Sequence record: OQ561750
DNA from: Escherichia phage LHE83
Length of the DNA stretch: 64,000 nt
Direction: 5' to 3' (one strand)
Shown: positions 1 through 64,000 of the stretch, in pieces
Numbering within the stretch: position 1 is the stretch's first letter
Layout: each line of letters starts with the position of its first letter
Notes under the pieces: generated by a model
What the model was told of the DNA's origin: nothing
Databases searched by the model: none
What the model saw: the letters and a program-made list of their open reading frames with translations, nothing else
Program-made: the position numbers and the translations under genes

Positions 1-144
1 CTGCGAGGCACTCGTAGTAATGTCGGAATTTTCTTCCTTAATCTCCTGTTAGGCTGGACGATGATTGGTTGGGTAGTGGCTTTAATCTGGGCTATCGTCG
101 CTGAACGTAAATCAAACGCACAAATCATTATTGTTAAGCAATGA
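1..144 (+). CDS. C-terminal fragment of a small hydrophobic protein (5' end outside window)
   Basis: Open frame from window edge to TAA at 142-144; hydrophobic stretch LLLGWTMIGWVVALIWAIVA; lies in the imm-region position of T4-type maps. Confidence 0.4.
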   Translation: MRGTRSNVGIFFLNLLLGWTMIGWVVALIWAIVAERKSNAQIIIVKQ

Positions 145-285
145 AAATAATTATTTTATTTCTTATAATGACTGCCTTTACCATTTATTGGGCAGTGGCA
201 ATTCCGCCAATGATTCCGACACTCATCATTGGATGGATTATTCTTATAGCACAAATTAAGTATAACTGTTTTAATTGAGGATATT

Positions 286-786
286 ATGAAAAAGTTAATT
301 ATCGCAATGAGTATGCTCCTATCAGGTTGCGCGGTCCAATATGGTGATACAGTTTCGGCTGATGAAGTTGGTAAAGCTCGTATCGCAGCTGAACAGAAAC
401 AATTCGATGGCGAAATGAAATTCCGTGCAGGTTCTGGACTTGTGTACACCCGAGCTAATAATCAATGCGGTAATAACTGTGCAAAATATGCTCAACAAGA
501 AATCGAATTCCAACGTGAACAAGAGTCCAAGCGTGAAGCGGTACTAGCCAAACACCAGGCAGAAATGAAGCGTCAAGATGATTTGTACAAAAAGCAGAAA
601 CTGTATGCGATGTGCGTAAACCATATCAATCTACAGATTTCCATCCACGAGGCTCGTTATTACGAAATGCTCGAAACCGAGAGCTTCGGTAAAGCTCGTG
701 ATTATAAGAAACAAATCGATAAGCTCAAGACCAAAGCACCGGCGGCAATAGAACAGTGTATTGAAATCGGTAAAGATAAGATTTAA
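286..786 (+). CDS. predicted lipoprotein, unknown function
   Basis: Signal peptide with lipobox LLSGC; SD GAGGA 6 nt upstream of ATG. Confidence 0.6.
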   Translation: MKKLIIAMSMLLSGCAVQYGDTVSADEVGKARIAAEQKQFDGEMKFRAGSGLVYTRANNQCGNNCAKYAQQEIEFQREQESKREAVLAKHQAEMKRQDDLYKKQKLYAMCVNHINLQISIHEARYYEMLETESFGKARDYKKQIDKLKTKAPAAIEQCIEIGKDKI

Positions 787-846
787 GCAATACCAATTTA
801 TTAAAAATAGTGTATAATGTACCTACATTCACTTGAGGAACAGATA

Positions 847-2520
847 ATGAAAAAGGTTGTTATTTTAGGCGCGGGTCTTGGCTCACGGTTGTATCCAATT
901 ACCAACGAAATCCCGAAGGTACTGGTTAACTACAAACAACATACTGTATTAAAACATTTGTATGATTTGTATAGTAATCAATCAGATGAAATTATTCTGG
1001 TTATTCACAGCAAATTTAACGACCTCGTTAAAGGCTATATTAAATCCATTAACATGATTAATAGTGATAAGCCTAAATTCACTATTCGTAACGTTGATGT
1101 TGCCAATGGTTCGGCTCATGCTATCGATTGCATTGCCGAAGATATCATTGGGCACAATGTCTTGTTTAACTGGTGTGATATTATTCCTGAAGGTCATAAA
1201 GTTGAGTGGGATAACGACTACTGTTATACCTATGGGACCGACTGTCGTTTTACATTTGAAGAACCGTACTTGCGTGAAATTGGTACCGGTGGTGGCGTAG
1301 TTGGCTTGTATCAGGTGGCTAATTGGACAGGTTTCGACCGTTCTAATTATGGTGAAGACCTTGCTGACAACCTGGATTCAATGGTCCATTTGACTGAACG
1401 TAAGTTAGACTTTGTAGTTGATGTTGGTGACAAACTGAAACTGGCTAAGGCCCATGAAGATTCTGAAATTAACCGTGAATTTAATAAATTAGAGTTCACT
1501 GAGAATCTAGCTATTAAAGTACCTACAAACGAATTAGGTAAAGAAATCCAATCTAAAGAAATCAATTGGTACAATTCTATTGATTCTGAATTCGTTCCTA
1601 GCATTGTAGACTTTGCTCCAGGTGAATTCATTAAAATGGAACGTATCTTTGGTCGAACCATGGCAGATGCCTACCGGTTTATGTCTAAAGAAACTAAAGT
1701 CCTAATGGTTTATAAGGTTATTAGTGCATTACGTTCGTTCGGTGGAACTATCGATAATCCGTCCGATGAGCAATGGTATTCTGATGTTAAGAAAGAAGTA
1801 TTGGACAAGGTCCTTATTCGTAATGCTTCTATTGCCGGATTGATTGAAGGCTTTGCTCCACAGGGTATTACCCATGTTAACGACTTCAAGGTAGGCGACC
1901 CAGAAAAACTTCTTCGTCACGCCTTAGAAATTCTGTCTGAACATAAAGAACCGTACCAACTTATTCATGGCGACCCGCACTACAGTAATATTATGTTGTC
2001 GGACGAAGGTAATATTAAAATCATCGACCCACGTGGTTATTTTGGTAATAGTTCTAAAGGCCCTGCGATTTATGATGAAGCTAAGGTGCTTTATTCTATC
2101 GATGGTTATGACAAATTTAACTCTGACCCTCTATGGGGTGGCTTAACTCGTAACGGAACTCGTGTATTCGTTGATATTGAAAAGGTTATGCCTTTAGATG
2201 ATATTCCGATGTGTACATTTAAGCACAAGCTCTGGATTGCCGTTATTTGGATGGCATTGGCAGGTTACTTTAAAAATAACCCTCTGAAAGCTCTGGGCGC
2301 TTATTACAATGGGCTATATCAACTGAGTGTGCTGCTGAAGCGGCATCCTCGTAAGCGTAAGCTTATCACAGGTGAATTCGTTGATGAAGTTCGCGACCCT
2401 ATCACGGCTCAAATTATCACTCGTTGTCCTGATAAGTGGGTTTTGCTTGACCAGGAAACTGGTGTAAAATATAAACCTACAGGTTCTACCGAACTCCACA
2501 AACAATGGAAGAAAATTTAA
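847..2520 (+). CDS. bifunctional sugar-1-phosphate nucleotidyltransferase / APH-like (anomeric sugar or choline-type) kinase
   Basis: N-terminal glycine-rich loop GAGLGSRLYPIT typical of GlmU/RmlA/MurU/LicC-type nucleotidyltransferases; C-terminal HGDPHYSNIM...IIDPRGY kinase motifs (APH/ChoK fold); start chosen at 847 (SD GAGGA), ORF-track start 817 lies inside the TATAAT. Confidence 0.75.
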   Translation: MKKVVILGAGLGSRLYPITNEIPKVLVNYKQHTVLKHLYDLYSNQSDEIILVIHSKFNDLVKGYIKSINMINSDKPKFTIRNVDVANGSAHAIDCIAEDIIGHNVLFNWCDIIPEGHKVEWDNDYCYTYGTDCRFTFEEPYLREIGTGGGVVGLYQVANWTGFDRSNYGEDLADNLDSMVHLTERKLDFVVDVGDKLKLAKAHEDSEINREFNKLEFTENLAIKVPTNELGKEIQSKEINWYNSIDSEFVPSIVDFAPGEFIKMERIFGRTMADAYRFMSKETKVLMVYKVISALRSFGGTIDNPSDEQWYSDVKKEVLDKVLIRNASIAGLIEGFAPQGITHVNDFKVGDPEKLLRHALEILSEHKEPYQLIHGDPHYSNIMLSDEGNIKIIDPRGYFGNSSKGPAIYDEAKVLYSIDGYDKFNSDPLWGGLTRNGTRVFVDIEKVMPLDDIPMCTFKHKLWIAVIWMALAGYFKNNPLKALGAYYNGLYQLSVLLKRHPRKRKLITGEFVDEVRDPITAQIITRCPDKWVLLDQETGVKYKPTGSTELHKQWKKI

Positions 2521-2879
2521 TGCATCTGTGTTTTGATATCGATAATACCATTACTCACTGGCAAGATGACCGTGATTACGAAAACTTTAAACCGGACACC
2601 GAAATGGTGTCCATGATTAATAAGCTTTATGATGAAGGGTACGAGATTACCTTGTTCACTGCCCGTGGTATGACTTCATGCGGCCCGGGTCGAATCTTGG
2701 TTGAAGTAGTTCCTGCATTAGTTAAGAACCTTGAAAAGATTGGATTGAAATATCACAATCTGCTTACACATAAGCCGAGTTATACTTTTATCATCGATGA
2801 CCGAGCAATCCGTCCTGACCACTTTAAAGAAATGGTTCGTGAAGGAACTCTTGAAACCTATAAGGCATATCATCCGTGA
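2520..2879 (+). CDS. HAD-superfamily phosphatase (small, capless type)
   Basis: Motif I FDIDNTIT near N-terminus, downstream T/K/DD motifs; TAATG overlap with previous gene (alternative start 2505). Confidence 0.7.
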   Translation: MHLCFDIDNTITHWQDDRDYENFKPDTEMVSMINKLYDEGYEITLFTARGMTSCGPGRILVEVVPALVKNLEKIGLKYHNLLTHKPSYTFIIDDRAIRPDHFKEMVREGTLETYKAYHP

Positions 2880-3412
2880 AACCAAAAATCATTGTTATCG
2901 ACGGCCCGGATAATTCCGGGAAGTCTACTTTAATTGAATCACTTTTATCTGATAAGAAATATCGTCTTATTGATTTCCCTAAAAAGATTAATGGCAAATG
3001 CATTTCATTAGGGACCGATAATGACAAGGCTTTAGTCGAGACGTTGTATAAGTTTTTAGACCCTAATTTCGTTTACATCCTTGACCGTGGTTATCCAAGT
3101 AATATTGTTTACTCGGGATTCCTTCGCGGTGAAATGGACCCTTATGTAGAACTGGAAGATTGGAAAAGGTTTAAATCTGAATTCAATATTATTGAGGTTA
3201 TTTTAACCCGTAATCCACTGGATAAAGACTTTGAAGATGACCTTATTAAATTAACCAAAGATGAGTTCAACCTAACTATCCGGCAATATGAAACATGTTT
3301 TGAAAACGTGTTTAAAATCTTAAATCACGACGGCCATAATAACTTGCTTAACGTCGATATGGTAGAATTAAAACGTCTGAATGAATATATTGAAAATAAG
3401 GTGAATAAATGA
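2876..3412 (+). CDS. thymidylate-kinase-like P-loop nucleotide kinase
   Basis: Walker A IVIDGPDNSGKST and DRGYPSNIVYSG resembling Tmk P-loop and DRxxxS..AYQG motifs; GTG start overlapping upstream stop (GTGA). Confidence 0.65.
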   Translation: MKPKIIVIDGPDNSGKSTLIESLLSDKKYRLIDFPKKINGKCISLGTDNDKALVETLYKFLDPNFVYILDRGYPSNIVYSGFLRGEMDPYVELEDWKRFKSEFNIIEVILTRNPLDKDFEDDLIKLTKDEFNLTIRQYETCFENVFKILNHDGHNNLLNVDMVELKRLNEYIENKVNK

Positions 3413-4107
3413 AACACATTACCGCTGTTAGTTTTGAAAACGCGTTTAAGCAAATGAACGAAGAAATCCTGGAAGCTCCACAGTTTGCAGTTGATTCTCG
3501 TATCGGCCGTTGTTATGAAATTGGTTCTGCTTCGGTAGAAGTACTGGATGCAAGCACCTATAAATTCACCGACCCTCGTATTAATCGTATCAACTATGAT
3601 TATGCCGAATCTTTCTGGAAGTTTATGATTTCTGGTGGTACTGACGCCGCCGAAGCATTTAAGGAATACCCTAATGTTGCTAAGTTCATTGATAAGCCGA
3701 AAAGTGACGTATTGCCTGCAAACTTCAACACTTTCTATGGACCTAGAATTGTGGCCCAACTCCCAGCCTTACTTAAAGAGCTTAAAGAGAAGCCTAACTC
3801 AAGACGAGTTGTGTTCCAAATTCTCCAAGAACAAGACCAAGCCCTCCTTGATTCTGACGAATCCTTAGAATATCCATGTACTGATTCAGTGACATATTAT
3901 ATTCGTGATGGACGTCTTTATGCACATACCCATATGCGTTCACAGAACTGTGCTATTGTTATGCAGCTGGATTTCTATCTGCAGGGTAAACTGATGGCCT
4001 TTATTGCTGAACAGTGTGGTGTTGGTCTGGGTACGTATTCCCATACTATGGTTAGTGCACACGTATTTGAACGTGATTTTGACTACGTTCGAGGATTCCT
4101 GAAATGA
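3409..4107 (+). CDS. thymidylate-synthase-fold enzyme, dCMP hydroxymethylase-like (divergent gene 42 homologue)
   Basis: SRRVVF, catalytic Cys in EYPCTD, HMRSQN and Asp (QLDFY) at the position of the TS specificity Asn as in T4 dCMP hydroxymethylase; only distant similarity to T4 gp42 by eye; ATGA overlap with upstream gene. Confidence 0.75.
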   Translation: MKHITAVSFENAFKQMNEEILEAPQFAVDSRIGRCYEIGSASVEVLDASTYKFTDPRINRINYDYAESFWKFMISGGTDAAEAFKEYPNVAKFIDKPKSDVLPANFNTFYGPRIVAQLPALLKELKEKPNSRRVVFQILQEQDQALLDSDESLEYPCTDSVTYYIRDGRLYAHTHMRSQNCAIVMQLDFYLQGKLMAFIAEQCGVGLGTYSHTMVSAHVFERDFDYVRGFLK

Positions 4108-4997
4108 GTTTGTTTATCGTTCCTATTTTCAGTATGCGTAGTTACGAAACAGGTGAATATGCCGTCCTTAAGGACGGTAATTTTCAACTCCATTTAAACC
4201 GTGCTTGCCCAGGTGATTATCTGGCTTATCCTAGAAATTCGAGCGATATCAAAGAATGCATTGAATTATTTCCTGAACTGAATTTTGTACCTCTTTGGTA
4301 TAAAGAAAATGCTTATGAAACTCGTAAACATTTTTGGTCTGAAAATGAGTTCGTTGTTGATTCGTTAATCGAATACTATGACTGCTCAGGATTGGTAACC
4401 GATATCACAGGTTATGATGGTGCTCATACCGTACAATTCAACTTTAACATTACAATGGACCCTGAAGTTCCTCGTTATTACATCGATGAGTTTATTGATA
4501 CCGACGTGGGTTCAGTTGAACGTTCGATTTATACCACAGTCCTGAATCAATGCCAGAAAGACGTCCTGGTGTCACGAGGTGCGTCCTCTGATAAGATTTT
4601 TGTAGACCAAAAGGTAATTAATCCGGCAGTAATTGAGCGTTACTCTGAAGGCCTAGCGCCTATTAAAATTGATGGTATTTTCCATCCATTCCGTATCTCT
4701 GATAAATGTTATCAATTCGAAAGAGTTGTAGACCAAGCTGCGGCTGAAGGTTCTCGCCTTTATATCACCGATCCGAATGATTCATTTAAGCGTGAAGACT
4801 ATCGTCCTGATGTAGAGATTATTAAATTCAAACCGAGTAAGGTTGAATATTATCAGATTCTGAAATCAAGACCTCATATCATTTATCATGAGAATCCCAG
4901 TTTAGTATTTCATCCTGGTCTAGCTGAATTCATTTATTTCGGTGCCCATATCCATTCTGAGCACGAAATGCCAAGTTATGAGGACGTGGTCCTTTAA
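4104..4997 (+). CDS. hypothetical protein at the beta-gt position (candidate DNA-modifying transferase)
   Basis: 297-aa ORF, ATGA-coupled to the 42-like gene and immediately upstream of uvsX; no motif recognised. Confidence 0.5.
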   Translation: MSLFIVPIFSMRSYETGEYAVLKDGNFQLHLNRACPGDYLAYPRNSSDIKECIELFPELNFVPLWYKENAYETRKHFWSENEFVVDSLIEYYDCSGLVTDITGYDGAHTVQFNFNITMDPEVPRYYIDEFIDTDVGSVERSIYTTVLNQCQKDVLVSRGASSDKIFVDQKVINPAVIERYSEGLAPIKIDGIFHPFRISDKCYQFERVVDQAAAEGSRLYITDPNDSFKREDYRPDVEIIKFKPSKVEYYQILKSRPHIIYHENPSLVFHPGLAEFIYFGAHIHSEHEMPSYEDVVL

Positions 4998-5074
4998 CGC
5001 TGTAAATGTGAAGTGATATAATTACCCTATCTTAAAACGTGAGTAAAATATAATGATGCCTATGGAAAAATATA

Positions 5075-6247
5075 ATGTCTGATTTAAAATCCCGTTTGAT
5101 TAAAGCTTCTACTTCTAAAATGACTGCCGACCTGACCAAATCTAAATTGTTTAATGGTCGTGACGAAGTTCCTACTCGTATCCCTATGCTGAATATTGCA
5201 TTAGGCGGTGCGTTGAATGCAGGCTTACAATCAGGTTTGACAATCTTTGCTGCTCCATCTAAACACTTTAAAACGTTGTTTGGACTTACCATGGTTGCGG
5301 CATATATGAAGAAATATCCAGACGCAATTTGTTTGTTCTACGACTCTGAGTTTGGTGCTTCAGAATCTTATTTCCGTTCGATGGGTGTTGATTTAGAACG
5401 TGTGGTTCATACACCAATCCAGTCAGTCGAACAGCTTAAAGTTGATATGACCAACCAATTAGAAGAAATTACTCGTGGCGAAAAGGTTATTATCTTTATC
5501 GACTCCATCGGTAACACTGCTTCTAAGAAAGAAACCGAAGATGCTTTGAACGAGAAAGTTGTAGGTGATATGACTCGTGCTAAATCACTGAAATCTCTGT
5601 TCCGTATCGTAACACCTTATCTGACCATCAAGGATATCCCTTGTGTAGCAATTAACCACACGGCTATGGAAATTGGTGGAATGTACCCTAAAGAGATTAT
5701 GGGTGGTGGTACTGGTATTCTGTACTCTGCTTCTACCGTGTTCTTTATCTCTAAACGTCAGGTTAAAGATGGTACTGAGCTCACTGGTTATGACTTCACA
5801 CTGAAGGCCGAGAAATCTCGTACGGTTAAAGAGAAATCAACGTTCCCGATTACAGTGAACTTCGAAGGTGGTATCGACCCATTCAGTGGATTGCTTGAAA
5901 TGGCTACTGATATTGGCTTTGTCGTGAAACCTAAAGCTGGCTGGTATAATCGTGCATTCCTTGACGAAACCACAGGCGAAATGGTTCAAGAAGAAAAAGC
6001 ATGGCGTGCTAAAGCTACTGATTGTGTTGAGTTCTGGGGACCACTGTTTAAACATGCTCCGTTCCGTGAAGCAATCGAGAATAAGTATAAGCTTGGTGCA
6101 ATTAATTCTATTAAAGAAGTTGACGATGCGGTTAATGACCTTATTAACTCTCGTGTCTCTAAGAACGTTGCTGTTAAATTAGGTGGTAATGCCCAAAGCG
6201 CCGCTGATATCGAAAACGATTTGGAAGAGATGGATTTAGATGACTGA
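5075..6247 (+). CDS. uvsX: UvsX RecA-like recombinase
   Basis: N-terminus MSDLKSRLIKASTSK... and RecA core closely match T4 UvsX by recollection. Confidence 0.95.
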   Translation: MSDLKSRLIKASTSKMTADLTKSKLFNGRDEVPTRIPMLNIALGGALNAGLQSGLTIFAAPSKHFKTLFGLTMVAAYMKKYPDAICLFYDSEFGASESYFRSMGVDLERVVHTPIQSVEQLKVDMTNQLEEITRGEKVIIFIDSIGNTASKKETEDALNEKVVGDMTRAKSLKSLFRIVTPYLTIKDIPCVAINHTAMEIGGMYPKEIMGGGTGILYSASTVFFISKRQVKDGTELTGYDFTLKAEKSRTVKEKSTFPITVNFEGGIDPFSGLLEMATDIGFVVKPKAGWYNRAFLDETTGEMVQEEKAWRAKATDCVEFWGPLFKHAPFREAIENKYKLGAINSIKEVDDAVNDLINSRVSKNVAVKLGGNAQSAADIENDLEEMDLDD

Positions 6248-6569
6248 TTTATCTGATTTAGATAATTTCGTTAAAGATACCGAAGAGGGTCCTAGTGACC
6301 CTCGTTATTATGAGAAATCGTTAGATATAATCCGTAAGTCAATGGGGTCTGTTAAGCAGGAAATTATGCTTACTTTACCCGATGGCACTGCTCACATCGT
6401 TTATGTGATGAATATTGTTATTGAGAAAGATGGAAAAGTGTCGGTTGATTTCGGAACACCTTCCGAAGACCGAAAAGAAGAGCTAGCGCTTCATGTAGAA
6501 AAATGTGTTACAATGCAAATACAAGAAGAACTGGATAAAATTAAATCTAAGAGGTGGTGGAAGTGGTAG
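6240..6569 (+). CDS. 40: gp40-like head vertex assembly chaperone
   Basis: Size and position between uvsX and 41 as in T4. Confidence 0.6.
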   Translation: MTDLSDLDNFVKDTEEGPSDPRYYEKSLDIIRKSMGSVKQEIMLTLPDGTAHIVYVMNIVIEKDGKVSVDFGTPSEDRKEELALHVEKCVTMQIQEELDKIKSKRWWKW

Positions 6570-7993
6570 AAACTATTTTGGCTCAACTGCTAGGCAATAG
6601 TGATTATTTCACTAAGGTCTGGCCTTATATGAATGATTCTTATTTTGACCAGGGTCCTGCAAAGACCCTTTTCAAAGAAATTAAAAAACACGTCAATGAA
6701 TATAATGCAGTGCCTTCTAAGAACGCGCTGAGCATTGCATTAGATAACAGCACGCTTTCAGAAGTTGAACACCAAGGCGCTAAAGAGCTTTTAAGTTCAC
6801 TGAATGCCGGACCTGAAGACCAAGAATGGTTGGTTAAAGAGACGGAGAAATACGTTCAGAAAGCAGCGATGTATAATGCAACTTCAAAAATCATTGAAAT
6901 CCAAACTAATGCAGACCTTCCGGTTGAGCAACAAAATAGAAAACTTCCAGGTATTGGTGCTATTCCAGATATCATGCGTGATGCATTATCGATTTGTTTC
7001 GATTCTGAATTAGGTCATGACTGGATGGATGACTATGAAGAACGTTTCAAAAGTTATTCTGATAAAGCACGTAAGGTTCCGTTCCGTCTTAATATTCTGA
7101 ATAAGATTACCAAAGGTGGTGCCGAGTTTGGTACTGAAAACGTATTGTTGGCAGGAACAAACGTAGGTAAGTCTCTTGGTCTTTGTTCATTGGCTGCTGA
7201 TTATCTTCAATCTGGTTACGATGTTCTTTATATCTCCATGGAGATGGCAGAGGAAGTATGTGCTAAGCGTATCGATGCCAACCTTCTGGATGTGTCACTG
7301 GATGATATCGATGACGGCCATGTCTCTTGGCCTGAATATAAAGCTAAGATGGATAAATGGCGTTCAACTGCTACTTTAGGTCGTTTAAAGATTAAACAGT
7401 ACCCTACCGGTGGCGCTAATGCCGATACATTCCGTGCATTATTAAACGAATACAAACTCAAACAAAACTTTGTTCCACAGGTCGTTATCGTCGACTACTT
7501 GGCCATCTGTGCATCATCTCGTACGAAAGTTTTCTCTGAAAACAGTTACGGATTGATTAAGATGGTAGCCGAAGAACTACGTGGACTTGCAGTAGAAAAG
7601 AAATTATTGTTGTGGACTGCAGCCCAGACTACTCGTGGTGCGAACGTTGCAGCCGAAATCGATATGGCTGATATTGCTGAATCCTTTGGTATTGCACATA
7701 CTGCAGACTTCATGTTAGGTGTGGTCGAGACAGAAGAGTTTGCTCAGATGGGTATGCAGATGGTTAAGCAGCTTAAATCTCGTTATGGTGATAAGAGCTA
7801 CTACAACAAATTTAAGATTGGTGTTAAGAAAGGAAATCAACGTTGGTACGAAGTTGAAGACGATTCCAACCCAGGCCAGGTGAACACCGTTCGTGAGGCT
7901 ACAGGTGAGATGAATCGTCAAGCCGAGGTCAATCGACAGACGCTTGTTAATAGAAGTGATTTGGACGATTTAGCAGCATCTATCAAATTTTAA
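6554..7993 (+). CDS. 41: replicative DNA helicase gp41 (DnaB-like)
   Basis: 479 aa; Walker A AGTNVGKS; strong match to T4 gp41 by recollection. Confidence 0.95.
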   Translation: MVEVVETILAQLLGNSDYFTKVWPYMNDSYFDQGPAKTLFKEIKKHVNEYNAVPSKNALSIALDNSTLSEVEHQGAKELLSSLNAGPEDQEWLVKETEKYVQKAAMYNATSKIIEIQTNADLPVEQQNRKLPGIGAIPDIMRDALSICFDSELGHDWMDDYEERFKSYSDKARKVPFRLNILNKITKGGAEFGTENVLLAGTNVGKSLGLCSLAADYLQSGYDVLYISMEMAEEVCAKRIDANLLDVSLDDIDDGHVSWPEYKAKMDKWRSTATLGRLKIKQYPTGGANADTFRALLNEYKLKQNFVPQVVIVDYLAICASSRTKVFSENSYGLIKMVAEELRGLAVEKKLLLWTAAQTTRGANVAAEIDMADIAESFGIAHTADFMLGVVETEEFAQMGMQMVKQLKSRYGDKSYYNKFKIGVKKGNQRWYEVEDDSNPGQVNTVREATGEMNRQAEVNRQTLVNRSDLDDLAASIKF

Positions 7994-8014
7994 GGAGCTT
8001 CGGCTCCTTTTTTG
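7994..8014 (+). terminator. intrinsic terminator after gene 41 (GGAGC-UUCG-GCUCC + U-run)
   Basis: Perfect stem with UUCG tetraloop followed by TTTTTTG. Confidence 0.8.
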
Positions 8015-8022
8015 TTTTAAGG

Positions 8023-8051
8023 GTTTACATCTCCTGTAGGCGTGATACTAT
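8023..8051 (+). promoter_or_regulatory. early sigma70-type promoter (GTTTAC -35, 17 bp, TGaTACTAT extended -10)
   Basis: Consensus hexamers and spacing; followed by CCTATCAAC and SD/ATG at 8076. Confidence 0.7.
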
Positions 8052-8075
8052 AGACCTATCAACTTGGAGAACAAA

Positions 8076-8393
8076 ATGAAAACCATCGACTGTAAAGCAG
8101 AATATAAAGTGTATTATCATGGAAGTTGTAGTGTCGCTAATATCGGTAATATGCTTTGTCCTCCTGAGGAAACAGGAGTTTTGTCTGAAACCGGTCGTAA
8201 GAAAAACCTAAATCGTGTGTTCTTTACTGAAGATATCGGTTTGGCTAAGATTTATGCTGGACGTGCAGCCCGTTCAGTGGGAGGAGAACCTCGTCTTTAT
8301 CGTGTAATTGCTCCGGTGGATGTGGTTTGTTTAAATGATACTAAAGGCGCTACGGTTTATCATGCTGAATGGGCCTTCTGTGAGGAAATCTAA
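8076..8393 (+). CDS. hypothetical protein
   Basis: ORF with SD GGAGA; contains YYHGS...E pattern (weak ART-like). Confidence 0.55.
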   Translation: MKTIDCKAEYKVYYHGSCSVANIGNMLCPPEETGVLSETGRKKNLNRVFFTEDIGLAKIYAGRAARSVGGEPRLYRVIAPVDVVCLNDTKGATVYHAEWAFCEEI

Positions 8394-8597
8394 ATGCCTA
8401 AATTAGAGAAAGTAGTGTTTATTGGTTGGTTTGAAAATGGTAATATGTTTACCAAAGAAACCGTTCTGGATGTTAGTGACCAAAATATGATTGAATGGGT
8501 TACAGTGCAGTATGCAGAAGTGAATAATGCGCTGGTGAAAGCCTTTGTTGATGACAATAAAGTTTTTGAGTGTGATTACCGTTCTAACGAAAAATAA
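8394..8597 (+). CDS. hypothetical protein
   Basis: ORF with SD GAGGA. Confidence 0.5.
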   Translation: MPKLEKVVFIGWFENGNMFTKETVLDVSDQNMIEWVTVQYAEVNNALVKAFVDDNKVFECDYRSNEK

Positions 8598-8657
8598 CAG
8601 TTTACATCAAAGGGATAATGCAGTATATTATCCCTATCAACTACCGAGGAGAACATT

Positions 8658-8951
8658 ATGAAAAAGTTATTAATCGCAGCAATTCTTGCCGTAGCATCAT
8701 GTGGTACAGCTCCAGTTACTGCTGGACTTGATAAAGACCTTTGTGAATGGTCTATGACTGCAGACCAAGAATCGGTCGAACATCAGATTTATGCTGATAT
8801 CATGAACATCACTAAACGTGACCGCCCTGATATGGTTAAAGAAGTGTCAGACCAATTGGCTTCAAGCGGCGTTATGCAGTATAACTATGTTCTGTATTGT
8901 GACGCTAATTTCGATAACAAAAACATCGTTAAAGAGGTGACAGGTGAATAA
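8658..8951 (+). CDS. predicted lipoprotein
   Basis: Signal peptide with lipobox VASC; SD GAGGAG; preceded by GTTTAC promoter. Confidence 0.6.
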   Translation: MKKLLIAAILAVASCGTAPVTAGLDKDLCEWSMTADQESVEHQIYADIMNITKRDRPDMVKEVSDQLASSGVMQYNYVLYCDANFDNKNIVKEVTGE

Positions 8952-9384
8952 GATTAACAGAAATTTGGTTATCAAAAAACTTCGTTGTAAAAATCCAAAT
9001 GCACAAGCATACAGGATGTTTTGGAGCGACGACCACCAATACCTAGGTTATTTTCTTGTTGATAGCGATGATCGAATTACAATGGCTCATAAACTTCTTA
9101 ACAGAGAATTAAACCATTGGCAAGAACTTATTGCGGTGAGGTCTAAATTATTTTCATGCAATACAATGCACCAATTGGTTTATTTTTTCGCCGATGGTAT
9201 TCCTGACAAGGTTGAGTTTGATGGGTTTGAATTTAAAGATATCCACCCGGACAACGAATTGAACGACCGCGTTAATATAGATATCCCTAGCAAGTATATC
9301 AAAAACAGTCTGTTGAAAATTCTGGAAGCTCCGGTTTATTCAATTGACGACCAGATTTTTAATGCCTTTATGAATCGAGGTTAA
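8944..9384 (+). CDS. hypothetical protein
   Basis: GTG start with SD AGAGG. Confidence 0.5.
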   Translation: MNKINRNLVIKKLRCKNPNAQAYRMFWSDDHQYLGYFLVDSDDRITMAHKLLNRELNHWQELIAVRSKLFSCNTMHQLVYFFADGIPDKVEFDGFEFKDIHPDNELNDRVNIDIPSKYIKNSLLKILEAPVYSIDDQIFNAFMNRG

Positions 9385-9385
9385 T

Positions 9386-9607
9386 ATGTTTGTTTTAACT
9401 CAATTCTCTAAAGCGGTATATGGTTACTCCTGCCAGTGGGAAGTCTTTATCGATTCTCCTTCACCTAAGTACGGTGTTTTTGGACGAGTAACTACTCAAG
9501 CTTATGTTGCACGGCCTACTAAGCGCCAGCTTCGTAAACTTAAAAAGGCCCATCGCCAACTGATTGAAAGAAGGGAACAATATGAGTGCAATGTGTACGG
9601 GCTCTAA
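9386..9607 (+). CDS. hypothetical protein
   Basis: ORF, SD GAGG. Confidence 0.5.
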   Translation: MFVLTQFSKAVYGYSCQWEVFIDSPSPKYGVFGRVTTQAYVARPTKRQLRKLKKAHRQLIERREQYECNVYGL

Positions 9608-9773
9608 GATTTCTGTATTCGAGTTATTCGAAGAATATGAAATCATATCAAAAGACCAAGAAGCTATCCATATTATTGCTGATGATGGTGTGACTTGGAT
9701 TATTCCACTTTACCACGAAGATACCTATGAAGTCACTGATGCAAATGGTGATAAAGCTATTTTCGTAATATAA
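9582..9773 (+). CDS. hypothetical protein
   Basis: Internal ATG of track ORF 9564-9773 with SD AGAAGGGA. Confidence 0.45.
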   Translation: MSAMCTGSKISVFELFEEYEIISKDQEAIHIIADDGVTWIIPLYHEDTYEVTDANGDKAIFVI

Positions 9774-9789
9774 ATAAGGCCAGGAGCCT

Positions 9790-9951
9790 ATGAAATCTTT
9801 TAAAGAAGTTATGAACGAAGATATGGTCGCAGGCGATGCAGGTGGTAATCCTACTGCTATTGCCTCCGGAACTACCTCAGGCGCAGTCGTCAATAAAGGG
9901 CCTGAACAAATCCCATCTAAAAAGCGTAAAGAAAAATCCGAAAACGAATGA
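9790..9951 (+). CDS. small hypothetical protein (53 aa)
   Basis: Below ORF-track cutoff; SD AGGAG 5 nt upstream; ends TGA 9949-9951. Confidence 0.35.
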   Translation: MKSFKEVMNEDMVAGDAGGNPTAIASGTTSGAVVNKGPEQIPSKKRKEKSENE

Positions 9952-9989
9952 TATAATGGCTCTATTAATTTAGAGCCTAAGGAAAAATA

Positions 9990-11018
9990 ATGTCATATGT
10001 CGATAGAGAATTTGCTGTACGTGCCTTGAATTACCAACCTAAATTCAGACAAGTAACTGGTAGTGATTTTAAATTAAACTGTCGTTGTCGTGTATGTGGC
10101 GACTCCCAAAAAGATGAGAACAAAGCTCGTTTTTGGGCCTATCCGGCTAATGACGGCTCCGTAATGCTGCACTGTTTTAACTGTGACTATTCAGCAGGAA
10201 TTAAGAAGTATCTATACGAATATGAGCCTGATTTATATCGCGAATATATTCTTGAGAAACATAAAGAGCAATCGTTCGGGAGACAAGCGGCACCTAAGGT
10301 GGAGATATCAGAAAAGATTAAAGCCAAGATGCCTGTCATCGAAAAGCTTAATTTCTGTGAACGTCTGGATAGAATGCCAAACGACCATCCTATTATCAAA
10401 TATGTAACACTACGTTGCATTCCTGAAAACAAATGGAATCGGCTGTGGTTTACTAAAGAATGGCCTGCATTAGTTAACTCTGTCAATCCAGGGACCTATT
10501 CTAAAGAAATGCCTGAGCCTCGTTTGGTTATTCCTATTTTCAATAAGGATAAACAAATAGAAAGTTTTCAAGGTCGAGCCTTGCGTAAAGATGCTCCACA
10601 AAAATATATTACAATAAAGGCTCATGACCAAGCTACAAAAATATATGGAATGGATACAGTTGACGAACGTCAGTTGGTGTGGGTAATGGAAGGTCCTATT
10701 GATTCATTATTCGTACCGAATGCAATAGCAATTACTGGCGGGTCGTTGGACTTGGCTATGGTTCCATGTAAAGAAACTCGTGCCTGGGTAATGGACAATG
10801 AACCCCGCCATCCCGACACAATTAAGCGTATGCAACGATTAGTTGATGCTGGCGAAAGGGTTCTATTCTGGGACAAGGCTCCATGGCCTTCTAAAGATAT
10901 AAATGATATGATTATGAAAGATAAAGCTGATATAAATGATGTACTGGCATATATGAAAGCTAATATAGCCCAAGGTCTAATGGCTAAAATGAGACTTTCA
11001 AAATATTCTAAAATTTAG
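9990..11018 (+). CDS. 61: DNA primase gp61
   Basis: 342 aa, zinc-ribbon CRCRVCGD...HCFNC, same length as T4 gp61. Confidence 0.85.
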   Translation: MSYVDREFAVRALNYQPKFRQVTGSDFKLNCRCRVCGDSQKDENKARFWAYPANDGSVMLHCFNCDYSAGIKKYLYEYEPDLYREYILEKHKEQSFGRQAAPKVEISEKIKAKMPVIEKLNFCERLDRMPNDHPIIKYVTLRCIPENKWNRLWFTKEWPALVNSVNPGTYSKEMPEPRLVIPIFNKDKQIESFQGRALRKDAPQKYITIKAHDQATKIYGMDTVDERQLVWVMEGPIDSLFVPNAIAITGGSLDLAMVPCKETRAWVMDNEPRHPDTIKRMQRLVDAGERVLFWDKAPWPSKDINDMIMKDKADINDVLAYMKANIAQGLMAKMRLSKYSKI

Positions 11019-11215
11019 GCAGGAACTCCGCTAAAGAATCCAATTATGCTTAATACGTGTTCCATTGTAACCGCTGGTAAAATTATCCCTTGGCTAGCGG
11101 CTACAGGGACTACTAGAAGATTCCAAAGGAATACGTCTAGCGCAAGAAAACCTAACATCATTTTCTTGTCTTTCTTTTCGGCCAATTTCCAGATTTGGTA
11201 AAAAATACTGCCCAT
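11015..11215 (-). CDS. small membrane protein encoded antisense to the early gene direction
   Basis: 66-aa hydrophobic ORF with strong SD AGGAGG 5 nt upstream of ATG on minus strand. Confidence 0.5.
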   Translation of the reverse strand: MGSIFYQIWKLAEKKDKKMMLGFLALDVFLWNLLVVPVAASQGIILPAVTMEHVLSIIGFFSGVPA

Positions 11216-11306
11216 GTTATCCTCCTGTTAAATTAATATTTATTCGCTTTAATCTAACAGTTTATAATTATCTAACTTACTAATGAATTGAAAAGGAAAA
11301 AATATA

Positions 11307-11828
11307 ATGGCACACTTTAACGAATGCTCACAACTTATTGCTGGTGTTGATAAAGCTGAGGAAGCTTATTTTAATGCTCTGATTCACGAAGATAAAGACC
11401 CTCTGCAGGTTATGCTTGATATGCAGAAATCATTACAGGTCCGTTTGGCTAAAGATAAACCTGAATATAACCGTCATCCTGATGACTTGGCTACTGCAGG
11501 TGAAGTTGTTGATTGGTTGCGCAATCAGAAAGATTATATTGATGATGAATTCCGCGAACTTCTGACTTCTCTTGGTGGCATGAGCAATGGCGAAAAAGAT
11601 GCGAGCGCTGTATGGAAGCCTTGGAAAGCTCAACATGCTGAACGTCGTGAAACCCTGATTAACGATTTGTCTCCTGAAGACCAGCTCGAAATTAAATTCG
11701 AAATGATTGATATTCTGCACTTTGTTCTGAATATGTTCCAAGGTCTTGGACTGACTGCTGAAGAAATCTTTAAACTGTATTACCTGAAAAATGCCGAGAA
11801 CTTTGCTCGCCAGGACCGAGGTTATTAA
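11307..11828 (+). CDS. 56: dCTPase/dUTPase (MazG-like) gp56
   Basis: Size, position and similarity to T4 gp56 by recollection. Confidence 0.8.
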   Translation: MAHFNECSQLIAGVDKAEEAYFNALIHEDKDPLQVMLDMQKSLQVRLAKDKPEYNRHPDDLATAGEVVDWLRNQKDYIDDEFRELLTSLGGMSNGEKDASAVWKPWKAQHAERRETLINDLSPEDQLEIKFEMIDILHFVLNMFQGLGLTAEEIFKLYYLKNAENFARQDRGY

Positions 11829-11830
11829 GT

Positions 11831-11838
11831 TATAAATA
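11831..11838 (+). promoter_or_regulatory. late promoter TATAAATA upstream of soc
   Basis: Exact TATAAATA ~30 nt upstream of soc ATG. Confidence 0.7.
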
Positions 11839-11869
11839 CACCTGTAATTAAACAACAAAGGAGTTAATT

Positions 11870-12103
11870 ATGGGTGGTTTCGTTAATATTAAAACCTTTA
11901 CGCATCCGGCTGGTGAAGGTAAAGAAGTTAAAGGTGTTGAAGTATCTGTCCCGTTTGAAATCTATTCAAACGAGCATCGTATTGCGAATGCACACTATCA
12001 GACATTTCCTTCTGAAAAGGCGGCATACACTACTGTAGTAACTGATGCAGCCGATTGGCGAACTAAGAACGCGGCGATGTTTACGCCTACCCCAGTAGTT
12101 TAA
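11870..12103 (+). CDS. soc: small outer capsid protein Soc
   Basis: GFVNIKTF...AHYQTFPSEKAAY matches T4 Soc by recollection. Confidence 0.85.
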   Translation: MGGFVNIKTFTHPAGEGKEVKGVEVSVPFEIYSNEHRIANAHYQTFPSEKAAYTTVVTDAADWRTKNAAMFTPTPVV

Positions 12104-12109
12104 TTATAA

Positions 12110-12131
12110 GGAACCTTCGGGTTCCTTTTTT
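12110..12131 (+). terminator. intrinsic terminator (GGAACC-UUCG-GGUUCC + U6)
   Basis: Perfect hairpin with UUCG loop and TTTTTT; identical copy at 32079. Confidence 0.85.
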
Positions 12132-12197
12132 GGTTTTAAGGGTTTACTTTCTAAGAAGGTTATGTTAAGATGGTCTTATCTTATAGAGGAGAATGCT

Positions 12198-12407
12198 ATG
12201 TTAAATCGTTGGATTAAACCAAATAAAACTTTAGATGAAATTATCGCTAACCACGTATTGAAAAAGTACTTTTATACGCCTTGGTATACCGAAGTTATTG
12301 TCCATTCATTTATGATGCATGAAGACGGTTCTATCGAATTTAATGCCGAAATCCGTCACGAGACTGATGATATTGATAAAGTTGAATTTAAACGAGGTTT
12401 CCTATGA
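12198..12407 (+). CDS. hypothetical protein
   Basis: SD GAGGAG. Confidence 0.5.
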   Translation: MLNRWIKPNKTLDEIIANHVLKKYFYTPWYTEVIVHSFMMHEDGSIEFNAEIRHETDDIDKVEFKRGFL

Positions 12408-12727
12408 TTCGTTGGCTTAAGAATTTTTTCAAGACCAAACCTGGTGAAGGGGTGGTTCCTATCTCAGGTCTGAAGGAATATGTTTATGTGGGCGATGGTA
12501 TGATGGAAGAAGTTATCCGTCAACCTGAAAAAGCCGGTAATGTAGGCCCGGGTGCCCTTCCTTTGAATTCTAAAAAGTTTAAAGAGCATCTAGAAGCTCG
12601 TCGCACAAGCCATATTGATACTACTCCTATTATGGTTGCGGCTGCTGTCAGTTCTTGGACTGGTGATTCTTCTTATTCGTCTTATGACTCAGGAAGCTGT
12701 GACTCATCGTCCGGCTCGTGTGATTAA
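12404..12727 (+). CDS. hypothetical protein (Ser-rich C-terminus)
   Basis: ORF. Confidence 0.5.
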   Translation: MIRWLKNFFKTKPGEGVVPISGLKEYVYVGDGMMEEVIRQPEKAGNVGPGALPLNSKKFKEHLEARRTSHIDTTPIMVAAAVSSWTGDSSYSSYDSGSCDSSSGSCD

Positions 12728-12927
12728 TGAAACCTTTATCATGGCTTAAAGATTGGCTGGACCGTCCTGGTGATTATCTTGATGACGGGTGGTTGGACCA
12801 AGCTAATGCAGAAATGAAACGCGAGTCCGAAGAATGGATTCTTAAAGGTATCCGTGAAGAACGCGAAAAGAAATTAGAACGCGAAGCTCTTAGAATTATG
12901 CGTGACATCTATGGGGATAAATCATGA
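12727..12927 (+). CDS. hypothetical protein
   Basis: ORF, start overlaps upstream stop. Confidence 0.45.
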
Positions 12928-13091
12928 CTACTGAAGAGGCCGAAAAACAAGCTAAAGAGGCACTGGATTTGCTTCTTAAAATTGGTAGTAAAATGATGAA
13001 AGAAAACGAGAAATACATCCAAGAAAATAAAATTCCGGATGGTCCTTTAGTAGGTAAACTAAGAAGAGGAAATCATAATGAAAGTTTATGA
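12924..13091 (+). CDS. small hypothetical protein (55 aa)
   Basis: Below track cutoff; ATGA overlap with upstream stop. Confidence 0.3.
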
Positions 13092-13566
13092 ACTAGAATT
13101 CCATGTACGTGATTCATCTGGACAGACACGTCCTTATGATGCTACAGTGTGTCTTATCTTTGTCGACAATGGTACGAATTCTATAACCCAGTTAGAAACA
13201 CGATTAAAAGATATTAAGCTTCCAGAAAATATTATGATGAAGGCTTACCATAACAAAAATGTTGATGTTGCTGAAGATTGTCCTTTTAGCCTGGCTGAAG
13301 CATTACATATCAAGGGTTATCGCCATCCGGACCCGTATGGCGAAGGAACAATGGACATTTTCTATAAAGATACCGATAGAATGTCCAACGAACGTCTTAA
13401 AGGTCGTACTTATCTTATTTCCGCTACCGAAGACCTTATTGAAGTTGAACGTCAGATTTGGAAGCACTTTGATATTGGATTGCGCTTTACCATGACTGAA
13501 GACGCTATTCGTGATGCTAAGGTACGAGCTCGTATGTACGAGTACGGTCCTATCGGTGGTTACTAA
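13078..13566 (+). CDS. hypothetical protein (mrh-region)
   Basis: ORF with SD AGAGGA. Confidence 0.55.
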
Positions 13567-13754
13567 TGGACTTATTTGATATGTTTGTCATTCCGGACCC
13601 TGAGCCTGAAACAACTCAGGAGCCGCCTGTTGACCTTGTCAACGAACTTGATATGATTATACAGAAGCATGGTTTTAAGTTGCCTAAAGATGTTCTTAGT
13701 GACCTAGCTTCTTATTACTTAGACCCTCCACCCTGGGCTCCTTGGGTAAAATAA
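13566..13754 (+). CDS. hypothetical protein
   Basis: ORF. Confidence 0.45.
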   Translation: MDLFDMFVIPDPEPETTQEPPVDLVNELDMIIQKHGFKLPKDVLSDLASYYLDPPPWAPWVK

Positions 13755-13756
13755 AG

Positions 13757-13785
13757 TTTTACACCTCCTCCCTTCATGTTATAAT
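13757..13785 (+). promoter_or_regulatory. early promoter (TTTTAC, 17 bp, TGtTATAAT)
   Basis: Hexamers/spacing; downstream hairpin GACCTC/GAGGTC contains SD. Confidence 0.65.
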
Positions 13786-13809
13786 GACCTCTAAATCACT
13801 GGAGGTCAT

Positions 13810-14379
13810 ATGAACATCGAACAAAAATGTCTTTATCAAGACCGAATCAATTCCAAATTCTCAAAACACGAACAGAATCTTTTAGAAAAATGTCTAGATG
13901 CTAAAAAGGACCCTAACTTCCATTACGACCTTGATAAGCTAGTTCGTAAGCATGTTACTTCAGCGGTTCCGGTAGAGCTTTATCGTGGGATTACCGCTAT
14001 GGAACTTGAGCAACTTGAAGTTCTTTCTGTTGGGTGCCAGTGGTCTCCTGGCCGGGTTACTTCTTTTAGTACACAATACTCACAGGCTCGTCAGTTCGCA
14101 GGGGCATGGGAATATGGAACCAGAACCATTTTAAGTCTCAGGAATGCACCGTTCATTTTCGACTACTATAACCATGCTATCGACCTTGTTCTTGCAGGGA
14201 ATGTAGATGAGCTTGAAATAGATGAAACCCGTATAGACCTCTACGATATGGTCGAAACTGAATGTGAGTTCATGGTCTCCAGCCAATCACGATTTGAGAT
14301 TGTGGAAATCGAAACTATCAAAAGGGACCCGTACGAAATCGAGTACAAAACAATTCATTTAAAAATGTTGGATTTTTAG
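13810..14379 (+). CDS. modB: ADP-ribosyltransferase, ModB-like
   Basis: TSAVPVELYRGI (Arg motif) and C-terminal acidic ExE-like region; paralog of next gene; position as T4 modB. Confidence 0.55.
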   Translation: MNIEQKCLYQDRINSKFSKHEQNLLEKCLDAKKDPNFHYDLDKLVRKHVTSAVPVELYRGITAMELEQLEVLSVGCQWSPGRVTSFSTQYSQARQFAGAWEYGTRTILSLRNAPFIFDYYNHAIDLVLAGNVDELEIDETRIDLYDMVETECEFMVSSQSRFEIVEIETIKRDPYEIEYKTIHLKMLDF

Positions 14380-14433
14380 TTTACAGGCAAGGAAGCTTGT
14401 GGTACTATCTTTCTATCAACTGAGGAGAATAAT

Positions 14434-15048
14434 ATGTTATATCCAAGCCATAAATTAGCAGAATTTATCAACAACGCCAAATGCGATGATTTCCGTGAGA
14501 ATACTCAGATAGAAATTGATGAGGTGTATTCTGATTTAGAACAGAGCACGCTCTGGCAGTGTATGGAAAATAAACCAGATACTATCCAGGAAACTCTGAA
14601 CAAAATTATTCGTAAGAACCTGACTTCTGCAGTGCCTGATAAGTTGTATCGCGGAATTTCTAAGAAGACTATGGCATATCTTGAATCTACGATGTGCGTA
14701 GGTGCTGTAATTGAATTCGACCGTGTGATGAGCTTCTCAAAAGATTTCAATGTAGCTCGTAACTTCGCATCTTATAACTTCTACGGCACATTTAATATCT
14801 TTTGTATTAATGATGCACCATTTGTGTACAATTATCAGGAAGAAATCTTTAAAATGTTATGTGCCGCGCCCCCTGAAGAGTTCCCAGGTGCATTTCCTGA
14901 ATCTACCCGTGTAGCAAACTTACAATTAATCAATGATGAAGATGAGATGATGTTCCCTGCGGGAACTACGCTGAGCGTAGACTCTATTGAGAGAAATCCT
15001 AAATGGAATAATTACACCATTTGGAATCTTTCCGTTCTTTCTTACTGA
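14434..15048 (+). CDS. modA: ADP-ribosyltransferase, ModA-like
   Basis: TSAVPDKLYRGI and EDEMMFPAG (ExE) motif resembling T4 ModA. Confidence 0.6.
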   Translation: MLYPSHKLAEFINNAKCDDFRENTQIEIDEVYSDLEQSTLWQCMENKPDTIQETLNKIIRKNLTSAVPDKLYRGISKKTMAYLESTMCVGAVIEFDRVMSFSKDFNVARNFASYNFYGTFNIFCINDAPFVYNYQEEIFKMLCAAPPEEFPGAFPESTRVANLQLINDEDEMMFPAGTTLSVDSIERNPKWNNYTIWNLSVLSY

Positions 15049-15186
15049 ACCACCCGGTTTAATTGAAAGGCAAAGTCCTTGATTCATTATACCGTCGAAA
15101 ATTTAAAGCAAAAAAGTGTTTACTTTACCGAGCAACATGATACTATAGACCTATCAGCTAATCGTCCGTAAGATGAGAAAAATATT

Positions 15187-15936
15187 ATGCCTACTATTAA
15201 AACTAACGATGAATTTGAGTTAAAGGTTTACAAACGTCGCGAACACACTAAAGCCTCTGCCAAAAAACGTGGTAAGGACTTTAACCTGTCTAGTAAGTAC
15301 GTTCGTAGACTTCTTGAACAAAAAGTGTGTGCATATTCAGGCGAGCGCTTTGATGAGAATTCAGATAAAGATAAGATTTCGTTTGAACGCTTTAACAACG
15401 ATATAGGTTATATCGAAGGTAATGTAATCCCGGTTAAAGTTAAGTACAACGGGTTGCGAGCTGATTTGTCTTTAGATGAATTGAAACGTGCACAGACTCG
15501 TTTAGCGTCCCGTATTTCAGGTGGTTCTAAAATGCCTAATAGTTTTAAAGTTACCCCAGATAATTATTATAAAATTCGTAAAATAGTTAAAAATATTAAA
15601 GATACCCAAAGAGGTCTTAAAAAGCGTGAAAAACGTCTTAAGGACCTTATTAAATCAGGAGCCACTGATAATACCCCTTCTGTCATCGCGGTTAAGGCCC
15701 GTATCCATGGTTCTAACGCTTCAATAGGTACTATGGAAAAGGGTCTTAAATCTTTAATTGGTGGGCCTGATTGGCGTGTCAAGTTTAAATTGTCTGAAGC
15801 AGAAACGCGTTACGATATGTATGATAAAATTATTCAAGGTCTGGAGCGTTTAGAACACCTTTCTTTTATTGACAAAATGAAGTTGAAAAAAGGTCTTCCG
15901 CTGAATGCTTCAATTTTTTCACTGATTAGAGGTTAA
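15187..15936 (+). CDS. Srd-like protein (by position)
   Basis: 249 aa between mod genes and dda; N-terminal CAYSGERF...SFERFNNDIGYIEGN HNH_3-like pattern. Confidence 0.35.
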   Translation: MPTIKTNDEFELKVYKRREHTKASAKKRGKDFNLSSKYVRRLLEQKVCAYSGERFDENSDKDKISFERFNNDIGYIEGNVIPVKVKYNGLRADLSLDELKRAQTRLASRISGGSKMPNSFKVTPDNYYKIRKIVKNIKDTQRGLKKREKRLKDLIKSGATDNTPSVIAVKARIHGSNASIGTMEKGLKSLIGGPDWRVKFKLSEAETRYDMYDKIIQGLERLEHLSFIDKMKLKKGLPLNASIFSLIRG

Positions 15937-15940
15937 CGTG

Positions 15941-16237
15941 ATGTACTATGCATACGTATTAGTTCACAAGGACAAAGACGGGTACGAAATTCCATTAGAA
16001 GAGGCCGGTGAAGTGACTTTGTATTCGACAAAGATTGGAGCCGATACCGCTCTATCCGTTTATGAAATGTCAACAAAAAGATATCTTCGGCTTGGACGCC
16101 TTGAAACGGTGTGCACACCTAGAAAATGGTGGTTTGATAAGTGGGAAACTAAAACAGTATATCCTACCGAAGAACGAGCCCGAGAACTTAAATTAGTTTT
16201 AGACACTTTATATGTTAAGCGAGTAAAATTGGCATGA
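15941..16237 (+). CDS. hypothetical protein
   Basis: ATG 3 nt downstream of track GTG start; SD AGAGG. Confidence 0.5.
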   Translation: MYYAYVLVHKDKDGYEIPLEEAGEVTLYSTKIGADTALSVYEMSTKRYLRLGRLETVCTPRKWWFDKWETKTVYPTEERARELKLVLDTLYVKRVKLA

Positions 16238-17565
16238 TTACATTTGAAGACTTGAACAACGGCCAGAGGACGGCCTTTAAAGAAATCATTGAAGCTATTA
16301 AACGACGTAAGGGTGAATGGATTACATTGAACGGTCCTGCTGGTACAGGTAAAACAACCCTTACCAAATTTATTCTTGACCATCTAGTCAAGAATGGTGA
16401 ACTCGGAGTTATTTTGACTGCGCCTACTCATGCGGCCAAAAAGGTATTGTCGAAACTCGCAGGTCAAGAAGCATCAACAATTCATAGAATTCTAAAAATT
16501 AACCCTACTACGTACGAAGACCAGGACATCTTTGAACAACGCGAAGCTCCTGACTTGAGCAAATGTAATGTTCTAGTTGTTGACGAAGGCTCGATGATTG
16601 ACGGTAAGCTGTTTAAGATTATTGAATCCTCCGTGCCACCATGGTGTACTGTATTAGGGATTGGCGACAGAGCTCAGCTACAGCCAGTGGAACCTGGAAG
16701 TGATGGTAGCCCTCAGTTGTCTCCATTCTTTACACATCCAAAAATCAAACAATTACATTTGACTGAAGTGATGCGTAGTAATGCTCCTATCATTGAGGTG
16801 GCTACTGAAATCCGTAATGGTGGGTGGTTTAGAGATTGTGTATTCGAAGGACATGGTGTCCATGGTTTTAAATCCCAAACAGCATTAAAAGATTTTATGA
16901 TGAATTATTTTTCCATTGTAAAAGATGCTGATGCCCTGTTTGAGAATAGGATGTTTGCTTATACCAATAAATCGGTTGAAAAGCTGAATAGCATTATTCG
17001 TAAAAAGCTTTATGAAACCGATGCACCTTATATCAAGGGCGAAATCCTAGTGATGCAAGAGCCTTTTATGAAGGAACTTGAATACGATGGTAAGAAATTC
17101 TCTGAAACCATTTTTAATAACGGACAAATGGTTCGTATTCTGGATGTGAACCATACCTCGTTGTTTTTGTCTGCTAAGGATGTAGGCACTCGTCAAATGA
17201 TTAATTACTGGGACCTGCAAGTAGAATCTGTTGATGAAGACGACGAGTACTATGTAGAGCATTTAAAGGTTATCGATGAGGCTTCAGTTGAGAAGTTCCA
17301 TTATTTCTTGGCTAAGGTTGCTACAGAGTACAAAGCCATGCGTGGTAGTGGTAAGAAACCTAAGTGGGCTGATTTCTGGAAAGCCAAGCGAATGTTCAGT
17401 AAGGTTCGAGCTCTTCCTGTGAGCACTGTTCATAAATCCCAAGGACTTACAGTCCAAAACAGTTTCATCTATACTCCATGCATGCATATGGCTGATGCGA
17501 ATTTAGCTTCACAGCTGGCTTATGTTAGTATTACTCGTGCTCGTACTGACGCCTACTACGTTTGA
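16234..17565 (+). CDS. dda: Dda SF1 DNA helicase
   Basis: Walker A LNGPAGTGKTT; 443 aa. Confidence 0.85.
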   Translation: MITFEDLNNGQRTAFKEIIEAIKRRKGEWITLNGPAGTGKTTLTKFILDHLVKNGELGVILTAPTHAAKKVLSKLAGQEASTIHRILKINPTTYEDQDIFEQREAPDLSKCNVLVVDEGSMIDGKLFKIIESSVPPWCTVLGIGDRAQLQPVEPGSDGSPQLSPFFTHPKIKQLHLTEVMRSNAPIIEVATEIRNGGWFRDCVFEGHGVHGFKSQTALKDFMMNYFSIVKDADALFENRMFAYTNKSVEKLNSIIRKKLYETDAPYIKGEILVMQEPFMKELEYDGKKFSETIFNNGQMVRILDVNHTSLFLSAKDVGTRQMINYWDLQVESVDEDDEYYVEHLKVIDEASVEKFHYFLAKVATEYKAMRGSGKKPKWADFWKAKRMFSKVRALPVSTVHKSQGLTVQNSFIYTPCMHMADANLASQLAYVSITRARTDAYYV

Positions 17566-17572
17566 GGAAAAT

Positions 17573-17812
17573 ATGATTAAAGTAACTAAAGACCAATTTT
17601 ATAAGTTGAAATTCGAAACCGAACATATTATTAAAGTCAACCAAAATAATATCAGCATTAGGCAAAAGGCCCATACTGTCCTGAACTCTCTTAAAGAGAT
17701 TGAAAGTGATTTTATTGCAGTACAAAATCTGATGGACGACAATATCTCTTCGGTTTATATTGAAGACTACACCGTTGGCCAAATCCGAGACCTTATGAGG
17801 TACGTTAAATGA
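17573..17812 (+). CDS. hypothetical protein
   Basis: SD GAGGA. Confidence 0.5.
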   Translation: MIKVTKDQFYKLKFETEHIIKVNQNNISIRQKAHTVLNSLKEIESDFIAVQNLMDDNISSVYIEDYTVGQIRDLMRYVK

Positions 17813-18483
17813 AAGATATAATTATTGACTTTGAAACCTTTGCCACTACTCAAAATGCAGCGGTTATCGACCTAGCCGTAATTGCTTACGACCCTAATCC
17901 AGAGGTTGTAGAAACGTTTGAAGAGCTTACTAAACGAGGCCTTCGTATTAAATTTGACCTCGCTTCTCAACGTGATAAACGACTGTTTTCTAAAAGCACG
18001 TTGCAGTGGTGGAAAGAGCAAGGGCCTGAAGCGCGTAAAAACCTGGCTCCATCTGAAATTGATGTGTCCACTTCTATTGGTCTCGGTAATTTCCTGGAAT
18101 ACTGTCGTAAAAACGAAGTAGACCAATGGAAATCCCAGATGTGGTGTCGTGGAATGTCCTTTGACTTTCCTATCTTAGTCGACCTTATTCGTGATGCTTA
18201 TCGTTCTGAAGGGGTTCCTGAGAATGAAATCGATACCAGTAAATTAGAACCGGTTAAATTCTGGAACCAACGTGACATCCGTACAGCTATTGAAGCATAT
18301 TCACTAACTCGTGGATTGAGCATGTGTCCTCTGCCTAACGGAACATTGAACGGCTTTGTTGCTCATGACTCCATCCATGACTGTGCTAAGGATATCTTGA
18401 TGCTGAAATATGCCCAACGTTATGCCTTAGGCCTGGAAGATGTCCCTGAGAATCCGGACCCATTAAGTATAAAAAATCGATAA
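17809..18483 (+). CDS. dexA: exonuclease A (DexA-like, DEDD family)
   Basis: IIIDFETF N-terminal exonuclease motif; size ~T4 DexA. Confidence 0.7.
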   Translation: MKDIIIDFETFATTQNAAVIDLAVIAYDPNPEVVETFEELTKRGLRIKFDLASQRDKRLFSKSTLQWWKEQGPEARKNLAPSEIDVSTSIGLGNFLEYCRKNEVDQWKSQMWCRGMSFDFPILVDLIRDAYRSEGVPENEIDTSKLEPVKFWNQRDIRTAIEAYSLTRGLSMCPLPNGTLNGFVAHDSIHDCAKDILMLKYAQRYALGLEDVPENPDPLSIKNR

Positions 18484-18487
18484 AAGT

Positions 18488-18516
18488 GTTTACTTCTCCT
18501 CATGACATGTTATTAT
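18488..18516 (+). promoter_or_regulatory. early promoter (GTTTAC, 17 bp, TGtTATTAT) flanked by 10-bp inverted repeat
   Basis: Arms TCTCCTCATG 18495-18504 and CATGAGGAGA 18529-18538; the 3' arm contains the SD. Confidence 0.7.
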
Positions 18517-18543
18517 CTACCCTATCAACATGAGGAGAACAAA

Positions 18544-19053
18544 ATGAAAATTTATCGAGTCGAGTCATCGTTCAGTATCTTAGATAACAGCGATGTTATA
18601 GCAATCACTCACCAACAGTGCCGCCAATTAACACCGTATAGAGGCTCGTTTGATGAATGGAGCGAAGGTTGGTTATTAGAAGTAGGTTTCGACAGACCCA
18701 ATTTTAGGCACCACCATACCAATAATAAAAATATTCCGCTACCAGGTCAAGACAAGTTGTTGGTGGAAAATTCTAATAAAAGCATTAGAACTAAGTGGAA
18801 CCAGCCTGATTATGAAGGCTGTGATGATTATATTCCAGGTTGGTTTGTTAATCTCTACCATTTTGCTTTTGCCAGTGAGTATGATATGATGCGCTGGTTC
18901 ACTCGTGAAGAGCGTGAAGAATTATCTTCTAAAGGATTCTATCTTGCCGTTTACGAAATCCCTGAAGATGAGGTTGTCATTGGTGGCCGCCAAGTAATGT
19001 TCCGCAAATCCCATGCTGAACTCGTAGATTTTATTGAATTGAGAACAATATGA
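18544..19053 (+). CDS. hypothetical protein
   Basis: SD GAGGAG. Confidence 0.55.
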   Translation: MKIYRVESSFSILDNSDVIAITHQQCRQLTPYRGSFDEWSEGWLLEVGFDRPNFRHHHTNNKNIPLPGQDKLLVENSNKSIRTKWNQPDYEGCDDYIPGWFVNLYHFAFASEYDMMRWFTREEREELSSKGFYLAVYEIPEDEVVIGGRQVMFRKSHAELVDFIELRTI

Positions 19054-19598
19054 AATTTAATTACAACCCTAAATACACCCCGAATCCGGCAGCTAAACTG
19101 ATTGATTTTGATGTTTTAAGCACTTATGTATGCCCTGTTAAACCACTGGAAATTAAGGAACCTGCTATGAATACTCAGACTATCGAAATCGGCAAAACCT
19201 ACAAACTGGTTGAACCTGAAATTAAAACTAAGGCCTTGATTTCCGGCCATAAAACCCTGACTGATGTTTTTGGTGAAGGCGAATTTATTGTTGAAGAATT
19301 TGCCAAAAGTGAGTGGTTCTCTAAAGCCTATATTCTCCACGGCCGTCGTTTAGACAATAACAAAATTGAGCAAACCCTGGTTTATGAAGATGAGTTCATC
19401 CTGTTCCAAGAAGTTGAAGAACAAGACCCTACCGACCTTCTAACTCGTGCTGTGTCTATCCGTCGTCCTTTTGATAATCCTATCTGTGGATGGGTAACAG
19501 ACCAGTGGGTTGAAGACGGTGTTGAGCTGCTGAACGTTGTACATGCTGGTGATTTTAGCGTAGTACCTCGTAGTGCAGTGGTTAATGTATTGAATTAG
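19050..19598 (+). CDS. hypothetical protein, tandem paralog A
   Basis: C-terminal GWVTDQWVEDGVELLNVV...VVP shared with next gene. Confidence 0.6.
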   Translation: MKFNYNPKYTPNPAAKLIDFDVLSTYVCPVKPLEIKEPAMNTQTIEIGKTYKLVEPEIKTKALISGHKTLTDVFGEGEFIVEEFAKSEWFSKAYILHGRRLDNNKIEQTLVYEDEFILFQEVEEQDPTDLLTRAVSIRRPFDNPICGWVTDQWVEDGVELLNVVHAGDFSVVPRSAVVNVLN

Positions 19599-19600
19599 TA

Positions 19601-19629
19601 GTTTACTTTATCGAGAGCCATGTTATAAT
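19601..19629 (+). promoter_or_regulatory. early promoter (GTTTAC, 17 bp, TGtTATAAT) embedded in 9-bp inverted repeat
   Basis: Arms GAGAGCCAT 19613-19621 / ATGGCTCTC 19628-19636. Confidence 0.7.
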
Positions 19630-19671
19630 GGCTCTCATGGAGAATAAACTTATTAACCAAGAGAGAAAATT

Positions 19672-20223
19672 ATGATTACTATCGGTGAAATTGTTCGTGT
19701 ATCCAAAGAATCTCGCTCAAAAGCCGCAGGTCGTTTTGTTGAAGTTGCAGGTATTCGTACTAATTTAGTAGGCGGAATTAAAGAAGTTAAAGTGCGTATT
19801 ATTCCTAAAAATGGCCATACCGAAACCGAATTTGCCTATGTGCATCCTAAATTCTTGGAATCGACTGAATTTACTGGACACATCGCTCCTGTAGTTGAAG
19901 AAGTTGAATCCCATGATGGGTATGTATGTGAAAGCAATGATATCCGTGGCGTAGTAGCTCAAGACGTTGAAACTATTGACCAATCTCATGTTGGTGTTGA
20001 TTTCAAATGGAAATTAGGTAAAGGTGTCTTTTTCGTTTCACCTAAACCGTTTGAATACAATTGCAAGTATGGCCCGACTTATGAAACCACTAGTATGTCC
20101 GGTTACATCACAGACCAATGGGTTGAAGAAGGTGTTAAGCTGTATAACATCGTGTTCCTTGGCACCTTTAAAGTAGTTCCTGAAAGTTTTATTGTTGAGT
20201 ACGCTGATATTCATTTTGCATAA
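19672..20223 (+). CDS. hypothetical protein, tandem paralog B
   Basis: C-terminal GYITDQWVEEGVKLYNIV...VVP. Confidence 0.6.
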   Translation: MITIGEIVRVSKESRSKAAGRFVEVAGIRTNLVGGIKEVKVRIIPKNGHTETEFAYVHPKFLESTEFTGHIAPVVEEVESHDGYVCESNDIRGVVAQDVETIDQSHVGVDFKWKLGKGVFFVSPKPFEYNCKYGPTYETTSMSGYITDQWVEEGVKLYNIVFLGTFKVVPESFIVEYADIHFA

Positions 20224-20295
20224 AGTTTAAAAACAGTATACACTATGGTAGGGTAGTGATACTATTACCCTATCAACAAATGAGAGGAAAATAAA

Positions 20296-20514
20296 ATGGC
20301 TAAAGTTACTGTGAACTCGACTCGTGAAGAATTTGAAGATGTTCTGTTCAACCCTGATTTAATCGTGGTTCAAAAGGAACATTCTGATACGTTTTCTCAT
20401 TTATCGTCGGTTTATGTATACGAAAACCAAGGTGACAAAAATCCTATCTATGCAGTGTTCCGTGAAATCACTGCTGAAGGCATTGACTACTGGAAGGAGA
20501 CTTATAATGTCTAA
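20296..20514 (+). CDS. hypothetical protein
   Basis: SD GAGAGGA. Confidence 0.5.
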   Translation: MAKVTVNSTREEFEDVLFNPDLIVVQKEHSDTFSHLSSVYVYENQGDKNPIYAVFREITAEGIDYWKETYNV

Positions 20515-20911
20515 TGAAGCTAAATTTGAAGCCGGTAAATGGTACTATTTTAAAGATGAGGCGGCCGAAGCTGAATTCCGTCGTAGAGATATCAATAATA
20601 TTGTAGCCGATGTTATTATTGAAGGTGAAGGTTTTTCCCCGGTTAAAATTTCAAATGGATGTGTAATCAACTTCGACCTGGTTTACGGCGATAATAAAGA
20701 TATGGTTATATACGCTAGTGAGAGGAAATTTTTTACCGAAATGGTTGAAGTTGAGTGCGACGAAGAATTGGATGAAGACCGTGATTATGGCTACGATGAT
20801 AGTGATGATCTGTCCGAACTAAGTGATTTCCCTTTGACTAAAATCACTATCTCTAATAATTCTGAAGCCTGGTCAGTTTACCAGATGTTGAAAGCTCACT
20901 TTAAGGAATAA
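20507..20911 (+). CDS. hypothetical protein with acidic C-terminus
   Basis: SD GGAGA; internal start of track ORF 20414. Confidence 0.5.
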   Translation: MSNEAKFEAGKWYYFKDEAAEAEFRRRDINNIVADVIIEGEGFSPVKISNGCVINFDLVYGDNKDMVIYASERKFFTEMVEVECDEELDEDRDYGYDDSDDLSELSDFPLTKITISNNSEAWSVYQMLKAHFKE

Positions 20912-20912
20912 T

Positions 20913-21089
20913 ATGCCACTTTATGATTACAAATGCCAATCTGAAGACTGTGCAAAAGAATACGAAAAAATCAAGAAAATCTCTGAAAGAGATAATGATG
21001 TTTGTCCTGATTGCCATCGGCTGGCTGTTCGGTTAGTCTCGGCTCCTAAACATGTTAATGGCGGTTTTTACGACCTGCTGACTAAGTGA
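20913..21089 (+). CDS. small zinc-ribbon protein (FmdB-like, 58 aa)
   Basis: MPLYDYKCQ..C...CPDC pattern; below ORF-track cutoff. Confidence 0.5.
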   Translation: MPLYDYKCQSEDCAKEYEKIKKISERDNDVCPDCHRLAVRLVSAPKHVNGGFYDLLTK

Positions 21090-21095
21090 GAAATT

Positions 21096-21356
21096 ATGAA
21101 ATATATTAATCGTTCTATTGCAGCTCTCGTATTAGCAGTTTCTTTGGTTGGATGTACTGATGCCGATAATGCTACCCGTGTATTGGATGCAAATGGCTAC
21201 GAACAAATCCAAATCACAGGATACAACCTATTTGGCTGCTCTGAAGATGATTTCCAACGTACAGGCTTTATTGCTGTGGGTCCGACAGGTAAAAGGGTTG
21301 AAGGAACTGTTTGTTCTGGATTATTCTTTAAAAAGTCGACCATTCGATTTGATTAA
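21096..21356 (+). CDS. predicted lipoprotein
   Basis: Lipobox LVGC. Confidence 0.55.
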   Translation: MKYINRSIAALVLAVSLVGCTDADNATRVLDANGYEQIQITGYNLFGCSEDDFQRTGFIAVGPTGKRVEGTVCSGLFFKKSTIRFD

Positions 21357-21372
21357 GGGCTTCGGCCCTTTT
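21357..21372 (+). terminator. intrinsic terminator (GGGC-UUCG-GCCC + U4)
   Basis: Hairpin plus T-run directly after stop. Confidence 0.7.
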
Positions 21373-21373
21373 A

Positions 21374-21398
21374 TGCTTTAAGTGAAATGGGATAATAT
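21374..21398 (+). promoter_or_regulatory. candidate MotA-dependent middle promoter (TGCTTTA box + TAATAT) upstream of gene 39
   Basis: MotA-box-like ATGCTTTA 12 nt upstream of -10-like TAATAT. Confidence 0.5.
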
Positions 21399-21422
21399 TC
21401 TCCTACTACATGAGGAAATAAC

Positions 21423-23240
21423 ATGATTAAGAATGAAATTAAAGTACTGTCCGACATTGAACATATCAAAAAACGTAGTGGGATGTATATTGGCTCAAGT
21501 GCTAATGAAGCTCACGGTCGATTCCTGTTTGGTAATTTTACACAGGTAAACTATGTTCCTGGACTGGTTAAATTAATTGATGAAATCATTGATAACTCTG
21601 TCGATGAAGCTATTCGTACCAATTTTAAATTCGCAAATAAAATTGATGTTCAAATTAAGAATAACCAGGTTTCAGTTTCTGATAATGGTCGTGGTATTCC
21701 ACAAGCAATGGTCACCGACCAAAATGGTGAACAGATTCCAGGTCCTGTAGCTGCATGGACTATTCCAAAGGCAGGTGGTAACTTTGGAGATGACGCTGAG
21801 CGTAAGACAGGCGGCATGAATGGTGTCGGTAGTAGTTTAACTAATATCTTCTCTGTTTTGTTCACCGGCATCACCTCTGATGGTGAGAATGAGATTACTG
21901 TTAACTGTTCAAACGGAATGGAAAACAAAGGTTGGTCTACTAAGAAATCTAAAGGTAAGGGTACTTCGGTTATATTCACCCCAGACTTTAATCATTTCGA
22001 AGAAAATAGCCTGTCACAAATTTATCTGGATATTACATTAGACCGATTGCAAACTCTGGCCGTAGTTTATCCTGATATTCAATTTACTTTTAATGGTAAA
22101 AAAGTAGATGGCAACTTTAAAAAGTATGCTAAGCAATTTGGTGAAGACTTTGTAATCCAAGAAACCGATAATGTTTCGATGGCATTTACTCCTTCTCCGG
22201 ATGGATTCCGTCAACTGACTTATGTAAACAATATCCACACCAAGAATGGTGGCCACCACGTTGAATGTGTATTCGATGATATTTGTGAACACCTTCTGCC
22301 AGGCATTAAAAAGAAATACCGTGGAATTGAAGTAACTAAAGCTCGTGTTAAAGAATGCCTTACGATGGTGATGTTCATTCGTGATATGAGCAACATGCGT
22401 TTTGATTCACAGACTAAAGAACGTTTGACCTCTCCTTTTGGTGAGATTCGCAATCATATCCAAATTGATGCTAAGAAAATTGCTCAAGCCATTCTTAAAG
22501 TTGATGGGTTGATTATGCCTATCGTTGAAGCTGCTTTAGCACGTAAATTAGCAGCTGAAAAGGCTGCCGAAACTAAAGCCGCTAAGAAAGCTTCTAAAGC
22601 CAAGGTCCATAAGCATATTAAAGCTAACCTATACGGCAAAGATGCTGATACAACCCTGTTCCTAACCGAAGGTGATTCCGCTATGGGTCCTTTCATTGAA
22701 GTTCGTAATAAAGACCTTCAAGGTGGTTACCCATTGCGTGGTAAGGTTATGAATACCTGGGGAATGACAGCAACAGATATCATGAAGAACAAGGAACTAT
22801 TTGATATCTGTGCAATCACTGGATTGGTTATTGGTGAACCCGCAGATAAAACCAACTATCGTAATATTGCTATTATGACCGATGCCGATGTGGATGGTAC
22901 TGGTTCGATTTATCCATCATTGCTAGCCTTCTTTAGTCAATGGCCCGAATTGTTCGAACAAGGCCGAGTACGGTTCTGTAAAACTCCGGTGATTATTGCT
23001 CAGGTTGGTAAAGAACAGGAATGGTTCTATGATGTGCCTAGTTATACCAAAGCTAAGGACTCTCTACCAAAACACTCCATTCGTTATATCAAAGGACTGG
23101 GTTCTCTTGAGAAGGCTGAATACCGTCGAATGATTCAAGACCCTAAATTTGATGTGGTTCAATTACCTGAAGATTGGAAAGAACAGTTCGAAATGCTCCT
23201 TGGTAATGACCCACAACTCCGTAAGGCCTGGATGTCGTAA
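21423..23240 (+). CDS. 39: topoisomerase II large subunit (GyrB-like), uninterrupted gp39+gp60-equivalent
   Basis: 605 aa, GHKL ATPase and TOPRIM motifs; no split/bypass as in T4 gene 60. Confidence 0.9.
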   Translation: MIKNEIKVLSDIEHIKKRSGMYIGSSANEAHGRFLFGNFTQVNYVPGLVKLIDEIIDNSVDEAIRTNFKFANKIDVQIKNNQVSVSDNGRGIPQAMVTDQNGEQIPGPVAAWTIPKAGGNFGDDAERKTGGMNGVGSSLTNIFSVLFTGITSDGENEITVNCSNGMENKGWSTKKSKGKGTSVIFTPDFNHFEENSLSQIYLDITLDRLQTLAVVYPDIQFTFNGKKVDGNFKKYAKQFGEDFVIQETDNVSMAFTPSPDGFRQLTYVNNIHTKNGGHHVECVFDDICEHLLPGIKKKYRGIEVTKARVKECLTMVMFIRDMSNMRFDSQTKERLTSPFGEIRNHIQIDAKKIAQAILKVDGLIMPIVEAALARKLAAEKAAETKAAKKASKAKVHKHIKANLYGKDADTTLFLTEGDSAMGPFIEVRNKDLQGGYPLRGKVMNTWGMTATDIMKNKELFDICAITGLVIGEPADKTNYRNIAIMTDADVDGTGSIYPSLLAFFSQWPELFEQGRVRFCKTPVIIAQVGKEQEWFYDVPSYTKAKDSLPKHSIRYIKGLGSLEKAEYRRMIQDPKFDVVQLPEDWKEQFEMLLGNDPQLRKAWMS

Positions 23241-23284
23241 TAAATATGTATGGTACTAATTGGTGCCATACAAAAGGAGACTTT

Positions 23285-23446
23285 ATGAGAAAGTACTGGG
23301 TTACGCTCGTCACCGGTGAATACGGTTATATCTGGACTGATACTAGACCTCAGTTTGCAGAATACGTGACTATTACAGTCGAGACATGGGACGGCGAAGT
23401 TTACCAAACCCGCGGACAAGTCTATAAGGTCGATTCAAGTAACTAA
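23285..23446 (+). CDS. small hypothetical protein
   Basis: SD AGGAG upstream of internal ATG of track ORF 23246. Confidence 0.45.
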   Translation: MRKYWVTLVTGEYGYIWTDTRPQFAEYVTITVETWDGEVYQTRGQVYKVDSSN

Positions 23447-23449
23447 TAA

Positions 23450-23467
23450 GGGCCTTCGGGCCCTTTT
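23450..23467 (+). terminator. intrinsic terminator (GGGCC-UUCG-GGCCC + U4)
   Basis: Hairpin + T-run. Confidence 0.7.
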
Positions 23468-23519
23468 CGGGGTTTACAACTGATTAAAAGTATGATACGA
23501 TTCTCTAAGAGGTGAGAAT

Positions 23520-23843
23520 ATGATTATGCAAGATAACAGTATAGTGAACACTGACAACCTGGCTCTATCCTTTATGGAAGCAGCCATTCGTAACTGTAAG
23601 GACGAAGGAGTAGTGACTACAAGCGGTAAGGGACTTGAATACCTTAAGGCTGTAAAATCTATTGCCTTAAAGATTAAAGATAACCAGGCGCTCTCTCCTG
23701 TTGTCCAGGAAAAGGTTTTAGAGATAATGTATCGCCACAGAGAGCACAAAAGTACAATAGGTTCTATGAGAAGAATTCTGGCTGAACTAGGTTCTACCAG
23801 AGAATATGTTCAACATGAGGTAGTTAAAAATGACAAACTTTAA
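23520..23843 (+). CDS. hypothetical protein
   Basis: SD AGAGG. Confidence 0.5.
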   Translation: MIMQDNSIVNTDNLALSFMEAAIRNCKDEGVVTTSGKGLEYLKAVKSIALKIKDNQALSPVVQEKVLEIMYRHREHKSTIGSMRRILAELGSTREYVQHEVVKNDKL

Positions 23844-24033
23844 AGTGAATATTGATTTGTTTGATAAAGCTGTTCATAAAGAATTCCGGTTAATCCAGCG
23901 ATTTTTTGATATCAATGCAGCTGAGGATTTTAAAGAACGCTTTAAAGAAATCAGATATAAAATACTCAACGACATCGCTACTAAGGACGAGCTCCTTGAA
24001 GTGGCAAATATTTTCAAACGTAACCTGAATTGA
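23830..24033 (+). CDS. hypothetical protein
   Basis: ORF. Confidence 0.45.
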   Translation: MTNFKVNIDLFDKAVHKEFRLIQRFFDINAAEDFKERFKEIRYKILNDIATKDELLEVANIFKRNLN

Positions 24034-24040
24034 GAAAAAT

Positions 24041-26251
24041 ATGATTATTGAAACCGAAAAAGAACAAATCATTGGTAATGGTGCTAAGTCCACAGGCTTT
24101 ACTATCCAGGCATCGCCTAAGGTCTTTAAAATTTTGTCATCAGACCTTTATAGTAATAAAGTACGTGCTGTAGTACGTGAACTAATTACCAACATGATTG
24201 ATGCCCATATTCTGAATGGTAATAAAGAACGTTGGAAAGTACAGGTCCCTGGTAAACTGGACCCTCGTTTCGTGTGTCGTGATTTCGGTCCGGGTATGAG
24301 TGATTTCCAAATTCGTGGTGATGAAAACGAAACAGGTTTGTACAACTCTTATTTCGCATCATCCAAAACGGCTTCTAATGATTTCATCGGCGGCTTTGGC
24401 CTTGGTTCAAAATCTCCGTTCAGTTATACCGAAACGTTTAATATCACCTCATGGCACAATGGCGAAGTTCGCGGTTATGTAGCATATATGGATGGTGATG
24501 GCCCGCAGATTAAACCTACTTTCGTAGAACCTATGCAGCCAGGTGATAAAACAGGTATCGAAATCACGGTTCCTGTTGATGAAGAAGATTTCCGTAAGTT
24601 TGAAACTGAAGTTCGTTATATCATGCGGCCTTTCATTGGTCTTGGTGATGTAGACGGTGTTGAAGTTGATTATTTCCCTGAATTTGACGATTACCATCCT
24701 GTAACCACTACAAATTATGGCAGCTTCGAACGTTCAGGACTTTATGCAGTTTATGGTGGTATTGTTTATCCATTGGATTCCGCCTATAATAAAGGCACGT
24801 GGATGCGTACTCGCCATGATGTAGTTTATATTAAGTTCCCTATGGGTTCACTGGATATTGCTCCTTCTCGTGAAGTGTTGTCTCTTGATAAACGTACGAT
24901 GGAAAATATTGCAACCCGTATCGAAGCACTGGACGCAGTGGTCTTTAAAAACGATACACAGGAATGGGTTGAATCTGATAATCCACGCCATGTTTATCGT
25001 GACCTTTCTAACCTTGGTTACAGTGCTCGTGACTATCTTACCAAAAAAGGTGGAACTAGCCTGTTTACTACAGAAAAATTGACATATGAGAAATTATACC
25101 AGCGTTATACCCTTCAAAACGACCTTATTAATTTAGGTGTGGTTTACGAAGTCGTTTCAGACCCACGTTTGAAACGAATTAAGTCAAGTGGTAATACTTC
25201 TTCGGTAGCAGGACTTAGTAATTTATTAGGCATTAATAAGAAAGAAATCCATGTTGTTTATGATGATGAAAAAGGTCGTGTGCCATTAGTTCGAGGTCTT
25301 TGGGCTCTGGCAATGGACAACAGTGCTTCGGCTAAGAAAATTGTTAAAGAGAACAATATTCCTAAATACGGAACTGACCTTATTTTTGTCGACCCAAATT
25401 CAATGTTGCAAATGCAACAACTTGAAAAGGTTAAAGAACTTTTTAAAGGTGACACAATTCATTTTTATAAAGTCTCTGAACTGAATAAAATTGTTAAGCC
25501 ATGGATTCCGGTTACTGTCCGTTCATCAGAACCGCGTCCTAAAACACCGAGTGCTTATCGTTGGTTCATTAAAGACGGGCGCTGGCAACAAGAGACCATG
25601 TATTTGACTGCTGCCGAAGCAGAAGAAATTACAGGTTATGTTCTGTTTGGCAGTCGTTCTGATATTATGGGAATGGATGAAGCTTATGGTATCTTTGACA
25701 TCAATACCATTACCATGTGTCGTATGGCTAATTTGATTGGTGCTACCGAATTCCATATCATTCGCCCTCAGATTGCCAAAAAGATTAAAAAGTTAGGCCA
25801 ATGCGAATGCTTGATGGAAGCTACATTAGAAGCTTATGCTGAAGCCTTAGACGCGGTAGATGTTGATGACTACCTTGGTAGCAATACTCGAGCTCGGTAT
25901 TACCTTGAAATCATTGCTAAGTTCCCTCAGCTTAATTTCATGACCAAGTATTTCAGTGATAAGCCGGTAACTGAAGCATATACTCGTCTGAGTAATTTCT
26001 ATGATATATTCCGTTATATGAATTTCCATGGTTATATCACTGATGATAAGCTTTCCGTTATCAAGAAAATTTGTAACAATACTTTTTTTAAGTTGACTGA
26101 TAATGCTTCAAGCAACAATGATAAAATGACTGTACAGTTTGAATCTGATTACCATTTAGTTTCGGACTACATGTATCGTCGTGGAACATCCATTACCGAG
26201 GCTTCTGTAGCTCAAATTGTTAAATTCATGAAAGCCGTGGAAGCGGCTTAA
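24041..26251 (+). CDS. rIIA: rIIA membrane-associated protein
   Basis: 736 aa; N-terminus MIIETEKEQIIGNGAKSTGFTIQ resembles T4 rIIA. Confidence 0.85.
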   Translation: MIIETEKEQIIGNGAKSTGFTIQASPKVFKILSSDLYSNKVRAVVRELITNMIDAHILNGNKERWKVQVPGKLDPRFVCRDFGPGMSDFQIRGDENETGLYNSYFASSKTASNDFIGGFGLGSKSPFSYTETFNITSWHNGEVRGYVAYMDGDGPQIKPTFVEPMQPGDKTGIEITVPVDEEDFRKFETEVRYIMRPFIGLGDVDGVEVDYFPEFDDYHPVTTTNYGSFERSGLYAVYGGIVYPLDSAYNKGTWMRTRHDVVYIKFPMGSLDIAPSREVLSLDKRTMENIATRIEALDAVVFKNDTQEWVESDNPRHVYRDLSNLGYSARDYLTKKGGTSLFTTEKLTYEKLYQRYTLQNDLINLGVVYEVVSDPRLKRIKSSGNTSSVAGLSNLLGINKKEIHVVYDDEKGRVPLVRGLWALAMDNSASAKKIVKENNIPKYGTDLIFVDPNSMLQMQQLEKVKELFKGDTIHFYKVSELNKIVKPWIPVTVRSSEPRPKTPSAYRWFIKDGRWQQETMYLTAAEAEEITGYVLFGSRSDIMGMDEAYGIFDINTITMCRMANLIGATEFHIIRPQIAKKIKKLGQCECLMEATLEAYAEALDAVDVDDYLGSNTRARYYLEIIAKFPQLNFMTKYFSDKPVTEAYTRLSNFYDIFRYMNFHGYITDDKLSVIKKICNNTFFKLTDNASSNNDKMTVQFESDYHLVSDYMYRRGTSITEASVAQIVKFMKAVEAA

Positions 26252-26265
26252 TCTAAGGAAATATT

Positions 26266-27231
26266 ATGTACAATATTAAGTGTTTGACCTCCGCTGAGCA
26301 AGTTGAAATCGTTAAGTTATATATTTCTGGTAATTATACTCAGAATGAGTTGGCTGACTGGTACAGTGTATCAGTTGATACAATCCGTAAAGTCCTGAAA
26401 AATGCTAAAGGAGCTGGACAGGCCCAGGTAGTTATTACCGGAAATATCAAAGTAACAGTTCCTAACGAGCCTCGTGAAGTTCCCGTTGAAGTTACTATTG
26501 GCGGCTCTCGCCCTGAAATTATCTGGAACGCGAGTTCTAAATTCGTATCCATCACTGAAGGTCGTACAGTATGGAACACCACTAATAAGAACAAACATTT
26601 TGATGCCATCGTACAGGCCCTTAAAGAATCCCGTTTTGACGACGCGATTAAACTGATTTCCATTAAAGAAGCTGTTAAGGCCTTCGTCAAAGGTAACGTT
26701 CGTATTGAAGGTGGTCGTCTGGTTTACCAAGGCATCGAATTGCGTTCAGGGTTGATTGACCGTATTATTACTTCAATGGAAAATGGTGAAGACTTCGAAT
26801 TCTACCTGCCTTTCCTTGAAAACCTGTTAGAAAACCCAAGCGAAAAAGCTGTACAACGTTTGTTCGACTTCCTGGTTGCAAACGACATCAAAATTACTGA
26901 AGATGGCCACTTTATTACGTGGAAGGTAGTTAACTCCGATTACACCGACTGCCGTACTGGTACGTTTGATAACTCACCAGGCAAACCGGTTAAAATGCCT
27001 CGTTCACGTGTAAACGATGACGATACAGTAACTTGTTCAAGAGGTCTGCACGTTTGCTCTCGTAGCTATATCGGTGCATTCGGTAATTCAAACAACCGTG
27101 TAGTTTCATGTAAAGTTAACCCACGTGATGTTGTTAGTATTCCTGTTGATTATGGTGATGCTAAAATGCGCGTATGTTATTATGAAGTTCTGGAAGACGT
27201 TACCGATCAGTTTAAATCAGATTTACGTTAA
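26266..27231 (+). CDS. rIIB: rIIB protein
   Basis: 321 aa directly downstream of rIIA. Confidence 0.8.
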   Translation: MYNIKCLTSAEQVEIVKLYISGNYTQNELADWYSVSVDTIRKVLKNAKGAGQAQVVITGNIKVTVPNEPREVPVEVTIGGSRPEIIWNASSKFVSITEGRTVWNTTNKNKHFDAIVQALKESRFDDAIKLISIKEAVKAFVKGNVRIEGGRLVYQGIELRSGLIDRIITSMENGEDFEFYLPFLENLLENPSEKAVQRLFDFLVANDIKITEDGHFITWKVVNSDYTDCRTGTFDNSPGKPVKMPRSRVNDDDTVTCSRGLHVCSRSYIGAFGNSNNRVVSCKVNPRDVVSIPVDYGDAKMRVCYYEVLEDVTDQFKSDLR

Positions 27232-27239
27232 AATTAAAC

Positions 27240-27255
27240 GGAGGCTTCGGCCTCC
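27240..27255 (+). other. GGAGGC-UUCG-GCCUCC hairpin without U-run after rIIB
   Basis: Perfect 6-bp stem with UUCG loop. Confidence 0.6.
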
Positions 27256-27267
27256 TAAGAGGAAATT

Positions 27268-27465
27268 ATGTTAGATTACCAAGCACGTGTAGTTGAAGAA
27301 TACGACCAGTTGGTTCTTAAAATTAATGCTCTCGAAGAGTTTATTAAAGGCGGTGTTTTTGAAACTCTTGATATCCGTCAACAAGGGTTACTGATTTCAC
27401 AACTGGATGCGATGGGTGCTTATGCTCATTGTTTAGAGGTTCGTATTTCTTATTTCGGTGAGTAA
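27268..27465 (+). CDS. hypothetical protein
   Basis: SD AGAGGA. Confidence 0.5.
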   Translation: MLDYQARVVEEYDQLVLKINALEEFIKGGVFETLDIRQQGLLISQLDAMGAYAHCLEVRISYFGE

Positions 27466-27466
27466 A

Positions 27467-27766
27467 ATGATTAATTACCTGAATGTCGGTGAACGTGATA
27501 TCAAGATTTCCAATTTGCGTGGGTTCCATCGTGCAGGTACTGTTTATTGTGCTAAGCTCGTTAAACACCCTGGTGATGTTCATTACGCTTTTCTAGAATG
27601 CGATGAGGTGGTTGAAGGCGAGTTTCCTTTAGTAGATTCTGATACTTTAGAACCCGACGACCGAATTTATTACGGTGAACTTCATATTCGAGGCATTTAT
27701 GGTGAAGACGAACCCGGGACTACTCCGATTGGCAGCGATGCCGACATTTACCCTGAAGACATCTGA
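27467..27766 (+). CDS. hypothetical protein
   Basis: ATG immediately after upstream stop. Confidence 0.5.
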   Translation: MINYLNVGERDIKISNLRGFHRAGTVYCAKLVKHPGDVHYAFLECDEVVEGEFPLVDSDTLEPDDRIYYGELHIRGIYGEDEPGTTPIGSDADIYPEDI

Positions 27767-27779
27767 TTTAACAGGCGAA

Positions 27780-28256
27780 ATGAAGGTCAAGATTAAGGAT
27801 ACCGTATTGTATTCCTTAAGTCAAGACCCGTCCCAAGATAAGAAAGAAGTATTGACTCGGTGTGTCATTGCAACGTACGCCGAGTACATGGTTGCAGATT
27901 GGTTGAAAGGATATGTTAACAGTGGTCTGGAAGACCATGACGACCCTTATACCTATGCATGGGATGTTTTAGCTCATCCTATGTACTGTGGACTACGCGT
28001 AGAGGTCAAGACCCATCAGTCGGATTCTAAGTGGATTTCCTGCACTACAGGATACTCCGGTGACTTCCCTTATGGAACAGGGATTAACCTGGGCCCGCTC
28101 TTGAATCATAAAGTTGCAGACTGTATAATTATATTCGACACTTCAGTAAATGAGGCAGGCGACGTCCTGTTCACTCCTAAGTTCTCTGGCGACAGAGAAG
28201 CCATCAAAAAACTAGTCCGTAAGAGTAATTTCAACGGCTGGTATCTCGCCTTATAA
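27780..28256 (+). CDS. hypothetical protein
   Basis: ORF; start uncertain (alternatives 27675/27699). Confidence 0.45.
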   Translation: MKVKIKDTVLYSLSQDPSQDKKEVLTRCVIATYAEYMVADWLKGYVNSGLEDHDDPYTYAWDVLAHPMYCGLRVEVKTHQSDSKWISCTTGYSGDFPYGTGINLGPLLNHKVADCIIIFDTSVNEAGDVLFTPKFSGDREAIKKLVRKSNFNGWYLAL

Positions 28257-28329
28257 ATTTTTTAAATAAGTGTTTACATACACCAAGGATGGTGTTACTA
28301 TCTTCCTATCAACTTGAGAGGAAAACAAA

Positions 28330-28587
28330 ATGAAATTCTATTACGCCAAACATAAAATTACCCGTGAGTTTGTATCGTTTTCAACCTTTTCAGATGAAGA
28401 AGACTTTTGCATCACTGGTCTGGATTTATCTAAATATGAAACCGACCAGCCTTATTTGACCACTCATGACGAGATTCAACGTTTGGTGAACGGTGAGCTA
28501 AATAATTCTTACTGCACTCAAATTTACCCTGCTTTGAAAAAAGCTATCAATGCTAATCAGATTGAAATCATTGAGGTGGAATTGTGA
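28330..28587 (+). CDS. hypothetical protein, small paralog 1
   Basis: KFYYAKHKIT...LVNGELNN shared with next ORF. Confidence 0.55.
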   Translation: MKFYYAKHKITREFVSFSTFSDEEDFCITGLDLSKYETDQPYLTTHDEIQRLVNGELNNSYCTQIYPALKKAINANQIEIIEVEL

Positions 28588-28850
28588 ATATCAAATTATA
28601 TTACGCTAAACACAAAGTTACGGGTACGGTTGTTGCCGCCATGTATGACGCGTCAGGTGATGGTGACGATATTACTACAGAGTTATCTCTTTCTGAATGT
28701 AAATTTCTCCGTCCTTTAATCGCATCAAAGGAAGATTTACAAAAACTTATCGATGGAAAACTGGATAATGTTGATGGCATAGATATTCTTTATGACCTTC
28801 GCACTGCATTGTACAGAGGATTGATTGAAATTAAAGAGGTAGTATTTTGA
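28584..28850 (+). CDS. hypothetical protein, small paralog 2
   Basis: GTG start, SD GAGGTGG; KLYYAKHKVT...LIDGKLDN. Confidence 0.55.
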   Translation: MNIKLYYAKHKVTGTVVAAMYDASGDGDDITTELSLSECKFLRPLIASKEDLQKLIDGKLDNVDGIDILYDLRTALYRGLIEIKEVVF

Positions 28851-28995
28851 GTAGCAAAATGTGGTGCCTTATTTGGTTGACCTGTATCCCAGTGATTTGC
28901 GTATGTTTTAGTTTATTGTTGTGAAAATTGGCATAAAACAGTGTACATCTCCATTAATCATGATATTATAGACCTATCAACTAATGGAGATGATT

Positions 28996-29106
28996 ATGAA
29001 AAACTTACTTAAAGCAATTTGGAACATGTTTGTGTTGTTAATGGTATTGAGCATTTTCCCAATCGTTTTTATGATTGACCATGTACGTGTATTCTTTAAT
29101 TTCTGA
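28996..29106 (+). CDS. small membrane peptide (36 aa)
   Basis: SD GGAGA; hydrophobic core; preceded by GTTTAC promoter. Confidence 0.5.
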   Translation: MKNLLKAIWNMFVLLMVLSIFPIVFMIDHVRVFFNF

Positions 29107-29116
29107 GGAAAATATT

Positions 29117-29329
29117 ATGAAACTTTTTAAAGATGTCGCAGTTGGTGAGAGCTTTGTATTACATAACGGCCAACAACTGATTCGCATTTCTCCTTTGCAA
29201 GTTGGTACTGAATTACAACCTGTTAATGCCACAGACCTTTATGATTCAACTAAGCGTTTTTGTGTAGGCCCTAGTGTGCAATGCCTTACTGTTGATGAAC
29301 TGATGGCTATTTCTGTTGACGCTGAATAA
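29117..29329 (+). CDS. hypothetical protein
   Basis: SD GAGGA. Confidence 0.5.
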   Translation: MKLFKDVAVGESFVLHNGQQLIRISPLQVGTELQPVNATDLYDSTKRFCVGPSVQCLTVDELMAISVDAE

Positions 29330-29339
29330 GGAAAATATT

Positions 29340-29684
29340 ATGTCTAAATTATTTTTTGGTAATCGCAACATTATGTTCTTTAAACAACTCAGCCTCCAAG
29401 ATGCATCGGTGGCATTCAATCAAAGTATGATTCCCGGTGTAGATTCAAAAATTATGACGAGTGCTGATTTCGTTTTCGTTCAAGACCCAGAAACAGGCTT
29501 TTATCGGTTCATTAAATTTCGTATGAGTATGGACCCAGGTTATCATAGTGCTTACTACGTGAGTTATGAAAACGTTATCAAAGAATTACGTGATACCTAT
29601 GGACGCGCTTTGAACCCGCTGAACAAGGTTTATAATGCTTCTTTTTATACGAGCGGATTTATTTTAGAACAGCTACAAAAATAG
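29340..29684 (+). CDS. hypothetical protein
   Basis: SD AAGGA. Confidence 0.5.
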   Translation: MSKLFFGNRNIMFFKQLSLQDASVAFNQSMIPGVDSKIMTSADFVFVQDPETGFYRFIKFRMSMDPGYHSAYYVSYENVIKELRDTYGRALNPLNKVYNASFYTSGFILEQLQK

Positions 29685-29712
29685 TTTACAACCTCGAGAA
29701 TCGTGTTATAAT
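29684..29712 (+). promoter_or_regulatory. early promoter (GTTTAC, 17 bp, TGtTATAAT) with flanking inverted repeat CGAGAA/TTCTCG
   Basis: Hexamers and spacing. Confidence 0.7.
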
Positions 29713-29761
29713 GGTTCTCGTTGACTGGATAACAAAACATTAATCTACTGAGGAAATTGAT

Positions 29762-30211
29762 ATGAATACTTATATGACTCGCCGTAACGTTCTGTCTGCT
29801 GGTGCTACTACTGTTGCTTATGTTAAGAACGGTGAATACCAAAATGGTAAACCTTCTAAAGAAATCTCTGCTCAGCCAGGCTTCTACTTCTTTGTTAAAG
29901 GTGGTGCTGATTCTCGTGTCGTAGCGGCTCGTTTTTATGTCGGTAATCAACGTTCGGCCCAAGGGCTCGACGGTATCGTGGCTAACATTCGTAAGAAACG
30001 TTCTCAATCAGCTCGCACTATGGCAGTGAACGGTGTTGTGTATGAAGTTCTTTATGTACCGGCTTCTAAGATGAAACCCCTGACTACAGGTTTTGGTAAG
30101 GGTCAAATTGCAATGGCTTTCACTCGTAATCATAGTTCCGACCTCCAGACACTGGAAGAAATGAACCGTATGTTGGCTGATAACTTTAAATTCATCCTGC
30201 AGGCTTACTAA
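29762..30211 (+). CDS. ndd: nucleoid disruption protein Ndd-like
   Basis: Size/position and C-terminus ...[17 protein letters not shown] resembling T4 Ndd by recollection. Confidence 0.6.
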
Positions 30212-30288
30212 TGAGTAATTTCCATAACGAGCATGTGATGCAGTTCTATCGTAACAATCTTAAAACTAAAGGCGTCTTCGGACGCTAA
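30211..30288 (+). CDS. stp: Stp peptide (25 aa)
   Basis: [25 protein letters not shown] matches T4 Stp by recollection; TAATG overlap with ndd. Confidence 0.8.
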
Positions 30289-30298
30289 TGAGGAAAAT

Positions 30299-30460
30299 AT
30301 GGTTATCCTAGTTTTTATTGAACTTATTATGGCTATAGTCTGTTCAGTTTGCTTCTTTTTAGGTGTGTGGGCCCCTCGTCCGATATTCTTAAGTTTTCTG
30401 CTTATTGGTTGGGTTCTTTCTACTTTTGTCGGTTTACTTAAGACGATTAAAAATGATTAA
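30299..30460 (+). CDS. small membrane protein (53 aa)
   Basis: SD AGGA; two hydrophobic segments; ac-region of T4 map. Confidence 0.5.
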   Translation: MVILVFIELIMAIVCSVCFFLGVWAPRPIFLSFLLIGWVLSTFVGLLKTIKND

Positions 30461-30593
30461 TAAAATCCTGGGCTACTCGTTAGCCCTTGCTGCTTTATTA
30501 GTAGCGCTGTATTACGGAGTAATGTTCGGACTTATCCAAGTTGTGCTTTTTATTTCCGATGTTATTATGGCTATTCATTCACTAGTATGGTAA
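30453..30593 (+). CDS. small membrane protein (46 aa)
   Basis: Hydrophobic ORF immediately upstream of gene 52. Confidence 0.45.
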   Translation: MINKILGYSLALAALLVALYYGVMFGLIQVVLFISDVIMAIHSLVW

Positions 30594-30597
30594 AATT

Positions 30598-31977
30598 ATG
30601 GCTGATGTAATTGATACCCTTTTTAAACAGGCTTTAGATGTTTACGATGATTCTTTCACTCGTCGTGACTTAAAAAGTATTATCGACAACGAAGCATTGG
30701 CTTATGCAATGTATACTGTCGAAAACCGAGCCATTCCAAATATGATTGATGGCTTTAAACCTGTACAACGTTTTGTAGTGGCTCGTTGTCTTGATATGGC
30801 TCGTGGTAATAAAGAAAAATTCCACAAACTGGCTTCTATCGCTGGTGGTGTAGCCGACCTCGGATATCACCACGGTGAAGGTTCTGCTCAGGAAGCAGGG
30901 GCTTTGATGGCTAACACATGGAACAACAACTATCCATTGTTAGACGGTCAAGGTAACTTCGGTTCTCGATTGGTTCAAAAGGCTGCAGCCTCTCGTTATA
31001 TTTTTGCTCGTATCGGAAGTAACTTTGCAAAAGTTTATAAGGACACAGAATATGCTCCGGTTCATGCGGATGTCGAACATAAGCCACCGGCTTTTTATCT
31101 GCCTATTATTCCTACTGTTCTTCTTAATGGCGTTTCCGGTATTGCAACTGGTTATGCAACTAATATTCTTCCTCATAGTTTTGATTCTGTTAAGAAAGCT
31201 GTACTGCAAGTTCTTCAGGAAAAACGAGTAACCAAACCCAAAGTGGCTTATCCTGAATTCCGTGGTGAAGTTGTTGAGATTGAACCTGGTAGTTATGAGA
31301 TTCGTGGAACGTATAAGTTCACATCCCGAACCCAAATGCATATCACGGAAATCCCATACAAATACGACCGTGAAACATATGTGGCTAAGGTATTAGACCC
31401 TCTGGAAGACAAAGGGTATATCACATATGATGATGACTGTGACGAGAACGGTTTTGGCTTCAAGGTTAAGATTCGTAAAGAATACGAATTGCCTACCGAA
31501 GAAAACAAGAAGCATGAAAAAATCATGAAGGACTTCGGGTTAATCGAACGTCGTTCACAAAACCTGACCGTCATTAATGAAAAAGGTAAACTTAAGGTTT
31601 ACGAAGATGCAGTTGAACTGATTCGTGATTTCGTTGAGGTCCGTAAGACCTTTGTACAAAAACGTATTGATGGTAAAATCATCGAAACCGAAGAAGCTTT
31701 TAAACTAGCATTGGCTAAAGCCACATTCATCAAAGATGTTATTGACGGGACTGTAGTTATCCAAGGTAAGACTCGTAAGGTTTTAACTGAGGAATTGGCT
31801 GGTAATAAAGTCTACGGCGAATACGCTGATAAACTGGTTGCAATGAACATTTTCCATATCACATCCGATGAAGCCAAGAAACTGGCCCTCGAAGCCAAGG
31901 CTAAGAAAGAAGAGCATCAATACTGGAAATCTACTGATGTGGTAACTGAGTATGTTAAAGATTTGGAGGCTCTATGA
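30598..31977 (+). CDS. 52: topoisomerase II medium subunit gp52 (GyrA-like)
   Basis: 459 aa; N-terminus and active-site region resemble T4 gp52. Confidence 0.9.
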   Translation: MADVIDTLFKQALDVYDDSFTRRDLKSIIDNEALAYAMYTVENRAIPNMIDGFKPVQRFVVARCLDMARGNKEKFHKLASIAGGVADLGYHHGEGSAQEAGALMANTWNNNYPLLDGQGNFGSRLVQKAAASRYIFARIGSNFAKVYKDTEYAPVHADVEHKPPAFYLPIIPTVLLNGVSGIATGYATNILPHSFDSVKKAVLQVLQEKRVTKPKVAYPEFRGEVVEIEPGSYEIRGTYKFTSRTQMHITEIPYKYDRETYVAKVLDPLEDKGYITYDDDCDENGFGFKVKIRKEYELPTEENKKHEKIMKDFGLIERRSQNLTVINEKGKLKVYEDAVELIRDFVEVRKTFVQKRIDGKIIETEEAFKLALAKATFIKDVIDGTVVIQGKTRKVLTEELAGNKVYGEYADKLVAMNIFHITSDEAKKLALEAKAKKEEHQYWKSTDVVTEYVKDLEAL

Positions 31978-32078
31978 GCCTTGGAGTCGAGTTCTTGTTA
32001 CTCTGTATCTTTGCTGTTATTCTGGGCCTGGCGACAGGCTTAGCTATAGGTTTAATAGCAGCTCACTTTAAAAAGTAA
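31974..32078 (+). CDS. small membrane peptide (34 aa)
   Basis: SD GGAGG; ATGA overlap with gene 52 stop; followed directly by terminator. Confidence 0.5.
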   Translation: MSLGVEFLLLCIFAVILGLATGLAIGLIAAHFKK

Positions 32079-32100
32079 GGAACCTTCGGGTTCCTTTTTT
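32079..32100 (+). terminator. intrinsic terminator (GGAACC-UUCG-GGUUCC + U6)
   Basis: Identical to the terminator at 12110. Confidence 0.85.
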
Positions 32101-32117
32101 GGTTTAGTGAAAAAAGT

Positions 32118-32146
32118 GTTTACTTCTGCTTTAAACATGATACTAT
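32118..32146 (+). promoter_or_regulatory. early promoter (GTTTAC, 17 bp, TGaTACTAT) upstream of motA
   Basis: Hexamers/spacing. Confidence 0.7.
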
Positions 32147-32184
32147 AGACCTATCAAAACAATAGAGTGAAATGGAGATACAAA

Positions 32185-32820
32185 ATGTCTAAAATTACTT
32201 ATATCATCAAAGCTTCTGAAGACGTCCTGAATGAAAAAACTGCTTCGATCTTAGTACATATCATCAAGCATAACTTCATCACTTCAGGCGAAGTCCGTGA
32301 AGCCCTGAGTGAGCAATTTAGTGCTGCGGTAGTTAACTCTAACATCGGTGTATTGATTAAGAAAGGATTCATCGAAAAATCCGGTGATGGTTTAGTGGCT
32401 ACGGGTGAAGCAATGGACCTAGTTCAAAAAGCCGCCGACCTGTTCGCTTCTGAAAATGCTCCAGAGATGTTGGAAAAACGTAAAACGCGTAGTTCACGTG
32501 GTGTTACTCCTGAAATGGTAACACTGGCTGATGAAGTTAAAGCTTTATTAGAAGACCGTATCGAGATTCGTGAAATTGCTGAAAACCGTAGCAACCTTGA
32601 AGTTCGATTCGCTAAACGTACCAACGGTATTCGTCAAATCGAAGTCCGTCGTGATGGAATGATGCGTATCTTCGGTTATAATATGACTGATAAAGAAAAA
32701 CAGGTATTTACTTCCTTGAATCTTGATGTTAAGATTAAGACTGGTGGTAAGAATACTTATATCGACTTCCAAAACGTATCATCTGAAGTTATCAAAACCG
32801 TAACCAACGCAATTATCTGA
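32185..32820 (+). CDS. motA: middle transcription activator MotA
   Basis: MSKITYIIKASEDVLNEKTA...NSNIGVLIKKG matches T4 MotA by recollection. Confidence 0.85.
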   Translation: MSKITYIIKASEDVLNEKTASILVHIIKHNFITSGEVREALSEQFSAAVVNSNIGVLIKKGFIEKSGDGLVATGEAMDLVQKAADLFASENAPEMLEKRKTRSSRGVTPEMVTLADEVKALLEDRIEIREIAENRSNLEVRFAKRTNGIRQIEVRRDGMMRIFGYNMTDKEKQVFTSLNLDVKIKTGGKNTYIDFQNVSSEVIKTVTNAII

Positions 32821-32834
32821 CTGAGGAAATTATT

Positions 32835-33164
32835 ATGAACAAGTTTAATATTCTGTGTGAATTACAGCGTTGTAAAGAAAACACCCAAGAAGGTTGGGAT
32901 ATCTGGTATCACGGTGCTTATCTTGGAAGTATCATAAAGGTTAAAGTCGGTAAATACTTAATCGTCCGTAATGATTCAGGCGCTCCATACGGTTCTCGTG
33001 ATACTTTTATGGCGGCATTAGGTTCTTTCGTTGATGCTGCTGGTGAGGTGTACCAAGCAGACTACAAAGAATACCAGGAATCACAACCTGTTATTCGTTC
33101 AATTGGTGTAAATAAAGCTCAACAGAAAACTTTATGGCAACGTGTTAAAGGATGGTTCAAATGA
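32835..33164 (+). CDS. hypothetical protein
   Basis: SD GAGGA. Confidence 0.5.
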   Translation: MNKFNILCELQRCKENTQEGWDIWYHGAYLGSIIKVKVGKYLIVRNDSGAPYGSRDTFMAALGSFVDAAGEVYQADYKEYQESQPVIRSIGVNKAQQKTLWQRVKGWFK

Positions 33165-33499
33165 TTCCGATGGAACTTAACTGGGACGGTGAAGGTCATT
33201 CCCTTAAATTGATTGAAGAACAACGTAATGATTGGGACGAGCGTGTAGCTTTGGTAAGCGGTATTAAGAAAATTTACCAACTCGATCTCCAGATTGATAA
33301 CGTTTATCTTGAATTTGGTATGCAGTTATTACGATTTCTTGAGATTATTTTTATTGAAAAGGTAAATATAACTTCGTATGGCGAGGGCCAAACAGTTAAT
33401 ATTAAATTATCATCCTATTATAAAGGTGATTTAATTGAAACTGCCACCAAAATTCAAGAATTTGCTAAAGATAATGGTCATAAGGTGATTTTCAAATGA
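33152..33499 (+). CDS. hypothetical protein
   Basis: ORF. Confidence 0.5.
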
Positions 33500-33984
33500 A
33501 TCCATTAAAAGGTAAAGCATTATCCTTTAAAGACCGTATGGCTTTATTAGATAAAGCTCTTTCTCGCGAGACGCCTGAAAGTCTAGCAGCTAAATTACGG
33601 GCATATGGTGATTACACCGAATATACAGAAGAGGATGTTTTAGAAGAGGTTCCTGAAATCTGTTGGCAAATCGCTCATTGGAACAATAATGAAAAATATC
33701 AGCGCAGGATTGTGTGCGCAGCCAACCGCTTTAAGTTAAAAGACGGTGGGACTCTGGTTATTCCTGGCGCTCGTCATTATTCTAAAGATATGGCTGAAGT
33801 TCTCGACCAGGTAAGTGATAAACTTGCATCAGACCATGTTTGTGGTGATGACCAAGGATTTATTGACCAATATTCAAACTATTGGACTCGCGAAGAAGCA
33901 ATGATTATTGCGACTTATGCTAATCAAGTTCGTATTGAACGTGATGGCAGTGAAAAAGAACTTTACTCTGAGGACCTTTACTAA
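33496..33984 (+). CDS. hypothetical protein
   Basis: ORF. Confidence 0.5.
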
Positions 33985-34265
33985 TGAATCTTAAACAACT
34001 CCAGATTGATGCAATCGAAGCCCATATTAATCATGTTAAACGTCTTAATGTCATGGTGGAAGACAACTGGGGAACTTATGTCAACCAACCGGCTTGGGAT
34101 GCCTTAGACCACGAATATATAAAGAATATTAGTTCTAAGACAATCCATGGTAATATGGAAGGGTTGAAGCCGTTCCTACGTGATATGTATATTGCAACTA
34201 ATAAAGAAATTATCAGCTCTCTTGAATATCAATTAAGGAAATTACGTGAACAATCCGGTAGCTAA
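33984..34265 (+). CDS. hypothetical protein
   Basis: ORF. Confidence 0.5.
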   Translation: MNLKQLQIDAIEAHINHVKRLNVMVEDNWGTYVNQPAWDALDHEYIKNISSKTIHGNMEGLKPFLRDMYIATNKEIISSLEYQLRKLREQSGS

Positions 34266-34354
34266 GCACGATTTCAATAAGGCTTCTGTCCATAAGGATA
34301 AGAAGAAAAATCTTAAAGAGTCTAAACGTAAACAGAAACATAAGGGTAAAGGCT

Positions 34355-34513
34355 ATGAGTCATAACTTAGAGAATACCGTAACAGGCATGCGTACACGTG
34401 AGCAGGAGTGCTTTGAGGAATTCCTGGGAGCTGATTTTAAGTTCCAGGAACCAATAGAAGAGATGTATCAGGAATATGTTAAAAAGAACGAAGAACATGT
34501 TTACAATCCCTAA
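34355..34513 (+). CDS. small hypothetical protein (52 aa)
   Basis: Below track cutoff; SD-like GGTAAAGG upstream. Confidence 0.3.
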   Translation: MSHNLENTVTGMRTREQECFEEFLGADFKFQEPIEEMYQEYVKKNEEHVYNP

Positions 34514-34568
34514 GGATATGTTAGTATAGCCCTATCAGATAATGACGTACTGAATTGAAGAGAATATT

Positions 34569-34844
34569 ATGACTAAAATTGAAATCGTTTCCGAAATTGC
34601 TACTATTGTTTCCATTTTGATTAAAACGGATTGTGAAGACATCATGCAACGTCGTGATGAGTTTATTGCCTTTTTGAATGAGTTGGGTATTCGTAATGAA
34701 CATGGAAAGGAACTTAATGGTTTGTCTTATAACAAATTATTTAAGTCATTAACTGAAGATGAACGTGACACTCTTATTGAGCAATTTAATGAAGGGTATG
34801 AAGATATACACCGTTACTTAATGATGTATACCTCCAATTTCTAA
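34569..34844 (+). CDS. asiA: anti-sigma70 protein AsiA
   Basis: VSEIATIVSILIK...FIAFLNELG...LIEQFNEGYE matches T4 AsiA by recollection. Confidence 0.9.
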   Translation: MTKIEIVSEIATIVSILIKTDCEDIMQRRDEFIAFLNELGIRNEHGKELNGLSYNKLFKSLTEDERDTLIEQFNEGYEDIHRYLMMYTSNF

Positions 34845-35494
34845 CGGGTTCGACCTAATGTCCTCCCAGCCTGACCGCACATAGACGAAAGTCTAGGAAA
34901 TCCTAAATCCGGTTTGATATCATACCAGTACAACGATATCGAGCCGGCGTAGACGTTATCCAAATTAAAAAACGGGCACGAAAACATATACGTGAATTGT
35001 GTTTTCTTCTTTGTAGGAAGGAATACAGTTTCGGTACTTGATTCAAAATAGTTCCCGTTAACTCCCGCCATATATTCTACTGACGTTTTGTCAATTGGAA
35101 ACCCTCCCGTGTTTTTTGCGTCTACCGTTTCCGGTAATTTACCCTCGTAAGCCACCATATCCACAAAATAATTCATGTTGGTTGGTCTAAAAGAATATAT
35201 TGCTGTGAAGTCTGCGCCTGAAGAAGAATGCACTATTCGGAGCTGCTCGATAGCCGCAATTTTAAATCTATTGTCCTGGCCTTGTCTAATCATTTCAGTA
35301 TAAGAGGCATAAGTTGTCTCTTTGTAAAAGTTTAGAATATACTCGCCTTTATACCAAACCAATGCCATAAAGAACAATAATATTACGACTAGGACCCGGG
35401 AAAAAACAACTTTCCCGGAAGAAGTATCTTTAAAAATTCTATCAAGAAGTCCAAAAAGTAGGTCTGATAATGATATTCCTACTTTTGGTTCCAT
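34841..35494 (-). CDS. t: holin T
   Basis: 217 aa; LSDLLFGLLDRIFKD..., single TM, matches T4 holin by recollection. Confidence 0.9.
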   Translation of the reverse strand: MEPKVGISLSDLLFGLLDRIFKDTSSGKVVFSRVLVVILLFFMALVWYKGEYILNFYKETTYASYTEMIRQGQDNRFKIAAIEQLRIVHSSSGADFTAIYSFRPTNMNYFVDMVAYEGKLPETVDAKNTGGFPIDKTSVEYMAGVNGNYFESSTETVFLPTKKKTQFTYMFSCPFFNLDNVYAGSISLYWYDIKPDLGFPRLSSMCGQAGRTLGRTR

Positions 35495-35512
35495 ACTTTT
35501 CTCCTTTAAAGA

Positions 35513-35520
35513 TATTTATA
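35513..35520 (-). promoter_or_regulatory. late promoter TATAAATA upstream of t
   Basis: Reverse complement of TATTTATA at 35513-35520; SD AGGAG follows. Confidence 0.7.
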
Positions 35521-35531
35521 GAGCTTATGCA

Positions 35532-36332
35532 CTATAGCCAGGAACCGTAGATAACACCTGTATTATGCCAAGTAGGAGAACTTCCAGCAACAGCAGCTCC
35601 TGCGCCGCCACCAGCGCCGACTTTTAGAACTTTACCACCATCAGACCATGCATTCTGACCTGCGCCGCCTGCATCGCCACCCTGACCAGAGTGGGCATTT
35701 CCGTATTGATAACCACCTCCTGGACCATCCAAAGAAGCTCCGCCACCTGAATATCCACCACCGCCGCCCGGGCCAAATGGACGTCCACCACCGCCACCGA
35801 TATCTTGCCAGTTAGCACCCGAGTGTACTCGATAGGCAATACCGCCACCGCCACCGCCACCGCCGCAGATAACCCCACCATTATTAATTCTTAAACGACC
35901 GCCAATATCATTTACAATACAAGTTCCACCCCATTGGCCGTTGCCATCGCCACCCGAGTGGGTCCATCCACCTTGACCACCTCGGCCCCATATATGAACC
36001 CCACCACCAATATTCAATTGAACATATTCGTTTGGAGTATCCCCATACATAAAGAACAATGGAACATCACGGGTATAAGATACTAATGTACCTGTAAGAT
36101 TAAACACAATAGGCGCACTACCGGCTTCAAGGCAACGGTCGCGGAACCATTGCCCATTAAAGTTATGGTCCGCTCCTAAAGTATGAATAATCTCACGAGA
36201 CCGACCAGCAAATTGTGACATCCAAGATGGGTTCCCTAGACGCAATTCTCTAGAAGCCGCAGACATCCAACGTTGACCTGTTTCAGCCACTGCTGATGTT
36301 CCAATCCAACCAGGTATTCCTACTACTGCCAT
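35532..36332 (-). CDS. 38: tail-fibre adhesin gp38 (T2-type, glycine-rich motifs)
   Basis: Conserved N-terminus [11 protein letters not shown] plus multiple poly-Gly blocks separated by variable segments. Confidence 0.8.
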
Positions 36333-36343
36333 AAAAACCTCCA

Positions 36344-36357
36344 GGGCCCGAAGGCCC
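36344..36357 (-). other. GGGCC-UUCG-GGCCC hairpin between genes 37 and 38, just 5' of the gene 38 SD
   Basis: Perfect stem/tetraloop on minus strand followed by UGGAGGUUUUUAUG. Confidence 0.6.
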
Positions 36358-36361
36358 TTTC

Positions 36362-39300
36362 TTATAATAATGATTTAATTAATGCTTTCAATTCAGCAAT
36401 TTCAGATTTCAATTCCTTGATTTCGTCAGTATGCTCGTTGATAGTAGCAGTATTTAAACCGATAATACCGTTATAGTTCAAACGAAGTAAGCCAGTCTCT
36501 TTATCTTCAGTCACAAGTTCAGGCAATACTTCTTGAACTTCCTGAGCGATTAAACCTGCGGATGGTTTAACTTCGTCTGTAACAGAGTTTTTAAGCAAAT
36601 AAGTATAACCACCTAAGAGTTTGGATTTCTCTTGAGCGTTATCAATAAGCTTAATTTCCGACTTACAGCGAATATCAGAACGGATATAAACGTCGTTAAC
36701 ATCGATATTATCACGAACATACATCCCGGCGTTAACGTTAAGGGCCACGTTGCCAAATGTCTGAGCAAGTCCGGCTCTAAAACTAAACACACCTTGACCG
36801 TTTGCATGTGCGTTGAAAATACCATCGGATTCCCAGACCAATCCAGTGTCAGCGTCACCAATAGCAATACACGGCGTAGTCCAGGCGGGTTCAACACCGA
36901 CACCAATACCAGCCCAACCAGAAACAATTCTTCCTGGGGAACTAAACTGACCGTTGGCCTTAAATTGATAAACCGCTGCAGGATGACCACTTTCCGGGGT
37001 ATTTTCTGATGAACGGACAATTATACAACCAGTACCCCATTCAGCATTACCACTGCGTAACGAGCCTAGTTCTACGCTTGTGTTATATCCATGCCCTGCT
37101 GAAGAACTTCGCCCTTTAATAATAGGATAGTACACGTTCCCGTTTAATTCGCCGTGTTCTACAAATATAGGGGCTTCAAGACCATACTGCGGGCTAATGG
37201 CACCCGGGTTTTGAGAGACCCATCTTGTGGCATTAACGTACATACGGTTTTCACTCATATTAACCAAACCAAACCCGCCCGGGCTAAATCCGATTGTCCT
37301 GTTATCTGATAAATCAATACCGGTAGTTGTTTTGTAGTTATAAAAAGATACTGAACCGCTTTCACCACCTTTACCAACAAACCAACTATTAGCACCACCA
37401 ACTTCTGAACGAATATGCGAACTATTAGTGGCATTAGGTGCTCTAATTACTAAAGCATCATCGGCCGCAGCAATAGTCAGCTTACCGGTCATCGTGTCGC
37501 CTTCTTTAGCCACACGGGAGGCAATAGCATCATGGATGTTGGTTATATCACCAGCAGAGCTAAATAATTTCCAAATATCAGAGAAGATATTACCATTTCG
37601 AGCAATAGTAGCTTCACCGCCGCCGACCTGTACGTTATCCGGGAAGTTAACTGTACCGTCAGCATTAAATCTTGAGGTATGACCTCCGGTCCCGTCTTCT
37701 TTAAGATGGTGTAAAACAAAAGTCCCGGAATTAATTTCAGTACCTAAAGACCAAACAGCTTTTCCTTGTAAGAATTTTTGCTTAACAATAGGATAATATT
37801 TACTTACTGCGTCATCATCAATTTCTTGGAAAACAGGAGCGGCCTGGGCATATTGAATATCATAACCACCTGCACCTGCACCATGTCCACCGAATTTAAT
37901 ATAGCCGTTTGCTGCAAAAGAAGCATAACTCAAATCTAGGTCAGGAATAACAACCTTACCTGTATCTAAAGCCATACTAAATGGACGGAGTGGGCCTATA
38001 TCACCGGTCATGCCCTCACCAAATGCAGTAGGAATAATGTGAAGACTTCCTTCTGAACGTCTAAAAATGACCCCGTAATCGTTGTTCCAGATGCGGAGCC
38101 CGTTAACAGCATTTGTAGTAATTTCACCAGCGGTGTGGACCGCTCTATCAACCAAAATATCTTTTTTAACAACAAGATTTTCGTTAATAGTTTGTTGCCC
38201 ATTTAATACAGCCTCAATGGTATTATCTTTATTGCGCTGGATATAATGCATCCAACTAATATCATCAGATATTTCCATCACGTTTTTACGAAAGCCATCT
38301 ACTGTATTAAAGGTGTTACCCCATACGGCAATAGACATATTATCAACAGAGCTCTGGCCGGTGGTATAACCTTTAAAAAGCAAAATCGAGTTGTTATTAC
38401 GACCGTCAATATTAACAGAACCACCAACAACATCAATATTACCAGGAGTAACTAACAAACCACCAGCGGTGTTAACGTTTGTAGTACCCTTACCACGGAA
38501 ATAGTGGTGATAATTGCCACCTTGGTAATAACCTAAAAGAGTTTGACCATCACCAAATGCGTTATTATCATGATAAGTAACAACAGTGGCTAATGCATAG
38601 TTTTCCGACGGAGGAGTGGTTAAATCGGTACCGTTTACAGAATAACCCATAACCATTTTTCTAAGACTGGTGGTTTCTGCAGGGCTGTACAGGAAAGTTC
38701 TCGTGCCGTTATTAACGCTGAAATAATATCCATCCTGATGCCATTTTAACCCGGTGTCATTATCGCCAAGAGCAATTGAAGCCGTTCCTAATTCAGAATA
38801 TCCTTTAGAGTTGCCTGGGGTGCCTACAGAAATAGAATGACCGGCTTTCAATCCGCCAGACCAGGTAAACGACCAAAGATAAGCTTCTAAGCCATCGCCG
38901 GCATACCAGGTTATTCCGTCGTTATCTTTAACTTCATGGAAAATGCTCGAACTAACTGCATTTCGCATAACACGAAGGTGGTTAATAGCCGTTTCACTTT
39001 CAGCCAATGGGTTATTATCGGCCATTGAATAGATATCATAATCGCCTGTCTTCTTCCCATTTGTAATAACTTTATCGGTCAGAATTTGTGGAGACGAAAT
39101 AGATTTCCATGCTGATACTTCAGGTGAAGTGAACAAACCATTACCTGAAAATGCATAAGTGCTTTCGCTTGCAGTAGAATAATCTTGTACACGAATATTA
39201 ACTACCTGATTGGTCAAACCTGCATTATTAGGAGAAAAGATAATACCACGCTCACGGTCATCGCCATCAAAGAAACGAAGGTGAGAAGTTGAAGCGCTCT

Positions 39301-39640
39301 TAGAAATAAGTTCGCCACCATGGGTCATTATCTGACCTGCAGCAATAATATCACGAGTTACGCGAGCAATACCGTTGAGATTAAAATCACCAATTTGAGT
39401 AAATACACCATTTAGGGTGTAATCGCCGGTCTGGTTGTAGTTACCGTTATGAATAACATTGCCGTCAATATTACCACCTTTAGCAAAGCCAAGGTCGATA
39501 ATCGCTCCAGTATCGTCTTTAGTAAAAAGTAATCGGTCCTTTAAGTTAATAGCCAGTTCACCTTCAGCCAACTGGGCCGGTGTCGGACGTACACCGGCTA
39601 CTTTACTTCTTTTAAATTGGATTTGCTTTAAAGTAGCCAT
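36362..39640 (-). CDS. 37: long tail fibre distal subunit gp37 with C-terminal intramolecular-chaperone-like domain
   Basis: 1092 aa; conserved N-terminus; C-terminus [13 protein letters not shown]...coiled coil. Confidence 0.9.
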
Positions 39641-39648
39641 AATGCCTC

Positions 39649-40296
39649 TTAATAATAACCAAAATCTTGAATAGAATCTTTAATAACAATCTGGTCAAAA
39701 CGAGGGACGTGTCCCGCGTCAGAGGCCGGATTCAGCGAAATAAAGTTAGGAGCAGCAAGCACTCCGGTCATTGTTTGCATGTTAGTATTATTTATTTGGA
39801 CCTGTTTTGCGTTATCTACTAACGATAATCCTACTTGAGCTTTAGTAGGGGTGTTGCCGGGGCTGAATACACGACCTGATTCGTCATATACTTGGCGGAA
39901 TAATGAATCACCCATTACTGTAAGGCGTTTAGCACCTACTACTGTACTTGGGTCAAATATAACGAACGGTGTACCATCTTCCGTTTCGTATCCAAAAGCA
40001 CCTTTAATACGGAAAGAAGCTGTGAACGGGGCTCCGCCAGTTCTTGCTCCTAATTTAATACCATATCCATTGGTATCATTAAAGGTCAGCCCTTTTTCAA
40101 AATACACGTTATTCTTATAATTACCACCATTTGCTTTTGAAACAAAATCGTTATCAGTGGCTTGTGGTTTATTATATTCGGTGTAAACTTTATATGTTTT
40201 GTAAAGAAGGTCATTTGATACAGGCGTTAAGGGAAAATTACCTTGGTGCCATAATACTGAACCTCCTGCTGTAGAACCTAATTTTAAATCTGCCAT
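39649..40296 (-). CDS. 36: long tail fibre subunit gp36
   Basis: 215 aa, position between 35 and 37. Confidence 0.8.
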   Translation of the reverse strand: MADLKLGSTAGGSVLWHQGNFPLTPVSNDLLYKTYKVYTEYNKPQATDNDFVSKANGGNYKNNVYFEKGLTFNDTNGYGIKLGARTGGAPFTASFRIKGAFGYETEDGTPFVIFDPSTVVGAKRLTVMGDSLFRQVYDESGRVFSPGNTPTKAQVGLSLVDNAKQVQINNTNMQTMTGVLAAPNFISLNPASDAGHVPRFDQIVIKDSIQDFGYY

Positions 40297-40339
40297 TTGA
40301 GTTTCCTTTGGGAGTTATAGCCTTTTATATATTTATGGT

Positions 40340-40371
40340 CGTAGAAAACGAAAAAGGAACCCGAAGGTTCC
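40340..40371 (-). terminator. intrinsic terminator after gene 35 (GGAACC-UUCG-GGUUCC + U-rich) on minus strand
   Basis: Same hairpin sequence as + strand terminators, in reverse orientation, abutting gp35 stop. Confidence 0.65.
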
Positions 40372-41493
40372 TTAATATTTTTCTCTAAATTCAGCGACCC
40401 AAACCTGACCAGGTTTAGTGCCTGTTTTATCATATAGCTGGGCTATGGTAGTACCCATATTTTTAGTTTCCGTACCAAAGTTCATACGAATACCGTTAAC
40501 ACCAAATTCAGCAGGTTTTGGCCGAGGTTCTGATTCAGATATCTCACCGAACATAACATTTCGAACTCCACCTTGTCCGGCCGAAGCTGTTTTTCTGGCA
40601 TAAAGGGTAAAGTCTGTAGTACCTTCAGGAACCATTACTACCCGTTCAAATGTCATCCATGCACCAGCAGGAACGTTGGAAGGAACGTCCATATTAACTG
40701 TCCCGGTTAAAGCGCCTGAGGCATTAAAAAATCTAACAGACATCTGAGAGGTCCCGACGTCTTTTAAAGCTTGGTCACACATTAATTGAAACTTAAGGTA
40801 AAAGAATTCACCTGGTTTCATATTATAATCTGTTAATGGGGTAGTAGGAGATTCGGTAGGAAATCGCTTAATTTCATCTCCATCATTGCTTAGATAAGTG
40901 CTTTCATCTTCAACAATTCTGACAGGATATCCTGTACCACCGACGTCGCTGATATCATCAAATACCACTTCTAACGGAGTAGAAACATCTTCGACAAATA
41001 CCCCATCATTATAAAGCACATGTTCCATTACTATGGTATTCCTTCCTGAAACATAAAATGCAGAATAAGACGGCTCGAAGCGGTCTATTAGCCATTTAGA
41101 TGGAAATGCAGTACTTCCTGCTGCACGGAACCAATCGATAAGTTTTTGTGAAGCATTTAATCTACCAGAAGATACTAAACAAACTATTCTATTAGCCGGT
41201 ATAGAATTTATATATGTTATAAAAGCTTCAGAGATAACATCAAAGTCTTTAGTAAAACTATAAGTTTTGTTAGCAACGATTTTAGGTTCGGCGCTAACAT
41301 CGATTTCTATAAGGTTTAATCCATTTTGAAAATTCTGGGAACCGAAGTTCCCATCTTGAAATTTAACATATGCTTTTGTGGTAGACTTAGTACAACTACC
41401 CGCTATACTAAGTTTATACCTCACAGCATTGTTTTCAGATAATGTAGGAACCTGGACATATCCTTGTCCAAATTCTGCCATAAATCTTTCCAT
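40372..41493 (-). CDS. 35: long tail fibre hinge gp35
   Basis: 373 aa; position. Confidence 0.8.
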   Translation of the reverse strand: MERFMAEFGQGYVQVPTLSENNAVRYKLSIAGSCTKSTTKAYVKFQDGNFGSQNFQNGLNLIEIDVSAEPKIVANKTYSFTKDFDVISEAFITYINSIPANRIVCLVSSGRLNASQKLIDWFRAAGSTAFPSKWLIDRFEPSYSAFYVSGRNTIVMEHVLYNDGVFVEDVSTPLEVVFDDISDVGGTGYPVRIVEDESTYLSNDGDEIKRFPTESPTTPLTDYNMKPGEFFYLKFQLMCDQALKDVGTSQMSVRFFNASGALTGTVNMDVPSNVPAGAWMTFERVVMVPEGTTDFTLYARKTASAGQGGVRNVMFGEISESEPRPKPAEFGVNGIRMNFGTETKNMGTTIAQLYDKTGTKPGQVWVAEFREKY

Positions 41494-41501
41494 AATACCT
41501 C

Positions 41502-44500
41502 TTATTCAATCCACTCAAACTTAACGGATTTAGTGACCGGGTCAGGAATAATACGAACGTTACCAATACGTAACCAATCAAGGATTGTAATGTTACCCAT
41601 TGTAGCGTTATCAGCAGGCAATGCACCAACCTCTTCTGCAGAAGGAGGGTTATCTGCGGTATAGACCATAGAGAACGTAGTCCACGCGTTTTTATTTTTC
41701 TGCCAGGTACGTGTATAACGAATAGTACCACCATTCAATCCTGTAGGATAGCACACCCAATCCTGATAACATGAATCCAGAGTATTACCAAACTGAGTTA
41801 ACGTACCAGGATATTTAACTTCCTTATCACGAACAGAATAATCAAACCAAGTACCACGTAATTTCTGACCTGATGTACTTAGAACTTCGTCACCAAAACT
41901 ACCGTCTTCGTTACGATAACGAATAGCCGGAGAACTAAATGCGCCTGTTTCTGTTAACCAACCAGAAGCATTCCATATCTCGTCAGAAACACCAGCAGGT
42001 TTAGTTTGGACCGTATCAATATTAACCTGACGTTTCGTTTTCATCGTCCAATAACCAGGGAACAGGTTAAATGTGGCCGAATCATTGATATCAACAGACC
42101 AGAATCCAACTGTTTCTGCAGTAGGGGCCTGGGATGCTAATGTAGGTTTAACACCAACAGAACGGACGTATTTTTGAGCAACCAAACCATTATTTGCCGA
42201 TACCTGTCCGGTGGAAACGATAGTACCTGAAGTAGTTACGTTTTGCAACGAAGACAGAGCAGAAGCATTTAGTGTGGTTGTAGAAACACCGTTAGAAGTG
42301 GTTATACCTGTGATATTAGCGTTCTTGGAAATACTAATAGAACCACTATTAACAGCAAAATCACCGGTCGTATTAAAGGTCCAGTAGGAAGATTTTAAAG
42401 CACCAGAAGCACTGCTGATATGATGGATTTTAAAATCGCCGGAACCGTCATTTAAAGTACCTAAAGAGAAAGTACCCTGCCCTAATCGTTGCTTAACAAT
42501 AGGGTGATAACTAGCATCAACAGTAGAATTTATCTCAGAGAAAATAGGTGCAAAATTAGTTGCCTGAGAATCCCAAGAACCTGCGCCAGACTGGGGTCCT
42601 ACAAATTTAATAGATTTACCTGAGCTAACAGATACATCATTTTTAAAAGTAGAATTTCCAGTTACTTCTAGAGAACCTAAAATAGTATTGCCAGTAATAT
42701 TAGCAGTACTAGAAGACACTAGAGGAGCTGCCAGGTTCAATTGTTTGGTCAGGGTTAAAGAACCATTAACCGTTTGGTCGACGTCTCTACGAATGAACTG
42801 AAGTGAATCCAGGCCATCCAATTTCTCGGAGTTCACAGCCGTAGCATTTATAGGTAAAAAGTTCTGTAAAGTTTTATTCATCTCGTAAGATGAAACAGCA
42901 TAACCCGTTTTAGGGTAGTTCGCTGCGTTCAGAACAGTATCATCGTTCTCATAAAGGCCTGTGCCTGAGTTAAATTTAACACCGGAACCGGTAACTTTAT
43001 TTCCTGAATGGGTTAAAGCACCTTCGGTTAGTTTAACAAATCCACGACGAAGTGCAGTAGCTTCCCAAGTGGTTTCGGTTTGTACTACATATTTTAAACC
43101 AGAAGGGCTTACAGCCAGAACTTTAGAAGTTCCTGCGGTTGTTTCGGTATTCGTTGCAACACGAATAATACCTTCAGAACTTTCAGTAGATTTTTTAGAA
43201 TGCAATTTCAAAGGAGTGATGATAGTTTTGTCATCAGTACCAACGTTGACTTCGGTCTGGGTTGCCAGGCGAGCAGTACCACGTTGTGTCTCATTTGCTT
43301 CTCTAATATCTAGTGTATAATGGTTCCATAAGGTTCCTGATTCAACCAAACCACTGGCTGCTGAGACAGAAGTTCTAGCAGTATCATTAAATCTTGTTTT
43401 AATTTTCAACGGAGTTGAAATAACATTATCTAACGTACCTGCATCAAATTCTACCTGTGTTGCAATTCTAGCAATACCAGTCAATCCTTCCGTAGCTTTC
43501 CTATCATTTAACGTCTTAGGCGTTACCGCACGAGTATAATCTGTTCCAGTATCAGTCTCTGTTTGCGTAGCAATTTCAATTAACCCTGTACGAGTATCAA
43601 GAGCCACACGAGCATGTAATGTTTCAGGAGAAACAGCACTGTTGGCAAATCCACTTGCCGATTGACCTGCGTTAACTTCAGATTGGTTAGAAAGATATAC
43701 TGTACCCTGTTGAACTTGGGTAGCTTTATACTGGTCGAGAGCTTTAGGAGAAATAACCAAATTGCCTACGTTCTTATTATAAACGTTAGTACCTACAGTG
43801 TCTCTAGCAGTCGCAGGAGTGGTTCCTACAGTAGAGGTATATGTTACAATACCTGAAAGACTTTCCGAACCCTGGCGTGCTTGTAGCTTCTTAGGAGTGA
43901 TGATTGTAGTATCATCTGTACCCGTGTTAGTTTCAACTTGCGTAGCAATTTCAGCAACACCACGGCGAGTTTCGGTTGCAGTACGTTCGTTTAATTTCTT
44001 AGGAGAAATAATCAAATCGTCCTGGAATGCGAAGGTTGTGTCCTGGTTCACCTGAGCAGTAGTAGCAATACGAGCAATACCACGACGAGATTCAGTCGCC
44101 ACACGATTAGCTAAAGTCTGCGGAGTAATTGCCAGTTCTTTTTCAGGATTATTTTCATGGTCAACGTTTGCTTGAGTCTGGGACGCAAGGGCAATAACAC
44201 CTAAACGAGCACGAGTTAAATCATCTTTAGAATCCACACGTTCTATAGTAGGAACGTTCTGGGCAACAACCCAATATTTGCCACCTGTAGTGGTGTCTTC
44301 GATATAACTCAGTTCAATAACCGGAGTATAACTTATATTGCCATTAAAGGTCAGTACGTCATTCAATACCCATTCGGTTTCTGGTGGATATTCTGAACGT
44401 TTAGGGAATTGAAGCAACTGGACGGATGAAGCAATCTTATCTCCTACGGCAGCCTTAATATTTACTGTCTGAGCTTTACGGAGATAGTTCAGAGCAATCT

Positions 44501-45554
44501 TAACGACATCGCCCTGGGCCACACCGGTAGGTAATGTGATATTAATTGTCTGGGGTGTCGTGTTATTAGGACCAAAAACAATAACACTTTCGTTAGCCAA
44601 GAGTTCAACATCGTCACGAATTACACGTAAACGAGTTTGTCGGTCGCCGTCCCAAACATACCATAATTTTTCGGTAGAGTTATAAACAAAGAATCCATCA
44701 CCTGAAGTACGGAATTCCATGCTATGCTGGCCAGGCTTACCTAATGAAGATGACGCATCAAATGTTTCAACGATTAAGTGGAATTTACTTCCTAAACCAT
44801 CGATATCAACGGTTTTAATAATATCACCTTGGTTCGCATACTTAGGAAGAGTAAACTTAATTACTGCACCTGAAGTATAACGACGTAAAACGTTATCACC
44901 CGCTTGTGATTGGAACTGGGCGGTGTTCGGTTCTACACGAATACCACGTTCTTCATTAGCTGCTTCCCAGAAATGCCATAAACGGTTGGCAAAGATAATC
45001 ATATTATAGGAAAAAGGCTTCGTAATTAAGGTCTCAGTGAACTGGTTACCGAAACGGACAATTTTCTGATTACCACCACCTGGAGCAGAACTAGACTGGA
45101 GCTTAATTTCATTATAACCTACACGGCCACCAATATCCTTGATTACGATGGTATCACCATCAGTAGGGTTCGGAGGCAGGGTAAATGTAGTAAAGCTAGC
45201 AGCAGAATCCACAGCAATATATTCACCGGAAGCCAGCTGGCGTGTAGGAGATGCTACGGTAATCCATTTAGGGTCAGTACGGGTAGCAGTCCAATAACCA
45301 GGTACAAAGGTTCCTGCTGGAGCATTGATATCACGTTGAGCAACCCAGATACGTTGGTCATGGATTACGGCAAACCCTTTCTTATATCCGCGCGTCTCGT
45401 CGTACGCCTGGATGGTGTTCTCATCTATAAAGAATTCAACGTTGACGCCGTCGTCTAATACATTGTAATCGGCTTTGGCAACATTGATAACTTTCTCGCC
45501 TGCAGCATCGAGTCCGGATGTAGCACGGAAGGCAGGTTTTAAAATATCGGCCAT
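41502..45554 (-). CDS. 34: long tail fibre proximal subunit gp34
   Basis: 1350 aa; repeated RRG.A.IAT-type motifs. Confidence 0.9.
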   Translation of the reverse strand: MADILKPAFRATSGLDAAGEKVINVAKADYNVLDDGVNVEFFIDENTIQAYDETRGYKKGFAVIHDQRIWVAQRDINAPAGTFVPGYWTATRTDPKWITVASPTRQLASGEYIAVDSAASFTTFTLPPNPTDGDTIVIKDIGGRVGYNEIKLQSSSAPGGGNQKIVRFGNQFTETLITKPFSYNMIIFANRLWHFWEAANEERGIRVEPNTAQFQSQAGDNVLRRYTSGAVIKFTLPKYANQGDIIKTVDIDGLGSKFHLIVETFDASSSLGKPGQHSMEFRTSGDGFFVYNSTEKLWYVWDGDRQTRLRVIRDDVELLANESVIVFGPNNTTPQTINITLPTGVAQGDVVKIALNYLRKAQTVNIKAAVGDKIASSVQLLQFPKRSEYPPETEWVLNDVLTFNGNISYTPVIELSYIEDTTTGGKYWVVAQNVPTIERVDSKDDLTRARLGVIALASQTQANVDHENNPEKELAITPQTLANRVATESRRGIARIATTAQVNQDTTFAFQDDLIISPKKLNERTATETRRGVAEIATQVETNTGTDDTTIITPKKLQARQGSESLSGIVTYTSTVGTTPATARDTVGTNVYNKNVGNLVISPKALDQYKATQVQQGTVYLSNQSEVNAGQSASGFANSAVSPETLHARVALDTRTGLIEIATQTETDTGTDYTRAVTPKTLNDRKATEGLTGIARIATQVEFDAGTLDNVISTPLKIKTRFNDTARTSVSAASGLVESGTLWNHYTLDIREANETQRGTARLATQTEVNVGTDDKTIITPLKLHSKKSTESSEGIIRVATNTETTAGTSKVLAVSPSGLKYVVQTETTWEATALRRGFVKLTEGALTHSGNKVTGSGVKFNSGTGLYENDDTVLNAANYPKTGYAVSSYEMNKTLQNFLPINATAVNSEKLDGLDSLQFIRRDVDQTVNGSLTLTKQLNLAAPLVSSSTANITGNTILGSLEVTGNSTFKNDVSVSSGKSIKFVGPQSGAGSWDSQATNFAPIFSEINSTVDASYHPIVKQRLGQGTFSLGTLNDGSGDFKIHHISSASGALKSSYWTFNTTGDFAVNSGSISISKNANITGITTSNGVSTTTLNASALSSLQNVTTSGTIVSTGQVSANNGLVAQKYVRSVGVKPTLASQAPTAETVGFWSVDINDSATFNLFPGYWTMKTKRQVNIDTVQTKPAGVSDEIWNASGWLTETGAFSSPAIRYRNEDGSFGDEVLSTSGQKLRGTWFDYSVRDKEVKYPGTLTQFGNTLDSCYQDWVCYPTGLNGGTIRYTRTWQKNKNAWTTFSMVYTADNPPSAEEVGALPADNATMGNITILDWLRIGNVRIIPDPVTKSVKFEWIE

Positions 45555-45586
45555 TTTATTTCCTTTTCGTTTTCAGGGTATAGAAC

Positions 45587-45594
45587 TATTTATA
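45587..45594 (-). promoter_or_regulatory. late promoter TATAAATA upstream of gene 34
   Basis: Reverse complement of TATTTATA ~30 nt upstream of gp34 ATG. Confidence 0.7.
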
Positions 45595-45601
45595 GCAAAG
45601 T

Positions 45602-45630
45602 GTTTACTTCTTCTAGGGTCGTGATATAAT
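45602..45630 (+). promoter_or_regulatory. early promoter (GTTTAC, 17 bp, TGaTATAAT) upstream of rnh
   Basis: Hexamers/spacing; downstream hairpin GAACCTCT/AGAGGTTC (45631-45659) includes SD. Confidence 0.7.
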
Positions 45631-45661
45631 GAACCTCTACACTAATTGGACAGAGGTTCAT

Positions 45662-46609
45662 ATGAACGATTTAGATTTTTTACTTCCTGAAGAAGACCAA
45701 CAAAAAGATGGATTTTTACTCCTAGATTTCAGCCAAATCATTATGGCTGCAGCTTTCCAAGAGTTTGGTGAGAATGCTGGATTTCCTAAAGTAACTACCG
45801 CAATGCTTCGACACCTCGTGTTGAATTCAATTAAGAAAAACATTAAAGACTTCCGTAAACAAGGTTACAACCAATTAATTATTTGTGTTGATAACTCCAA
45901 ATCAGGTTATTGGCGTCGTCGTTATTCTTCTTATTATAAGAAAAACCGTGCTAAGGCTCGTGACGAATCACCATTTGACTGGGAAGGCCTATTTACAGCA
46001 ATGCATATTATTGTCGATGAATTGGAACATAATATGCCTTATATTGTTATGAATATCGATACAATCGAGGCTGATGACCATATTGCTGTATTGACTCGTA
46101 TCCTTACGGCTTTAGGTCACCCTGTTATGATTGGTTCTTCTGATGGTGACTTTACCCAACTTCATAAATTCCCTGGTGTAAAACAATGGTCCCCAATGCA
46201 GAAAAAATTCGTCAAAACAAAATCTGGTGATGCATTGCTTGATTGCGTGACTAAGGTTGTTAAAGGTGACCGTAAAGATAACGTCGCGAGTATTAAAGTT
46301 CGTGGTGATTACTGGTTGACGATGGTTGAAGGCGAACGTACTCCTAGCACTCGTGCCAAGGAACTTGAAGCAATTGCTCTGAATTATTATGACCATGATA
46401 TAATTAAAACACTTCTTACTGAAGAACAATATGAACGTTTCTGTGAAAACCAAATCTTAATTGATATGGACTTTATTCCAGATGATATTGTTGCTTTAAT
46501 TACTGAAAGATATAATACGTATAACAAACCTTCGAAATCTAAAGTTTATCCTTATTTCGTTAAATCAGGTTTGTCTAAACTAACTGCTACAGTAGCTGAT
46601 TTTTATTAA
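45662..46609 (+). CDS. rnh: RNase H (5'-3' exonuclease/flap endonuclease)
   Basis: DFSQII...CVDNSKSGYWRR...SSDGDFTQLHK matches T4 RNase H by recollection. Confidence 0.85.
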   Translation: MNDLDFLLPEEDQQKDGFLLLDFSQIIMAAAFQEFGENAGFPKVTTAMLRHLVLNSIKKNIKDFRKQGYNQLIICVDNSKSGYWRRRYSSYYKKNRAKARDESPFDWEGLFTAMHIIVDELEHNMPYIVMNIDTIEADDHIAVLTRILTALGHPVMIGSSDGDFTQLHKFPGVKQWSPMQKKFVKTKSGDALLDCVTKVVKGDRKDNVASIKVRGDYWLTMVEGERTPSTRAKELEAIALNYYDHDIIKTLLTEEQYERFCENQILIDMDFIPDDIVALITERYNTYNKPSKSKVYPYFVKSGLSKLTATVADFY

Positions 46610-46619
46610 GGTGAATATA

Positions 46620-46889
46620 ATGGCTAAAGAAAAAGTGAAAGTTGAATTCAATCAAGAAGAACACGGTAACACATTGGCACAACTGATTAAGTCTGCTTCC
46701 GATACTAAATTAAAAATGGAAGCTTATGGCGACGAAATTAAAGATATCAAAGACCGTGCTAAGACTGAACTTGGTGTAGACGGTAAAATGTTTAACCAGC
46801 TGTTCTCACTGTACCATAAAGGCACTCGTGAACGTTTCGAAGACGAAAAAACTGAAGTGGTAGAACTGTATGACACAATCTTTGAATGA
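46620..46889 (+). CDS. dsbA: dsDNA-binding protein DsbA
   Basis: 89 aa; ...ELGVDGKMFN...EVVELYDT matches T4 DsbA. Confidence 0.8.
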   Translation: MAKEKVKVEFNQEEHGNTLAQLIKSASDTKLKMEAYGDEIKDIKDRAKTELGVDGKMFNQLFSLYHKGTRERFEDEKTEVVELYDTIFE

Positions 46890-47172
46890 TTTTGATGGAG
46901 CGGTTAATACCGCTTCCGAACCTGTCCATGTATTAGTAAACAAACAACAGAATGGCCTTGATATTGAGGCCTTTGTTGAAGCTGAAGGTTGTAGTTACCT
47001 CGAAGCGGCTACCGCATGGTTGGAAGAGAATAGCATCCCTGAAGGTAACTTTGCTCGTTATTTGCCTGCAGGAATTATTGATAAAATTATGAACGAAGCC
47101 ATTGATGATAACTTGCTTCGACCTTCAATGGCTCGAACGCAAAAAACTAATACTCTGGATTTCTTGTTATGA
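46870..47172 (+). CDS. 33: late transcription co-activator gp33
   Basis: Position between dsbA and 59; size. Confidence 0.65.
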   Translation: MTQSLNDFDGAVNTASEPVHVLVNKQQNGLDIEAFVEAEGCSYLEAATAWLEENSIPEGNFARYLPAGIIDKIMNEAIDDNLLRPSMARTQKTNTLDFLL

Positions 47173-47822
47173 TTAAGATTCGCATGCCACCAAACAATAA
47201 CCGTATGGTGAATGGTAAGAGCGTATATTCACTATACTTAATGCTCAAACATCACTTCAATGCCAAATACGACGTTATAAAATATAACTGGGTCATGCGA
47301 ATCTCTGATACGGCTTATCAAAAACGTCGTGACAAATATTTCTTTGAGAAATTGAGTGATAAATACACTTTGAAAGAGCTTGCTCTTATCTTCATGAGTA
47401 ACTTGGTGGCTAACCAAGATGCATGGATTGGCGATATCAGTGATGCTGACGCCTTAGTCTTTTACCGAGAATATATCGGTAGACTTAAAAGAATAAAACA
47501 AGTTTTTGAGGATGATATCAAAAACATTTATTATTTTAGTAAGAAAGTGGAAGTTCAAGCGCTTTCTGAAATTTTTGATTATAATAAAAAAGTTAACTCG
47601 AGCTATATTTTTAAGCTCCTTCAATCGAATGTTATTTCATTCGAAACGTTTATTTTGCTTGATTCATTTATGGATATAATTGATAAACATGATGAACAGA
47701 CCAACGATTTAGTGTGGTCTAAGTATTCGACTAAATTAAATGCTTATAAGAAAATTCTTATAATTGATAATTTAGAAGCTCGTAAATTGTTCATCGAAAC
47801 AATTAAGGGTTGCAAATTTTGA
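47169..47822 (+). CDS. 59: helicase loader gp59
   Basis: 217 aa; MIKIRMP...KYDVIKYNW...LVANQDAWIGDISDADALVFYREYIGRLK matches T4 gp59. Confidence 0.9.
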   Translation: MIKIRMPPNNNRMVNGKSVYSLYLMLKHHFNAKYDVIKYNWVMRISDTAYQKRRDKYFFEKLSDKYTLKELALIFMSNLVANQDAWIGDISDADALVFYREYIGRLKRIKQVFEDDIKNIYYFSKKVEVQALSEIFDYNKKVNSSYIFKLLQSNVISFETFILLDSFMDIIDKHDEQTNDLVWSKYSTKLNAYKKILIIDNLEARKLFIETIKGCKF

Positions 47823-47836
47823 ATATAGTTTATAAA

Positions 47837-48454
47837 ATGACTTGGATTAATCGTCAGGCTAATAATATTAAGCCGTTTTCGTACATAGGTTCTAAAACTA
47901 ATTGTACTTTTGAAAATGGCGTGATTATTGACTGTAAAGGTAAAGAGTATTGGACCTCTTGCGAGCAATCAAGATTTAAAGAGGCCATCGAAGAAGAAAA
48001 ACCTATTGTTGAAATTTTGGCTATAACGCCATTTGATATTGTTATTAATATTGAACGTTCAGAACAATTGGAAGTTCAAGCTAGAGATAATGATGATTAT
48101 TTTAATTTGGTTTATGCCGGTGGCGGATTTGGAGTCTTTGGATGCACTCACCCAGCCAAACGTCCTGAAGTTAGAGCCCATATGAAAGCTGCTAACTATA
48201 TGAATCAACCCGATTACCGTCCTTGGAAAACTTCTAGAGCAAACCCTTTAGATTGGATGCTTAGTGATATTGCTTATACTAATTATTGTATAATTAATTC
48301 TAGTGGAAGAGCTTGTGGATGGAGGCGTCTCATTAACTCTGGTATAAATGTTAGTGAAACTACATCAAAGAGTATGATTAAACAATTTAATGAGGGTTGG
48401 GTTCCTAATGATGACCCTGAATTCATTAAGTTAAAAATGCTTTATTCGAAGTGA
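47837..48454 (+). CDS. hypothetical protein in AT-rich insert at the segG position (possible mobile/homing-endonuclease-related gene)
   Basis: Lies between 59 and 32 where T4 has segG; AT-rich; YIGSKT-like motif; no SD. Confidence 0.4.
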   Translation: MTWINRQANNIKPFSYIGSKTNCTFENGVIIDCKGKEYWTSCEQSRFKEAIEEEKPIVEILAITPFDIVINIERSEQLEVQARDNDDYFNLVYAGGGFGVFGCTHPAKRPEVRAHMKAANYMNQPDYRPWKTSRANPLDWMLSDIAYTNYCIINSSGRACGWRRLINSGINVSETTSKSMIKQFNEGWVPNDDPEFIKLKMLYSK

Positions 48455-48552
48455 TATATAATTACTTCATCTTCAAAACCTAGTTATCAAGGTAAACGTG
48501 ATAACAACAACTGTTAATAAATTTATTAAATATATCAAATAAGGTAAATAAT

Positions 48553-49464
48553 ATGTCTATGTTTAAACGCCGTAATCCTGCTGAACTTGCTGCTCAACTG
48601 TCTGCAATGAAAGGCGGCTCTTCTTTCTCGTCTGATGACAAATCCGAATGGAAATTGAAAGATGACAATGGCGTAGGAACCGCAGTTATTCGATTCCTTC
48701 CTTCGAAAAACGAAGCTAATCCATCCCCATTCGTTAAGCTTGTTAACCATGGTTTTAAGAAAAATGGTCAGTGGTATATCGAATCATGTACGTCTACTCA
48801 TGGTGATTTCGATTCATGTCCTGTATGTAAATACATGAACCAGAATGATACCTTTAATACTAATAATGCCGAATACAAACTGATGAAACGTAAAACTTCC
48901 TTCTGGGCTAACATCCTTGTTATTAAGGATAGTGCAGTACCTGCTAACGAAGGTAAAGTGTTTAAATTCCGTTTCGGTCAGAAAATTATGGATAAAATCA
49001 ACCAGATGGTTGAAGTTGATACTGATATTGGTGAAGTGCCGGTTGACGTAACATGTCCGTTTGATGGTGCGAACTTCGTACTGAAATCTAAGAAAGTTGG
49101 CGACTTCAAGAACTACGACGATTCCAAATTCATGGGTCAGTCTGAAATTCCTAACATCAATGATGAAGCTTACCAAGCTAAATTGATGGAAGAAATGCAC
49201 GACCTTTCTAAACTGCTCGATTTCAAATCATTCGAAACTAACGAAGCTAAGTTTAAGAAAGTTGTTGGTACAGCTGCTCTTGGTGGTGCTGCCGCTAAAG
49301 CTTCTGCAGCCGCTGATAAGATTGGTGATGACCTGGACGCATTCAGTGCAGACCTTGATGCATATGACTCCAAACCATCTACACCGACTCGTTCCACTAC
49401 TCCTGAGCCGTCAGTAAGTCCTTCTGATGACGATGGTCTGGACGACCTGTTAGCTGGTCTATAA
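48553..49464 (+). CDS. 32: ssDNA-binding protein gp32
   Basis: [12 protein letters not shown]...VIRFLPSKN...[10 protein letters not shown]...; acidic C-terminus. Confidence 0.95.
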
Positions 49465-49480
49465 GTTATTGATTTATAAT

Positions 49481-49505
49481 GGGAAGACTTCGGTCTTCCC
49501 TTTTT
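49481..49505 (+). terminator. intrinsic terminator after gene 32 (GGGAAGAC-UUCG-GUCUUCCC + U5)
   Basis: 8-bp stem, UUCG loop, T-run. Confidence 0.85.
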
Positions 49506-49516
49506 GGCATTTAACG

Positions 49517-49545
49517 GTTTACAATGCCTTTAAACGTGATACTAT
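49517..49545 (+). promoter_or_regulatory. early promoter (GTTTAC, 17 bp, TGaTACTAT)
   Basis: Hexamers/spacing; CCTATCAAC follows. Confidence 0.7.
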
Positions 49546-49573
49546 AGACCTATCAACTACATGAGGAAATAAA

Positions 49574-49963
49574 ATGGAAATCGGTAAAACTTATGAACTT
49601 CGTCCTGAATGCATTAAAGACTTTATTGAAATGGACGAATATGAAAATAATAAAAGCATGGTCAACCTTATCCAAGACAACGGAGGTTGGTTTGAAGTAA
49701 AGGATATGTTGACTATGGATGGCGACAAATTTGTGACTGAAATCGAATGTGCTAACGGCGAGATTTATAATGCATTTGGGTTGGTGCCAAATTATTTTGA
49801 GTTGCATGAAGATGAGTTCTATTGCTTCCGTGAATATGTTGTGGAAGATAAAGAAATCGATGAGCCTATTGCTAAGGCCGGTGTGACTCAAATCCATTGC
49901 ATTGTCACCGAACAGAACGTTGACCAAATCATTGAACTTTTGCAAAAAACTTTTAAGGCCTAA
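49574..49963 (+). CDS. hypothetical protein (frd.x-type), paralog of 50576-50953
   Basis: GKTYEL...YFEL...TQIHC...LLQKTFKA. Confidence 0.55.
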   Translation: MEIGKTYELRPECIKDFIEMDEYENNKSMVNLIQDNGGWFEVKDMLTMDGDKFVTEIECANGEIYNAFGLVPNYFELHEDEFYCFREYVVEDKEIDEPIAKAGVTQIHCIVTEQNVDQIIELLQKTFKA

Positions 49964-49964
49964 T

Positions 49965-50225
49965 ATGACTAAAGATGATTTCCTGGATGCAGTAGAAAAA
50001 GCCAGTGAGAAATTTGAAGTGATGGGTGTACGGGTTCATAAAGACCGAAATTACGGGCTCGATATCCAAACTTATTCATTATGGCTTGTAGGTGAACATA
50101 GTCTTGTAACCACCTTAGTTATGGGTGTTGATGCCCAACCTTTACTGGTTAAATTTAGAAGTATGGAAAAAGCTACCAAAGAAATGATTAAACTTGGTAA
50201 ATGGCTTGATAAAATTCAAAAATAA
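49965..50225 (+). CDS. hypothetical protein
   Basis: ORF. Confidence 0.5.
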   Translation: MTKDDFLDAVEKASEKFEVMGVRVHKDRNYGLDIQTYSLWLVGEHSLVTTLVMGVDAQPLLVKFRSMEKATKEMIKLGKWLDKIQK

Positions 50226-50227
50226 AT

Positions 50228-50256
50228 GTTTACAACGCCTTTAAACATGATACTAT
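50228..50256 (+). promoter_or_regulatory. early promoter (GTTTAC, 17 bp, TGaTACTAT)
   Basis: Near-identical to promoter at 49517. Confidence 0.7.
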
Positions 50257-50288
50257 AGACCTATCAACTAATGAGTGAGGAAAATAAA

Positions 50289-50516
50289 ATGGCTAAGGTT
50301 AATATTGATATCGTTGATTTTGAATACACTTACGAAGTTATCCGTAATCGTTATCCTTCTTTAGTTATGACCCATATTAAAGATACCCAATTCTGTAGTA
50401 TGCAAATTGAAGTCCAAGGTCCTCTTGAAGACCTTACCCGCTTTATGGCTGACGAGTATTGTGACGGTATGCACCCGGAAGACGCTAAATTTTATATGGG
50501 CTTGATTCAAGCTTAG
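50289..50516 (+). CDS. hypothetical protein
   Basis: SD GAGGA. Confidence 0.5.
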
Positions 50517-50575
50517 TGTACAAACCAACGGGAACATATTATCATGTTCCCTCAATTGAATATGAGGAAATTAAA

Positions 50576-50953
50576 ATGATGGAAACTGGTAAATTTTACG
50601 TATTAGACCCTGCCGCTAAAAAACAATTCATCGCGGGTAGTCCTGATGATAATTATAATTCGTGCATAGTCAAGTTGATGGAACAGCATGGCAATTCCTT
50701 CAAAGTCCTGGATATGTGTTATATTGAAGGCAGTTATTTTGTTGAAAAAGTTGAAATGAAAGATGGTACCATCCTGAATAGTATGGGCGGTGCTGATGAG
50801 TACTTTGAACTCGGTGAATGGGAATTCTGTCACTTCCTGGAAGTTGATGGCGATGTTCCTGATGTTGATACCCAAACCATTCATGTACAAGTCAATCACA
50901 AAAATGCCGCTGAAGTCATTGCCCTGATTAAAGCAACTTTTGATATTCAGTAA
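50576..50953 (+). CDS. hypothetical protein, paralog of 49574-49963
   Basis: GKFYVL...YFEL...TQTIHV...LIKATFDIQ; SD GAGGA. Confidence 0.55.
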   Translation: MMETGKFYVLDPAAKKQFIAGSPDDNYNSCIVKLMEQHGNSFKVLDMCYIEGSYFVEKVEMKDGTILNSMGGADEYFELGEWEFCHFLEVDGDVPDVDTQTIHVQVNHKNAAEVIALIKATFDIQ

Positions 50954-51029
50954 AAAGTAGTATACACCCAAATGGGGCTATGATATAATGGTCCCATACT
51001 GAGATAACAACTAAACACCGGAGAATAAA

Positions 51030-52712
<1,683 letters not shown>

Positions 52713-52840
52713 AAATTCAAATAATCTGTACTCTGTTTTTGGTTATTATGGTCGGACTGAATTTCATTCTATAAATATCAGTCCATGCTTAACAGGTTCT
52801 ATGATAGAATAATTGTAGAACCTAACACATTGAGGAAATT

Positions 52841-55096
52841 ATGCAAGTACAAAAAAGTAGTGGTGTATCCCAAGATTTTGACGCACAAAAAATTATTAAA
52901 GTTCTGACTTGGGGCTGTGAAGGAACCCAAATCGACCCCTATGAATTATACGAAGAAATCAAATCTCACCTTCGTGATGGTATGACTACCAAAGATATCC
53001 AGAATCTGACTGTTAAGGTCGCAGCCAACCTTATTTCGGTTGAAGAACCTGACTATCAGTATGTTGCTGCAAAGCAATTGATGTTTGCACTGCGTAAAGA
53101 AGTTTACGGCCAGTTCGAACCACGTAGCTTTATCGACCATATTTCCTATTGTGTTAACGAAGGTAAATATGACCCTGAATTGTTGTCTCGATATTCTGCA
53201 GAAGAAATTACTTTCTTAGAATCTCATATAAAGCATGAACGCGATTTCGAATTGACTTATGCTGGTGCGATGCAGCTTAAAGAGAAATATCTGGTTAAAG
53301 ATAAAACAACCGGTAAAATCTACGAAACCCCTCAGTTCGCTATCATGTGTATTGGTATGGCCTTACACCAAGACGAGCCAGGTAATCGTTTAGCACATAT
53401 TATTCGTTTTTATGATGCTGTAAGTACCCGTCAGGTTTCATTACCAACTCCTATTATGGCTGGAGCACGTACACCAACCCGTCAATTTAGTTCTTGTGTG
53501 GTTATTGAAGCAGGCGACTCACTGAAATCTATTAACAAAACTGCTAACTCAATAATTGAATACATTTCTAAACGTGCCGGTATTGGTATCAACGTTGGTA
53601 TGATTCGTGCTGAAGGTTCTCGTATTGGCATGGGCGAAGTCAAGCATACCGGTGTTATTCCATTCTGGAAACATTTCCAGACTGCTGTTAAATCATGTTC
53701 ACAAGGTGGAATCCGTGGCGGCGCTGCTACTGCTTATTATCCTATTTGGCATTTGGAAGTTGAAAATCTGCTCGTTCTGAAAAACAACAAAGGTGTCGAT
53801 GAGAACCGTATTCGCCATATGGACTACGGAATCCAGATGAACGACCTTATGATGGAACGTTTCGGTAAAAATGATTACATCACGTTGTTTAGTCCTCATG
53901 AAATGGGTGGTGAGCTTTACTATTCTTATTTCGAAGACCAAGACCGTTTCCGTGAATTGTATGAAGCCGCAGAAAAAGACCCTAGTATTCGTAAGAAACG
54001 TATTAAGGCACGCGACCTTTTCGAATTGTTCATGACTGAACGTTCAGGCACTGCACGAATTTATCCTCAGTTCGTTGATAACACTAACAACTTCACACCA
54101 TTTATTCGTGAAAAAGCTCCTATTCGTCAGAGCAACTTGTGTTGTGAAATTGCTATCCCGACTACTGACGTGAATAGTCCTGACGCTGAAATTGGTTTGT
54201 GTACGTTGTCTGCATTCGTATTGGATAACTTCGATTGGCAGGACCAAGACAAAATCAACGAGCTGGCTGAAGTACAAGTACGTGCACTTGATAACCTGTT
54301 GGACTATCAAGATTATCCTGTTCCTGAAGCTCTGAAGGCTAAGAAACGTCGTAACCTGGGTGTTGGTGTTACGAACTACGCCGCTTGGTTAGCAAGCAAC
54401 TTTGCTTCTTATGAAGACGCTAACGATTTAACTCATGAATTGTTTGAGAGATTACAATATGGACTTATCCGAGCATCCATCAAGCTGGCCGAAGAAAAAG
54501 GACATTGCGAGTATTATTCAGACACTAAATGGTCTCGAGGCGAATTACCTATCGACTGGTACAATAAAAAGATTGACCAAATCGCAGCCCCTAACTATGT
54601 TTGTGACTGGACGTCGTTGCGGGAAGACTTGGCTAAACATGGCATCCGTAATAGCACATTATCAGCACTTATGCCGTGTGAATCAAGCAGCCAGGTTTCC
54701 AACTCTACAAACGGTATCGAACCTCCACGTGGTCCGGTAAGTATTAAAGAATCTAAAGAAGGTAACTTCCGTCAGGTAGTTCCTAATGTAGAACATAACC
54801 AAGGACTCTACGATTACGCTTGGAGCCTCGCTAAGAAAGGTAATAAACCTTATCTTACCCAAGTGGCAATAGCGTTGAAATGGGTGTGTCAATCGGCATC
54901 AGCTAATACATATTATGACCCACAGATTTTTCCAAAAGGAAAAGTTCCGATGTCGGTAATGCTTGACGACCTGCTGTATTTCTGGTACTACGGTGGTAAG
55001 AACCTTTACTATCATAATACCCGTGATGGCTCTGGTACTGATGACTATGAAATCGAAACTCCTAAAGCCGATGATTGTGCAGCTTGTAAATTGTAA
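52841..55096 (+). CDS. nrdA: ribonucleoside-diphosphate reductase alpha subunit
   Basis: 751 aa; ATP-cone, NLCCEI active site. Confidence 0.95.
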   Translation: MQVQKSSGVSQDFDAQKIIKVLTWGCEGTQIDPYELYEEIKSHLRDGMTTKDIQNLTVKVAANLISVEEPDYQYVAAKQLMFALRKEVYGQFEPRSFIDHISYCVNEGKYDPELLSRYSAEEITFLESHIKHERDFELTYAGAMQLKEKYLVKDKTTGKIYETPQFAIMCIGMALHQDEPGNRLAHIIRFYDAVSTRQVSLPTPIMAGARTPTRQFSSCVVIEAGDSLKSINKTANSIIEYISKRAGIGINVGMIRAEGSRIGMGEVKHTGVIPFWKHFQTAVKSCSQGGIRGGAATAYYPIWHLEVENLLVLKNNKGVDENRIRHMDYGIQMNDLMMERFGKNDYITLFSPHEMGGELYYSYFEDQDRFRELYEAAEKDPSIRKKRIKARDLFELFMTERSGTARIYPQFVDNTNNFTPFIREKAPIRQSNLCCEIAIPTTDVNSPDAEIGLCTLSAFVLDNFDWQDQDKINELAEVQVRALDNLLDYQDYPVPEALKAKKRRNLGVGVTNYAAWLASNFASYEDANDLTHELFERLQYGLIRASIKLAEEKGHCEYYSDTKWSRGELPIDWYNKKIDQIAAPNYVCDWTSLREDLAKHGIRNSTLSALMPCESSSQVSNSTNGIEPPRGPVSIKESKEGNFRQVVPNVEHNQGLYDYAWSLAKKGNKPYLTQVAIALKWVCQSASANTYYDPQIFPKGKVPMSVMLDDLLYFWYYGGKNLYYHNTRDGSGTDDYEIETPKADDCAACKL

Positions 55097-55737
55097 TGAA
55101 TTATCAAAAAATCTATAACAACCTAATTTCCCGAGCTCAGGCTCGGGAACCTTTATCTGAATATAAAGAGAATCATCACATAATCCCTAGATGTTTAGGT
55201 GGTTCTGATGATAAGGAAAATCTGGTTTATCTTACTGGGCGCGAGCACTTTATTGCACACTGGCTTCTTACAAAGTTTAATGATTATCCAGGCCTCAACC
55301 AAGCCTTTGGCATGATGTGTCTCACTAATAAAAATAGGCAATATAATGTTTCTTCTAGGTTATACGAAATAGGTAAAAAGCTTTTATCGGAAGCCATGAC
55401 TGGTAAAGAAATGGCTGAAGAGACTAAGAAGAAAATTAGTGAGACTATGAAAGGAAGGGAATTTACCGAAGAGCATTTGGCTCGCATGAGAAAGCCTAAA
55501 ACCGAAGAAGCTAAAAAGAATATAGCTTCTGCCAAAGTTGGTGCGCTTAATCCTATGTATGGTACAATTTCTCCTACAAGAGATGTCCCTCATACTAAAG
55601 AGACATGTGATTTAATTTCTTTGAAGACCAAAGAGAGAACAGACTATCCACCTTGCCCACATTGTGGCAAGAAAGTTAACAAAGGTAATGCTTTAAGATG
55701 GCATTACGATAAATGCAAATTTAAGGATTCTAAATGA
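55096..55737 (+). CDS. mobE: HNH homing endonuclease (MobE-like) with NUMOD-type repeats
   Basis: HHIIPRCLGGSDDKENLVYLTGREHFIAH HNH motif; repeated ...KKNIASAKVG / ETKKKISETMKG; between nrdA and nrdB as T4 mobE. Confidence 0.7.
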   Translation: MNYQKIYNNLISRAQAREPLSEYKENHHIIPRCLGGSDDKENLVYLTGREHFIAHWLLTKFNDYPGLNQAFGMMCLTNKNRQYNVSSRLYEIGKKLLSEAMTGKEMAEETKKKISETMKGREFTEEHLARMRKPKTEEAKKNIASAKVGALNPMYGTISPTRDVPHTKETCDLISLKTKERTDYPPCPHCGKKVNKGNALRWHYDKCKFKDSK

Positions 55738-56912
55738 GTACAGTTTTTAATACCGAACAGGTTGATGTTTTATCAGAACCTATGTTCTTTGGTTCAGGAT
55801 TAGGATTGGCCCGTTATGACATCCAGCGCCATAAAGTATTTGAAGAACTCTGTGAAAAGCAACTCGGATTTTTTTGGAGACCCGAGGAAGTTAACTTGAT
55901 GATGGACGGTGCTCAATTTAATAAGCTTCCACAATTCCAACAAAATATTTTTACCAATAACCTGAAGTATCAATCACTTCTGGATAGTATCCAAGGACGT
56001 GCTCCTTCTGCTGCACTTCAAGCCTTGATTTCAGACCCTAGCCTTGATACATGGGTGGCTACATGGACCTTTAGTGAGACTATTCACTCTCGTTCATATA
56101 CCCATATCATGCGTAACCTCTATACAGACCCGTCAAAGGTATTTGATGAAATTCTGTTAGATGACGCTATTATGAAACGTGCTGAATCTATTGGTCGTTA
56201 TTACGACGACGTTATTGAGAAAACTCGCTATTGGCAGAATGCTAAAGCTGATATCGAATACCAAAAAGAAATTAATGCAGACGAAGACGATATTGAAGAT
56301 GCTATTGAGCATGAGATGTATTGGAAGCGTGAGCTAATGAAATCCCTTTACCTTTGCCTTCATGTAATCAACGCATTGGAAGCTATTCGTTTTTATGTAT
56401 CTTTCGCATGCACCTTTAACTTCCATAAAAACATGGAAATCATGGAAGGTAATGCTAAGATTATGAAGTTCATTGCACGTGATGAACAGCTTCACCTTAA
56501 GGGTACCCAGTACATTATTCGTCAACTTCAACTTGGTACTGATGGTGATGAATGGGTTAAAATTGCTCAAGAGTGTGAACAAGAAGCAGTTGATATTTTC
56601 ATGGAAGTTAACCGTCAAGAAAAAGAATGGGCAGCTCACCTGTTCAAAGATGGTACTTGCCCTGGATTAAATACTCAGAACATGGGTGCTTTTGTCGATT
56701 ACCTGACAGTTTCTCGTATGAAGCAATGTGGCTTACCGTGTCCTATTACCGATGCTCCTGCCCGCCATCCTTATCCTTGGATTCGCGAATACCTGAACTC
56801 TGATGCTGTACAGGCTGCTCCTCAGGAAGTGGAAATCAGTTCTTACCTTGTAGCACAAATTGATAACGATGTCGATGAAAAAGTAATGGCATCGTACAAG
56901 AAATATTTTTAA
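55734..56912 (+). CDS. nrdB: ribonucleoside-diphosphate reductase beta subunit (intron-less)
   Basis: 392 aa; di-iron ligands, continuous ORF. Confidence 0.9.
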   Translation: MSTVFNTEQVDVLSEPMFFGSGLGLARYDIQRHKVFEELCEKQLGFFWRPEEVNLMMDGAQFNKLPQFQQNIFTNNLKYQSLLDSIQGRAPSAALQALISDPSLDTWVATWTFSETIHSRSYTHIMRNLYTDPSKVFDEILLDDAIMKRAESIGRYYDDVIEKTRYWQNAKADIEYQKEINADEDDIEDAIEHEMYWKRELMKSLYLCLHVINALEAIRFYVSFACTFNFHKNMEIMEGNAKIMKFIARDEQLHLKGTQYIIRQLQLGTDGDEWVKIAQECEQEAVDIFMEVNRQEKEWAAHLFKDGTCPGLNTQNMGAFVDYLTVSRMKQCGLPCPITDAPARHPYPWIREYLNSDAVQAAPQEVEISSYLVAQIDNDVDEKVMASYKKYF

Positions 56913-56917
56913 GGAAT

Positions 56918-56931
56918 GGGGCTTCGGCCCC
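56918..56931 (+). other. GGGGC-UUCG-GCCCC hairpin between the SD (AAGGA) and start codon of denA
   Basis: Perfect stem/tetraloop 9 nt upstream of ATG at 56940. Confidence 0.6.
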
Positions 56932-56939
56932 TTATTGCT

Positions 56940-57353
56940 ATGAAAGAAATCGCAGACGAATTTAGCTTTATCAAGTACGTCACCCTAGAACTCCAAGATG
57001 ACGCCAGCATTGCTCCACTCACAGTACCAAATAAACAAAATGTCATATATGCTATAGCGGTTGATGATATACTAGTCTACATCGGGAAGACTAAAAATCT
57101 TCGTAAGCGCATCAACTACTACCGAACCGCTATTAATCGTAAGGACCAAACGTCAGATTCGACCAAGTCCATTCTGATTCATGAAGCATTAATGGCAGGT
57201 AAAAAGGTAGAGTTCTATGCACGGCAGTGCTTTAATCTGTCGATGACTAACGAACTTGGAACTATGTCAGTTGAGACCATGTCTCTTGAAGAGCCAATGT
57301 TCATAAAGAAATTTAATCCACCTTGGAATACCCAACATAGGATAAAGCAATGA
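56940..57353 (+). CDS. denA: endonuclease II (GIY-YIG family)
   Basis: MKEIADEFSFIKY...VIYAIAVDDILVYIGKTKNLRKRINYYR matches T4 EndoII. Confidence 0.85.
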   Translation: MKEIADEFSFIKYVTLELQDDASIAPLTVPNKQNVIYAIAVDDILVYIGKTKNLRKRINYYRTAINRKDQTSDSTKSILIHEALMAGKKVEFYARQCFNLSMTNELGTMSVETMSLEEPMFIKKFNPPWNTQHRIKQ

Positions 57354-58498
57354 TTGAATTATATGATAACTTGATGGCCCTGGTTAAAAACTCGACTAAA
57401 TCTAAGTTCTTCTTTAAAGACTTTCAGAGTGCGCTAGGAGTCAACTATCGCATCTTTAGTTATAACTATGCATCGTACAGTGATTGGTTGGAAGACGGCG
57501 CACTAGAGTGCCGAGGCATTATGTTTGAAATGGACGAGAACGGTCCAGTACGTATTGCTGCTCGTCCTATGCAAAAGTTCTTTAACCTTGACGAAAACCC
57601 TCTGACCATCGGTCTAGATTTGTCACCAGAAAATATTGACCTCGTAATGGCTAAGGAAGATGGTTCTCTGATTTCTACATTCATGGACCGACAGTATCTT
57701 TCTGTTAAATCTAAAGGCTCTATCCATTCATCAATGGTGCATGATTCTTTACGGTTCCTTCGTCTCCCTGAGAACGAGGCCTTTGCCGCACGTCTAGAAG
57801 AAATCACCAAAGCTGGGTATACCTGCAACCTTGAATATGTAGCACCTACCAACCGTATCGTTCTGGCTTACCAAGAAACAAACCTCATCCTGTTGAACGT
57901 TCGTAATAATGAAACAGGTGAATATATTCCGTATGCTGAATTGTTTAAAGATGGTGCCCTGCGTAAGCATTTGGTTGAAAGCTATGACCTCGCTGAAGGT
58001 GATTTCGTAGAAAACATCCGTAAGAAGGAAGGCATTGAAGGTTTCATCTTTGTACTGAAAGATGGTACGTTCTTTAAACTCAAAACCGCCTGGTACAGTG
58101 CACTGCATCATACCAAAGATTCCATTAACAACAACGAACGTTTGTTTGAAGTTGTAGTGGCTGGTGGAACTGATGACCTTCGTGGTCTGTTCAGTACAGA
58201 TTCCTTTGCTATCGAGAAAATCGATGCCTTTGAACGCATCCATTTAGATTACCTAGAACAATCATTAGCCTTGTTAGAAGCAGCTTACTCTCAACTCAAA
58301 GGTCGCGACCGTAAAGACTATGCCGTTACTGGACAGCTAATCCTTAAGGACTTCCCAGGGTTGTTCTCTATTCTTATGCAGGCGTACGTAGGTGGTATTA
58401 ATTACGATACGGTTGTAGACCAGATTAACTCTGTGTTCTTGAAAAATCATAAGGCCCAAATCCCTGAAAAATATTTGAAAGAAATTGTGGTAGAGTAG
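57350..58498 (+). CDS. rnlA: RNA ligase 1
   Basis: FFFKDF...YRIFSYNYASYSDW...ECRGIMFE matches T4 RnlA (gene 63). Confidence 0.85.
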   Translation: MIELYDNLMALVKNSTKSKFFFKDFQSALGVNYRIFSYNYASYSDWLEDGALECRGIMFEMDENGPVRIAARPMQKFFNLDENPLTIGLDLSPENIDLVMAKEDGSLISTFMDRQYLSVKSKGSIHSSMVHDSLRFLRLPENEAFAARLEEITKAGYTCNLEYVAPTNRIVLAYQETNLILLNVRNNETGEYIPYAELFKDGALRKHLVESYDLAEGDFVENIRKKEGIEGFIFVLKDGTFFKLKTAWYSALHHTKDSINNNERLFEVVVAGGTDDLRGLFSTDSFAIEKIDAFERIHLDYLEQSLALLEAAYSQLKGRDRKDYAVTGQLILKDFPGLFSILMQAYVGGINYDTVVDQINSVFLKNHKAQIPEKYLKEIVVE

Positions 58499-58526
58499 TT
58501 TACATCTCCTCATGATGTGTTAGTAT
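58498..58526 (+). promoter_or_regulatory. early promoter (GTTTAC, 17 bp, TGtTAGTAT) with 9-bp inverted repeat sequestering SD
   Basis: Arms TCTCCTCAT 58505-58513 / ATGAGGAGA 58541-58549. Confidence 0.7.
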
Positions 58527-58556
58527 AGACTTACCAACTAATGAGGAGAAAACAAA

Positions 58557-59057
58557 ATGAATATGCAAATGATTACTAACGAAATGGTTGTTAAGGCTTT
58601 TGGTGACTCTACTGACGGTATCCAAGTTTTTAAAGGTTCTCGTGCAGTAGGTTACCTGACCGATCTTCGTGTTACTTTAGCCAAAAATGCTAAAAAGAAA
58701 ATCAAGCAAAAAGAATACTCTACCCGTTATGCTGAAGAAAAGCGTGAAGCCATGCCTGAAGCTGTCAACTCTATGGTTGAGTTTCTCCAAAACAACCTTT
58801 CCAAGTACGATGCCGAGGTATTCATTAACATCAGCCAGCCTAATGTTAAAATCTCAGGCATCACGTTCTATTTGATTTGCGACCCATTAAGCGACAAGTT
58901 TAATCGCCTTGGCATTTCAAGTCCTTACCATACCGCTGAAGAATTGTGTTTTATGTTCGAAACGTACAAAATTCAGTGTGAAAATCCTAAAACAGTTCTT
59001 ATTAATTCCCTGTCACGTGATGACATCATCGAGATTATTACCAAATGTCTAAATTAA
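58557..59057 (+). CDS. alc: Alc-like protein (transcription terminator on cytosine-DNA)
   Basis: 166 aa, position downstream of rnlA as in T4. Confidence 0.6.
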   Translation: MNMQMITNEMVVKAFGDSTDGIQVFKGSRAVGYLTDLRVTLAKNAKKKIKQKEYSTRYAEEKREAMPEAVNSMVEFLQNNLSKYDAEVFINISQPNVKISGITFYLICDPLSDKFNRLGISSPYHTAEELCFMFETYKIQCENPKTVLINSLSRDDIIEIITKCLN

Positions 59058-59398
59058 GTATTTACCTTTTAGCTGGAGCCATTGCAGTAGGTGCTTACGG
59101 TTTTATTTCGTATCAATCAAGTCGTATTGATACCCTTACTGAAGAACTGAAAACTACCCAGCAAACGGCAAAACAGAACGCTGAAGCTGTAGAGGACCTT
59201 CGTGGTCAATACTCTGATATTGAATTCCGTACTACTGAAATGAATGCCCTAATGGATAAAATTAAGGTAGAAAATGAAAAGCTCCGTAAAGATTCGAAGA
59301 AGGCGCACGTGGTGGCAAGTAAGCCAGGACTGGTCGAAAAACAAATCAACAAGTCCTTCGATTCCTTTACAGAAGACTTCAGGAGCATTACAGAATGA
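59045..59398 (+). CDS. i-spanin (Rz-like inner membrane spanin)
   Basis: N-terminal TM helix + coiled-coil; followed by lipoprotein gene with overlapping start (T4 pseT.3/pseT.2 arrangement). Confidence 0.65.
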   Translation: MSKLSIYLLAGAIAVGAYGFISYQSSRIDTLTEELKTTQQTAKQNAEAVEDLRGQYSDIEFRTTEMNALMDKIKVENEKLRKDSKKAHVVASKPGLVEKQINKSFDSFTEDFRSITE

Positions 59399-59685
59399 TT
59401 AAATTATCTGTAGTAGTATTATCTATTGGCTTGTTAGTTGGATGTGCTCAGGAGCTTCCTGTAGTGCCTAAGCAACAACTACATCCTTCATGGCCACAAC
59501 CTATTGCCGAACATAATGTTAAATGGCAGGTTAAGGTAATCGATGGTAAAGCTTGGGTTGGGATGCCGTTTGAAGACTCCCAAGAACATCGTATTTGGTT
59601 GAATGACGTAAAAAGATATGTACAAGACCAGAAATCTATGTTATGTTATTATCGTTCCGGTCTAAAAGAGGAGAAGTGCAAATGA
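59395..59685 (+). CDS. o-spanin (Rz1-like outer membrane lipoprotein)
   Basis: Lipobox LVGC; Pro-rich N-terminal region; ATGA-coupled to i-spanin. Confidence 0.65.
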   Translation: MIKLSVVVLSIGLLVGCAQELPVVPKQQLHPSWPQPIAEHNVKWQVKVIDGKAWVGMPFEDSQEHRIWLNDVKRYVQDQKSMLCYYRSGLKEEKCK

Positions 59686-59789
59686 TTGAGACATGTGTTT
59701 GCGGTTGGGATGCCGTTAGATTTGGCGCTGCATTCTTTTGTTTTGGGATTGTGTTCAGCATGTGTATGCATGGTCTTTTCGGAAAGTAG
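59682..59789 (+). CDS. small membrane peptide (35 aa)
   Basis: SD GAGGAG; ATGA overlap with o-spanin stop; Cys-rich hydrophobic. Confidence 0.45.
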   Translation: MIETCVCGWDAVRFGAAFFCFGIVFSMCMHGLFGK

Positions 59790-59852
59790 TTTACAAACTC
59801 TTGGGAGCAGAGTATAATGCTCCTACGGATTATAAAAATTGAGGAAATTATT

Positions 59853-61056
<1,204 letters not shown>

Positions 61057-61057
<1 letters not shown>

Positions 61058-61254
61058 TGAATAATATCGAAAAGATTTTTCGTACAATCGAAGAAATTGA
61101 AAAACGTAAATGCTTTTTCTTCGGCGTATGGCCTTTAACTGATGGACGTATTGGCCTGGATGTTATGGACTATAGAGATGAAGACAAGGTCGATGGTGGT
61201 ATTTTTAAATCCGCTCCTGAACTCCTTGCCTTCTTGGAAGAACATTATGTATAA
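61057..61254 (+). CDS. hypothetical protein
   Basis: TAATG overlap with pseT. Confidence 0.5.
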
Positions 61255-61462
61255 CAAACACCACGAAGTTGAAGAAGAAGCTTATAAAGAGCTTCAGAAA
61301 CTGGTAGGTCAGAATATGTCTCCTACCCTCATTAACTCACTAGCAGCCCTTCGTAATGACCTCAATGAACGTTACAAAGGCGAGTACTATGTTGAGTTCG
61401 CTCCTCTGACTGAAGTCGTTGACCGGTTTATTGTTAACGTGAAGGTCCATACAGTACACTGA
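61247..61462 (+). CDS. hypothetical protein
   Basis: ORF. Confidence 0.45.
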   Translation: MYNKHHEVEEEAYKELQKLVGQNMSPTLINSLAALRNDLNERYKGEYYVEFAPLTEVVDRFIVNVKVHTVH

Positions 61463-61469
61463 GGTAATT

Positions 61470-61748
61470 ATGTTCCCTACTTATTCTGAAATTGTTAAAG
61501 TAGTTTTTAGTCAGATTGTATCTGATTACCTATACGAACCCGTCGACACGTCGACTGAACTAAAGGTGCATGGTCGTTTGTCTGCTATTCTGGAAATCAT
61601 GTTCCCGGATGCAGTTGATGCAATCACTGTTCAACTCACGCCTGGTGCAGCAATTGCAATTGTCCCATTTAAAATTGATAACCACATTTTGGCTATTTCA
61701 TGCAAAATGGACTTCCAGAAACAAACGGTAGTTGTCGAAGCAATTTAA
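61470..61748 (+). CDS. hypothetical protein
   Basis: SD GAGG. Confidence 0.5.
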   Translation: MFPTYSEIVKVVFSQIVSDYLYEPVDTSTELKVHGRLSAILEIMFPDAVDAITVQLTPGAAIAIVPFKIDNHILAISCKMDFQKQTVVVEAI

Positions 61749-61810
61749 GTGTTTACACTATGGTAGGACTGTGGTATAGTAGTCCTACCGAAACAAATGA
61801 GGAAATCGAA

Positions 61811-62365
61811 ATGAGCCAGTTCTTTGAAGAGCGTAAGTTTTATAAGTTCGTTGGTGAATACACTAAAAACAAATTCACTAATAACGGTGCTTATGGCCTC
61901 AATACAGCTTTTGCTAAGTATGTGGGTATGAATCCGTTTGAAGTTGAAATTGATTACCATAACGGGAAGCCACGTGTAAGCCGAATTCGTGTATATGACG
62001 AGATGATGTTTGTCGACCCGAGCAAAATGACAGGTAATCCTAATGATGCAAATAGTGTTCTTTTTAATTCGTCAGGCTTTTTTAGCCATGAATTCGAATA
62101 CTTTATCGAAGTGGTAGACCCTAAAGAACTGCAGTTAGTTTTCCAGAACCCTGAAATCAAACCTATTAAAACTCCGGCCGATTGGAAAGTGCTTATTGTT
62201 AAAAATGGTAAGATTGAAGTTCATTCTCGCCATAACACAAAGGAACAAGCCGATCGTCAGGCTGAAGAGCTTTTGACCAGTTCGTTCCAACAAGTGTGTT
62301 ATATTGTTAAAGGCGACGTTACCCAAGCTACCACTACCAAACAACTTAAGTTGGAGACCATCTAA
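61811..62365 (+). CDS. hypothetical protein
   Basis: SD GAGGA; preceded by GTTTAC promoter with 9-bp inverted repeat. Confidence 0.55.
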   Translation: MSQFFEERKFYKFVGEYTKNKFTNNGAYGLNTAFAKYVGMNPFEVEIDYHNGKPRVSRIRVYDEMMFVDPSKMTGNPNDANSVLFNSSGFFSHEFEYFIEVVDPKELQLVFQNPEIKPIKTPADWKVLIVKNGKIEVHSRHNTKEQADRQAEELLTSSFQQVCYIVKGDVTQATTTKQLKLETI

Positions 62366-62598
62366 TGCTGAGCGAACAACCTATTACTGTAGAGCAGTTC
62401 CAAGTTAAAGTTAAAGAATTTGCTCAGGCCCTGATTAATAAGGTTTCTGTACGTTTTCCTGACGCAACTCTGCGAGTAATTCAGGAATCACCACGTGCGG
62501 TATTGGTTATCGTTAATCCTAAAAATGGCGGCCAGATTACCCAGTTGAAACTTGGTTCTGATGGTCTGGTCGAAGCGCAGCGAGTGTTCATAGAATGA
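62365..62598 (+). CDS. hypothetical protein
   Basis: ORF. Confidence 0.5.
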   Translation: MLSEQPITVEQFQVKVKEFAQALINKVSVRFPDATLRVIQESPRAVLVIVNPKNGGQITQLKLGSDGLVEAQRVFIE

Positions 62599-63140
62599 AA
62601 GCAAGCACATACCTTCAGATTGCATATCTGATTTCTCAAGAATCAAAATGTTGTTCATGGAAAGTGGGTGCGGTTATCGAAAAGAATGGTCGCATTATCT
62701 CTACAGGCTATAACGGTTCACCGTCCGGCGGTGTTAACTGTTGTGACCACGCTGTGGAACAAGACTGGACCCGTGTTGTGTATGACCCAGCGCGGATGTC
62801 GCATAAATCTGTTCTTCTTAAAGAACACCGCATGGCTCACGCTGCATGGTCATCTAAAAATGAAATCCATGCTGAACTGAATGCTATTTTGTTTGCAGCT
62901 CGTACCGGAAGTTCTATTGATGGCGCTACGATGTATGTGACGTTATCTCCGTGCGCCGATTGTGCTAAGTCTATTGCGCAGTCTGGAATTAAAACATTGG
63001 TTTATGCTGAGCTCTATGACCGAAATCCTGAAGGGTGGGACGATATCCTCCGTGAATCAGGCATCGAAGTTATCCAGTATAATCGTACAGGTCTCCGTTC
63101 TTTGAACTGGGAATCAATTCAAAACTATTGTGGTGAATAA
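62595..63140 (+). CDS. cd: dCMP deaminase
   Basis: HAELNA...PCADCA zinc-binding deaminase motifs. Confidence 0.85.
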   Translation: MKASTYLQIAYLISQESKCCSWKVGAVIEKNGRIISTGYNGSPSGGVNCCDHAVEQDWTRVVYDPARMSHKSVLLKEHRMAHAAWSSKNEIHAELNAILFAARTGSSIDGATMYVTLSPCADCAKSIAQSGIKTLVYAELYDRNPEGWDDILRESGIEVIQYNRTGLRSLNWESIQNYCGE

Positions 63141-63373
63141 TGAAATTTCGTCTAGTTAAATTTTCAGGTCTGAACTCAAAAGGTGAAAGCTTAGTAGCCT
63201 ATTCAGTAGAATATAAAAAGTACTTTTTCTCTCGATGGAAATCGTACTATAAATCTGAGTGGGATTATGCCAACATGAATTACAAAACAGTACCTATTCT
63301 TGAAAATTGCCATAGCCTATTAAGAGCTCTAAAAGAGCGTAATGCAACCACTATCAAAACTATTCTGGAATAA
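63140..63373 (+). CDS. hypothetical protein
   Basis: ORF. Confidence 0.45.
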   Translation: MKFRLVKFSGLNSKGESLVAYSVEYKKYFFSRWKSYYKSEWDYANMNYKTVPILENCHSLLRALKERNATTIKTILE

Positions 63374-63375
63374 TT

Positions 63376-63675
63376 ATGATTTTAACTGAACAAGAAACTA
63401 TTCGTCTGCGTGAAAAAGTCAAGACTATTTTGTCTGTCGGCTTTCATGAAGTCATGTTTGAAAAGGCAGATGGCAGCGTTCGTCGTATGACTTGCACTCG
63501 TGACTTAGACCTGCTTCCATATAAAGAAGTCCAGGCCCCTGGCCCAGAAGCTAATAAAGAACCAGTTAATTATATTCGTGTATTTGATACCAAGGTTAAT
63601 GACTGGCGCTCATTCCGTTTCGATAAGCTGGTTTCCGTTAATGGGCTTCAGACTGAAACTCTGCTTGTCCTGTAA
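63376..63675 (+). CDS. hypothetical protein
   Basis: ORF. Confidence 0.5.
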   Translation: MILTEQETIRLREKVKTILSVGFHEVMFEKADGSVRRMTCTRDLDLLPYKEVQAPGPEANKEPVNYIRVFDTKVNDWRSFRFDKLVSVNGLQTETLLVL

Positions 63676-63733
63676 TATGCTTTAAGAATAGCGTGTTATT
63701 ATTAATCTATCAACAAAACAATATGGATTAAAT

Positions 63734-64000
63734 ATGGAACTTCCTATTAAAGCGGTCGGAGAATATGTTATTCTCGTTTCCGAACCAAAACAAGCTGGTG
63801 ATGAAGAAACTACTGCATCTGGTATCGTTATTGGCAAACTCCATCAAGGTGAAATCCCTGAACTTTGTGAAATTTATTCTGTAGGACCTGATGTCCCTGA
63901 AGATTTTTGTGAAGTAGGTGATTTGACTCCACTTCCTGTTGGTAAGATTGCTAACGTGCCTCATCCGTTGGTTGCATTGGGTATTAAACAACCTAAAGAA
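63734..64000 (+). CDS. 31: co-chaperonin gp31 (GroES-like), 3' end beyond window
   Basis: [22 protein letters not shown]...VGPDVPE.FCEVGDL matches T4 gp31; MotA-box-like TGCTTTA upstream. Confidence 0.85.

Follow-up and report, generated by a model that had tools for sequence, protein, structure and literature searches.

A repeated start-site block in the T4-type early promoter cassettes of a Dhakavirus-type coliphage

A short block, CCTATCAAC, lies just downstream of the -10 element of a promoter at positions 8023 to 8051 of the 64,000-nucleotide stretch of DNA analysed here (the window), and it recurs behind many other promoters of the window. What is this block, and what keeps its wording so nearly invariant? 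An earlier note, made from the letters of the sequence, had regarded it as a possible binding site of a phage regulator or as an RNase cleavage or 5′-end stability element. What the note left unrecognised in the block is the T4-type early promoter consensus.

Block copies and promoter cassettes in the window

By megablast, the segment from 7000 to 13000 matched Escherichia phages E33, KIT01, MX01, QL01, WG01 and IME281 with 93-97% identity over nearly its full length, and the E33 record is filed under Straboviridae, Tevenvirinae, Dhakavirus. The gene order on the plus strand (uvsX, 40, 41, dmd, spackle, 61, 56, srh and ADP-ribosylases) is that of the T4 early/middle region, and the GC content of the window is 38-42%. 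By these characters of its sequence, we assign the window to a T4-like coliphage of the JS98/Dhakavirus type.

We found eight exact copies of CCTATCAAC in the window, all on the plus strand (8055-8063, 8633-8641, 18521-18529, 20269-20277, 28305-28313, 28973-28981, 49549-49557 and 50260-50268), where 0.37 copies were expected by chance and 100 shuffles gave at most 2. On the same strand and in a like promoter context, four further copies carry one mismatch, namely TCTATCAAC at 14412-14420 and again at 63706-63714, CCTATCAGC at 15150-15158 and CCTATCAAA at 32150-32158, and two variants carry two mismatches, CCTATCAGA at 34531-34539 and CTTACCAAC at 58530-58538. With eight exact copies and six near-copies, the claim of the earlier note that the block is repeated in more than ten promoters was confirmed. 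Its coordinates were right to within 1-4 nt, but the copies at 8633, 14412, 34531 and 58530 had been missed.

The first cassette stands directly 3′ of an intrinsic terminator hairpin at 7992-8009, AAGGAGCttcgGCTCCTT followed by a T run, which ends the gene 41 transcript. Its T4-type early promoter (8023-8051, plus strand) consists of a -35 GTTTAC(A), a 14-nt spacer and an extended -10 TGaTACTAT, and is near-identical to the T4 denV promoter. The block at 8055-8063 follows, with A 8058 as the predicted +1, and then a Shine-Dalgarno sequence together with a RegB/S1-type site, GGAGAACAAAA, at 8066-8076, whose sequence matches the consensus GGAGRAYARAA, with the ATG at 8076-8078 directly 3′. A generic promoter scan also called 8024-8051 and 8601-8629, as well as the intrinsic terminator at 7992-8009. 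The second cassette, with its promoter at 8600-8629 and its block at 8633, lies 5′ of the spackle gene (8658-8951).

Further downstream, the promoters at 14379 (block 14412), 15118 (block 15150), 28272 (block 28305), 34499 (block 34531), 49517 (block 49549) and 58498 (block 58530) lie 5′ of ORFs at 14434-15048, 15187-15936, 28330-28587, 34569-34844, 49574-49963 and 58557-59057, respectively. The promoter at 18488 (block 18521) is orthologous to T4 P8.1 and lies 5′ of motB.2, and the promoter at 32118 (block 32150) is preceded by a terminator at 32076-32105. In two cassettes the spacer has a complementary partner: at the promoter at 20236 (block 20269) the spacer TGGTAGGGTA is complementary to TACCCTATCA, and at the promoter at 28941 (block 28973) the spacer CATCTCCATTA and the Shine-Dalgarno region TAATGGAGATG are complementary. 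From -36 to +10, the cassette of the promoter at 50228 (block 50260) shares ~90% identity with that at 49517. What precedes the copy at 63706 is a MotA-box middle promoter (ATATGCTTTAA-N-TATTAT, start 63675) and not an early promoter. The earlier placing of the block in early promoters thus held for 13 promoters, and failed for the copy near 63700.

The block-bearing promoters have the form GTTTAC-N14/15-TGnTA(C/T/G)TAT, and all 13 early ones combine a -35 GTTTAC with an extended -10 TGnTAnnnT, the two hexamers being 16-18 bp apart. An A/T consensus at -48 to -38 resembles an UP element, with 0.4-0.6 bits at -43 to -39 in the Dhakavirus set. The promoters are co-oriented with and 5′ of orthologues of T4 early genes, including dmd, spackle, the ADP-ribosylases and the motB.2 orthologue. 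Altogether 13 of the 22 early promoters of the window carry the block, and nine good ones do not.

The distance from the -10 hexamer to the block is 3 nt in all copies, with 18521 (4 nt) as the sole exception, while the start codon stands 12 to 30 nt from the block and varies between copies, indicating that the position of the block is set by the promoter rather than by the ribosome site. Given the usual distance of 7 bp from the -10, the A of CCTA is the most likely +1, and the block would extend from about -3 to +6. This supports the earlier suggestion that the block reaches across the predicted transcription start into the initial transcribed region.

The block in T4 and other T4-like phages

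A scan of 78 kb of T4, using a promoter pattern blind to the downstream region, found the exact block before denV (65413, TGATACTAT-aga-CCTATCAAC-tacaGGAGa) and before trna.4 (73572, tac-CCTATCAAC). The promoters at 27080, 53943, 55384 and 70696 read TGGTACTAT-aca-ACTATCAAC-tactga, and weaker versions were found at other T4 promoters. The cassettes of the window thus share with the T4 early promoter consensus the GTTTAC -35, the TGn, the TA(C/T)(T/A)AT -10, the A-rich upstream region, the position before early genes and the block itself. They differ at -3, which is C in this genus (CCTATCAAC) and mostly A in T4 (ACTATCAAC), and at -6 to -4, where AGA is preferred here and ACA in T4. The T4 early promoter consensus reportedly goes back to work by Liebig and Ruger in 1989, by Wilkens and Ruger, and by Miller et al. 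in 2003, and it was reviewed by Hinton in 2010 (PMC2988021).

Conditioned solely on GTTTAC-N14/15-TGNTACTAT, a scan of IMG/VR returned T4-like contigs that mostly carry (C/T)CTATCAA(C/A) or nTCATCAAC 3 nt after the -10, and nothing of the kind in unrelated chance matches. We also compared 43 gp41-anchored loci, ranging from 99% to 62% gp41 identity, and found the consensus nnn-C(C/T)T-A-T-C-A-A-(C/A) after the -10 in four clades, which by gp41 identity are Dhakavirus, the 80% clade (Gaprivervirus), the 65-68% clade (T4, Klebsiella and Citrobacter types) and the 62-63% clade (RB49 type). With up to one mismatch allowed, CTATCAAM was matched in 24/24 Dhakavirus promoters with a TAyTAT -10, in 19/43 such promoters of the T4 group and in 5/5 RB49-type promoters with a TATAAT -10, as compared with 0.2% in random sequence. 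There were no matches in the 83-84% clade (0/19), which prefers CTTACACCAAC, or in the 74-75% clade (0/9).

A 33-nt unit of the extended -10 and the block occurred at 3035 places in 770 phage records. Among the matches listed, it was confined to T4-like genomes of 160-175 kb or partial T4-like records, with up to 16 places per genome, and in nearly all of these records it is intergenic and unannotated. A search of literature full text for the exact 9-mer CCTATCAAC returned unrelated primers only. The published record does describe "additional regions of consensus" beyond the UP, -35, TGn and -10 elements of T4 early promoters (PMC2988021), and a preference for C at -3 to -1 in the early promoters of RB69, RB49 and 44RR (PMC1524935).

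Read against these relatives, the block is recognisable as the start-site and initial-transcribed part of the well-known T4-type early promoter cassette; it is already documented and is no new element. Since it belongs to a standard early cassette with many copies in T4 and its relatives, we take it to be ordinary promoter sequence and no new regulatory site.

Start element, initial transcript and leader

In all exact copies T-A-T, the most constrained part of the block, forms a YRY triplet with its centre 7 bp after the -10. Of 180 non-redundant T4-like promoters, 117 have a YRY centred at position 7 (22 expected), the triplet is depleted at positions 4-6, and 92 have exactly one purine in positions 4-9. 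An older rule of Y at -1 and R at +1 underlies what is now called the "start" element. In its current form, Y(-1)R(+1)Y(+2), this bacterial element corresponds to the T-A-T of the block, which stands at the optimal distance of 7 bp. Work on an E. coli saturation library showed that a YRY at position 7 determines the start site in 93% of the variants and makes output higher (Kuo et al. 2025, PMC12641261). Published dRNA-seq of T4 reports a +1A tendency (bioRxiv 10.1101/2024.04.04.588121). The start element, however, is 3 bp long, whereas the repeated block has 9 bp, and the element does not account for the CC upstream and the CAAC downstream.

The initial transcribed region has a second feature common to every clade, in that G on the non-template strand falls to 0-12% from -4 to +8, as compared with ~20% genome-wide. 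Both the YRY at position 7 and the depletion of G are also present in the clades that lack the block. The initial transcribed sequence can change promoter output by orders of magnitude (Heyduk & Heyduk 2018, PMC5961368), and with TG and CG steps at +5 to +7 the polymerase pauses initially and escapes the promoter more slowly (PMC5961368). The block has none of these slow steps, but it also has no favourable GG or GA near +6 and so does not match the published "fast escape" optimum (PMC5961368), which weakens the argument for pause-free escape. A sigma-70-dependent promoter-proximal pause element was rejected as well, since T(-1)ATCAA ends in A and no TAnnnT is found in +1 to +10 of the exact copies. 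In T5 N25 and other strong coliphage early promoters, a +1 block is also common to many promoters of one phage, and the transcript starts with AU and continues for ~8 G-free nucleotides into a purine-rich ribosome site, although the T5 block has a different sequence (ATAAATTTGA). The downstream region of strong coliphage early promoters was reportedly treated by Gentz and Bujard in 1985 and by Kammerer et al. in 1986.

Leaders starting at their own promoters were predicted to be unstructured (MFE 0 to -3.7 kcal/mol), with an unpaired probability of 0.73 for the Shine-Dalgarno sequence and a mean of ~0.77 for the first six leader bases. They run into GGAG(A/G)A(C/T)A(A/G)AA, a strong RegB/S1 cleavage context. 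Durand et al. (2006) are said to have given the consensus of strong RegB/S1 sites as GGAGRAYARAA. A review describes the RegB/S1 site as 11 nt long, with GGAG followed by an A-rich 3′ sequence (PMC3014915). The block itself was rejected as a RegB target because it holds no G and hence no GGAG; the RegB-type site is found further downstream, within the leader.

These leaders bear on the possibility that the block acts as RNA, in which case the 5′ AUCAAC of the early mRNA, or the same letters inside read-through RNA, would set stability or processing, for example as a sequence on which 5′ pyrophosphate removal or NAD capping is inefficient, as a cleavage site of RNase E or another enzyme, or as a segment for loading of the ribosome and S1. 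Six of the nine block bases are transcribed, the first six bases are predicted to be unpaired in unstructured leaders, and the strong RegB/S1-type sites are a clear sign that the turnover of early mRNA is programmed. T4 transcripts whose first base is A are open to NAD capping (bioRxiv 10.1101/2024.04.04.588121). Moreover, CAAC is kept in the 83-84% clade with a shift of 2 nt relative to +1, which is easier to reconcile with an RNA word than with a DNA position. We nevertheless consider a role of this kind quite unlikely, given that -2 and -1, both untranscribed, are among the positions under most constraint, that the block keeps its distance from the -10 but not from the ribosome site, and that the case for it is one of composition. 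No Rfam family reached its gathering score anywhere in the window, and a structured RNA was rejected on this ground. No exact reverse complement of the block occurs in the window and one-mismatch matches on the minus strand are at chance level, so that a pairing partner or antisense RNA was rejected too. With no Rfam match, no complementary partner in the window and a varying distance to the start codon, the RNase or 5′-end stability element of the earlier note found no support.

The other function that the note had put forward, a binding site for a phage regulator, would make the block an operator over the start site, at which a phage-encoded DNA-binding factor shuts off or modulates this class of early promoters minutes after infection. 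The abrupt shut-off of T4 early promoters is left unexplained by AsiA, ModA and other known factors in two reviews (PMC2988021; PMC3014915), and the block overlaps +1, an effective place for a repressor. Only a subset of the early promoters carries it (13/22 in the window), its versions are lineage-specific, as expected under co-evolution with a trans factor, and the -10 is flanked by a weak inverted repeat of 5 bp, TGATA...TATCA. However, the halves of this dyad do not covary, as promoters with TGGTA and TGTTA still have TATCA, the block also follows a middle promoter, and the clade-wide features (YRY at 7, no G) are explained by the host polymerase alone. The fixed distance to the -10 and the T-A-T core, which matches the bacterial start element for the host polymerase, likewise argue against a regulator. 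We therefore hold it to be very improbable that the block is the cis target for shut-off or reprogramming of a subset of early promoters, where a phage factor would recognise (C/A)CTATCAAC and the lineage versions would co-evolve with it; if true, it would answer how early transcription stops independently of AsiA and ModA.

Stem-loops were found at some of the promoters. Inverted repeats of at least 8 bp between the spacer and the region -6 to +6 occurred in 29/180 promoters, against 1.5 expected. About one quarter of the promoters have a promoter-specific stem-loop, while several block-bearing ones have none, including those at 15118, 32118, 49517 and 50228. Retention of the block only for a hairpin bridging the -10 was therefore rejected, as the arms differ between promoters and several block-bearing promoters lack a complementary spacer. 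Short complementarity (5-6 bp) between the spacer and the ribosome site proved generic, with 54 cases observed and 51 expected on swapping, whereas long stems of at least 9 bp were enriched (5 versus 0.7), so that promoter-specific complementarity as a general rule was upheld only for the long stems. As separate observations, there are promoter-specific inverted repeats that bridge the -10, and there are upstream arms that pair with the ribosome site in read-through RNA only; these arms mirror the known design of T4 late genes (e, soc, 49 and I-TevI).

[quoted passage not shown] 2010, PMC2839356), and which are likewise associated with small accessory ORFs and recombinational exchange (PMC2839356). 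At RB49-type loci, CCTATCAAA forms the 3′ arm of the PeSL stem. The PeSL and T-even cassettes are analogues and not homologues according to the authors (PMC2839356), and PeSL differs from the cassettes of the window in that many block-bearing promoters here have no stem-loop.

Selection and cassette ancestry

How the exact wording is kept can be read from the mean pairwise difference per site within 20 orthologue groups. It was 0.26 in the spacer, 0.26 in the UP region, 0.225 at -6 to -4, 0.17 in the block (-3 to +6), 0.09-0.13 in the core (-2 to +2) and 0.245 at +7 to +12. Variable positions at -6 to -4 thus stand between a conserved -10 and a conserved block, and the sequence is variable again from +7 onward, a pattern for which contiguous conversion tracts alone are insufficient. 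Furthermore, the promoter before the orthologous "MKTIDCK" gene reads (C/T)CTATCAAC in three genera, although its spacers are unrelated and its -10 is TACTAT, TATTAT or TATAAT. The block is therefore conserved beyond the needs of the -35 and -10, as had been proposed, being kept at orthologous promoters with diverged spacers and -10 hexamers. At +3 to +6 (CAAC), in contrast, the block is well conserved among paralogues but barely more constrained within orthologue groups than neutral positions, suggesting that the conservation of CAAC may be mostly historical.

The block cassettes also bear indirect signs of exchange, namely promoter replacement whose breakpoint falls at the block and the recurrence of a cassette at sites that are not orthologous. 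The promoter cassettes are the largest direct-repeat families of the window (D1-D3), identical 30-nt terminators (D11) precede two of them, and the promoters at 49517, 50228 and 32118 have spacer sequence in common. The 8023 promoter is near-identical to that of T4 denV but stands at a non-orthologous locus. The spackle promoter of this phage differs wholly from that of other Dhakaviruses from -35 to -4 and is identical from the block onward, which indicates a crossover at the block. In addition, the block of this genus is linked to TAyTAT, and in the window TATAAT occurs in 0/13 block-bearing promoters and 6/9 others (p ~0.001 by our own arithmetic). A functional coupling of the block to TACTAT was rejected as universal, since RB49-type promoters join the block with TATAAT.

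These signs are what one would expect if the block, beyond a generic start triplet, were mostly a passenger or recombination linker, its wording functionless and its cassettes duplicated, spread and homogenised by T4 recombination, with the shared ~20-45 nt providing the homology through which gene modules are shuffled, an idea put forward for PeSL. The preferred block is lineage-specific, it is linked to TAyTAT in this genus and to TATAAT in the RB49 type, and the crossovers of PeSL have been located to the interval from the -10 to the ATG (PMC2839356). Nevertheless, conversion tracts would not skip the variable flanks of the block, diversity within orthologues is reduced, most of all at -2 to +2, the block persists at an orthologous promoter of three genera despite replaced or diverged spacers and -10 hexamers, and G depletion and YRY at 7 extend to clades without it. 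We consider it unlikely that the block is mostly a passenger. The earlier note had itself named a duplicated promoter cassette without conservation in relatives as a finding that would speak against it; the repetition does come in part from duplicated and exchanged cassettes, but the block is conserved in related phages, orthologous promoters included.

The exact wording is not dictated by the polymerase, as near-identical host polymerases serve the lineage with CTTACACCAAC (83-84% clade, 0/19). The comparison of sequences points to selection and cassette ancestry as both keeping the wording.

We favour, with a probability of roughly 0.6, the reading that the block is the cis start-site and initial-transcribed part of the T-even early cassette, where it would fix the start and give a clean initial transcript, its wording being kept by selection and ancestry. 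The cassette would comprise, in this order, an A-rich upstream region, GTTTAC, the spacer, TGnTAyTAT, 3 nt, CCTATCAAC, a short leader, GGAG and ATG, and would be read by the host sigma-70 RNA polymerase, unmodified or Alt-modified. C-C-T-A-T-C would offer it a lone purine between pyrimidines exactly 7 bp after the -10, and uniform initiation at that A is expected from a YRY start element at its optimal distance. The initial transcript, 5′-AUCAAC..., would be free of pyrimidine-G pause steps and of structure, and its G-free stretch to about +8 leads us to expect fast promoter clearance and an open GGAG ribosome site. Purifying selection on the wording would be strongest at CTAT, and it would also be kept by shared ancestry and because whole cassettes are duplicated and exchanged by recombination, both inside one T4-like genome and from one to another.

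The finding is chiefly an annotation aid, in that the block together with GTTTAC and TGnTAyTAT is a very reliable marker of early promoters and their predicted start sites in T4-like genomes. It would carry more weight should a phage factor or an RNA-end enzyme turn out to read the exact wording. Altogether, the start region of T4-like early promoters is constrained in three ways, by a single purine 7 bp after the -10, by the lack of G from -4 to +8 and by an unstructured leader, and these constraints agree with recent work that counts the start triplet and the initial transcribed sequence as parts of the promoter.

Early promoter classes and their start regions

We found that the early promoters in the window (n = 22) fall into two classes defined by the type of -10 hexamer and by the block, the 9-nt start-site repeat CCTATCAAC. 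The block was carried by 13 of the 22 promoters, all with a non-TATAAT -10 (TACTAT in eight, TATTAT and TAGTAT in two each, and TATATT in one). Among the nine block-less promoters, six combine a TATAAT -10 with G at -6 followed by promoter-specific sequence, and the other three carry TAAGAT, TACGAT or TATCAT as the -10. In RB49-type phages, however, the association between block and -10 was opposite to that in the window.

When all the T4-like promoters analysed were taken together (those of the 43 gp41-anchored loci L124-L166, of T4 and of the window), G was nearly missing from -4 to +8 of the non-template strand, at 0-12% per position, and this scarcity was seen in every clade, even those without the CCTATCAAC block. 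A different start block, (C/T)(T/C)TACAC(C/A)AAC, was identified in one T4-like lineage (loci L128-L131 and L162, with gp41 83-84% identical, as well as L035, L044, L078 and L085); it retains T-A-C at the start, with CAAC displaced by 2 nt.

Predicted pairing across the -10 and with the ribosome site

The -10 was found to be bridged by promoter-specific inverted repeats, in which part of the -35/-10 spacer is complementary to -6..+4. They were located in the window at 20236-20280, 8600-8641, 19601-19645, 29684-29727, 50516-50560, 50960-51003, 59789-59832 and 61751-61795, and outside it at T4-like loci L156 (1711 and 13102) and L080. Arm pairs include TGGTAGGGTA/TACCCTATCA and GAGAGCC/GGCTCTC, as well as ATTTGATAGGAC/GTCCTATCAAAT in the RB49 type. 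Bridging stems of at least 8 bp occurred in 29 of the 180 promoters of the non-redundant T4-like set, compared with 1.5 expected when spacers were swapped between promoters. Moreover, the variable -4 base covaried with the spacer (AGGGCTATAG/CTATAGCCCT vs AGGTCTATAG/CTATAGACCT). These repeats resemble the PeSL stem-loops, the promoter-early cassettes of RB49 and phi1.

Complementarity to the Shine-Dalgarno region was also found in sequence immediately preceding the transcription start, either within the spacer or from -6 to -1. Such upstream and Shine-Dalgarno-side arms lie at 18494-18504 and 18530-18540, 28946-28956 and 28982-28992, 58503-58511 and 58542-58550, 13786-13791 and 13802-13807, and 45631-45638 and 45652-45659; T4 carries a complementary upstream sequence at the denV promoter (T4 65413). 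Structure prediction placed the ribosome site fully paired in read-through RNA (unpaired probability 0.00-0.02), and accessible (0.5-0.8) when the RNA begins at the gene's own promoter. Spacer/ribosome-site stems of at least 9 bp were enriched (5 vs 0.7), and short TCTCC/GGAGA complementarity between the two was generic. A ribosome site closed only in read-through RNA is a design known from late genes of T4 (e, soc, 49 and I-TevI), and here it sits on early promoters.

Putative promoter replacement, repeated modules and middle-promoter candidates

We compared the spackle promoter (8600-8641) with those of other Dhakaviruses (L124 12419, L125, L127 and L160). Its -35-to--4 segment is unrelated to theirs but its block and leader are the same, which indicates a putative promoter replacement with the junction at the block. 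Identical 30-nt terminator hairpins, TAAGGAACCTTCGGGTTCCTTTTTTGGTTT, were found at 12107-12136 and 32076-32105, each followed by an early promoter; terminator and promoter form a repeated module. A near-identical ribosome site with first codons, GAGGAAAATAAAATGGCTAA(A/G)GTTA, was shared by two genes behind block-bearing promoters (20284-20308 and 50277-50301), suggesting either paralogous small genes or a cassette reaching into the coding start.

Searching for (A/T)3-TGCTTnA-N11-13-TAnnnT identified MotA-box middle-promoter candidates at 21371, 26101, 47653, 48435, 51791 and 63675 on the plus strand and at 15113 on the minus strand. Block-like start regions followed those at 63675 (TCTATCAAC) and 21371 (CCTACTACA).

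RegB-type sites in early leaders

Early leaders contain GGAGAACAAAA or GAGGAAAACAAAA (at 8066-8076, 18534-18544 and 28320-28330, among others), which fit the context of strong S1-dependent RegB cleavage, for which the consensus is reportedly GGAGRAYARAA (Durand et al. 2006). A review describes the RegB site context as 11-nt and A-rich (PMC3014915). Given the match of these leaders to the cleavage context, the early mRNAs that carry them are probably RegB targets.

Follow-up and report, generated by a model that had tools for sequence, protein, structure and literature searches.

The question raised by this locus is whether two small, adjacent genes of Escherichia phage LHE83 specify active ADP-ribosyltransferases (ARTs) of the kind represented by ModA and ModB of phage T4, and, if so, which of the two corresponds to which T4 enzyme. 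The genes lie within the 64,000 nt stretch of DNA that was analysed (sequence record OQ561750), referred to here as the window. A first-pass annotation had proposed that positions 13810-15048 hold two adjacent ModA/ModB-like paralogs, and both open reading frames, ORF1 and ORF2, were recovered at exactly these coordinates and are clearly paralogous, with a BLASTP E-value of 1e-26 and 31% of residues identical across 184 aa. The pair very probably represents the early-expressed NAD+:protein-arginine mono-ADP-ribosyltransferases of a Dhakavirus, occupying the ModB and ModA positions, with the targets of the individual paralogs being the most tentative part of this reading.

Gene order and genome relatives

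The features of the locus are as follows.

11307..11828, gp56 dCTPase/dUTPase (Pfam and PHROG matches)
11870..12103, Soc (Pfam and PHROG matches)
13078..13566, T4_MRH-family protein (Pfam and PHROG matches)
13758..13785, + strand, promoter-like site 5' of ORF1 (TTTACA-16 nt-TATAAT with TG, 11/12 consensus match)
13810..14379, + strand, ORF1, 189 aa, Mod-family ADP-ribosyltransferase, modB position
14380..14408, + strand, promoter-like site 5' of ORF2, within the 54 nt that separate it from ORF1 (TTTACA-17 nt-TACTAT with TG, 9/12 consensus match)
14434..15048, + strand, ORF2, 204 aa, Mod-family ADP-ribosyltransferase, modA position
~15118..15146, + strand, promoter-like element 5' of srd (GTTTAC-17-TGaTACTAT)
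15187..15936, + strand, Srd (Pfam and PHROG matches)
16234..17565, Dda helicase (Pfam and PHROG matches)

The gene order of the window, 56-soc-mrh.2-mrh.1-srh-modA.4-modA.3-modA.2-ORF1-ORF2-srd-dda.1-dda, follows the same arrangement as in Bp7 and T4 (in T4, mrh.2-mrh.1-mrh-srh-modA.4-modA.3-modA.2-modB-modA-srd-dda.1-dda), and places the two ORFs between modA.2 and srd, on the strand of dda. Their location between soc and dda, like that of modB-modA in T4, had been pointed out in the first-pass annotation, and agrees with the Pfam and PHROG matches of the neighbouring genes as well as with the T4 and Bp7 annotations. Strong Shine-Dalgarno sequences, read directly from the DNA, lie just 5' of ORF1 (GGAGG) and ORF2 (GAGGAG).

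A megablast search with positions 13000..16300 retrieved 49 phage genomes at a query coverage of at least 80%, the best relative being Escherichia phage QL01 (97.0% identity), followed by vB_EcoM_FB, Bp7, WG01, IME08, and JS10-type phages, all members of the genus Dhakavirus. Judged by its nucleotide identity to QL01 (97%), the window is that of a Dhakavirus, a JS98/Bp7-like relative of T4. The gene pair is already known, and is annotated in near-identical genomes. The modB and modA genes of other dhakaviruses (YP_007004159 and YP_007004160 in Bp7, and those of JS10, IME08, QL01, PSD2002, and vB_EcoM_005) are the same genes with identical neighbours, and across the locus they share 96-97% nucleotide identity with the window, differing by only a handful of substitutions. 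The closest GenBank proteins were 99.5% identical to ORF1 (phage PSD2002) and 99.0% identical to ORF2 (vB_EcoM_005). In Bp7 the upstream gene is annotated as modB and the downstream gene as modA, and relatives carry either these names or 'ADP-ribosylase'.

Several differences in the surrounding genes were apparent. The segF homing endonuclease gene, found in T4 between gene 56 and soc, is absent from that position in the window, and there is one T4_MRH-family gene (13078..13566, named modA.3 in Bp7) compared to two, mrh and modA.3, in T4. An mrh.1-like ORF (12404..12727, + strand) specifies a protein of 107 aa with a C-terminal, low-complexity tail rich in Ser, Asp, and Cys (…SSWTGDSSYSSYDSGSCDSSSGSCD). 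The Srd homolog (15187..15936, + strand) matched PHROG 1400, 'Srd anti-sigma factor' (E 7e-93), and its N-terminal ~115 residues also matched PHROGs for HNH endonuclease, endonuclease, and endonuclease VII (E 2e-16 to 3e-6); the gene is 750 bp in the window, compared to 666 bp as annotated in Bp7. A small, modA.2-like ORF also occurs 5' of the ART gene of Klebsiella phage SAKp28 (2212..2388). There, as in several other records, the modA.2-like ORF is labelled 'molybdenum ABC transporter periplasmic molybdenum-binding protein', which is almost certainly a mis-annotation that has spread because modA is also the name of a bacterial gene.

Family membership and predicted catalytic residues

Both proteins matched PHROG 832, 'RNA polymerase ADP-ribosylase' (E 1.5e-37 for ORF1 and 3.6e-44 for ORF2). 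When compared by BLASTP with the T4 enzymes (sequences from NC_000866), ORF1 matched ModB (35% identity, 82.8 bits, E 5e-24) and gave no match to ModA, while ORF2 matched both ModB (32% identity over 197 aa, 89.4 bits, E 2e-26) and ModA (39% identity over 167 aa, 83.2 bits, E 4e-24). Homologs annotated as ADP-ribosylases are present in more than 1000 phage records. Scans of the two proteins against Pfam-A (a set used without PF26816) and NCBIfam returned nothing above threshold; PF26816.1 is the precomputed Pfam assignment on all 67 database homologs. Sequence searches of the PDB, both with the single proteins and with a 69-sequence profile, found nothing significant, the best ART being Vis (E 0.17), and this sub-threshold profile alignment paired YRG with YRG, SFS with STS, and ExE with EAE. 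These comparisons support, with high confidence, membership of ORF1 and ORF2 in the T4 ModA/ModB family of arginine-specific mono-ADP-ribosyltransferases, as the first-pass annotation had suggested.

A TSAVP..LYRGI block had been described as common to both proteins, and it is present in each (VTSAVPVELYRGIT in ORF1 and LTSAVPDKLYRGIS in ORF2). The arginine of LYRG, considered from the start to be the candidate catalytic residue, aligns with the corresponding Arg of T4 ModA and ModB. The predicted catalytic residues are R59 (LYRG), S85 (SFS), and E151-C-E153 in ORF1, and R73 (LYRG), S100 (SFS), and E169-D-E171 in ORF2, and these motif columns line up with LWRG/LYRG, SAS/SFT, and EQE in T4 ModA and ModB. 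The sequence EDEMMFPAG, previously noted in ORF2 as resembling the ExE motif of T4 ModA, is likewise present, and its ExE aligns with those of both T4 proteins.

Predicted structure

AlphaFold2 models, built from 69-sequence alignments, had a pLDDT of 90.8 and a pTM of 0.85 for ORF1, and a pLDDT of 92.6 and a pTM of 0.86 for ORF2. Both opened with a helical N-terminal region, after which came a mixed beta core. The first strand of this core bears the Arg at its end (56-60 in ORF1, 70-74 in ORF2), the next conserved strand contains the Ser (84-87 and 99-102), and the second Glu stands at the opening of a strand that follows a long helix (153-156 and 171-174). Such a placement of the triad is that expected of R-S-E ARTs, as in the C3, VIP2, and iota-type enzymes.

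When the models were compared with the PDB by Foldseek, all 50 best matches of each were R-S-E ARTs (probability 1.00, E 3e-6 to 8e-5, TM 0.4-0.58), and included XopAI, HopU1, C3 exoenzymes, Certhrax, ExoS/T, Plx2A, C3larvin, VIP2, CDTa, iota toxin Ia, and Tre1. The top matches were Certhrax, C3, and VIP2 for the ORF1 model, and XopAI, HopU1, C3, and Certhrax for the ORF2 model. The toxin ARTs (C3 exoenzyme, Certhrax, VIP2, iota toxin Ia, CDTa, HopU1, XopAI, and ExoS/T) share the fold and the R / S-x-S / E-x-E residues with the modelled proteins at a sequence identity of only 9-17% (TM 0.4-0.58). Unlike them, the phage enzymes have their own N-terminal helical domain and would act within the infected cell on bacterial proteins of transcription and translation. 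Far closer were Mod-family models in BFVD, a database of predicted viral structures, to which the ORF2 model aligned with TM scores of 0.83-0.86, including a Tequatrovirus ModA from Shigella phage Sf22 (TM 0.86, rmsd 3.0 Å). No solved structure of a Mod protein was found in the PDB sequence searches, and a 2025 preprint likewise describes ModB as being without a crystal structure.

The first-pass annotation had named absence of the R-S-E residues on structural comparison as evidence against its proposal; in both AlphaFold2 models the R, S, and ExE residues lie on the expected elements. The models support an R-S-E ART fold for both proteins, in which the appropriate secondary-structure elements carry the triad.

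Relationship of the paralogs to ModA and ModB

Two Mod copies are found in Tequatrovirus, Mosigvirus, Gaprivervirus, and Dhakavirus, and a single copy is present in each of Winklervirus X20 and a Klebsiella phage. In their positions, ORF1 corresponds to T4 ModB (NP_049636, 207 aa), an R-S-ExE ART that occupies the upstream slot between modA.2 and modA, and ORF2 to T4 ModA (NP_049635, 200 aa), the downstream slot directly 5' of srd. The LYRG, S-F-S/T, and E-x-E motifs of ORF1 and ModB all align, but ORF1 is 18 aa shorter, lacks ~15 residues at the N-terminus as well as some of the loop that precedes the ExE, has ECE in place of EQE, and has Ser for Pro past the ExE. ORF2 and ModA share the APxVxNxQE and DExExMxPAG blocks, but the N-terminal helical region of ORF2 and its LYRGISK sequence are more like those of ModB and the single-copy homologs, and ORF2 is the more acidic protein (net charge -11, compared to -3 for ModA). 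Neither net charge nor pI separated ModA-like from ModB-like proteins.

In a neighbour-joining (NJ) tree of 77 sequences (300 bootstraps), ORF2 grouped with the Gaprivervirus and Mosigvirus downstream copies (98% bootstrap) and ORF1 with the upstream copy of Mosigvirus (100%), the Gaprivervirus upstream copy falling outside of the ORF1 clade, while the nodes linking either clade to T4 ModA or ModB had bootstrap values of 6-45%. Quartets drawn from 500 bootstraps paired ORF1 with ModB and ORF2 with ModA in 262 cases (52%), joined ORF1 with ORF2 against ModA with ModB, as in an independent duplication, in 187 (37%), and gave the crossed pairing (ORF1 with ModA, ORF2 with ModB) in the other 51. 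Four-point distance sums were 2.84 for the syntenic pairing, compared to 3.35 and 3.41 for the alternatives; the point-estimate NJ tree, on the other hand, placed ORF1 and ORF2 together against ModA and ModB. The best guess is the syntenic assignment, with ORF1 being ModB-like and ORF2 ModA-like. One-to-one orthology with T4 ModB and ModA draws mainly on gene order and is only weakly indicated, so the partition of targets between the paralogs has to be inferred. Counting against it is also that both ORF1 and ORF2 resemble the single-copy Winklervirus and Klebsiella phage enzymes more closely than they do T4 ModA or ModB. The weakness of the orthology is mirrored in the varying database labels of ORF2-type proteins, these being modA in JS10, Bp7, and IME08, and modB in UniRef for phage VR5, with the pair named modB_1/modB_2 in fDHCT2.

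A possible, though doubtful, alternative is that both proteins are active Mod ARTs but are not one-to-one orthologs of the T4 pair, having arisen by independent duplication or gene conversion, with targets split differently. ORF2, for example, could be a ModB-like enzyme that targets translation and performs RNAylation, and the target of the ORF1 clade could be a separate one. Such a history would fit the 187 of 500 quartets and the point-estimate tree that join ORF1 to ORF2, the poor support of the deep NJ nodes, and the exclusion of even the Gaprivervirus upstream copy from the fully supported ORF1 clade. It would also fit the reciprocal best matches by bit score, since the best T4 match of ORF2 is ModB and the best match of ModB in the window is ORF2, and the ModB-like N-terminal region of ORF2, which is 35% identical to ModB compared to 27% to ModA and displays the ModB-like sequences EQSTLWQCME and LYRGISK. 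The ORF1 clade, in addition, has a shorter N-terminus (~15 residues missing), and a Ser replaces the near-universal Pro four residues past the ExE (Ser in 9 of 77 sequences).

Against this, synteny is kept across four genera, the four-point sum clearly favours ORF1 with ModB and ORF2 with ModA, as do 262 of the 500 quartets, and ORF1 has no detectable match to ModA. The catalytic core of ORF2 is 41% identical to ModA and 33% to ModB, and in structure as well as core sequence it lies nearest to Tequatrovirus ModA. Its ModB-like N-terminal features are also seen in the single-copy enzymes, and so are probably ancestral, T4 ModA being probably the diverged form.

A more specific proposal, which we regard as unlikely, is that the ORF1 clade of Dhakavirus and Mosigvirus makes up a third subtype of Mod enzyme, directed at a separate host target, while ORF2 combines or swaps the roles of ModA and ModB, including RNAylation. 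The first part of this proposal comes from the truncated N-terminus, the Ser for Pro exchange, and the separately supported clade, and the second from the retention by ORF2 of the ancestral, ModB-like N-terminal domain. Less specifically, the Ser and the short N-terminus of the ORF1 clade, together with its shortened, lower-confidence loop before the helix leading to the ExE (residues 131-140 of ORF1, pLDDT 62), could conceivably affect the choice of substrate.

Apparent catalytic integrity and selection

T4 ModA and ModB bear the R-S-EXE motif of arginine-specific ARTs (Wolfram-Schauerte et al., PMC10468400), and in T4 ModB the R73A/G74A exchange abolished both ADP-ribosylation and RNAylation (PMC10468400). 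R73-G74 of ORF2 aligns with R73-G74 of T4 ModB. Across alignments of 69-77 family members the R-S-ExE triad was invariant, and in the 69 homologs there were ten invariant columns, namely Met1, one Lys, R-G, S-F, another Phe, another Arg, and both Glu. The residues in the invariant motif columns are R59, G60, S85, F86, E151, and E153 in ORF1, and R73, G74, S100, F101, E169, and E171 in ORF2, and, as far as sequence can indicate, both proteins look catalytically intact.

The first-pass annotation had regarded the acidic motif of ORF1, ETECEF, as less canonical, and had suggested that its targets or activity may differ as a result. The sequence ETECEF is indeed present, but the E-C-E that it contains is the commonest variant of the motif, as the middle residue of ExE is Cys in 30 of 77 sequences, Asp in 16, Ala in 9, and Gln in 7, and its glutamates are invariant (n=69). 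Since ECE is the commonest form, and since E151-C-E153 is in register with EQE of T4 ModA and ModB and EDE of ORF2, the motif gives no grounds for expecting different chemistry, targets, or activity.

Compared to Bp7, ORF1 had a dS of 0.365, a dN of 0.023, and a dN/dS of 0.062, and the values for ORF2 were 0.407, 0.046, and 0.114. There were 7 amino acid differences in ORF1 and 14 in ORF2, none of them at motif positions. The low dN/dS, a sign of purifying selection, and the unchanged motif residues indicate that both genes have been kept as functional proteins, and make a pseudo-enzyme unlikely. It is very improbable that one of the paralogs, most plausibly ORF1, is catalytically impaired or repurposed: ORF1 is the shorter protein, with Ser for Pro past the ExE and a lower-confidence loop at 131-140, but its motif residues are invariant family-wide, its E-C-E is the commonest ExE variant, its dN/dS is below that of ORF2, and its predicted fold is intact, with active ARTs as top PDB matches. 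The reading was rejected on the invariant motif residues, dN/dS, and ExE variant counts.

A chance likeness of the motifs, in small early proteins of no relation to the Mod family, has next to no probability of being the correct account, for although Pfam-A and NCBIfam scores were below threshold and no PDB relative was found by sequence, the idea is refuted by the PHROG matches (E 1e-37 and 4e-44), the BLASTP matches to T4 ModA/ModB (~1e-24), the ADP-ribosylase homologs in more than 1000 phage records, and the ART fold recovered from the models by Foldseek.

Promoter-like sites

The site before ORF1 (13758..13785) has the T4-early-type elements GTTTAC and TGnTATAAT, and those before ORF1, ORF2, and srd resemble T4 early promoters (review PMC2988021). 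The srd element was read from the sequence and is absent from the list of the automatic scan. In all, 10 promoter-like sites were present in the region compared to a shuffle mean of 8.8, a number not above that of shuffles. From their positions, ORF1, ORF2, and srd each appear to be served by their own putative promoter, and the sites at 13758..13785 and 14380..14408 may function in this way. The T4 modB and modA genes share an overlap of 4 bp, leaving no intergenic space, whereas ORF1 and ORF2 are separated by a 54-nt gap that contains a promoter-like site. Separate promoters, if used, would be a small organisational difference from T4. A terminator-like hairpin at 14381..14402, overlapping the ORF2 promoter-like site, is weak (3 GC pairs), and hairpin counts were not above those of shuffles, so no feature was called.

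Proposed function and significance

In T4, ModA targets Arg265 of RNA polymerase alpha, and ModB targets rS1, EF-Tu, and trigger factor, and also performs RNAylation (PMC2988021, PMC10468400). With the pair read as Mod-family ARTs in the ModB and ModA positions, each protein would be a single domain of ~200 aa, in which an N-terminal helical bundle precedes the R-S-E ART core. The roles of the individual residues are taken from R-S-E ARTs that have been characterised: NAD+ would be bound by the beta1 Arg (R59 in ORF1, R73 in ORF2) and the Ser of S-F-S (S85, S100), the second Glu of ExE (E153, E171) would promote release of nicotinamide, and the first (E151, E169) would direct transfer onto the arginine guanidinium. 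After infection, strong early promoters of the sigma-70 type would allow transcription of both genes by host RNA polymerase, and their products would then modify host transcription and translation proteins. Based on gene order and core similarity, ORF2 would most likely modify Arg265 of RNA polymerase alpha, as does T4 ModA, and ORF1 ribosomal protein S1, EF-Tu, and trigger factor, as does T4 ModB. By analogy with T4 ModB, ORF1 may also perform RNAylation with NAD-capped RNA.

Among T4-like phages the pair is a textbook module of host takeover, and its presence carries little weight alone. The idea of a non-canonical motif in ORF1 can be dropped. Of wider relevance to the family is that the naming of modA and modB outside of the T4 genus is based on gene order, and that the RNAylation activity of T4 ModB and the polymerase specificity of T4 ModA should be extrapolated with caution to either paralog of JS98-type phages.

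Follow-up and report, generated by a model that had tools for sequence, protein, structure and literature searches.

Adjacent early genes for MotB and a long form of MotB.1 in a Dhakavirus-type phage share a C-terminal domain behind different N-terminal domains

Two adjacent early genes of Escherichia phage LHE83 (sequence record OQ561750) are identified, by profile matches and gene order, as motB.1 in a long form (ORF1) and motB (ORF2). Their products share a C-terminal domain that stands behind quite different N-terminal domains, an arrangement better explained by duplication with an exchange of domains than by duplication with simple divergence. We consider this account of the identity and the evolutionary origin of the pair to be very probably correct. 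The gene pair itself, the common C-terminal domain and the idea of a duplication are already known: Patterson-West et al. 2021 (PMC7827196) reported a common C-terminal domain with differing N-terminal domains and proposed duplication, MotB.1 corresponds to categories 2-4 of that paper, and its Table S4 includes the JS98 ortholog of ORF1. Added here, and potentially useful to workers on these genes, are the same C-terminal strand pattern in both proteins with no conserved basic residue, a single-gene form in a Klebsiella phage, and an extra G in the T4 reference sequence of MotB.1.

The window, by which is meant the whole stretch of 64,000 nucleotides that was analysed, is assigned by nucleotide identity to a JS98-like, T4-type phage of the genus Dhakavirus. 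By megablast it is 99.1 % identical to Escherichia phage LQ5, with identities of 88-97 % to phages WG01, QL01, Bp7, JS98 and IME08. Genes in the region of interest run dda, dda.1-like, dexA, motB.2, motB.1, motB, cef, goF-like, 39.2, 39.1 and 39, and the order from dda to 39 is identical in JS98 and T4. An earlier note, made from the letters of this DNA, had described adjacent proteins of 182 and 183 residues in the motB early region; they are encoded exactly at the coordinates that it gave, and the genes lie one directly after the other on the plus strand between dexA and gene 39. The features discussed below are as follows.

18544..19053, plus strand: motB.2, a context gene (phrog_1106, E 2e-54; 69 % identical to T4 MotB.2)
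19050..19598, plus strand: ORF1, motB.1 in its long form, 182 aa (phrog_2333; JS98 synteny; hhalign with T4 MotB.1)
19050..19166, plus strand: N-terminal extension of ORF1, residues 1-39, not in T4 MotB.1 and conserved in homologs
19176..19424, plus strand: predicted N-terminal small beta-barrel of ORF1, residues ~43-125, GoF-type "LSm-like"
19425..19595, plus strand: C-terminal domain of ORF1, residues 126-182 (BLASTP, hhalign, shuffles, PF17613)
19482-19583, plus strand: block common to MotB, ORF1 residues 145-178
19601..19629, plus strand: putative T4-type early-promoter-like site (GTTTAC, ~17 nt, TG-n-TATAAT)
19672..20223, plus strand: ORF2, motB, 183 aa (PF17613, phrog_1671, identity to T4 MotB, annotation of JS98 and relatives)
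19672..19866, plus strand: N-terminal domain of MotB, residues 1-65, basic and KOW-like
19867..19983, plus strand: acidic linker of MotB, residues 66-104 (pLDDT < 50; net charge -9)
19984..20220, plus strand: C-terminal domain of MotB, residues 105-183 (AF2 pLDDT 84-96; hhalign to the ORF1 C-terminal domain)
20095-20196, plus strand: block common to ORF1, MotB residues 142-175
20513-20908: GoF-like gene (phrog_622 family)

By its sequence, ORF2 is MotB. The Pfam motB model (PF17613) covers it along its entire length with 172.8 bits (cut-off 25; E 6.4e-51), phrog_1671 matches along profile positions 2-166 of 166 (E 2.2e-69), and identity to T4 MotB is 48.7 % over the full length (E 3e-56). Its place between motB.1 and cef, in the early region from dexA to gene 39, is the position of the family, and the basic KOW-like N-terminal domain and the conserved C-terminal domain are both present. 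The view of the earlier note that the sequence permits no functional assignment thus fails for ORF2, and ORF1 corresponds to the annotated motB.1. T4 MotB is made early and in abundance, binds DNA tightly whatever its sequence, is toxic in E. coli and shifts the binding and footprint of H-NS on DNA (PMC6070864, PMC7827196), and a host-takeover role, as had been suggested for the pair, agrees with this published function. The window's MotB resembles that of T4 in its full-length family match, its genomic position, its layout of basic KOW-like domain, linker and C-terminal domain, and in having likewise its own (putative) early-promoter-like site upstream. It differs in the linker, which has ~16 residues and is neutral in T4 but has 39 residues and is strongly acidic in ORF2; because of this long acidic linker the pI of the whole protein is 5.4 rather than the 9.2 of T4 MotB. 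The window's MotB, which is 49 % identical to that of T4 and acidic overall, might behave differently.

For ORF1, phrog_2333 aligns residues 1-182 with profile positions 1-210 of 210 (E 4.3e-86), the syntenic gene of JS98 is annotated motB.1, and a homologous protein is 98 % identical. ORF1 carries the MotB-type C-terminal domain, and the place of motB.1 upstream of motB is kept in Dhakavirus and Tequatrovirus genomes; gene order is also unchanged on a metagenome contig with the motB.1 locus. Comparison with T4 MotB.1 calls for a correction. The T4 reference protein (119 aa, UniProt P39415) reflects one extra G that is found in the reference record only, while in all of the other records that match, 13 in number (10 from T4, together with T4T, RB55 and RB59), the product has 143 aa and its MotB-type C-terminal domain is complete. 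Owing to the extra G, the 119-aa protein is missing the last two thirds of the common block, and it looks like the product of a one-base error or of a strain-specific insertion. The synthetic 119-aa gene used in published plasmid experiments appears to follow the reference, so that a truncated MotB.1 would have been tested. Corrected T4 MotB.1 aligns with positions 43-210 of phrog_2333 (E 1.8e-68), and the last 79 residues of ORF1 (104-182) are 67 % identical to it (hhalign E 1.3e-35). The two proteins have the PHROG, the linker, the C-terminal domain and the place directly upstream of motB in common, but the 39-residue extension of ORF1 is missing from T4, and residues 40-103 of ORF1 could not be aligned with residues 1-63 of the T4 protein.

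The extension is strongly conserved across 121 homologs; its residues 19-26 (19104-19127) form the motif D-x-D-[VI]-x-S-[MT]-Y. Differences per codon among 8 phages are more frequent at the third position (0.189) than at the first (0.128) or second (0.098), and longer in-frame variants of 245-250 aa occur at the motB.1 locus. Met40, which has AAGGA 7 nt upstream, was rejected as the sole start of ORF1 on the evidence of the third-position excess in codons 1-39, the longer in-frame variants and a conserved ATGA overlap with motB.2; it may serve as an additional internal start. In other architectures the D-x-D-[VI]-x-S-[MT]-Y motif is found directly before the C-terminal domain. A model in which the extension packs onto the C-terminal domain, making the barrel an inserted domain, was also discarded, since AF2 predicts residues 1-42 to be disordered (pLDDT ~30) and only the order of the motifs remains in its favor.

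Behind the extension, AF2 predicts a five-stranded bent barrel (pLDDT ~77), and this part of ORF1 matches the GoF family model phrog_622 at E 7e-6 (3.8e-8 for a 249-aa variant). Kim et al. 2025 (PMC12152347) have published an "LSm-like" N-terminal domain for T4 MotB.1 and, in a structure-based phylogeny, grouped its barrel with those of GoF and Frd.2, apart from the KOW barrel of MotB. The likeness of the ORF1 barrel to this T4 GoF/Frd.2 fold lies in the phrog_622 match and the predicted five-stranded barrel; differences are that GoF has another C-terminal domain and is absent from the Foldseek BFVD matches. Compared by hhalign with the one GoF-like protein that the window encodes, the ORF1 family scored a probability of 0.5 %, our own HMM search gave no significant match linking the ORF1 barrel to GoF, and the Pfam scan gave no LSM or Hfq match at E <= 1. 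When ORF1 and MotB were searched against the sequences of PDB chains, nothing meaningful came up; a kinase match to ORF1 (E 7e-4) was set aside, as it falls on the poorly conserved barrel and other tools lend it no support. Codon differences among the 8 phages number 329 synonymous and 732 non-synonymous in the barrel vs 337 and 206 in the C-terminal domain, which has the highest synonymous proportion of any part of motB.1. For T4 MotB.1, neither a confident multimer model nor any RNA-related activity in the reporter assay was obtained (Kim et al. 2025, PMC12152347).

The C-terminal similarity on which the relationship of the two genes depends is genuine, as the earlier note had claimed; it had named a lack of significance on proper alignment as the outcome that would refute it, and the alignments proved significant. 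BLASTP aligns the 34-residue block without gaps, with 19/34 identities and 26/34 positives (E 3e-11). The Smith-Waterman score is 109, against 31.4 +/- 5.2 (maximum 59) in 2000 shuffles of ORF2 (z = 14.9). Profile-profile comparison by hhalign, with family alignments of 121 sequences per family as input, gives a probability of 98.7 % and E 2.4e-16 over ~50 aligned columns, spanning ORF1 130-180 and MotB 114-177, where MotB has 12 inserted residues. The Pfam motB model matches ORF1 as well, at residues 142-177 only, scoring 35.8 bits against a gathering score of 25. That the resemblance is due to chance or composition, for which the shortness of the block might speak, is refuted by these values, with PF17613 above its gathering score in both proteins. 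The likeness sits at the protein level and is not that of a recent DNA copy; the block is 64 % identical in nucleotides. A second resemblance, between FNYNPKYTPN (ORF1 3-12) and FEYNCKYGPT (MotB 127-136), has E 0.08-0.6, is not collinear with the other common motifs and was taken as chance.

AF2 models place the strands of the ORF1 C-terminal domain at 134-137, 145-155, 158-165, 168-173 and 177-179 and those of MotB at 118-130, 136-152, 155-162, 165-170 and 174-177, in the same predicted order of four beta-strands, a short helical turn and a further strand. Confidence in the ORF1 model is no more than moderate, with a mean pLDDT of 62 (62-72 in the C-terminal domain). The predicted pattern fits an SH3-type barrel, an assignment that is made because of the strand pattern together with the fact that fold searches with the two-domain models gave no OB-type match; the output of these searches is not domain-specific, so that their SH3-type matches may belong to either domain. 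Matches to SH3-type barrels (Tudor, KOW, chromo, PWWP) have a sequence identity of 10-19 %, with the matched domain not specified, and are to be read as fold resemblance rather than family membership. Both families conserve G, W/Y, T, D, Q, W, E, D/E, G, L, N, G, F, P and S, and there is no basic residue among these. The C-terminal domains are acidic (pI 4.4 in ORF1, whose overall pI is 4.8, and 5.5 in MotB), and the pI of the MotB N-terminal domain is 9.9.

These features bear on what the common domain might do. Its conserved face, G-[WY]-[VI]-T-D-Q-W-x-E-[DE]-G, would be aromatic and acidic on an SH3/Tudor-type barrel, and because it has no conserved basic residue, contacts with protein are favored over binding to the DNA backbone, the role usually assumed. 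That the domain mediates protein-protein contacts we put forward tentatively, as a possibility that has somewhat less than even support. Such contacts could be self-association, hetero-association or binding of a partner in common; DNA binding would then come mainly from the basic N-terminal domain of MotB, and MotB.1 would be brought to the complexes of MotB but with a different effector domain. A more specific form of the proposal, which we think unlikely as it stands, would make the C-terminal barrel a dedicated assembly module, through whose GW.TDQW.E[DE]G face MotB and MotB.1 would assemble together or attach to a common host partner, so that the LSm-like domain is brought to a nucleoid coated with MotB. 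Part of this module could be the D-x-D-[VI]-x-S-[MT]-Y motif, since it is N-terminal in ORF1 but directly precedes the C-terminal domain in other members of the family. Were this true, the negative plasmid results for T4 MotB.1 could be put down to the extra G, which removes two thirds of the C-terminal domain. Any cooperative role of MotB.1 with MotB would be dispensable in the laboratory, because T4 delta-motB.1 has normal burst size and latent period (PMC12152347).

The reading to be weighed most seriously against protein contact is that the common domain is a DNA-binding OB-fold, in which case MotB.1 would bind DNA too and would there be a competitor or a helper of MotB. HHpred assigned the domain to the cold-shock OB-fold in the work of Patterson-West et al. 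2021, who noted that either domain could bind DNA (PMC7827196). The domain is also the best-conserved part of both proteins, and T4 MotB copurifies with DNA (PMC6070864). This alternative seems to us rather improbable, though it deserves to be kept in mind.

As to origin, the earlier note had read the pair as a duplication followed by diversification. The duplication remains plausible, and the divergence of the N-terminal halves is real in that no similarity is detectable between them by BLASTP or hhalign; that they are diverged copies, as opposed to a KOW-like domain and a barrel that matches the GoF model, is the part that was not borne out. Plain tandem duplication, with both N-terminal halves drifted beyond recognition from one ancestral domain, is therefore distinctly unlikely. 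In addition, T4-type MotB.1 has yet another N-terminal sequence before its 67 %-identical C-terminal part, and other phages pair the C-terminal domain with KOW-like or with two LSm-like domains, which points to module exchange. Domain swapping is favored instead, because in other phages the same C-terminal domain is preceded by at least three further N-terminal arrangements; among representative clusters it follows a KOW-like domain, the T4-type MotB.1 domain, a single LSm-like domain or a tandem LSm-like pair. The family is confined to T4-like phages (18 representative clusters among 1.84 billion); a 1459-aa representative (P0252), a repeat protein matched in 12 weak stretches, was judged spurious from its sequence. 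Swapping is favored also because Klebsiella phage PhiKpNIH-6 has a single MotB-like gene, between dexA and cef, that joins the two types. In the product of this gene the N-terminal half can be aligned with MotB, and the final 54 residues share 72 % identity with the C-terminal domain of ORF1 (E 7e-25). This single-gene form is a plausible ancestral state. The ancestor would have been one gene that joined a KOW-type N-terminal domain to a C-terminal domain of the MotB.1 type, an arrangement surviving in the Klebsiella T4-like phage; after duplication, the MotB copy would have kept the KOW domain while its C-terminal domain drifted, and the MotB.1 copy would have kept the C-terminal domain almost unchanged and exchanged its N-terminal domain.

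It could also be supposed, as the setting of the genes in a dispensable, variable early region invites, that the two proteins act together against host defence, for instance by serving as a decoy for an immune system of the host or by inhibiting it, and are not directed at the nucleoid. Highly variable N-terminal modules around a constant C-terminal domain, in a family restricted to T4-like phages, would suit such a role. We regard it as very unlikely: neither this analysis nor the published MotB and MotB.1 work consulted holds evidence for it, what has been published for MotB is that it binds DNA, alters the binding of H-NS and affects burst size two-fold (PMC7827196, PMC6070864), and deletion of motB.1 is without phenotype on laboratory strains (PMC12152347).

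Some details of the surrounding sequence may be added. The stop of motB.2 overlaps the start of ORF1 in the ATGA at 19050-19053. The true start of motB.2 is likely Met15 of a mechanically called ORF that begins at 18502: the alignment with T4 MotB.2 begins at residue 15 of the window ORF, and the JS98 annotation uses the equivalent start codon. Minus-strand ORFs of 58-74 aa within both genes were dismissed as being without support and antisense to conserved coding sequence. On neither strand of 18000-21500 did an Rfam scan yield a match at E <= 0.1. The putative promoter sits in the 73-nt gap upstream of motB and is the top promoter-like match within 17400-21500 (10/12, with an extended -10 TG); its -35-type GTTTAC and -10-type TATAAT are unchanged across the window, JS98 and T4, and the spacer between them differs.

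The two adjacent genes between motB.2 and cef of phage LHE83, ORF1 (182 aa) and ORF2 (183 aa), lie exactly where the earlier note had placed them. On sequence criteria ORF2 is MotB, with matches to PF17613 (E 6.4e-51) and phrog_1671 (E 2.2e-69) and 48.7 % identity to T4 MotB over its full length, and ORF1, which matches phrog_2333 along its full length (E 4.3e-86), is the long form of MotB.1. The genes and sites of the region, in order, are:

Features of the motB region in the window
16234-17565, plus strand: dda
between dda and dexA, plus strand: a short ORF
17809-18483, plus strand: dexA
ending at 19053, plus strand: motB.2
19050-19598, plus strand: ORF1 (motB.1)
19601-19629: early-promoter-like site in the 73-nt gap before motB (GTTTAC, about 17 nt, TG-n-TATAAT)
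19672-20223, plus strand: ORF2 (motB)
20296-20514, plus strand: cef
20513-20908, stop to 20911, plus strand: goF-like gene (phrog_622)
between the goF-like gene and gene 39, plus strand: 39.2, then 39.1
21423-23240, plus strand: gene 39

Gene order is identical in JS98, where the counterparts of ORF1 and ORF2 are annotated motB.1 and motB, and in T4, but there on the minus strand. Over 18480-20300 the window shares 99.1 % identity with Escherichia phage LQ5 and 88-97 % with PSD2002, WG01, QL01, Bp7, JS98 and IME08; the records of JS98 and PSD2002 classify these two as T4-type phages of the genus Dhakavirus. The stop of motB.2 overlaps the ORF1 start (ATGA), and both hexamers of the promoter-like site, GTTTAC and TATAAT, are the same in the window, JS98 and T4, with a variable spacer between them. 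An Rfam scan of 18000-21500 gave no match. ORF1 has homologs of 176-183 aa, which are widespread in Dhakavirus and in many genomes of Tequatrovirus (RB14, for example); a Mosigvirus has a shorter one, annotated at 158 aa. The position of motB.1 is between motB.2 and motB in those Dhakavirus and Tequatrovirus genomes that were examined; Mosigvirus ESCO47 lacks motB.2, and motB.1 directly follows dexA.

The C-terminal block common to the two proteins is real, and its similarity stays significant on proper alignment. BLASTP aligned ORF1 residues 145-178 with ORF2 residues 142-175 without gaps (19/34 identities, E 3e-11), and the Smith-Waterman score of 109 stands at z = 14.9 against 2000 shuffles of ORF2 (31.4 +/- 5.2, maximum 59). 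Comparison by hhalign of the two family alignments, each of 121 sequences drawn from two database searches, extended the match to 50 columns (ORF1 130-180, MotB 114-177; probability 98.7 %, E 2.4e-16) with a 12-residue insertion in the first hairpin of the MotB C-terminal domain. The Pfam motB model exceeds its gathering score for both, over the whole length of ORF2 and over 142-177 only of ORF1; nothing in the N-terminal halves could be aligned. Nucleotide identity within the block is 64 %, so what is conserved is the protein, and the block is not a recent copy.

The gene pair with its common C-terminal domain is already known. Patterson-West et al. (2021, PMC7827196) described a conserved C-terminal domain common to T4 MotB and MotB.1, with different N-terminal regions, and proposed that duplication of one gene might have given the other; they reported both genes in forty other phages, sorted the homologs by N-terminal region into four categories, and included the ORF1 orthologs of JS98, WG01 and QL01 in a supplementary table. 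T4 MotB is toxic in E. coli, binds DNA tightly and non-specifically, has a two-fold effect on burst size, alters the H-NS footprint and up-regulates part of the H-NS regulon; H-NS and StpA copurify with it only if DNA is present. Deletion of motB.1 leaves burst size and latent period normal, and MotB.1 had little effect in an RNA reporter assay (Kim et al. 2025, PMC12152347). Thus the observation of tandem paralogs in the earlier note was correct but had been described before, and its reading of duplication followed by diversification is only partly right, as the domain architectures below indicate. What the common barrel binds is part of the published MotB/MotB.1 problem and is not specific to the window.

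In the T4 reference NC_000866.4, motB.1 (4292-4651, minus strand; 119 aa) ends ...GWVTDQWIGRWR, and the remainder of the C-terminal domain (EDGVELLNVVHAGEYSVVPRSAVVAILN) lies in another frame. Over 517 nt the resequenced T4 OZ209023.1 differs only in having one G fewer (ATTGAAG vs ATTGGAAG), and its motB.1 (412-843 of the extracted segment) gives a 143-aa product. An 80-nt probe with the extra G matched only AF158101.6 and NC_000866.4 at 100 %; the 79-nt probe without it matched 13 other records at 100 % (T4T, RB55, RB59 and ten other T4), all encoding a 143-aa MotB.1. The 119-aa, "13.8 kDa" MotB.1 thus most likely reflects a mistake in the reference or a change confined to that stock. For their phage-derived constructs Kim et al. 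(PMC12152347) cite NC_000866.4; their plasmids were made by gene synthesis, and the product they report is of 13.8 kDa. Two thirds of the common block were probably missing from the MotB.1 that they expressed from a plasmid. The RB69 reference NC_004928.1 has two apparent frameshifts within the motB.1 C-terminal domain (540-730 of the segment compared), and its 29-aa ORF012c, "category 3" of Patterson-West (2021), reads as the tail of that domain in another frame.

Of 1.84 billion representative clusters, a profile search with the ORF1 family matched just 18, one of them a spurious match to a repeat protein. In the remainder, one type of C-terminal domain follows a MotB-like KOW domain, a T4-type MotB.1 domain, one LSm-like barrel, two tandem LSm-like barrels (representative P0242), or an extra N-terminal module of about 65 residues in variants of 245-250 aa. 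One such variant occupies the same locus, with the same gene order, in a 170-kb contig (3001-3750 of the segment compared). In these long proteins (P0032, P0073, P0082-P0084, P0243) an unrelated module of about 80 residues replaces the first ~16 residues in frame, and the overlap with the motB.2 stop is kept. In Klebsiella phage PhiKpNIH-6 (Marfavirus) only one MotB-like gene (126 aa; 2276-2656 of its segment) lies between dexA and cef. The N-terminal half of its product can be aligned with MotB, and the final 54 residues show 72 % identity to the C-terminal domain of ORF1; the gene may represent the ancestral state before duplication. The varied N-terminal arrangements and the PhiKpNIH-6 gene fit one ancestral gene and its duplication, after which the MotB copy would have retained the KOW domain and diverged in its C-terminal domain, and the MotB.1 copy would have retained the C-terminal domain and exchanged the N-terminal one. 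ORF1 aligns with the corrected T4 MotB.1 only over 104-182 (67 % identity); N-terminal exchange has therefore taken place within MotB.1 too. A 43-aa metagenomic protein (P0256) joins the first ~14 residues of MotB.2 to the last 28 of the MotB.1 C-terminal domain and looks like a deletion of most of motB.2 and motB.1.

AF2 models (mean pLDDT 73.8 for MotB, 62.4 for ORF1) divide the proteins as follows.

Predicted domains and charge
MotB 1-63: folded N-terminal domain, pI 9.9
MotB 66-104: disordered linker, pI 4.05, net charge -9
MotB C-terminal domain: strands 118-130, 136-152, 155-162, 165-170, short helical turn, 174-177; pLDDT 84-96; pI 5.5
MotB, whole: pI 5.4 (T4 MotB, 9.2)
ORF1 1-42: disordered start
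ORF1 44-122: barrel of five strands and one inserted helix, pLDDT ~77
ORF1 C-terminal domain: strands 134-137, 145-155, 158-165, 168-173, helical turn, 177-179; pLDDT 62-72; pI 4.4
ORF1, whole: pI 4.8

The modelled C-terminal domains have the same strand pattern, the sole difference being the longer first hairpin of MotB, at the site of the hhalign insertion. Foldseek against viral models gave confident matches to family members only, including T4 P39415 (E 8e-8). A common "LSm-like" five-stranded barrel has been predicted for the N-terminal domains of T4 MotB.1, GoF and Frd.2 (Kim et al. 2025, PMC12152347). The family of the goF-like gene two genes downstream, phrog_622, also matches the ORF1 barrel, so that ORF1 would share one of its domains with the goF-like protein and the other with MotB, all within ~1.9 kb.

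The basic character of T4 MotB has been cited as a rationale for its DNA binding. The Dhakavirus MotB as a whole is acidic because of its 39-residue linker (19867-19983), strongly acidic and predicted to be disordered. Both families share the pattern G-[WY]-[VI]-T-D-Q-W-[VI]-E-[DE]-G-V-x-L-x-N-[VI]-V-x-x-G-x-[FY]-x-V-[VI]-P-x-S, in which no basic residue is conserved across the two alignments. Among eight phages, codon differences in motB.1 were 337 synonymous vs 206 non-synonymous in the C-terminal domain and 329 vs 732 in the barrel; the C-terminal domain has the highest synonymous proportion, a sign that constraint is probably strongest there. From charge and conservation we infer that the common domain may make protein contacts rather than DNA backbone contacts, the basic N-terminal domain of MotB being the more likely DNA binder.

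Residues 1-39 of ORF1 are highly conserved in the alignment of 121 sequences, third-position differences exceed those at first or second positions of these codons, and the segment runs on in frame into the longer variants; it is probably translated. Within it lies D-x-D-[VI]-x-S-[MT]-Y (residues 19-26, 19104-19127), a motif separated from the C-terminal domain by ~100 residues. In five other representatives (P0247, P0249, P0250, P0251, P0257; one N-terminal domain of T4-MotB.1 type, four KOW-like) the motif directly precedes the DPTDLL start of that domain, at the same profile positions as in ORF1, each match being weak singly. The difference in motif order between ORF1 and the other proteins could have come about by insertion of the LSm-like barrel into a single module, splitting it in two; in the AF2 model of ORF1 the motif segment packs against nothing. 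The internal Met40 of ORF1 is invariant and corresponds to the T4 MotB.1 start, with AAGGA 7 nt upstream (19140-19170), and a second, internal start giving a 143-aa product is conceivable.

Follow-up and report, generated by a model that had tools for sequence, protein, structure and literature searches.

Hairpin arms in the early promoters of a T4-like coliphage and their predicted masking of ribosome-binding sites in read-through RNA

T4-type phages carry promoter-early stem-loop (PeSL) cassettes, which were described in RB49 and phi1 and later in T4/PST and KVP40/nt-1. The available text of the papers on them interprets the stem-loops as terminators or attenuators and the cassettes as recombination sites, and mentions JS98-type phages only in passing (Arbiol et al. 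2010, PMC2839356; Comeau et al. 2014, PMC4122927). Another kind of element occurs at the T4 genes e, soc, 49 and I-TevI and at mobE of phage Aeh1, where, according to the available text of a review, a hairpin that masks the ribosome-binding site (RBS) is relieved by an internal promoter (PMC3014915). A consensus for T4-type early promoters is also given in the available text of another source (PMC2988021).

Here we analyse a 64,000-nucleotide stretch of Escherichia phage LHE83 (OQ561750), hereafter the window. It derives from a Dhakavirus-type T4-like coliphage and carries an early region on its + strand, in the orientation opposite to that of the conventional T4 map. A sequence-only reading of this DNA had proposed that inverted repeats around the early promoters tie the translation of each gene to its own promoter, and it rightly noted that such a mechanism is known for a few T4 genes. 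The 4 kb around the site that it flagged, the motB promoter, are 99.3% identical to Escherichia phage LQ5 and 94–95% identical to the Dhakaviruses WG01 and QL01. No Rfam family matches at its gathering score anywhere in the window. With moderate confidence, we think it probable that early promoters of the window carry a hairpin arm upstream of their own start site, and that one class of helix (SD type) masks the RBS in read-through RNA whereas the other (type A) does not.

Early promoters and two classes of embedded hairpin

Gene names were taken from annotated relatives, including WG01, and from PHROG matches.

+ strand: mrh, modB (ATG 13810), modA (14434), srd (15187), dda, dexA
+ strand: motB.2-like gene (18544), motB (19672), cef (20296), gene 39, rIIA
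+ strand: rnh (45662), gene 32, frd.2, frd.1, nrdA, nrdB, denA, rnlA
+ strand: alc (58557), pseT, cd

Early promoters in this region consist of GTTTAC, a 17–18-bp spacer with a terminal TGn, and TAnnAT. The strict form GTTTAC-N17-TAnnAT has 11 exact matches in the window against 0.23 expected. When an 18-bp spacer or one mismatch in the -35 is also accepted, there are about 23 credible + strand promoters, each with a Shine–Dalgarno sequence (SD) and an ATG behind it; the 23 sites combine the -35/-10 geometry with an A-rich upstream element and an early gene downstream. The sequence-only reading had written the motif as GTTTAC-17bp-TGnTAYTAT, a form without a match in the window, as the TGn belongs inside the 17–18-bp spacer; once the geometry is corrected, its count of at least 20 + strand copies holds. 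T4 early promoters have the same architecture, and the promoters of the window are sigma-70-type early promoters of a T4-like phage. A generic scan for sigma-70 promoters and terminators gave no promoter enrichment (56 found, 53 expected) and served only to locate canonical terminators. The early promoters directly adjoin the stop codon of the gene before them. Cassettes at 32118, 49517 and 50228 are near-identical, and different cassettes occupy orthologous sites at P8600, P50960 and P61751 (promoters are denoted by P and their first coordinate).

Complementarity between spacer and downstream leader is above chance and non-random. Duplex energies of -10 kcal/mol or lower were found for 12 of the 23 promoters; 1,000 shuffles of the spacers gave 1.4 such promoters on average and never more than 6, and with spacers paired to the leaders of other promoters the average was 3.2 and the highest count 8. 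In a search for the best helix at each promoter, 13 of the 23 reached -10 kcal/mol or better, eight of type A and five of SD type, and the same number have a stem-loop in or beside the promoter as PeSLs do. P8023, P12142 and P23472 show weak SD pairing only, and this search gave nothing notable at seven of the 23.

Type A hairpins (-10 to -16 kcal/mol) hold the -10 in or at a loop of 6–10 nt. Their 3' arm ends approximately 6–12 nt past the -10, near the assumed start site, and 18–41 nt before the ATG.

19601–19629, + strand: motB early promoter (flagged site), -35 GTTTAC at 19601–19606, 17-bp spacer ending in TGT, -10 TATAAT at 19624–19629, ATG 19672; named from the WG01 annotation and PHROG 1671
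19613–19636, + strand: motB type A hairpin, GAGAGCCAT (19613–19621) / ATGGCTCTC (19628–19636), 9 bp, 6-nt loop with most of the -10, -15 kcal/mol
8600–8635, + strand: type A hairpin, AGGGATAAT (8611–8619) / ATTATCCCT (8627–8635)
20236–20275, + strand: cef promoter (-35 GTATAC) with type A hairpin, TGGTAGGGTAGT (20246–20257) / ATTACCCTATCA (20264–20275)
29684–29720, + strand: type A hairpin, CGAGAATCGT (29695–29704) / ATGGTTCTCG (29711–29720), ending 41 nt before ATG 29762; it includes CGAGAA (29695–29700) / TTCTCG (29715–29720)
50516–50551, + strand: type A hairpin, GGGAACAT (50530–50537) / ATGTTCCC (50544–50551)
50960–50997, + strand: frd.1-like promoter with type A hairpin, ATGGGGCTAT (50972–50981) / ATGGTCCCAT (50988–50997)
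59789–59825, + strand: type A hairpin, TGGGAGCA (59802–59809) / TGCTCCTA (59818–59825)
61751–61792, + strand: type A hairpin, GGTAGGACT (61762–61770) / AGTCCTACC (61781–61789), extendable to 61759–61792, -10 TATAGT in the loop, ATG 61811

In the SD type (-13 to -16 kcal/mol), the 3' arm covers the SD and ends 0–7 nt before the ATG.

13757–13812, + strand: modB early promoter (-35 TTTTAC), SD type; 5' arm ATGACCTC (13784–13791, -10 end and discriminator), 3' arm GAGGTCAT (13802–13809, the SD up to ATG 13810); fold -19.3 kcal/mol, z -4.6
18488–18546, + strand: motB.2-like early promoter, SD type; 5' arm TTCTCCTCATG (18494–18504) in the spacer, 3' arm CATGAGGAGAA (18529–18539) over the SD; ATG 18544
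28941–28998, + strand: early promoter (-35 GTGTAC) of a 36-aa ORF, SD type; 5' arm CATCTCCATTAAT (28946–28958), 3' arm ACTAATGGAGATG (28980–28992) over the SD; z -3.35; the ORF (28996–29106) is conserved (PHROG 3098)
45602–45664, + strand: rnh early promoter, SD type; 5' arm ATGAACCTC (45629–45637, -10 end and discriminator), 3' arm GAGGTTCAT (45653–45661, the SD up to ATG 45662); z -3.1
58498–58559, + strand: alc early promoter, SD type; 5' arm TCTCCTCAT(GA) (58505–58515), 3' arm (TA)ATGAGGAGA (58539–58549), repeat core 58505–58513 / 58541–58549; ATG 58557; the rnlA stop codon overlaps the -35

The five inverted repeats quoted in the sequence-only reading (at the motB, motB.2-like, alc, P61751 and P29684 promoters) are all present. 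Its statement that the 3' arm often includes the SD fits five promoters strongly and about three weakly of the 23, and does not fit the flagged site. Its placement of the 5' arm in the spacer is correct, among SD-type promoters, for P18488, P28941 and P58498; at modB and rnh, this arm instead comprises the final two bases of the -10 and the discriminator, which still places it upstream of a start 7–9 nt past the -10. In general, we took start sites to lie 6–8 nt past the -10. All SD-type 5' arms are in the spacer or end within approximately 7 nt past the -10, that is, upstream of the assumed start. Because, at 13 of the 23 promoters, one arm precedes the start site of the promoter itself, the hairpin could form only in sense transcripts that begin further upstream. 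The further suggestion that such RNA sequesters the -10 is functionally empty, since the -10 works at the level of DNA.

Predicted opening of the ribosome-binding site

We computed the cost of opening the region from -15 to +5 around each ATG, both in the promoter's own transcript, starting at the assumed start site, and in read-through RNA, starting 60 nt upstream of the -35. For the five SD-type promoters of the window, the predicted opening cost is 1–4 kcal/mol in the own transcripts, which are nearly unstructured (0 to -3 kcal/mol). In read-through RNA it rises by 15 kcal/mol at P18488, 14.7 at modB, 12.5 at P28941, 11.3 at rnh and 7.8 at alc, and the SD and/or AUG is predicted to be paired in upstream-derived RNA at each of these promoters (P13757, P18488, P28941, P45602 and P58498). 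No such pairing is predicted at the flagged P19601 or at the other type A sites, where read-through changes the opening cost by only -2.3 to +3.4 kcal/mol. Occlusion of the RBS in read-through RNA, as put forward in the sequence-only reading, is therefore predicted for modB, the motB.2-like gene, the 36-aa ORF, rnh and alc, and fails for the flagged site and seven other type A promoters.

The flagged hairpin itself does not hide the SD, contrary to what had been claimed for it. It lies entirely upstream of the start site, its 3' arm excludes the SD and ends 35 nt before the ATG, and the extended hairpin predicted for motB read-through RNA (19596–19655, -25.5 kcal/mol, z -4.0) leaves the SD at approximately 19660 unpaired and the RBS free.

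Nor does the description of masking as systematic survive comparison with controls. Over all 23 promoters, the mean read-through RBS energy is 7.2, against 6.4 with shuffled spacers, without a significant difference, and the 23 promoter genes resemble 55 promoter-less + strand genes in this energy (Mann–Whitney P = 0.23). Penalties of 7 kcal/mol or more are seen at 4 of the 23 promoter genes and at 1 of the 55 promoter-less controls. At one control gene without a promoter (ATG 9990), seeming masking was rejected (fold z -0.6).

Conservation and covariation in T4-like phages

To the window we added T4 1–100 kb and approximately 90 IMG/VR loci of T4-like phages, which yielded 316 unique promoter-to-ATG sequences. 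Locus searches with the motB.2-like protein and Dda gave 11 and 7 loci, and NrdA and a 459-aa protein supplied the needed diversity. At a score of at least 8, 39% of the 316 promoters have a helix, compared with 7.5% after spacer shuffling. The 123 helices divide into 67 of type A and 56 of SD type, with a median stem of 11 bp in both classes, a median loop of 6 nt (type A) or 18 nt (SD type), and a 3' arm that ends a median of 21 nt (type A) or 4 nt (SD type) before the ATG.

Folding of 36 pooled promoters per class gave opening energies of 2.8–3.3 kcal/mol for the own transcripts of every class. In read-through RNA, the energy was 14.3 kcal/mol for the SD type, 6.5 for helix-less promoters and 3.2 for type A, the last being below the 4.4 kcal/mol obtained with shuffled spacers (Wilcoxon P = 2e-7; pooled P values, here and below, are optimistic because the sequences are related). 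The type A hairpin therefore acts in silico as an insulator that keeps the downstream site open, with a small effect (median, -1.2 kcal/mol).

Both classes occur in T4 itself. Across T4 1–100 kb and 119–169 kb, we found SD-type helices at motB.2, denV, regB, nrdC.8, modB, alc, 30.8 and alt.-3, and type A hairpins at ipI, mobD.2, dmd, 30.7 and motB. T4 modB has the layout seen in the window with different bases (ATGATAGCTTC / GAGGCTATCAT), and T4 motB has GGGACC / GGTCCC at the position equivalent to that of the window's arms. The P59789 cassette is near-identical to the promoter of T4 motB and carries one compensatory change.

The alc helix, which joins spacer and SD over 11–15 bp, is kept in 15 of 16 unique promoter-bearing orthologues with quite different sequences. 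Their arm pairs include TCTCCTCAT / ATGAGGAGA, TCCTCATTTCGTT / AACGAAATGAGGA, TCTCCATTTGGTT / AACCAAATGGAGA and CCTCGTGTTGTGTTA / TGACATAACATGAGG, and a helix-anchored count finds up to four pair types at individual positions. The duplex of an alc spacer with its own leader has -17.6 kcal/mol, and that with the leaders of other orthologues -10.6 (equalled in 0 of 2,000 permutations). In a MAFFT alignment, 7 of 15 pairs have changes on both sides, and the covariation score is 0.313, compared with 0.161 in shuffles (0 of 500) and at most 0.155 in slid registers; this score understates the pairing, because, along part of the stem, the alignment shifts the window group by one column relative to the T4 group. 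The motB.2 helix of the window (TTCTCCTCATG / CATGAGGAGAA) differs from that of T4 (TCCTCGGT / ACTGAGGA) by two compensatory changes. Compensatory changes across T4-like genera thus support the predicted alc and motB.2 helices.

Type A hairpins covary as well. Orthologues of P50960 have whole arms swapped with the pairing kept (own, -12.8; other, -7.9; 0 of 2,000 permutations equal), close relatives of P8600 carry GGTCTAT / ATAGACC in place of the window's arms, and orthologues of P61751 have other arms, for example CGGTAGAG / CTCTACCA. Each swapped cassette brings its complementary arms along. Part of this 'covariation' is cassette replacement rather than stepwise compensation, because whole cassettes move between sites, as PeSLs do. 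Taken with the folding results, the comparison partly supports promoter-keyed masking, as a property of a conserved subset (5 of 23 promoters in the window and approximately 18% of the pool) and not as a systematic feature.

Explanations and comparison with known systems

Canonical terminators lie just upstream of the -35 at 56 of 193 helix-less promoters and at 2 of 123 promoters with a helix (Fisher's exact test, P = 1.4e-11), and the median gap between the upstream stop codon and the -35 is 2–3 nt with a helix versus 38 nt without one. The helices sit exactly where read-through is expected, because terminators are rare upstream and the stop codon abuts the -35. In the window, terminators directly precede P8023, P12142, P23472, P32118 and P49517, and canonical ones were located at 7992–8009, 12108–12127 and 21355–21370, and also upstream of P23472. 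One promoter serves as a contrast case.

7992–8051, + strand: terminator AAGGAGC-UUCG-GCUCCUU with U-run (7992–8009) directly upstream of P8023, which itself has weak TCTCC / GGAGA pairing

Mutual exclusion of this kind would be shown by alternatives, and it counts in favour of the interpretation given to PeSLs by Arbiol et al. (2010) and Comeau et al. (2014), in which the stem-loops terminate or attenuate upstream transcription and the cassette is mainly a recombination site for gene shuffling. So do the repetition of cassettes and their exchange between orthologous sites, and the finding, in the available text of the 2010 paper, that one RB49 stem-loop cut lacZ expression as strongly as the rrnB T1 terminator (PMC2839356). 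However, a U-rich tail (at least five T in the next 8 nt) follows none of the 123 helices (mean, 1.5–1.7 T), although the phage uses textbook UUCG-loop terminators elsewhere. The terminator scan flagged none of the 13 strong embedded hairpins of the window; it did flag a weaker stem inside the -35 and spacer of P14379 (14381–14402). A classical intrinsic terminator was rejected for want of a U-tract and, judged by its sequence, the type A hairpin is not one; it may be a 3'-side stabilizer of the upstream cistron, or a weak attenuator. The loops of approximately 18 nt in the SD type, the identity of its 3' arm with the SD and the covariation specific to that pairing also tell against termination, and recombination does not explain why the arms are complementary. 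We think it unlikely that termination and recombination are the main role of these elements. Cruciforms, tuning of promoter strength or by-products of duplicated cassettes would fit repeats that lie in promoter DNA, have AT-rich centres and recur through the genome. Against them, the sense strand of the helices has 30 G.U and 11 A.C pairs (P = 0.009; each arm pair counted once, leaving aside positions set by the TGn or -10), and this bias points to pairing in sense RNA. It led us to reject a cruciform or other DNA-level function; moreover, SD-type arms lie 18–27 nt apart with an RNA signal as the 3' arm, and the excess over shuffles and the covariation speak against chance, so that we regard a DNA-level or chance origin as highly improbable.

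Two further explanations accept the helix in RNA and assign it another role. In translational coupling, the helix would close the downstream site until a ribosome finishing the upstream gene melts it, and read-through RNA would be translated in step rather than silenced. With the upstream stop 2–3 nt from the -35, terminating ribosomes would come near the 5' arm, but that arm starts a median of 11–14 nt past the stop, just outside the reach of a terminating ribosome as judged from ribosome footprints. Only 6–13% of arms begin within 6 nt, and those of modB and rnh are more than 30 nt away. Ribosome-mediated unmasking was rejected on this arm geometry, and coupling seems to us very unlikely. 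The other explanation, which is compatible with promoter-keyed masking, is that the SD-type helix mainly hides the GGAG of the SD from the RegB nuclease in long, middle-period RNA; early-promoter RNA would then be cut and polycistronic RNA spared. Of the SD-type promoters, 86% have GGAG in the SD, versus approximately 51% of the others, although this enrichment may be a detection bias because G+C-rich SDs give stronger helices. According to the available text of a review, GGAG is shielded by secondary structure and the majority of middle transcripts are RegB-resistant (PMC3014915), and the T4 regB promoter itself has an SD-type helix. Together, the enrichment and the facts in the review suggest a link with RegB. 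Conversely, the SD of rnh (GAGG) lacks GGAG, and masking would block translation too, which makes the two effects inseparable here; as the main role, shielding from RegB is possible but somewhat doubtful.

The results that bear on promoter-keyed masking come from the sequences themselves, their excess over chance, covariation, the G.U bias, geometry and the exclusion of terminators, and from them we infer start sites, folding in vivo and all effects on translation and RNA decay. In the SD type, an anti-SD segment in the spacer, or between the -10 end and the start site, would pair with the SD and sometimes with sequence up to the AUG. The RBS would be buried in read-through RNA and open on RNA from the gene's own early promoter, and such genes would be translated mainly from their own immediate-early transcript. 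A further consequence may be that GGAG is hidden from RegB in the longer transcripts. For type A, our best guess is a transcript-boundary element that would lock up the promoter sequence, keep the downstream site open and/or protect the 3' side of the upstream cistron.

More tentatively, we hypothesize that T4-like phages, T4 included, have a conserved 'promoter-keyed' switch, with an anti-SD arm in about one-fifth of early promoters. Only on its own immediate-early transcript would a host-shutoff or regulatory gene such as alc, modB, regB or motB.2 be translated and open to RegB, and on longer ones it would be silent and RegB-proof; a second hairpin class would do the opposite and keep the RBS open in read-through RNA. 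Such a switch would explain why GGAG sites are cut in early and not in middle transcripts, and would confine toxic host-takeover proteins (Alc, ModB and RegB) to the first minutes despite continuing transcription. It would also offer a structural reason for the abrupt stop of early protein synthesis and the RegB resistance of middle transcripts, which are described in the available text of the review (PMC3014915). If SD-type helices work as predicted, an early promoter sets both the time of transcription and which transcripts are translatable, and moving or removing one during phage genome engineering would alter translation of the next gene. The same elements are present in T4 (alc, regB, modB, motB.2, nrdC.8 and denV), and the idea is therefore testable in the best-studied phage.

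Compared with described systems, the cassettes of the window most resemble PeSLs in layout: an AT-rich upstream region precedes a strong sigma-70-type early promoter, whose -35 and -10 enclose or overlap a stem-loop, and an SD and ATG follow. They likewise recur in many copies across early regions and are swapped among sites, and type A hairpins match the published class 'overlapping the -10 box'. Unlike PeSLs, the hairpins of the window lack U-tracts, and long-range pairing of spacer and SD is not described in the available text of the PeSL papers; the words 'translation' and 'ribosome' are absent from that of the 2010 paper (PMC2839356) and are unmentioned in the passages available from the 2014 paper (PMC4122927). 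Intrinsic terminators paired with a promoter also place a hairpin between an upstream gene and an early promoter, whereas the embedded hairpins are internal to the promoter, lack a U-run and are accompanied by a genuine terminator in just 2 of 123 cases.

With e, soc, 49 and I-TevI, the SD type shares an SD and/or AUG held in a helix on upstream-derived RNA and a promoter whose own RNA is made without the 5' arm, so that translation depends on that promoter. In the known cases the promoters are late (gp55) or middle ones and expression is delayed, whereas those of the window are immediate-early sigma-70 promoters, by which expression would be limited to the earliest period; a relieving promoter of a later class (late TATAAATA or middle) was not found, the promoters of the window being of the early sigma-70 type. 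In addition, the -35/-10 spacer, or else the segment from the -10 end to the start site, itself contains the 5' arm, and the helix recurs at many genes (56 of 316 pooled promoters). We found no description of spacer-to-SD pairing at early promoters in the available text of the T4-type phage literature, of which the older T4 part could hold an earlier notice. The structural element is of a known kind, the PeSL, and promoter-keyed masking at early genes seems to be a variant, so far undescribed, of a known mechanism.

Local elements at leaders and early promoters

The motB leader contains a GGAG (window 19639-19642) within the 3' flank of its hairpin; the actual Shine–Dalgarno sequence (GAGAGA) follows about 30 nt downstream. 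The same GGAG is kept in the motB leader of T4 (GTGGAGTA). This motif could be a cleavage site for RegB, the T4-type endoribonuclease that acts at GGAG.

At the modA promoter, P14379, a small hairpin (ACAGGC / GCTTGT, 14381-14402) lies entirely inside the -35 box and spacer and is followed by the T-rich TACTATCTTTCT. Its counterpart in a relative (comparison locus L016) is ACGAG / CTCGT, in which an A-U pair is replaced by G-C in a compensatory change. We suggest that this hairpin could serve as an attenuator for modB transcripts.

At window 9949-9977, an extended -10-like element, TGATATAAT, occurs together with a hairpin. The element lacks a GTTTAC -35 box and may be a middle-type promoter. 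Directly after it, the hairpin (GGCTCTA / TAGAGCC) adjoins, on the 5' side, the Shine–Dalgarno sequence of the 342-amino-acid gene at 9990; the fold of this hairpin was no better than that of shuffled sequences (z -0.6).

Small and unannotated genes

A 36-amino-acid open reading frame (28996-29106) is served by an early promoter of its own, and a strong helix masks its Shine–Dalgarno sequence. The frame matches PHROG 3098 (E 4e-21), a conserved phage family whose function is not known, and is omitted from the 50-amino-acid ORF list because it falls below the length limit.

The window alc (58557-59057) belongs to PHROG 1253, inhibitor of host transcription. In phage Bp7 (L096, NC_019500) alc is intact at 13883-14380 and its protein is 99.4% identical, yet the RefSeq record leaves it unannotated, with rnlA and pseT.3 separated by a gap. 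The window nrdB (55734-56912) is a single uninterrupted ORF of 392 amino acids; the annotation of Bp7 (L096 9965-12230) divides nrdB into three parts on either side of an intron-like endonuclease gene.

Terminators and recurrent promoter cassettes

Intrinsic terminators of textbook form, with a G+C stem, a UUCG tetraloop and a U-run, stand immediately 5' of the -35 box at several early promoters and ahead of gene 39. The promoters concerned are without strong embedded hairpins.

Intrinsic terminators
7992-8009
12108-12127
21355-21370
about 23445-23465
upstream of early promoter P32118
upstream of early promoter P49517

Near-identical promoter cassettes (GCYTTTAAACRTGATACTATAGACCTATCAA)
32118-32160
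49517-49560
50228-50270

Cassette likeness also extends to T4. The early promoter P59789 (GTTTACAAACTCTTGGGAGCAGAGTATAATGCTCC; 59789-59835) and the promoter of T4 motB (L020; …GGGACCAGAGTATAATGGTCCC) have almost identical cassettes, although the genes behind the two are unrelated; a compensatory change in the stem, from G-C to C-G, distinguishes them. Within T4 (L097), alc (ATG about 136275) and alt.-3 (ATG 123032) have early promoters that lie 13 kb apart and are near-identical 60-nt cassettes (GTCCCTCGTGTTGTGTTATAGTAGTCTTACTRACATAACATGAGGA), each with a helix masking the Shine–Dalgarno sequence.

In the window, TACTATAGACCTATCAAC is found repeatedly downstream of many -10 boxes. This recurrence, together with the three-fold cassette, is as expected if the cassettes are mobile, like the promoter-early stem-loop (PeSL) cassettes of T4-type phages.
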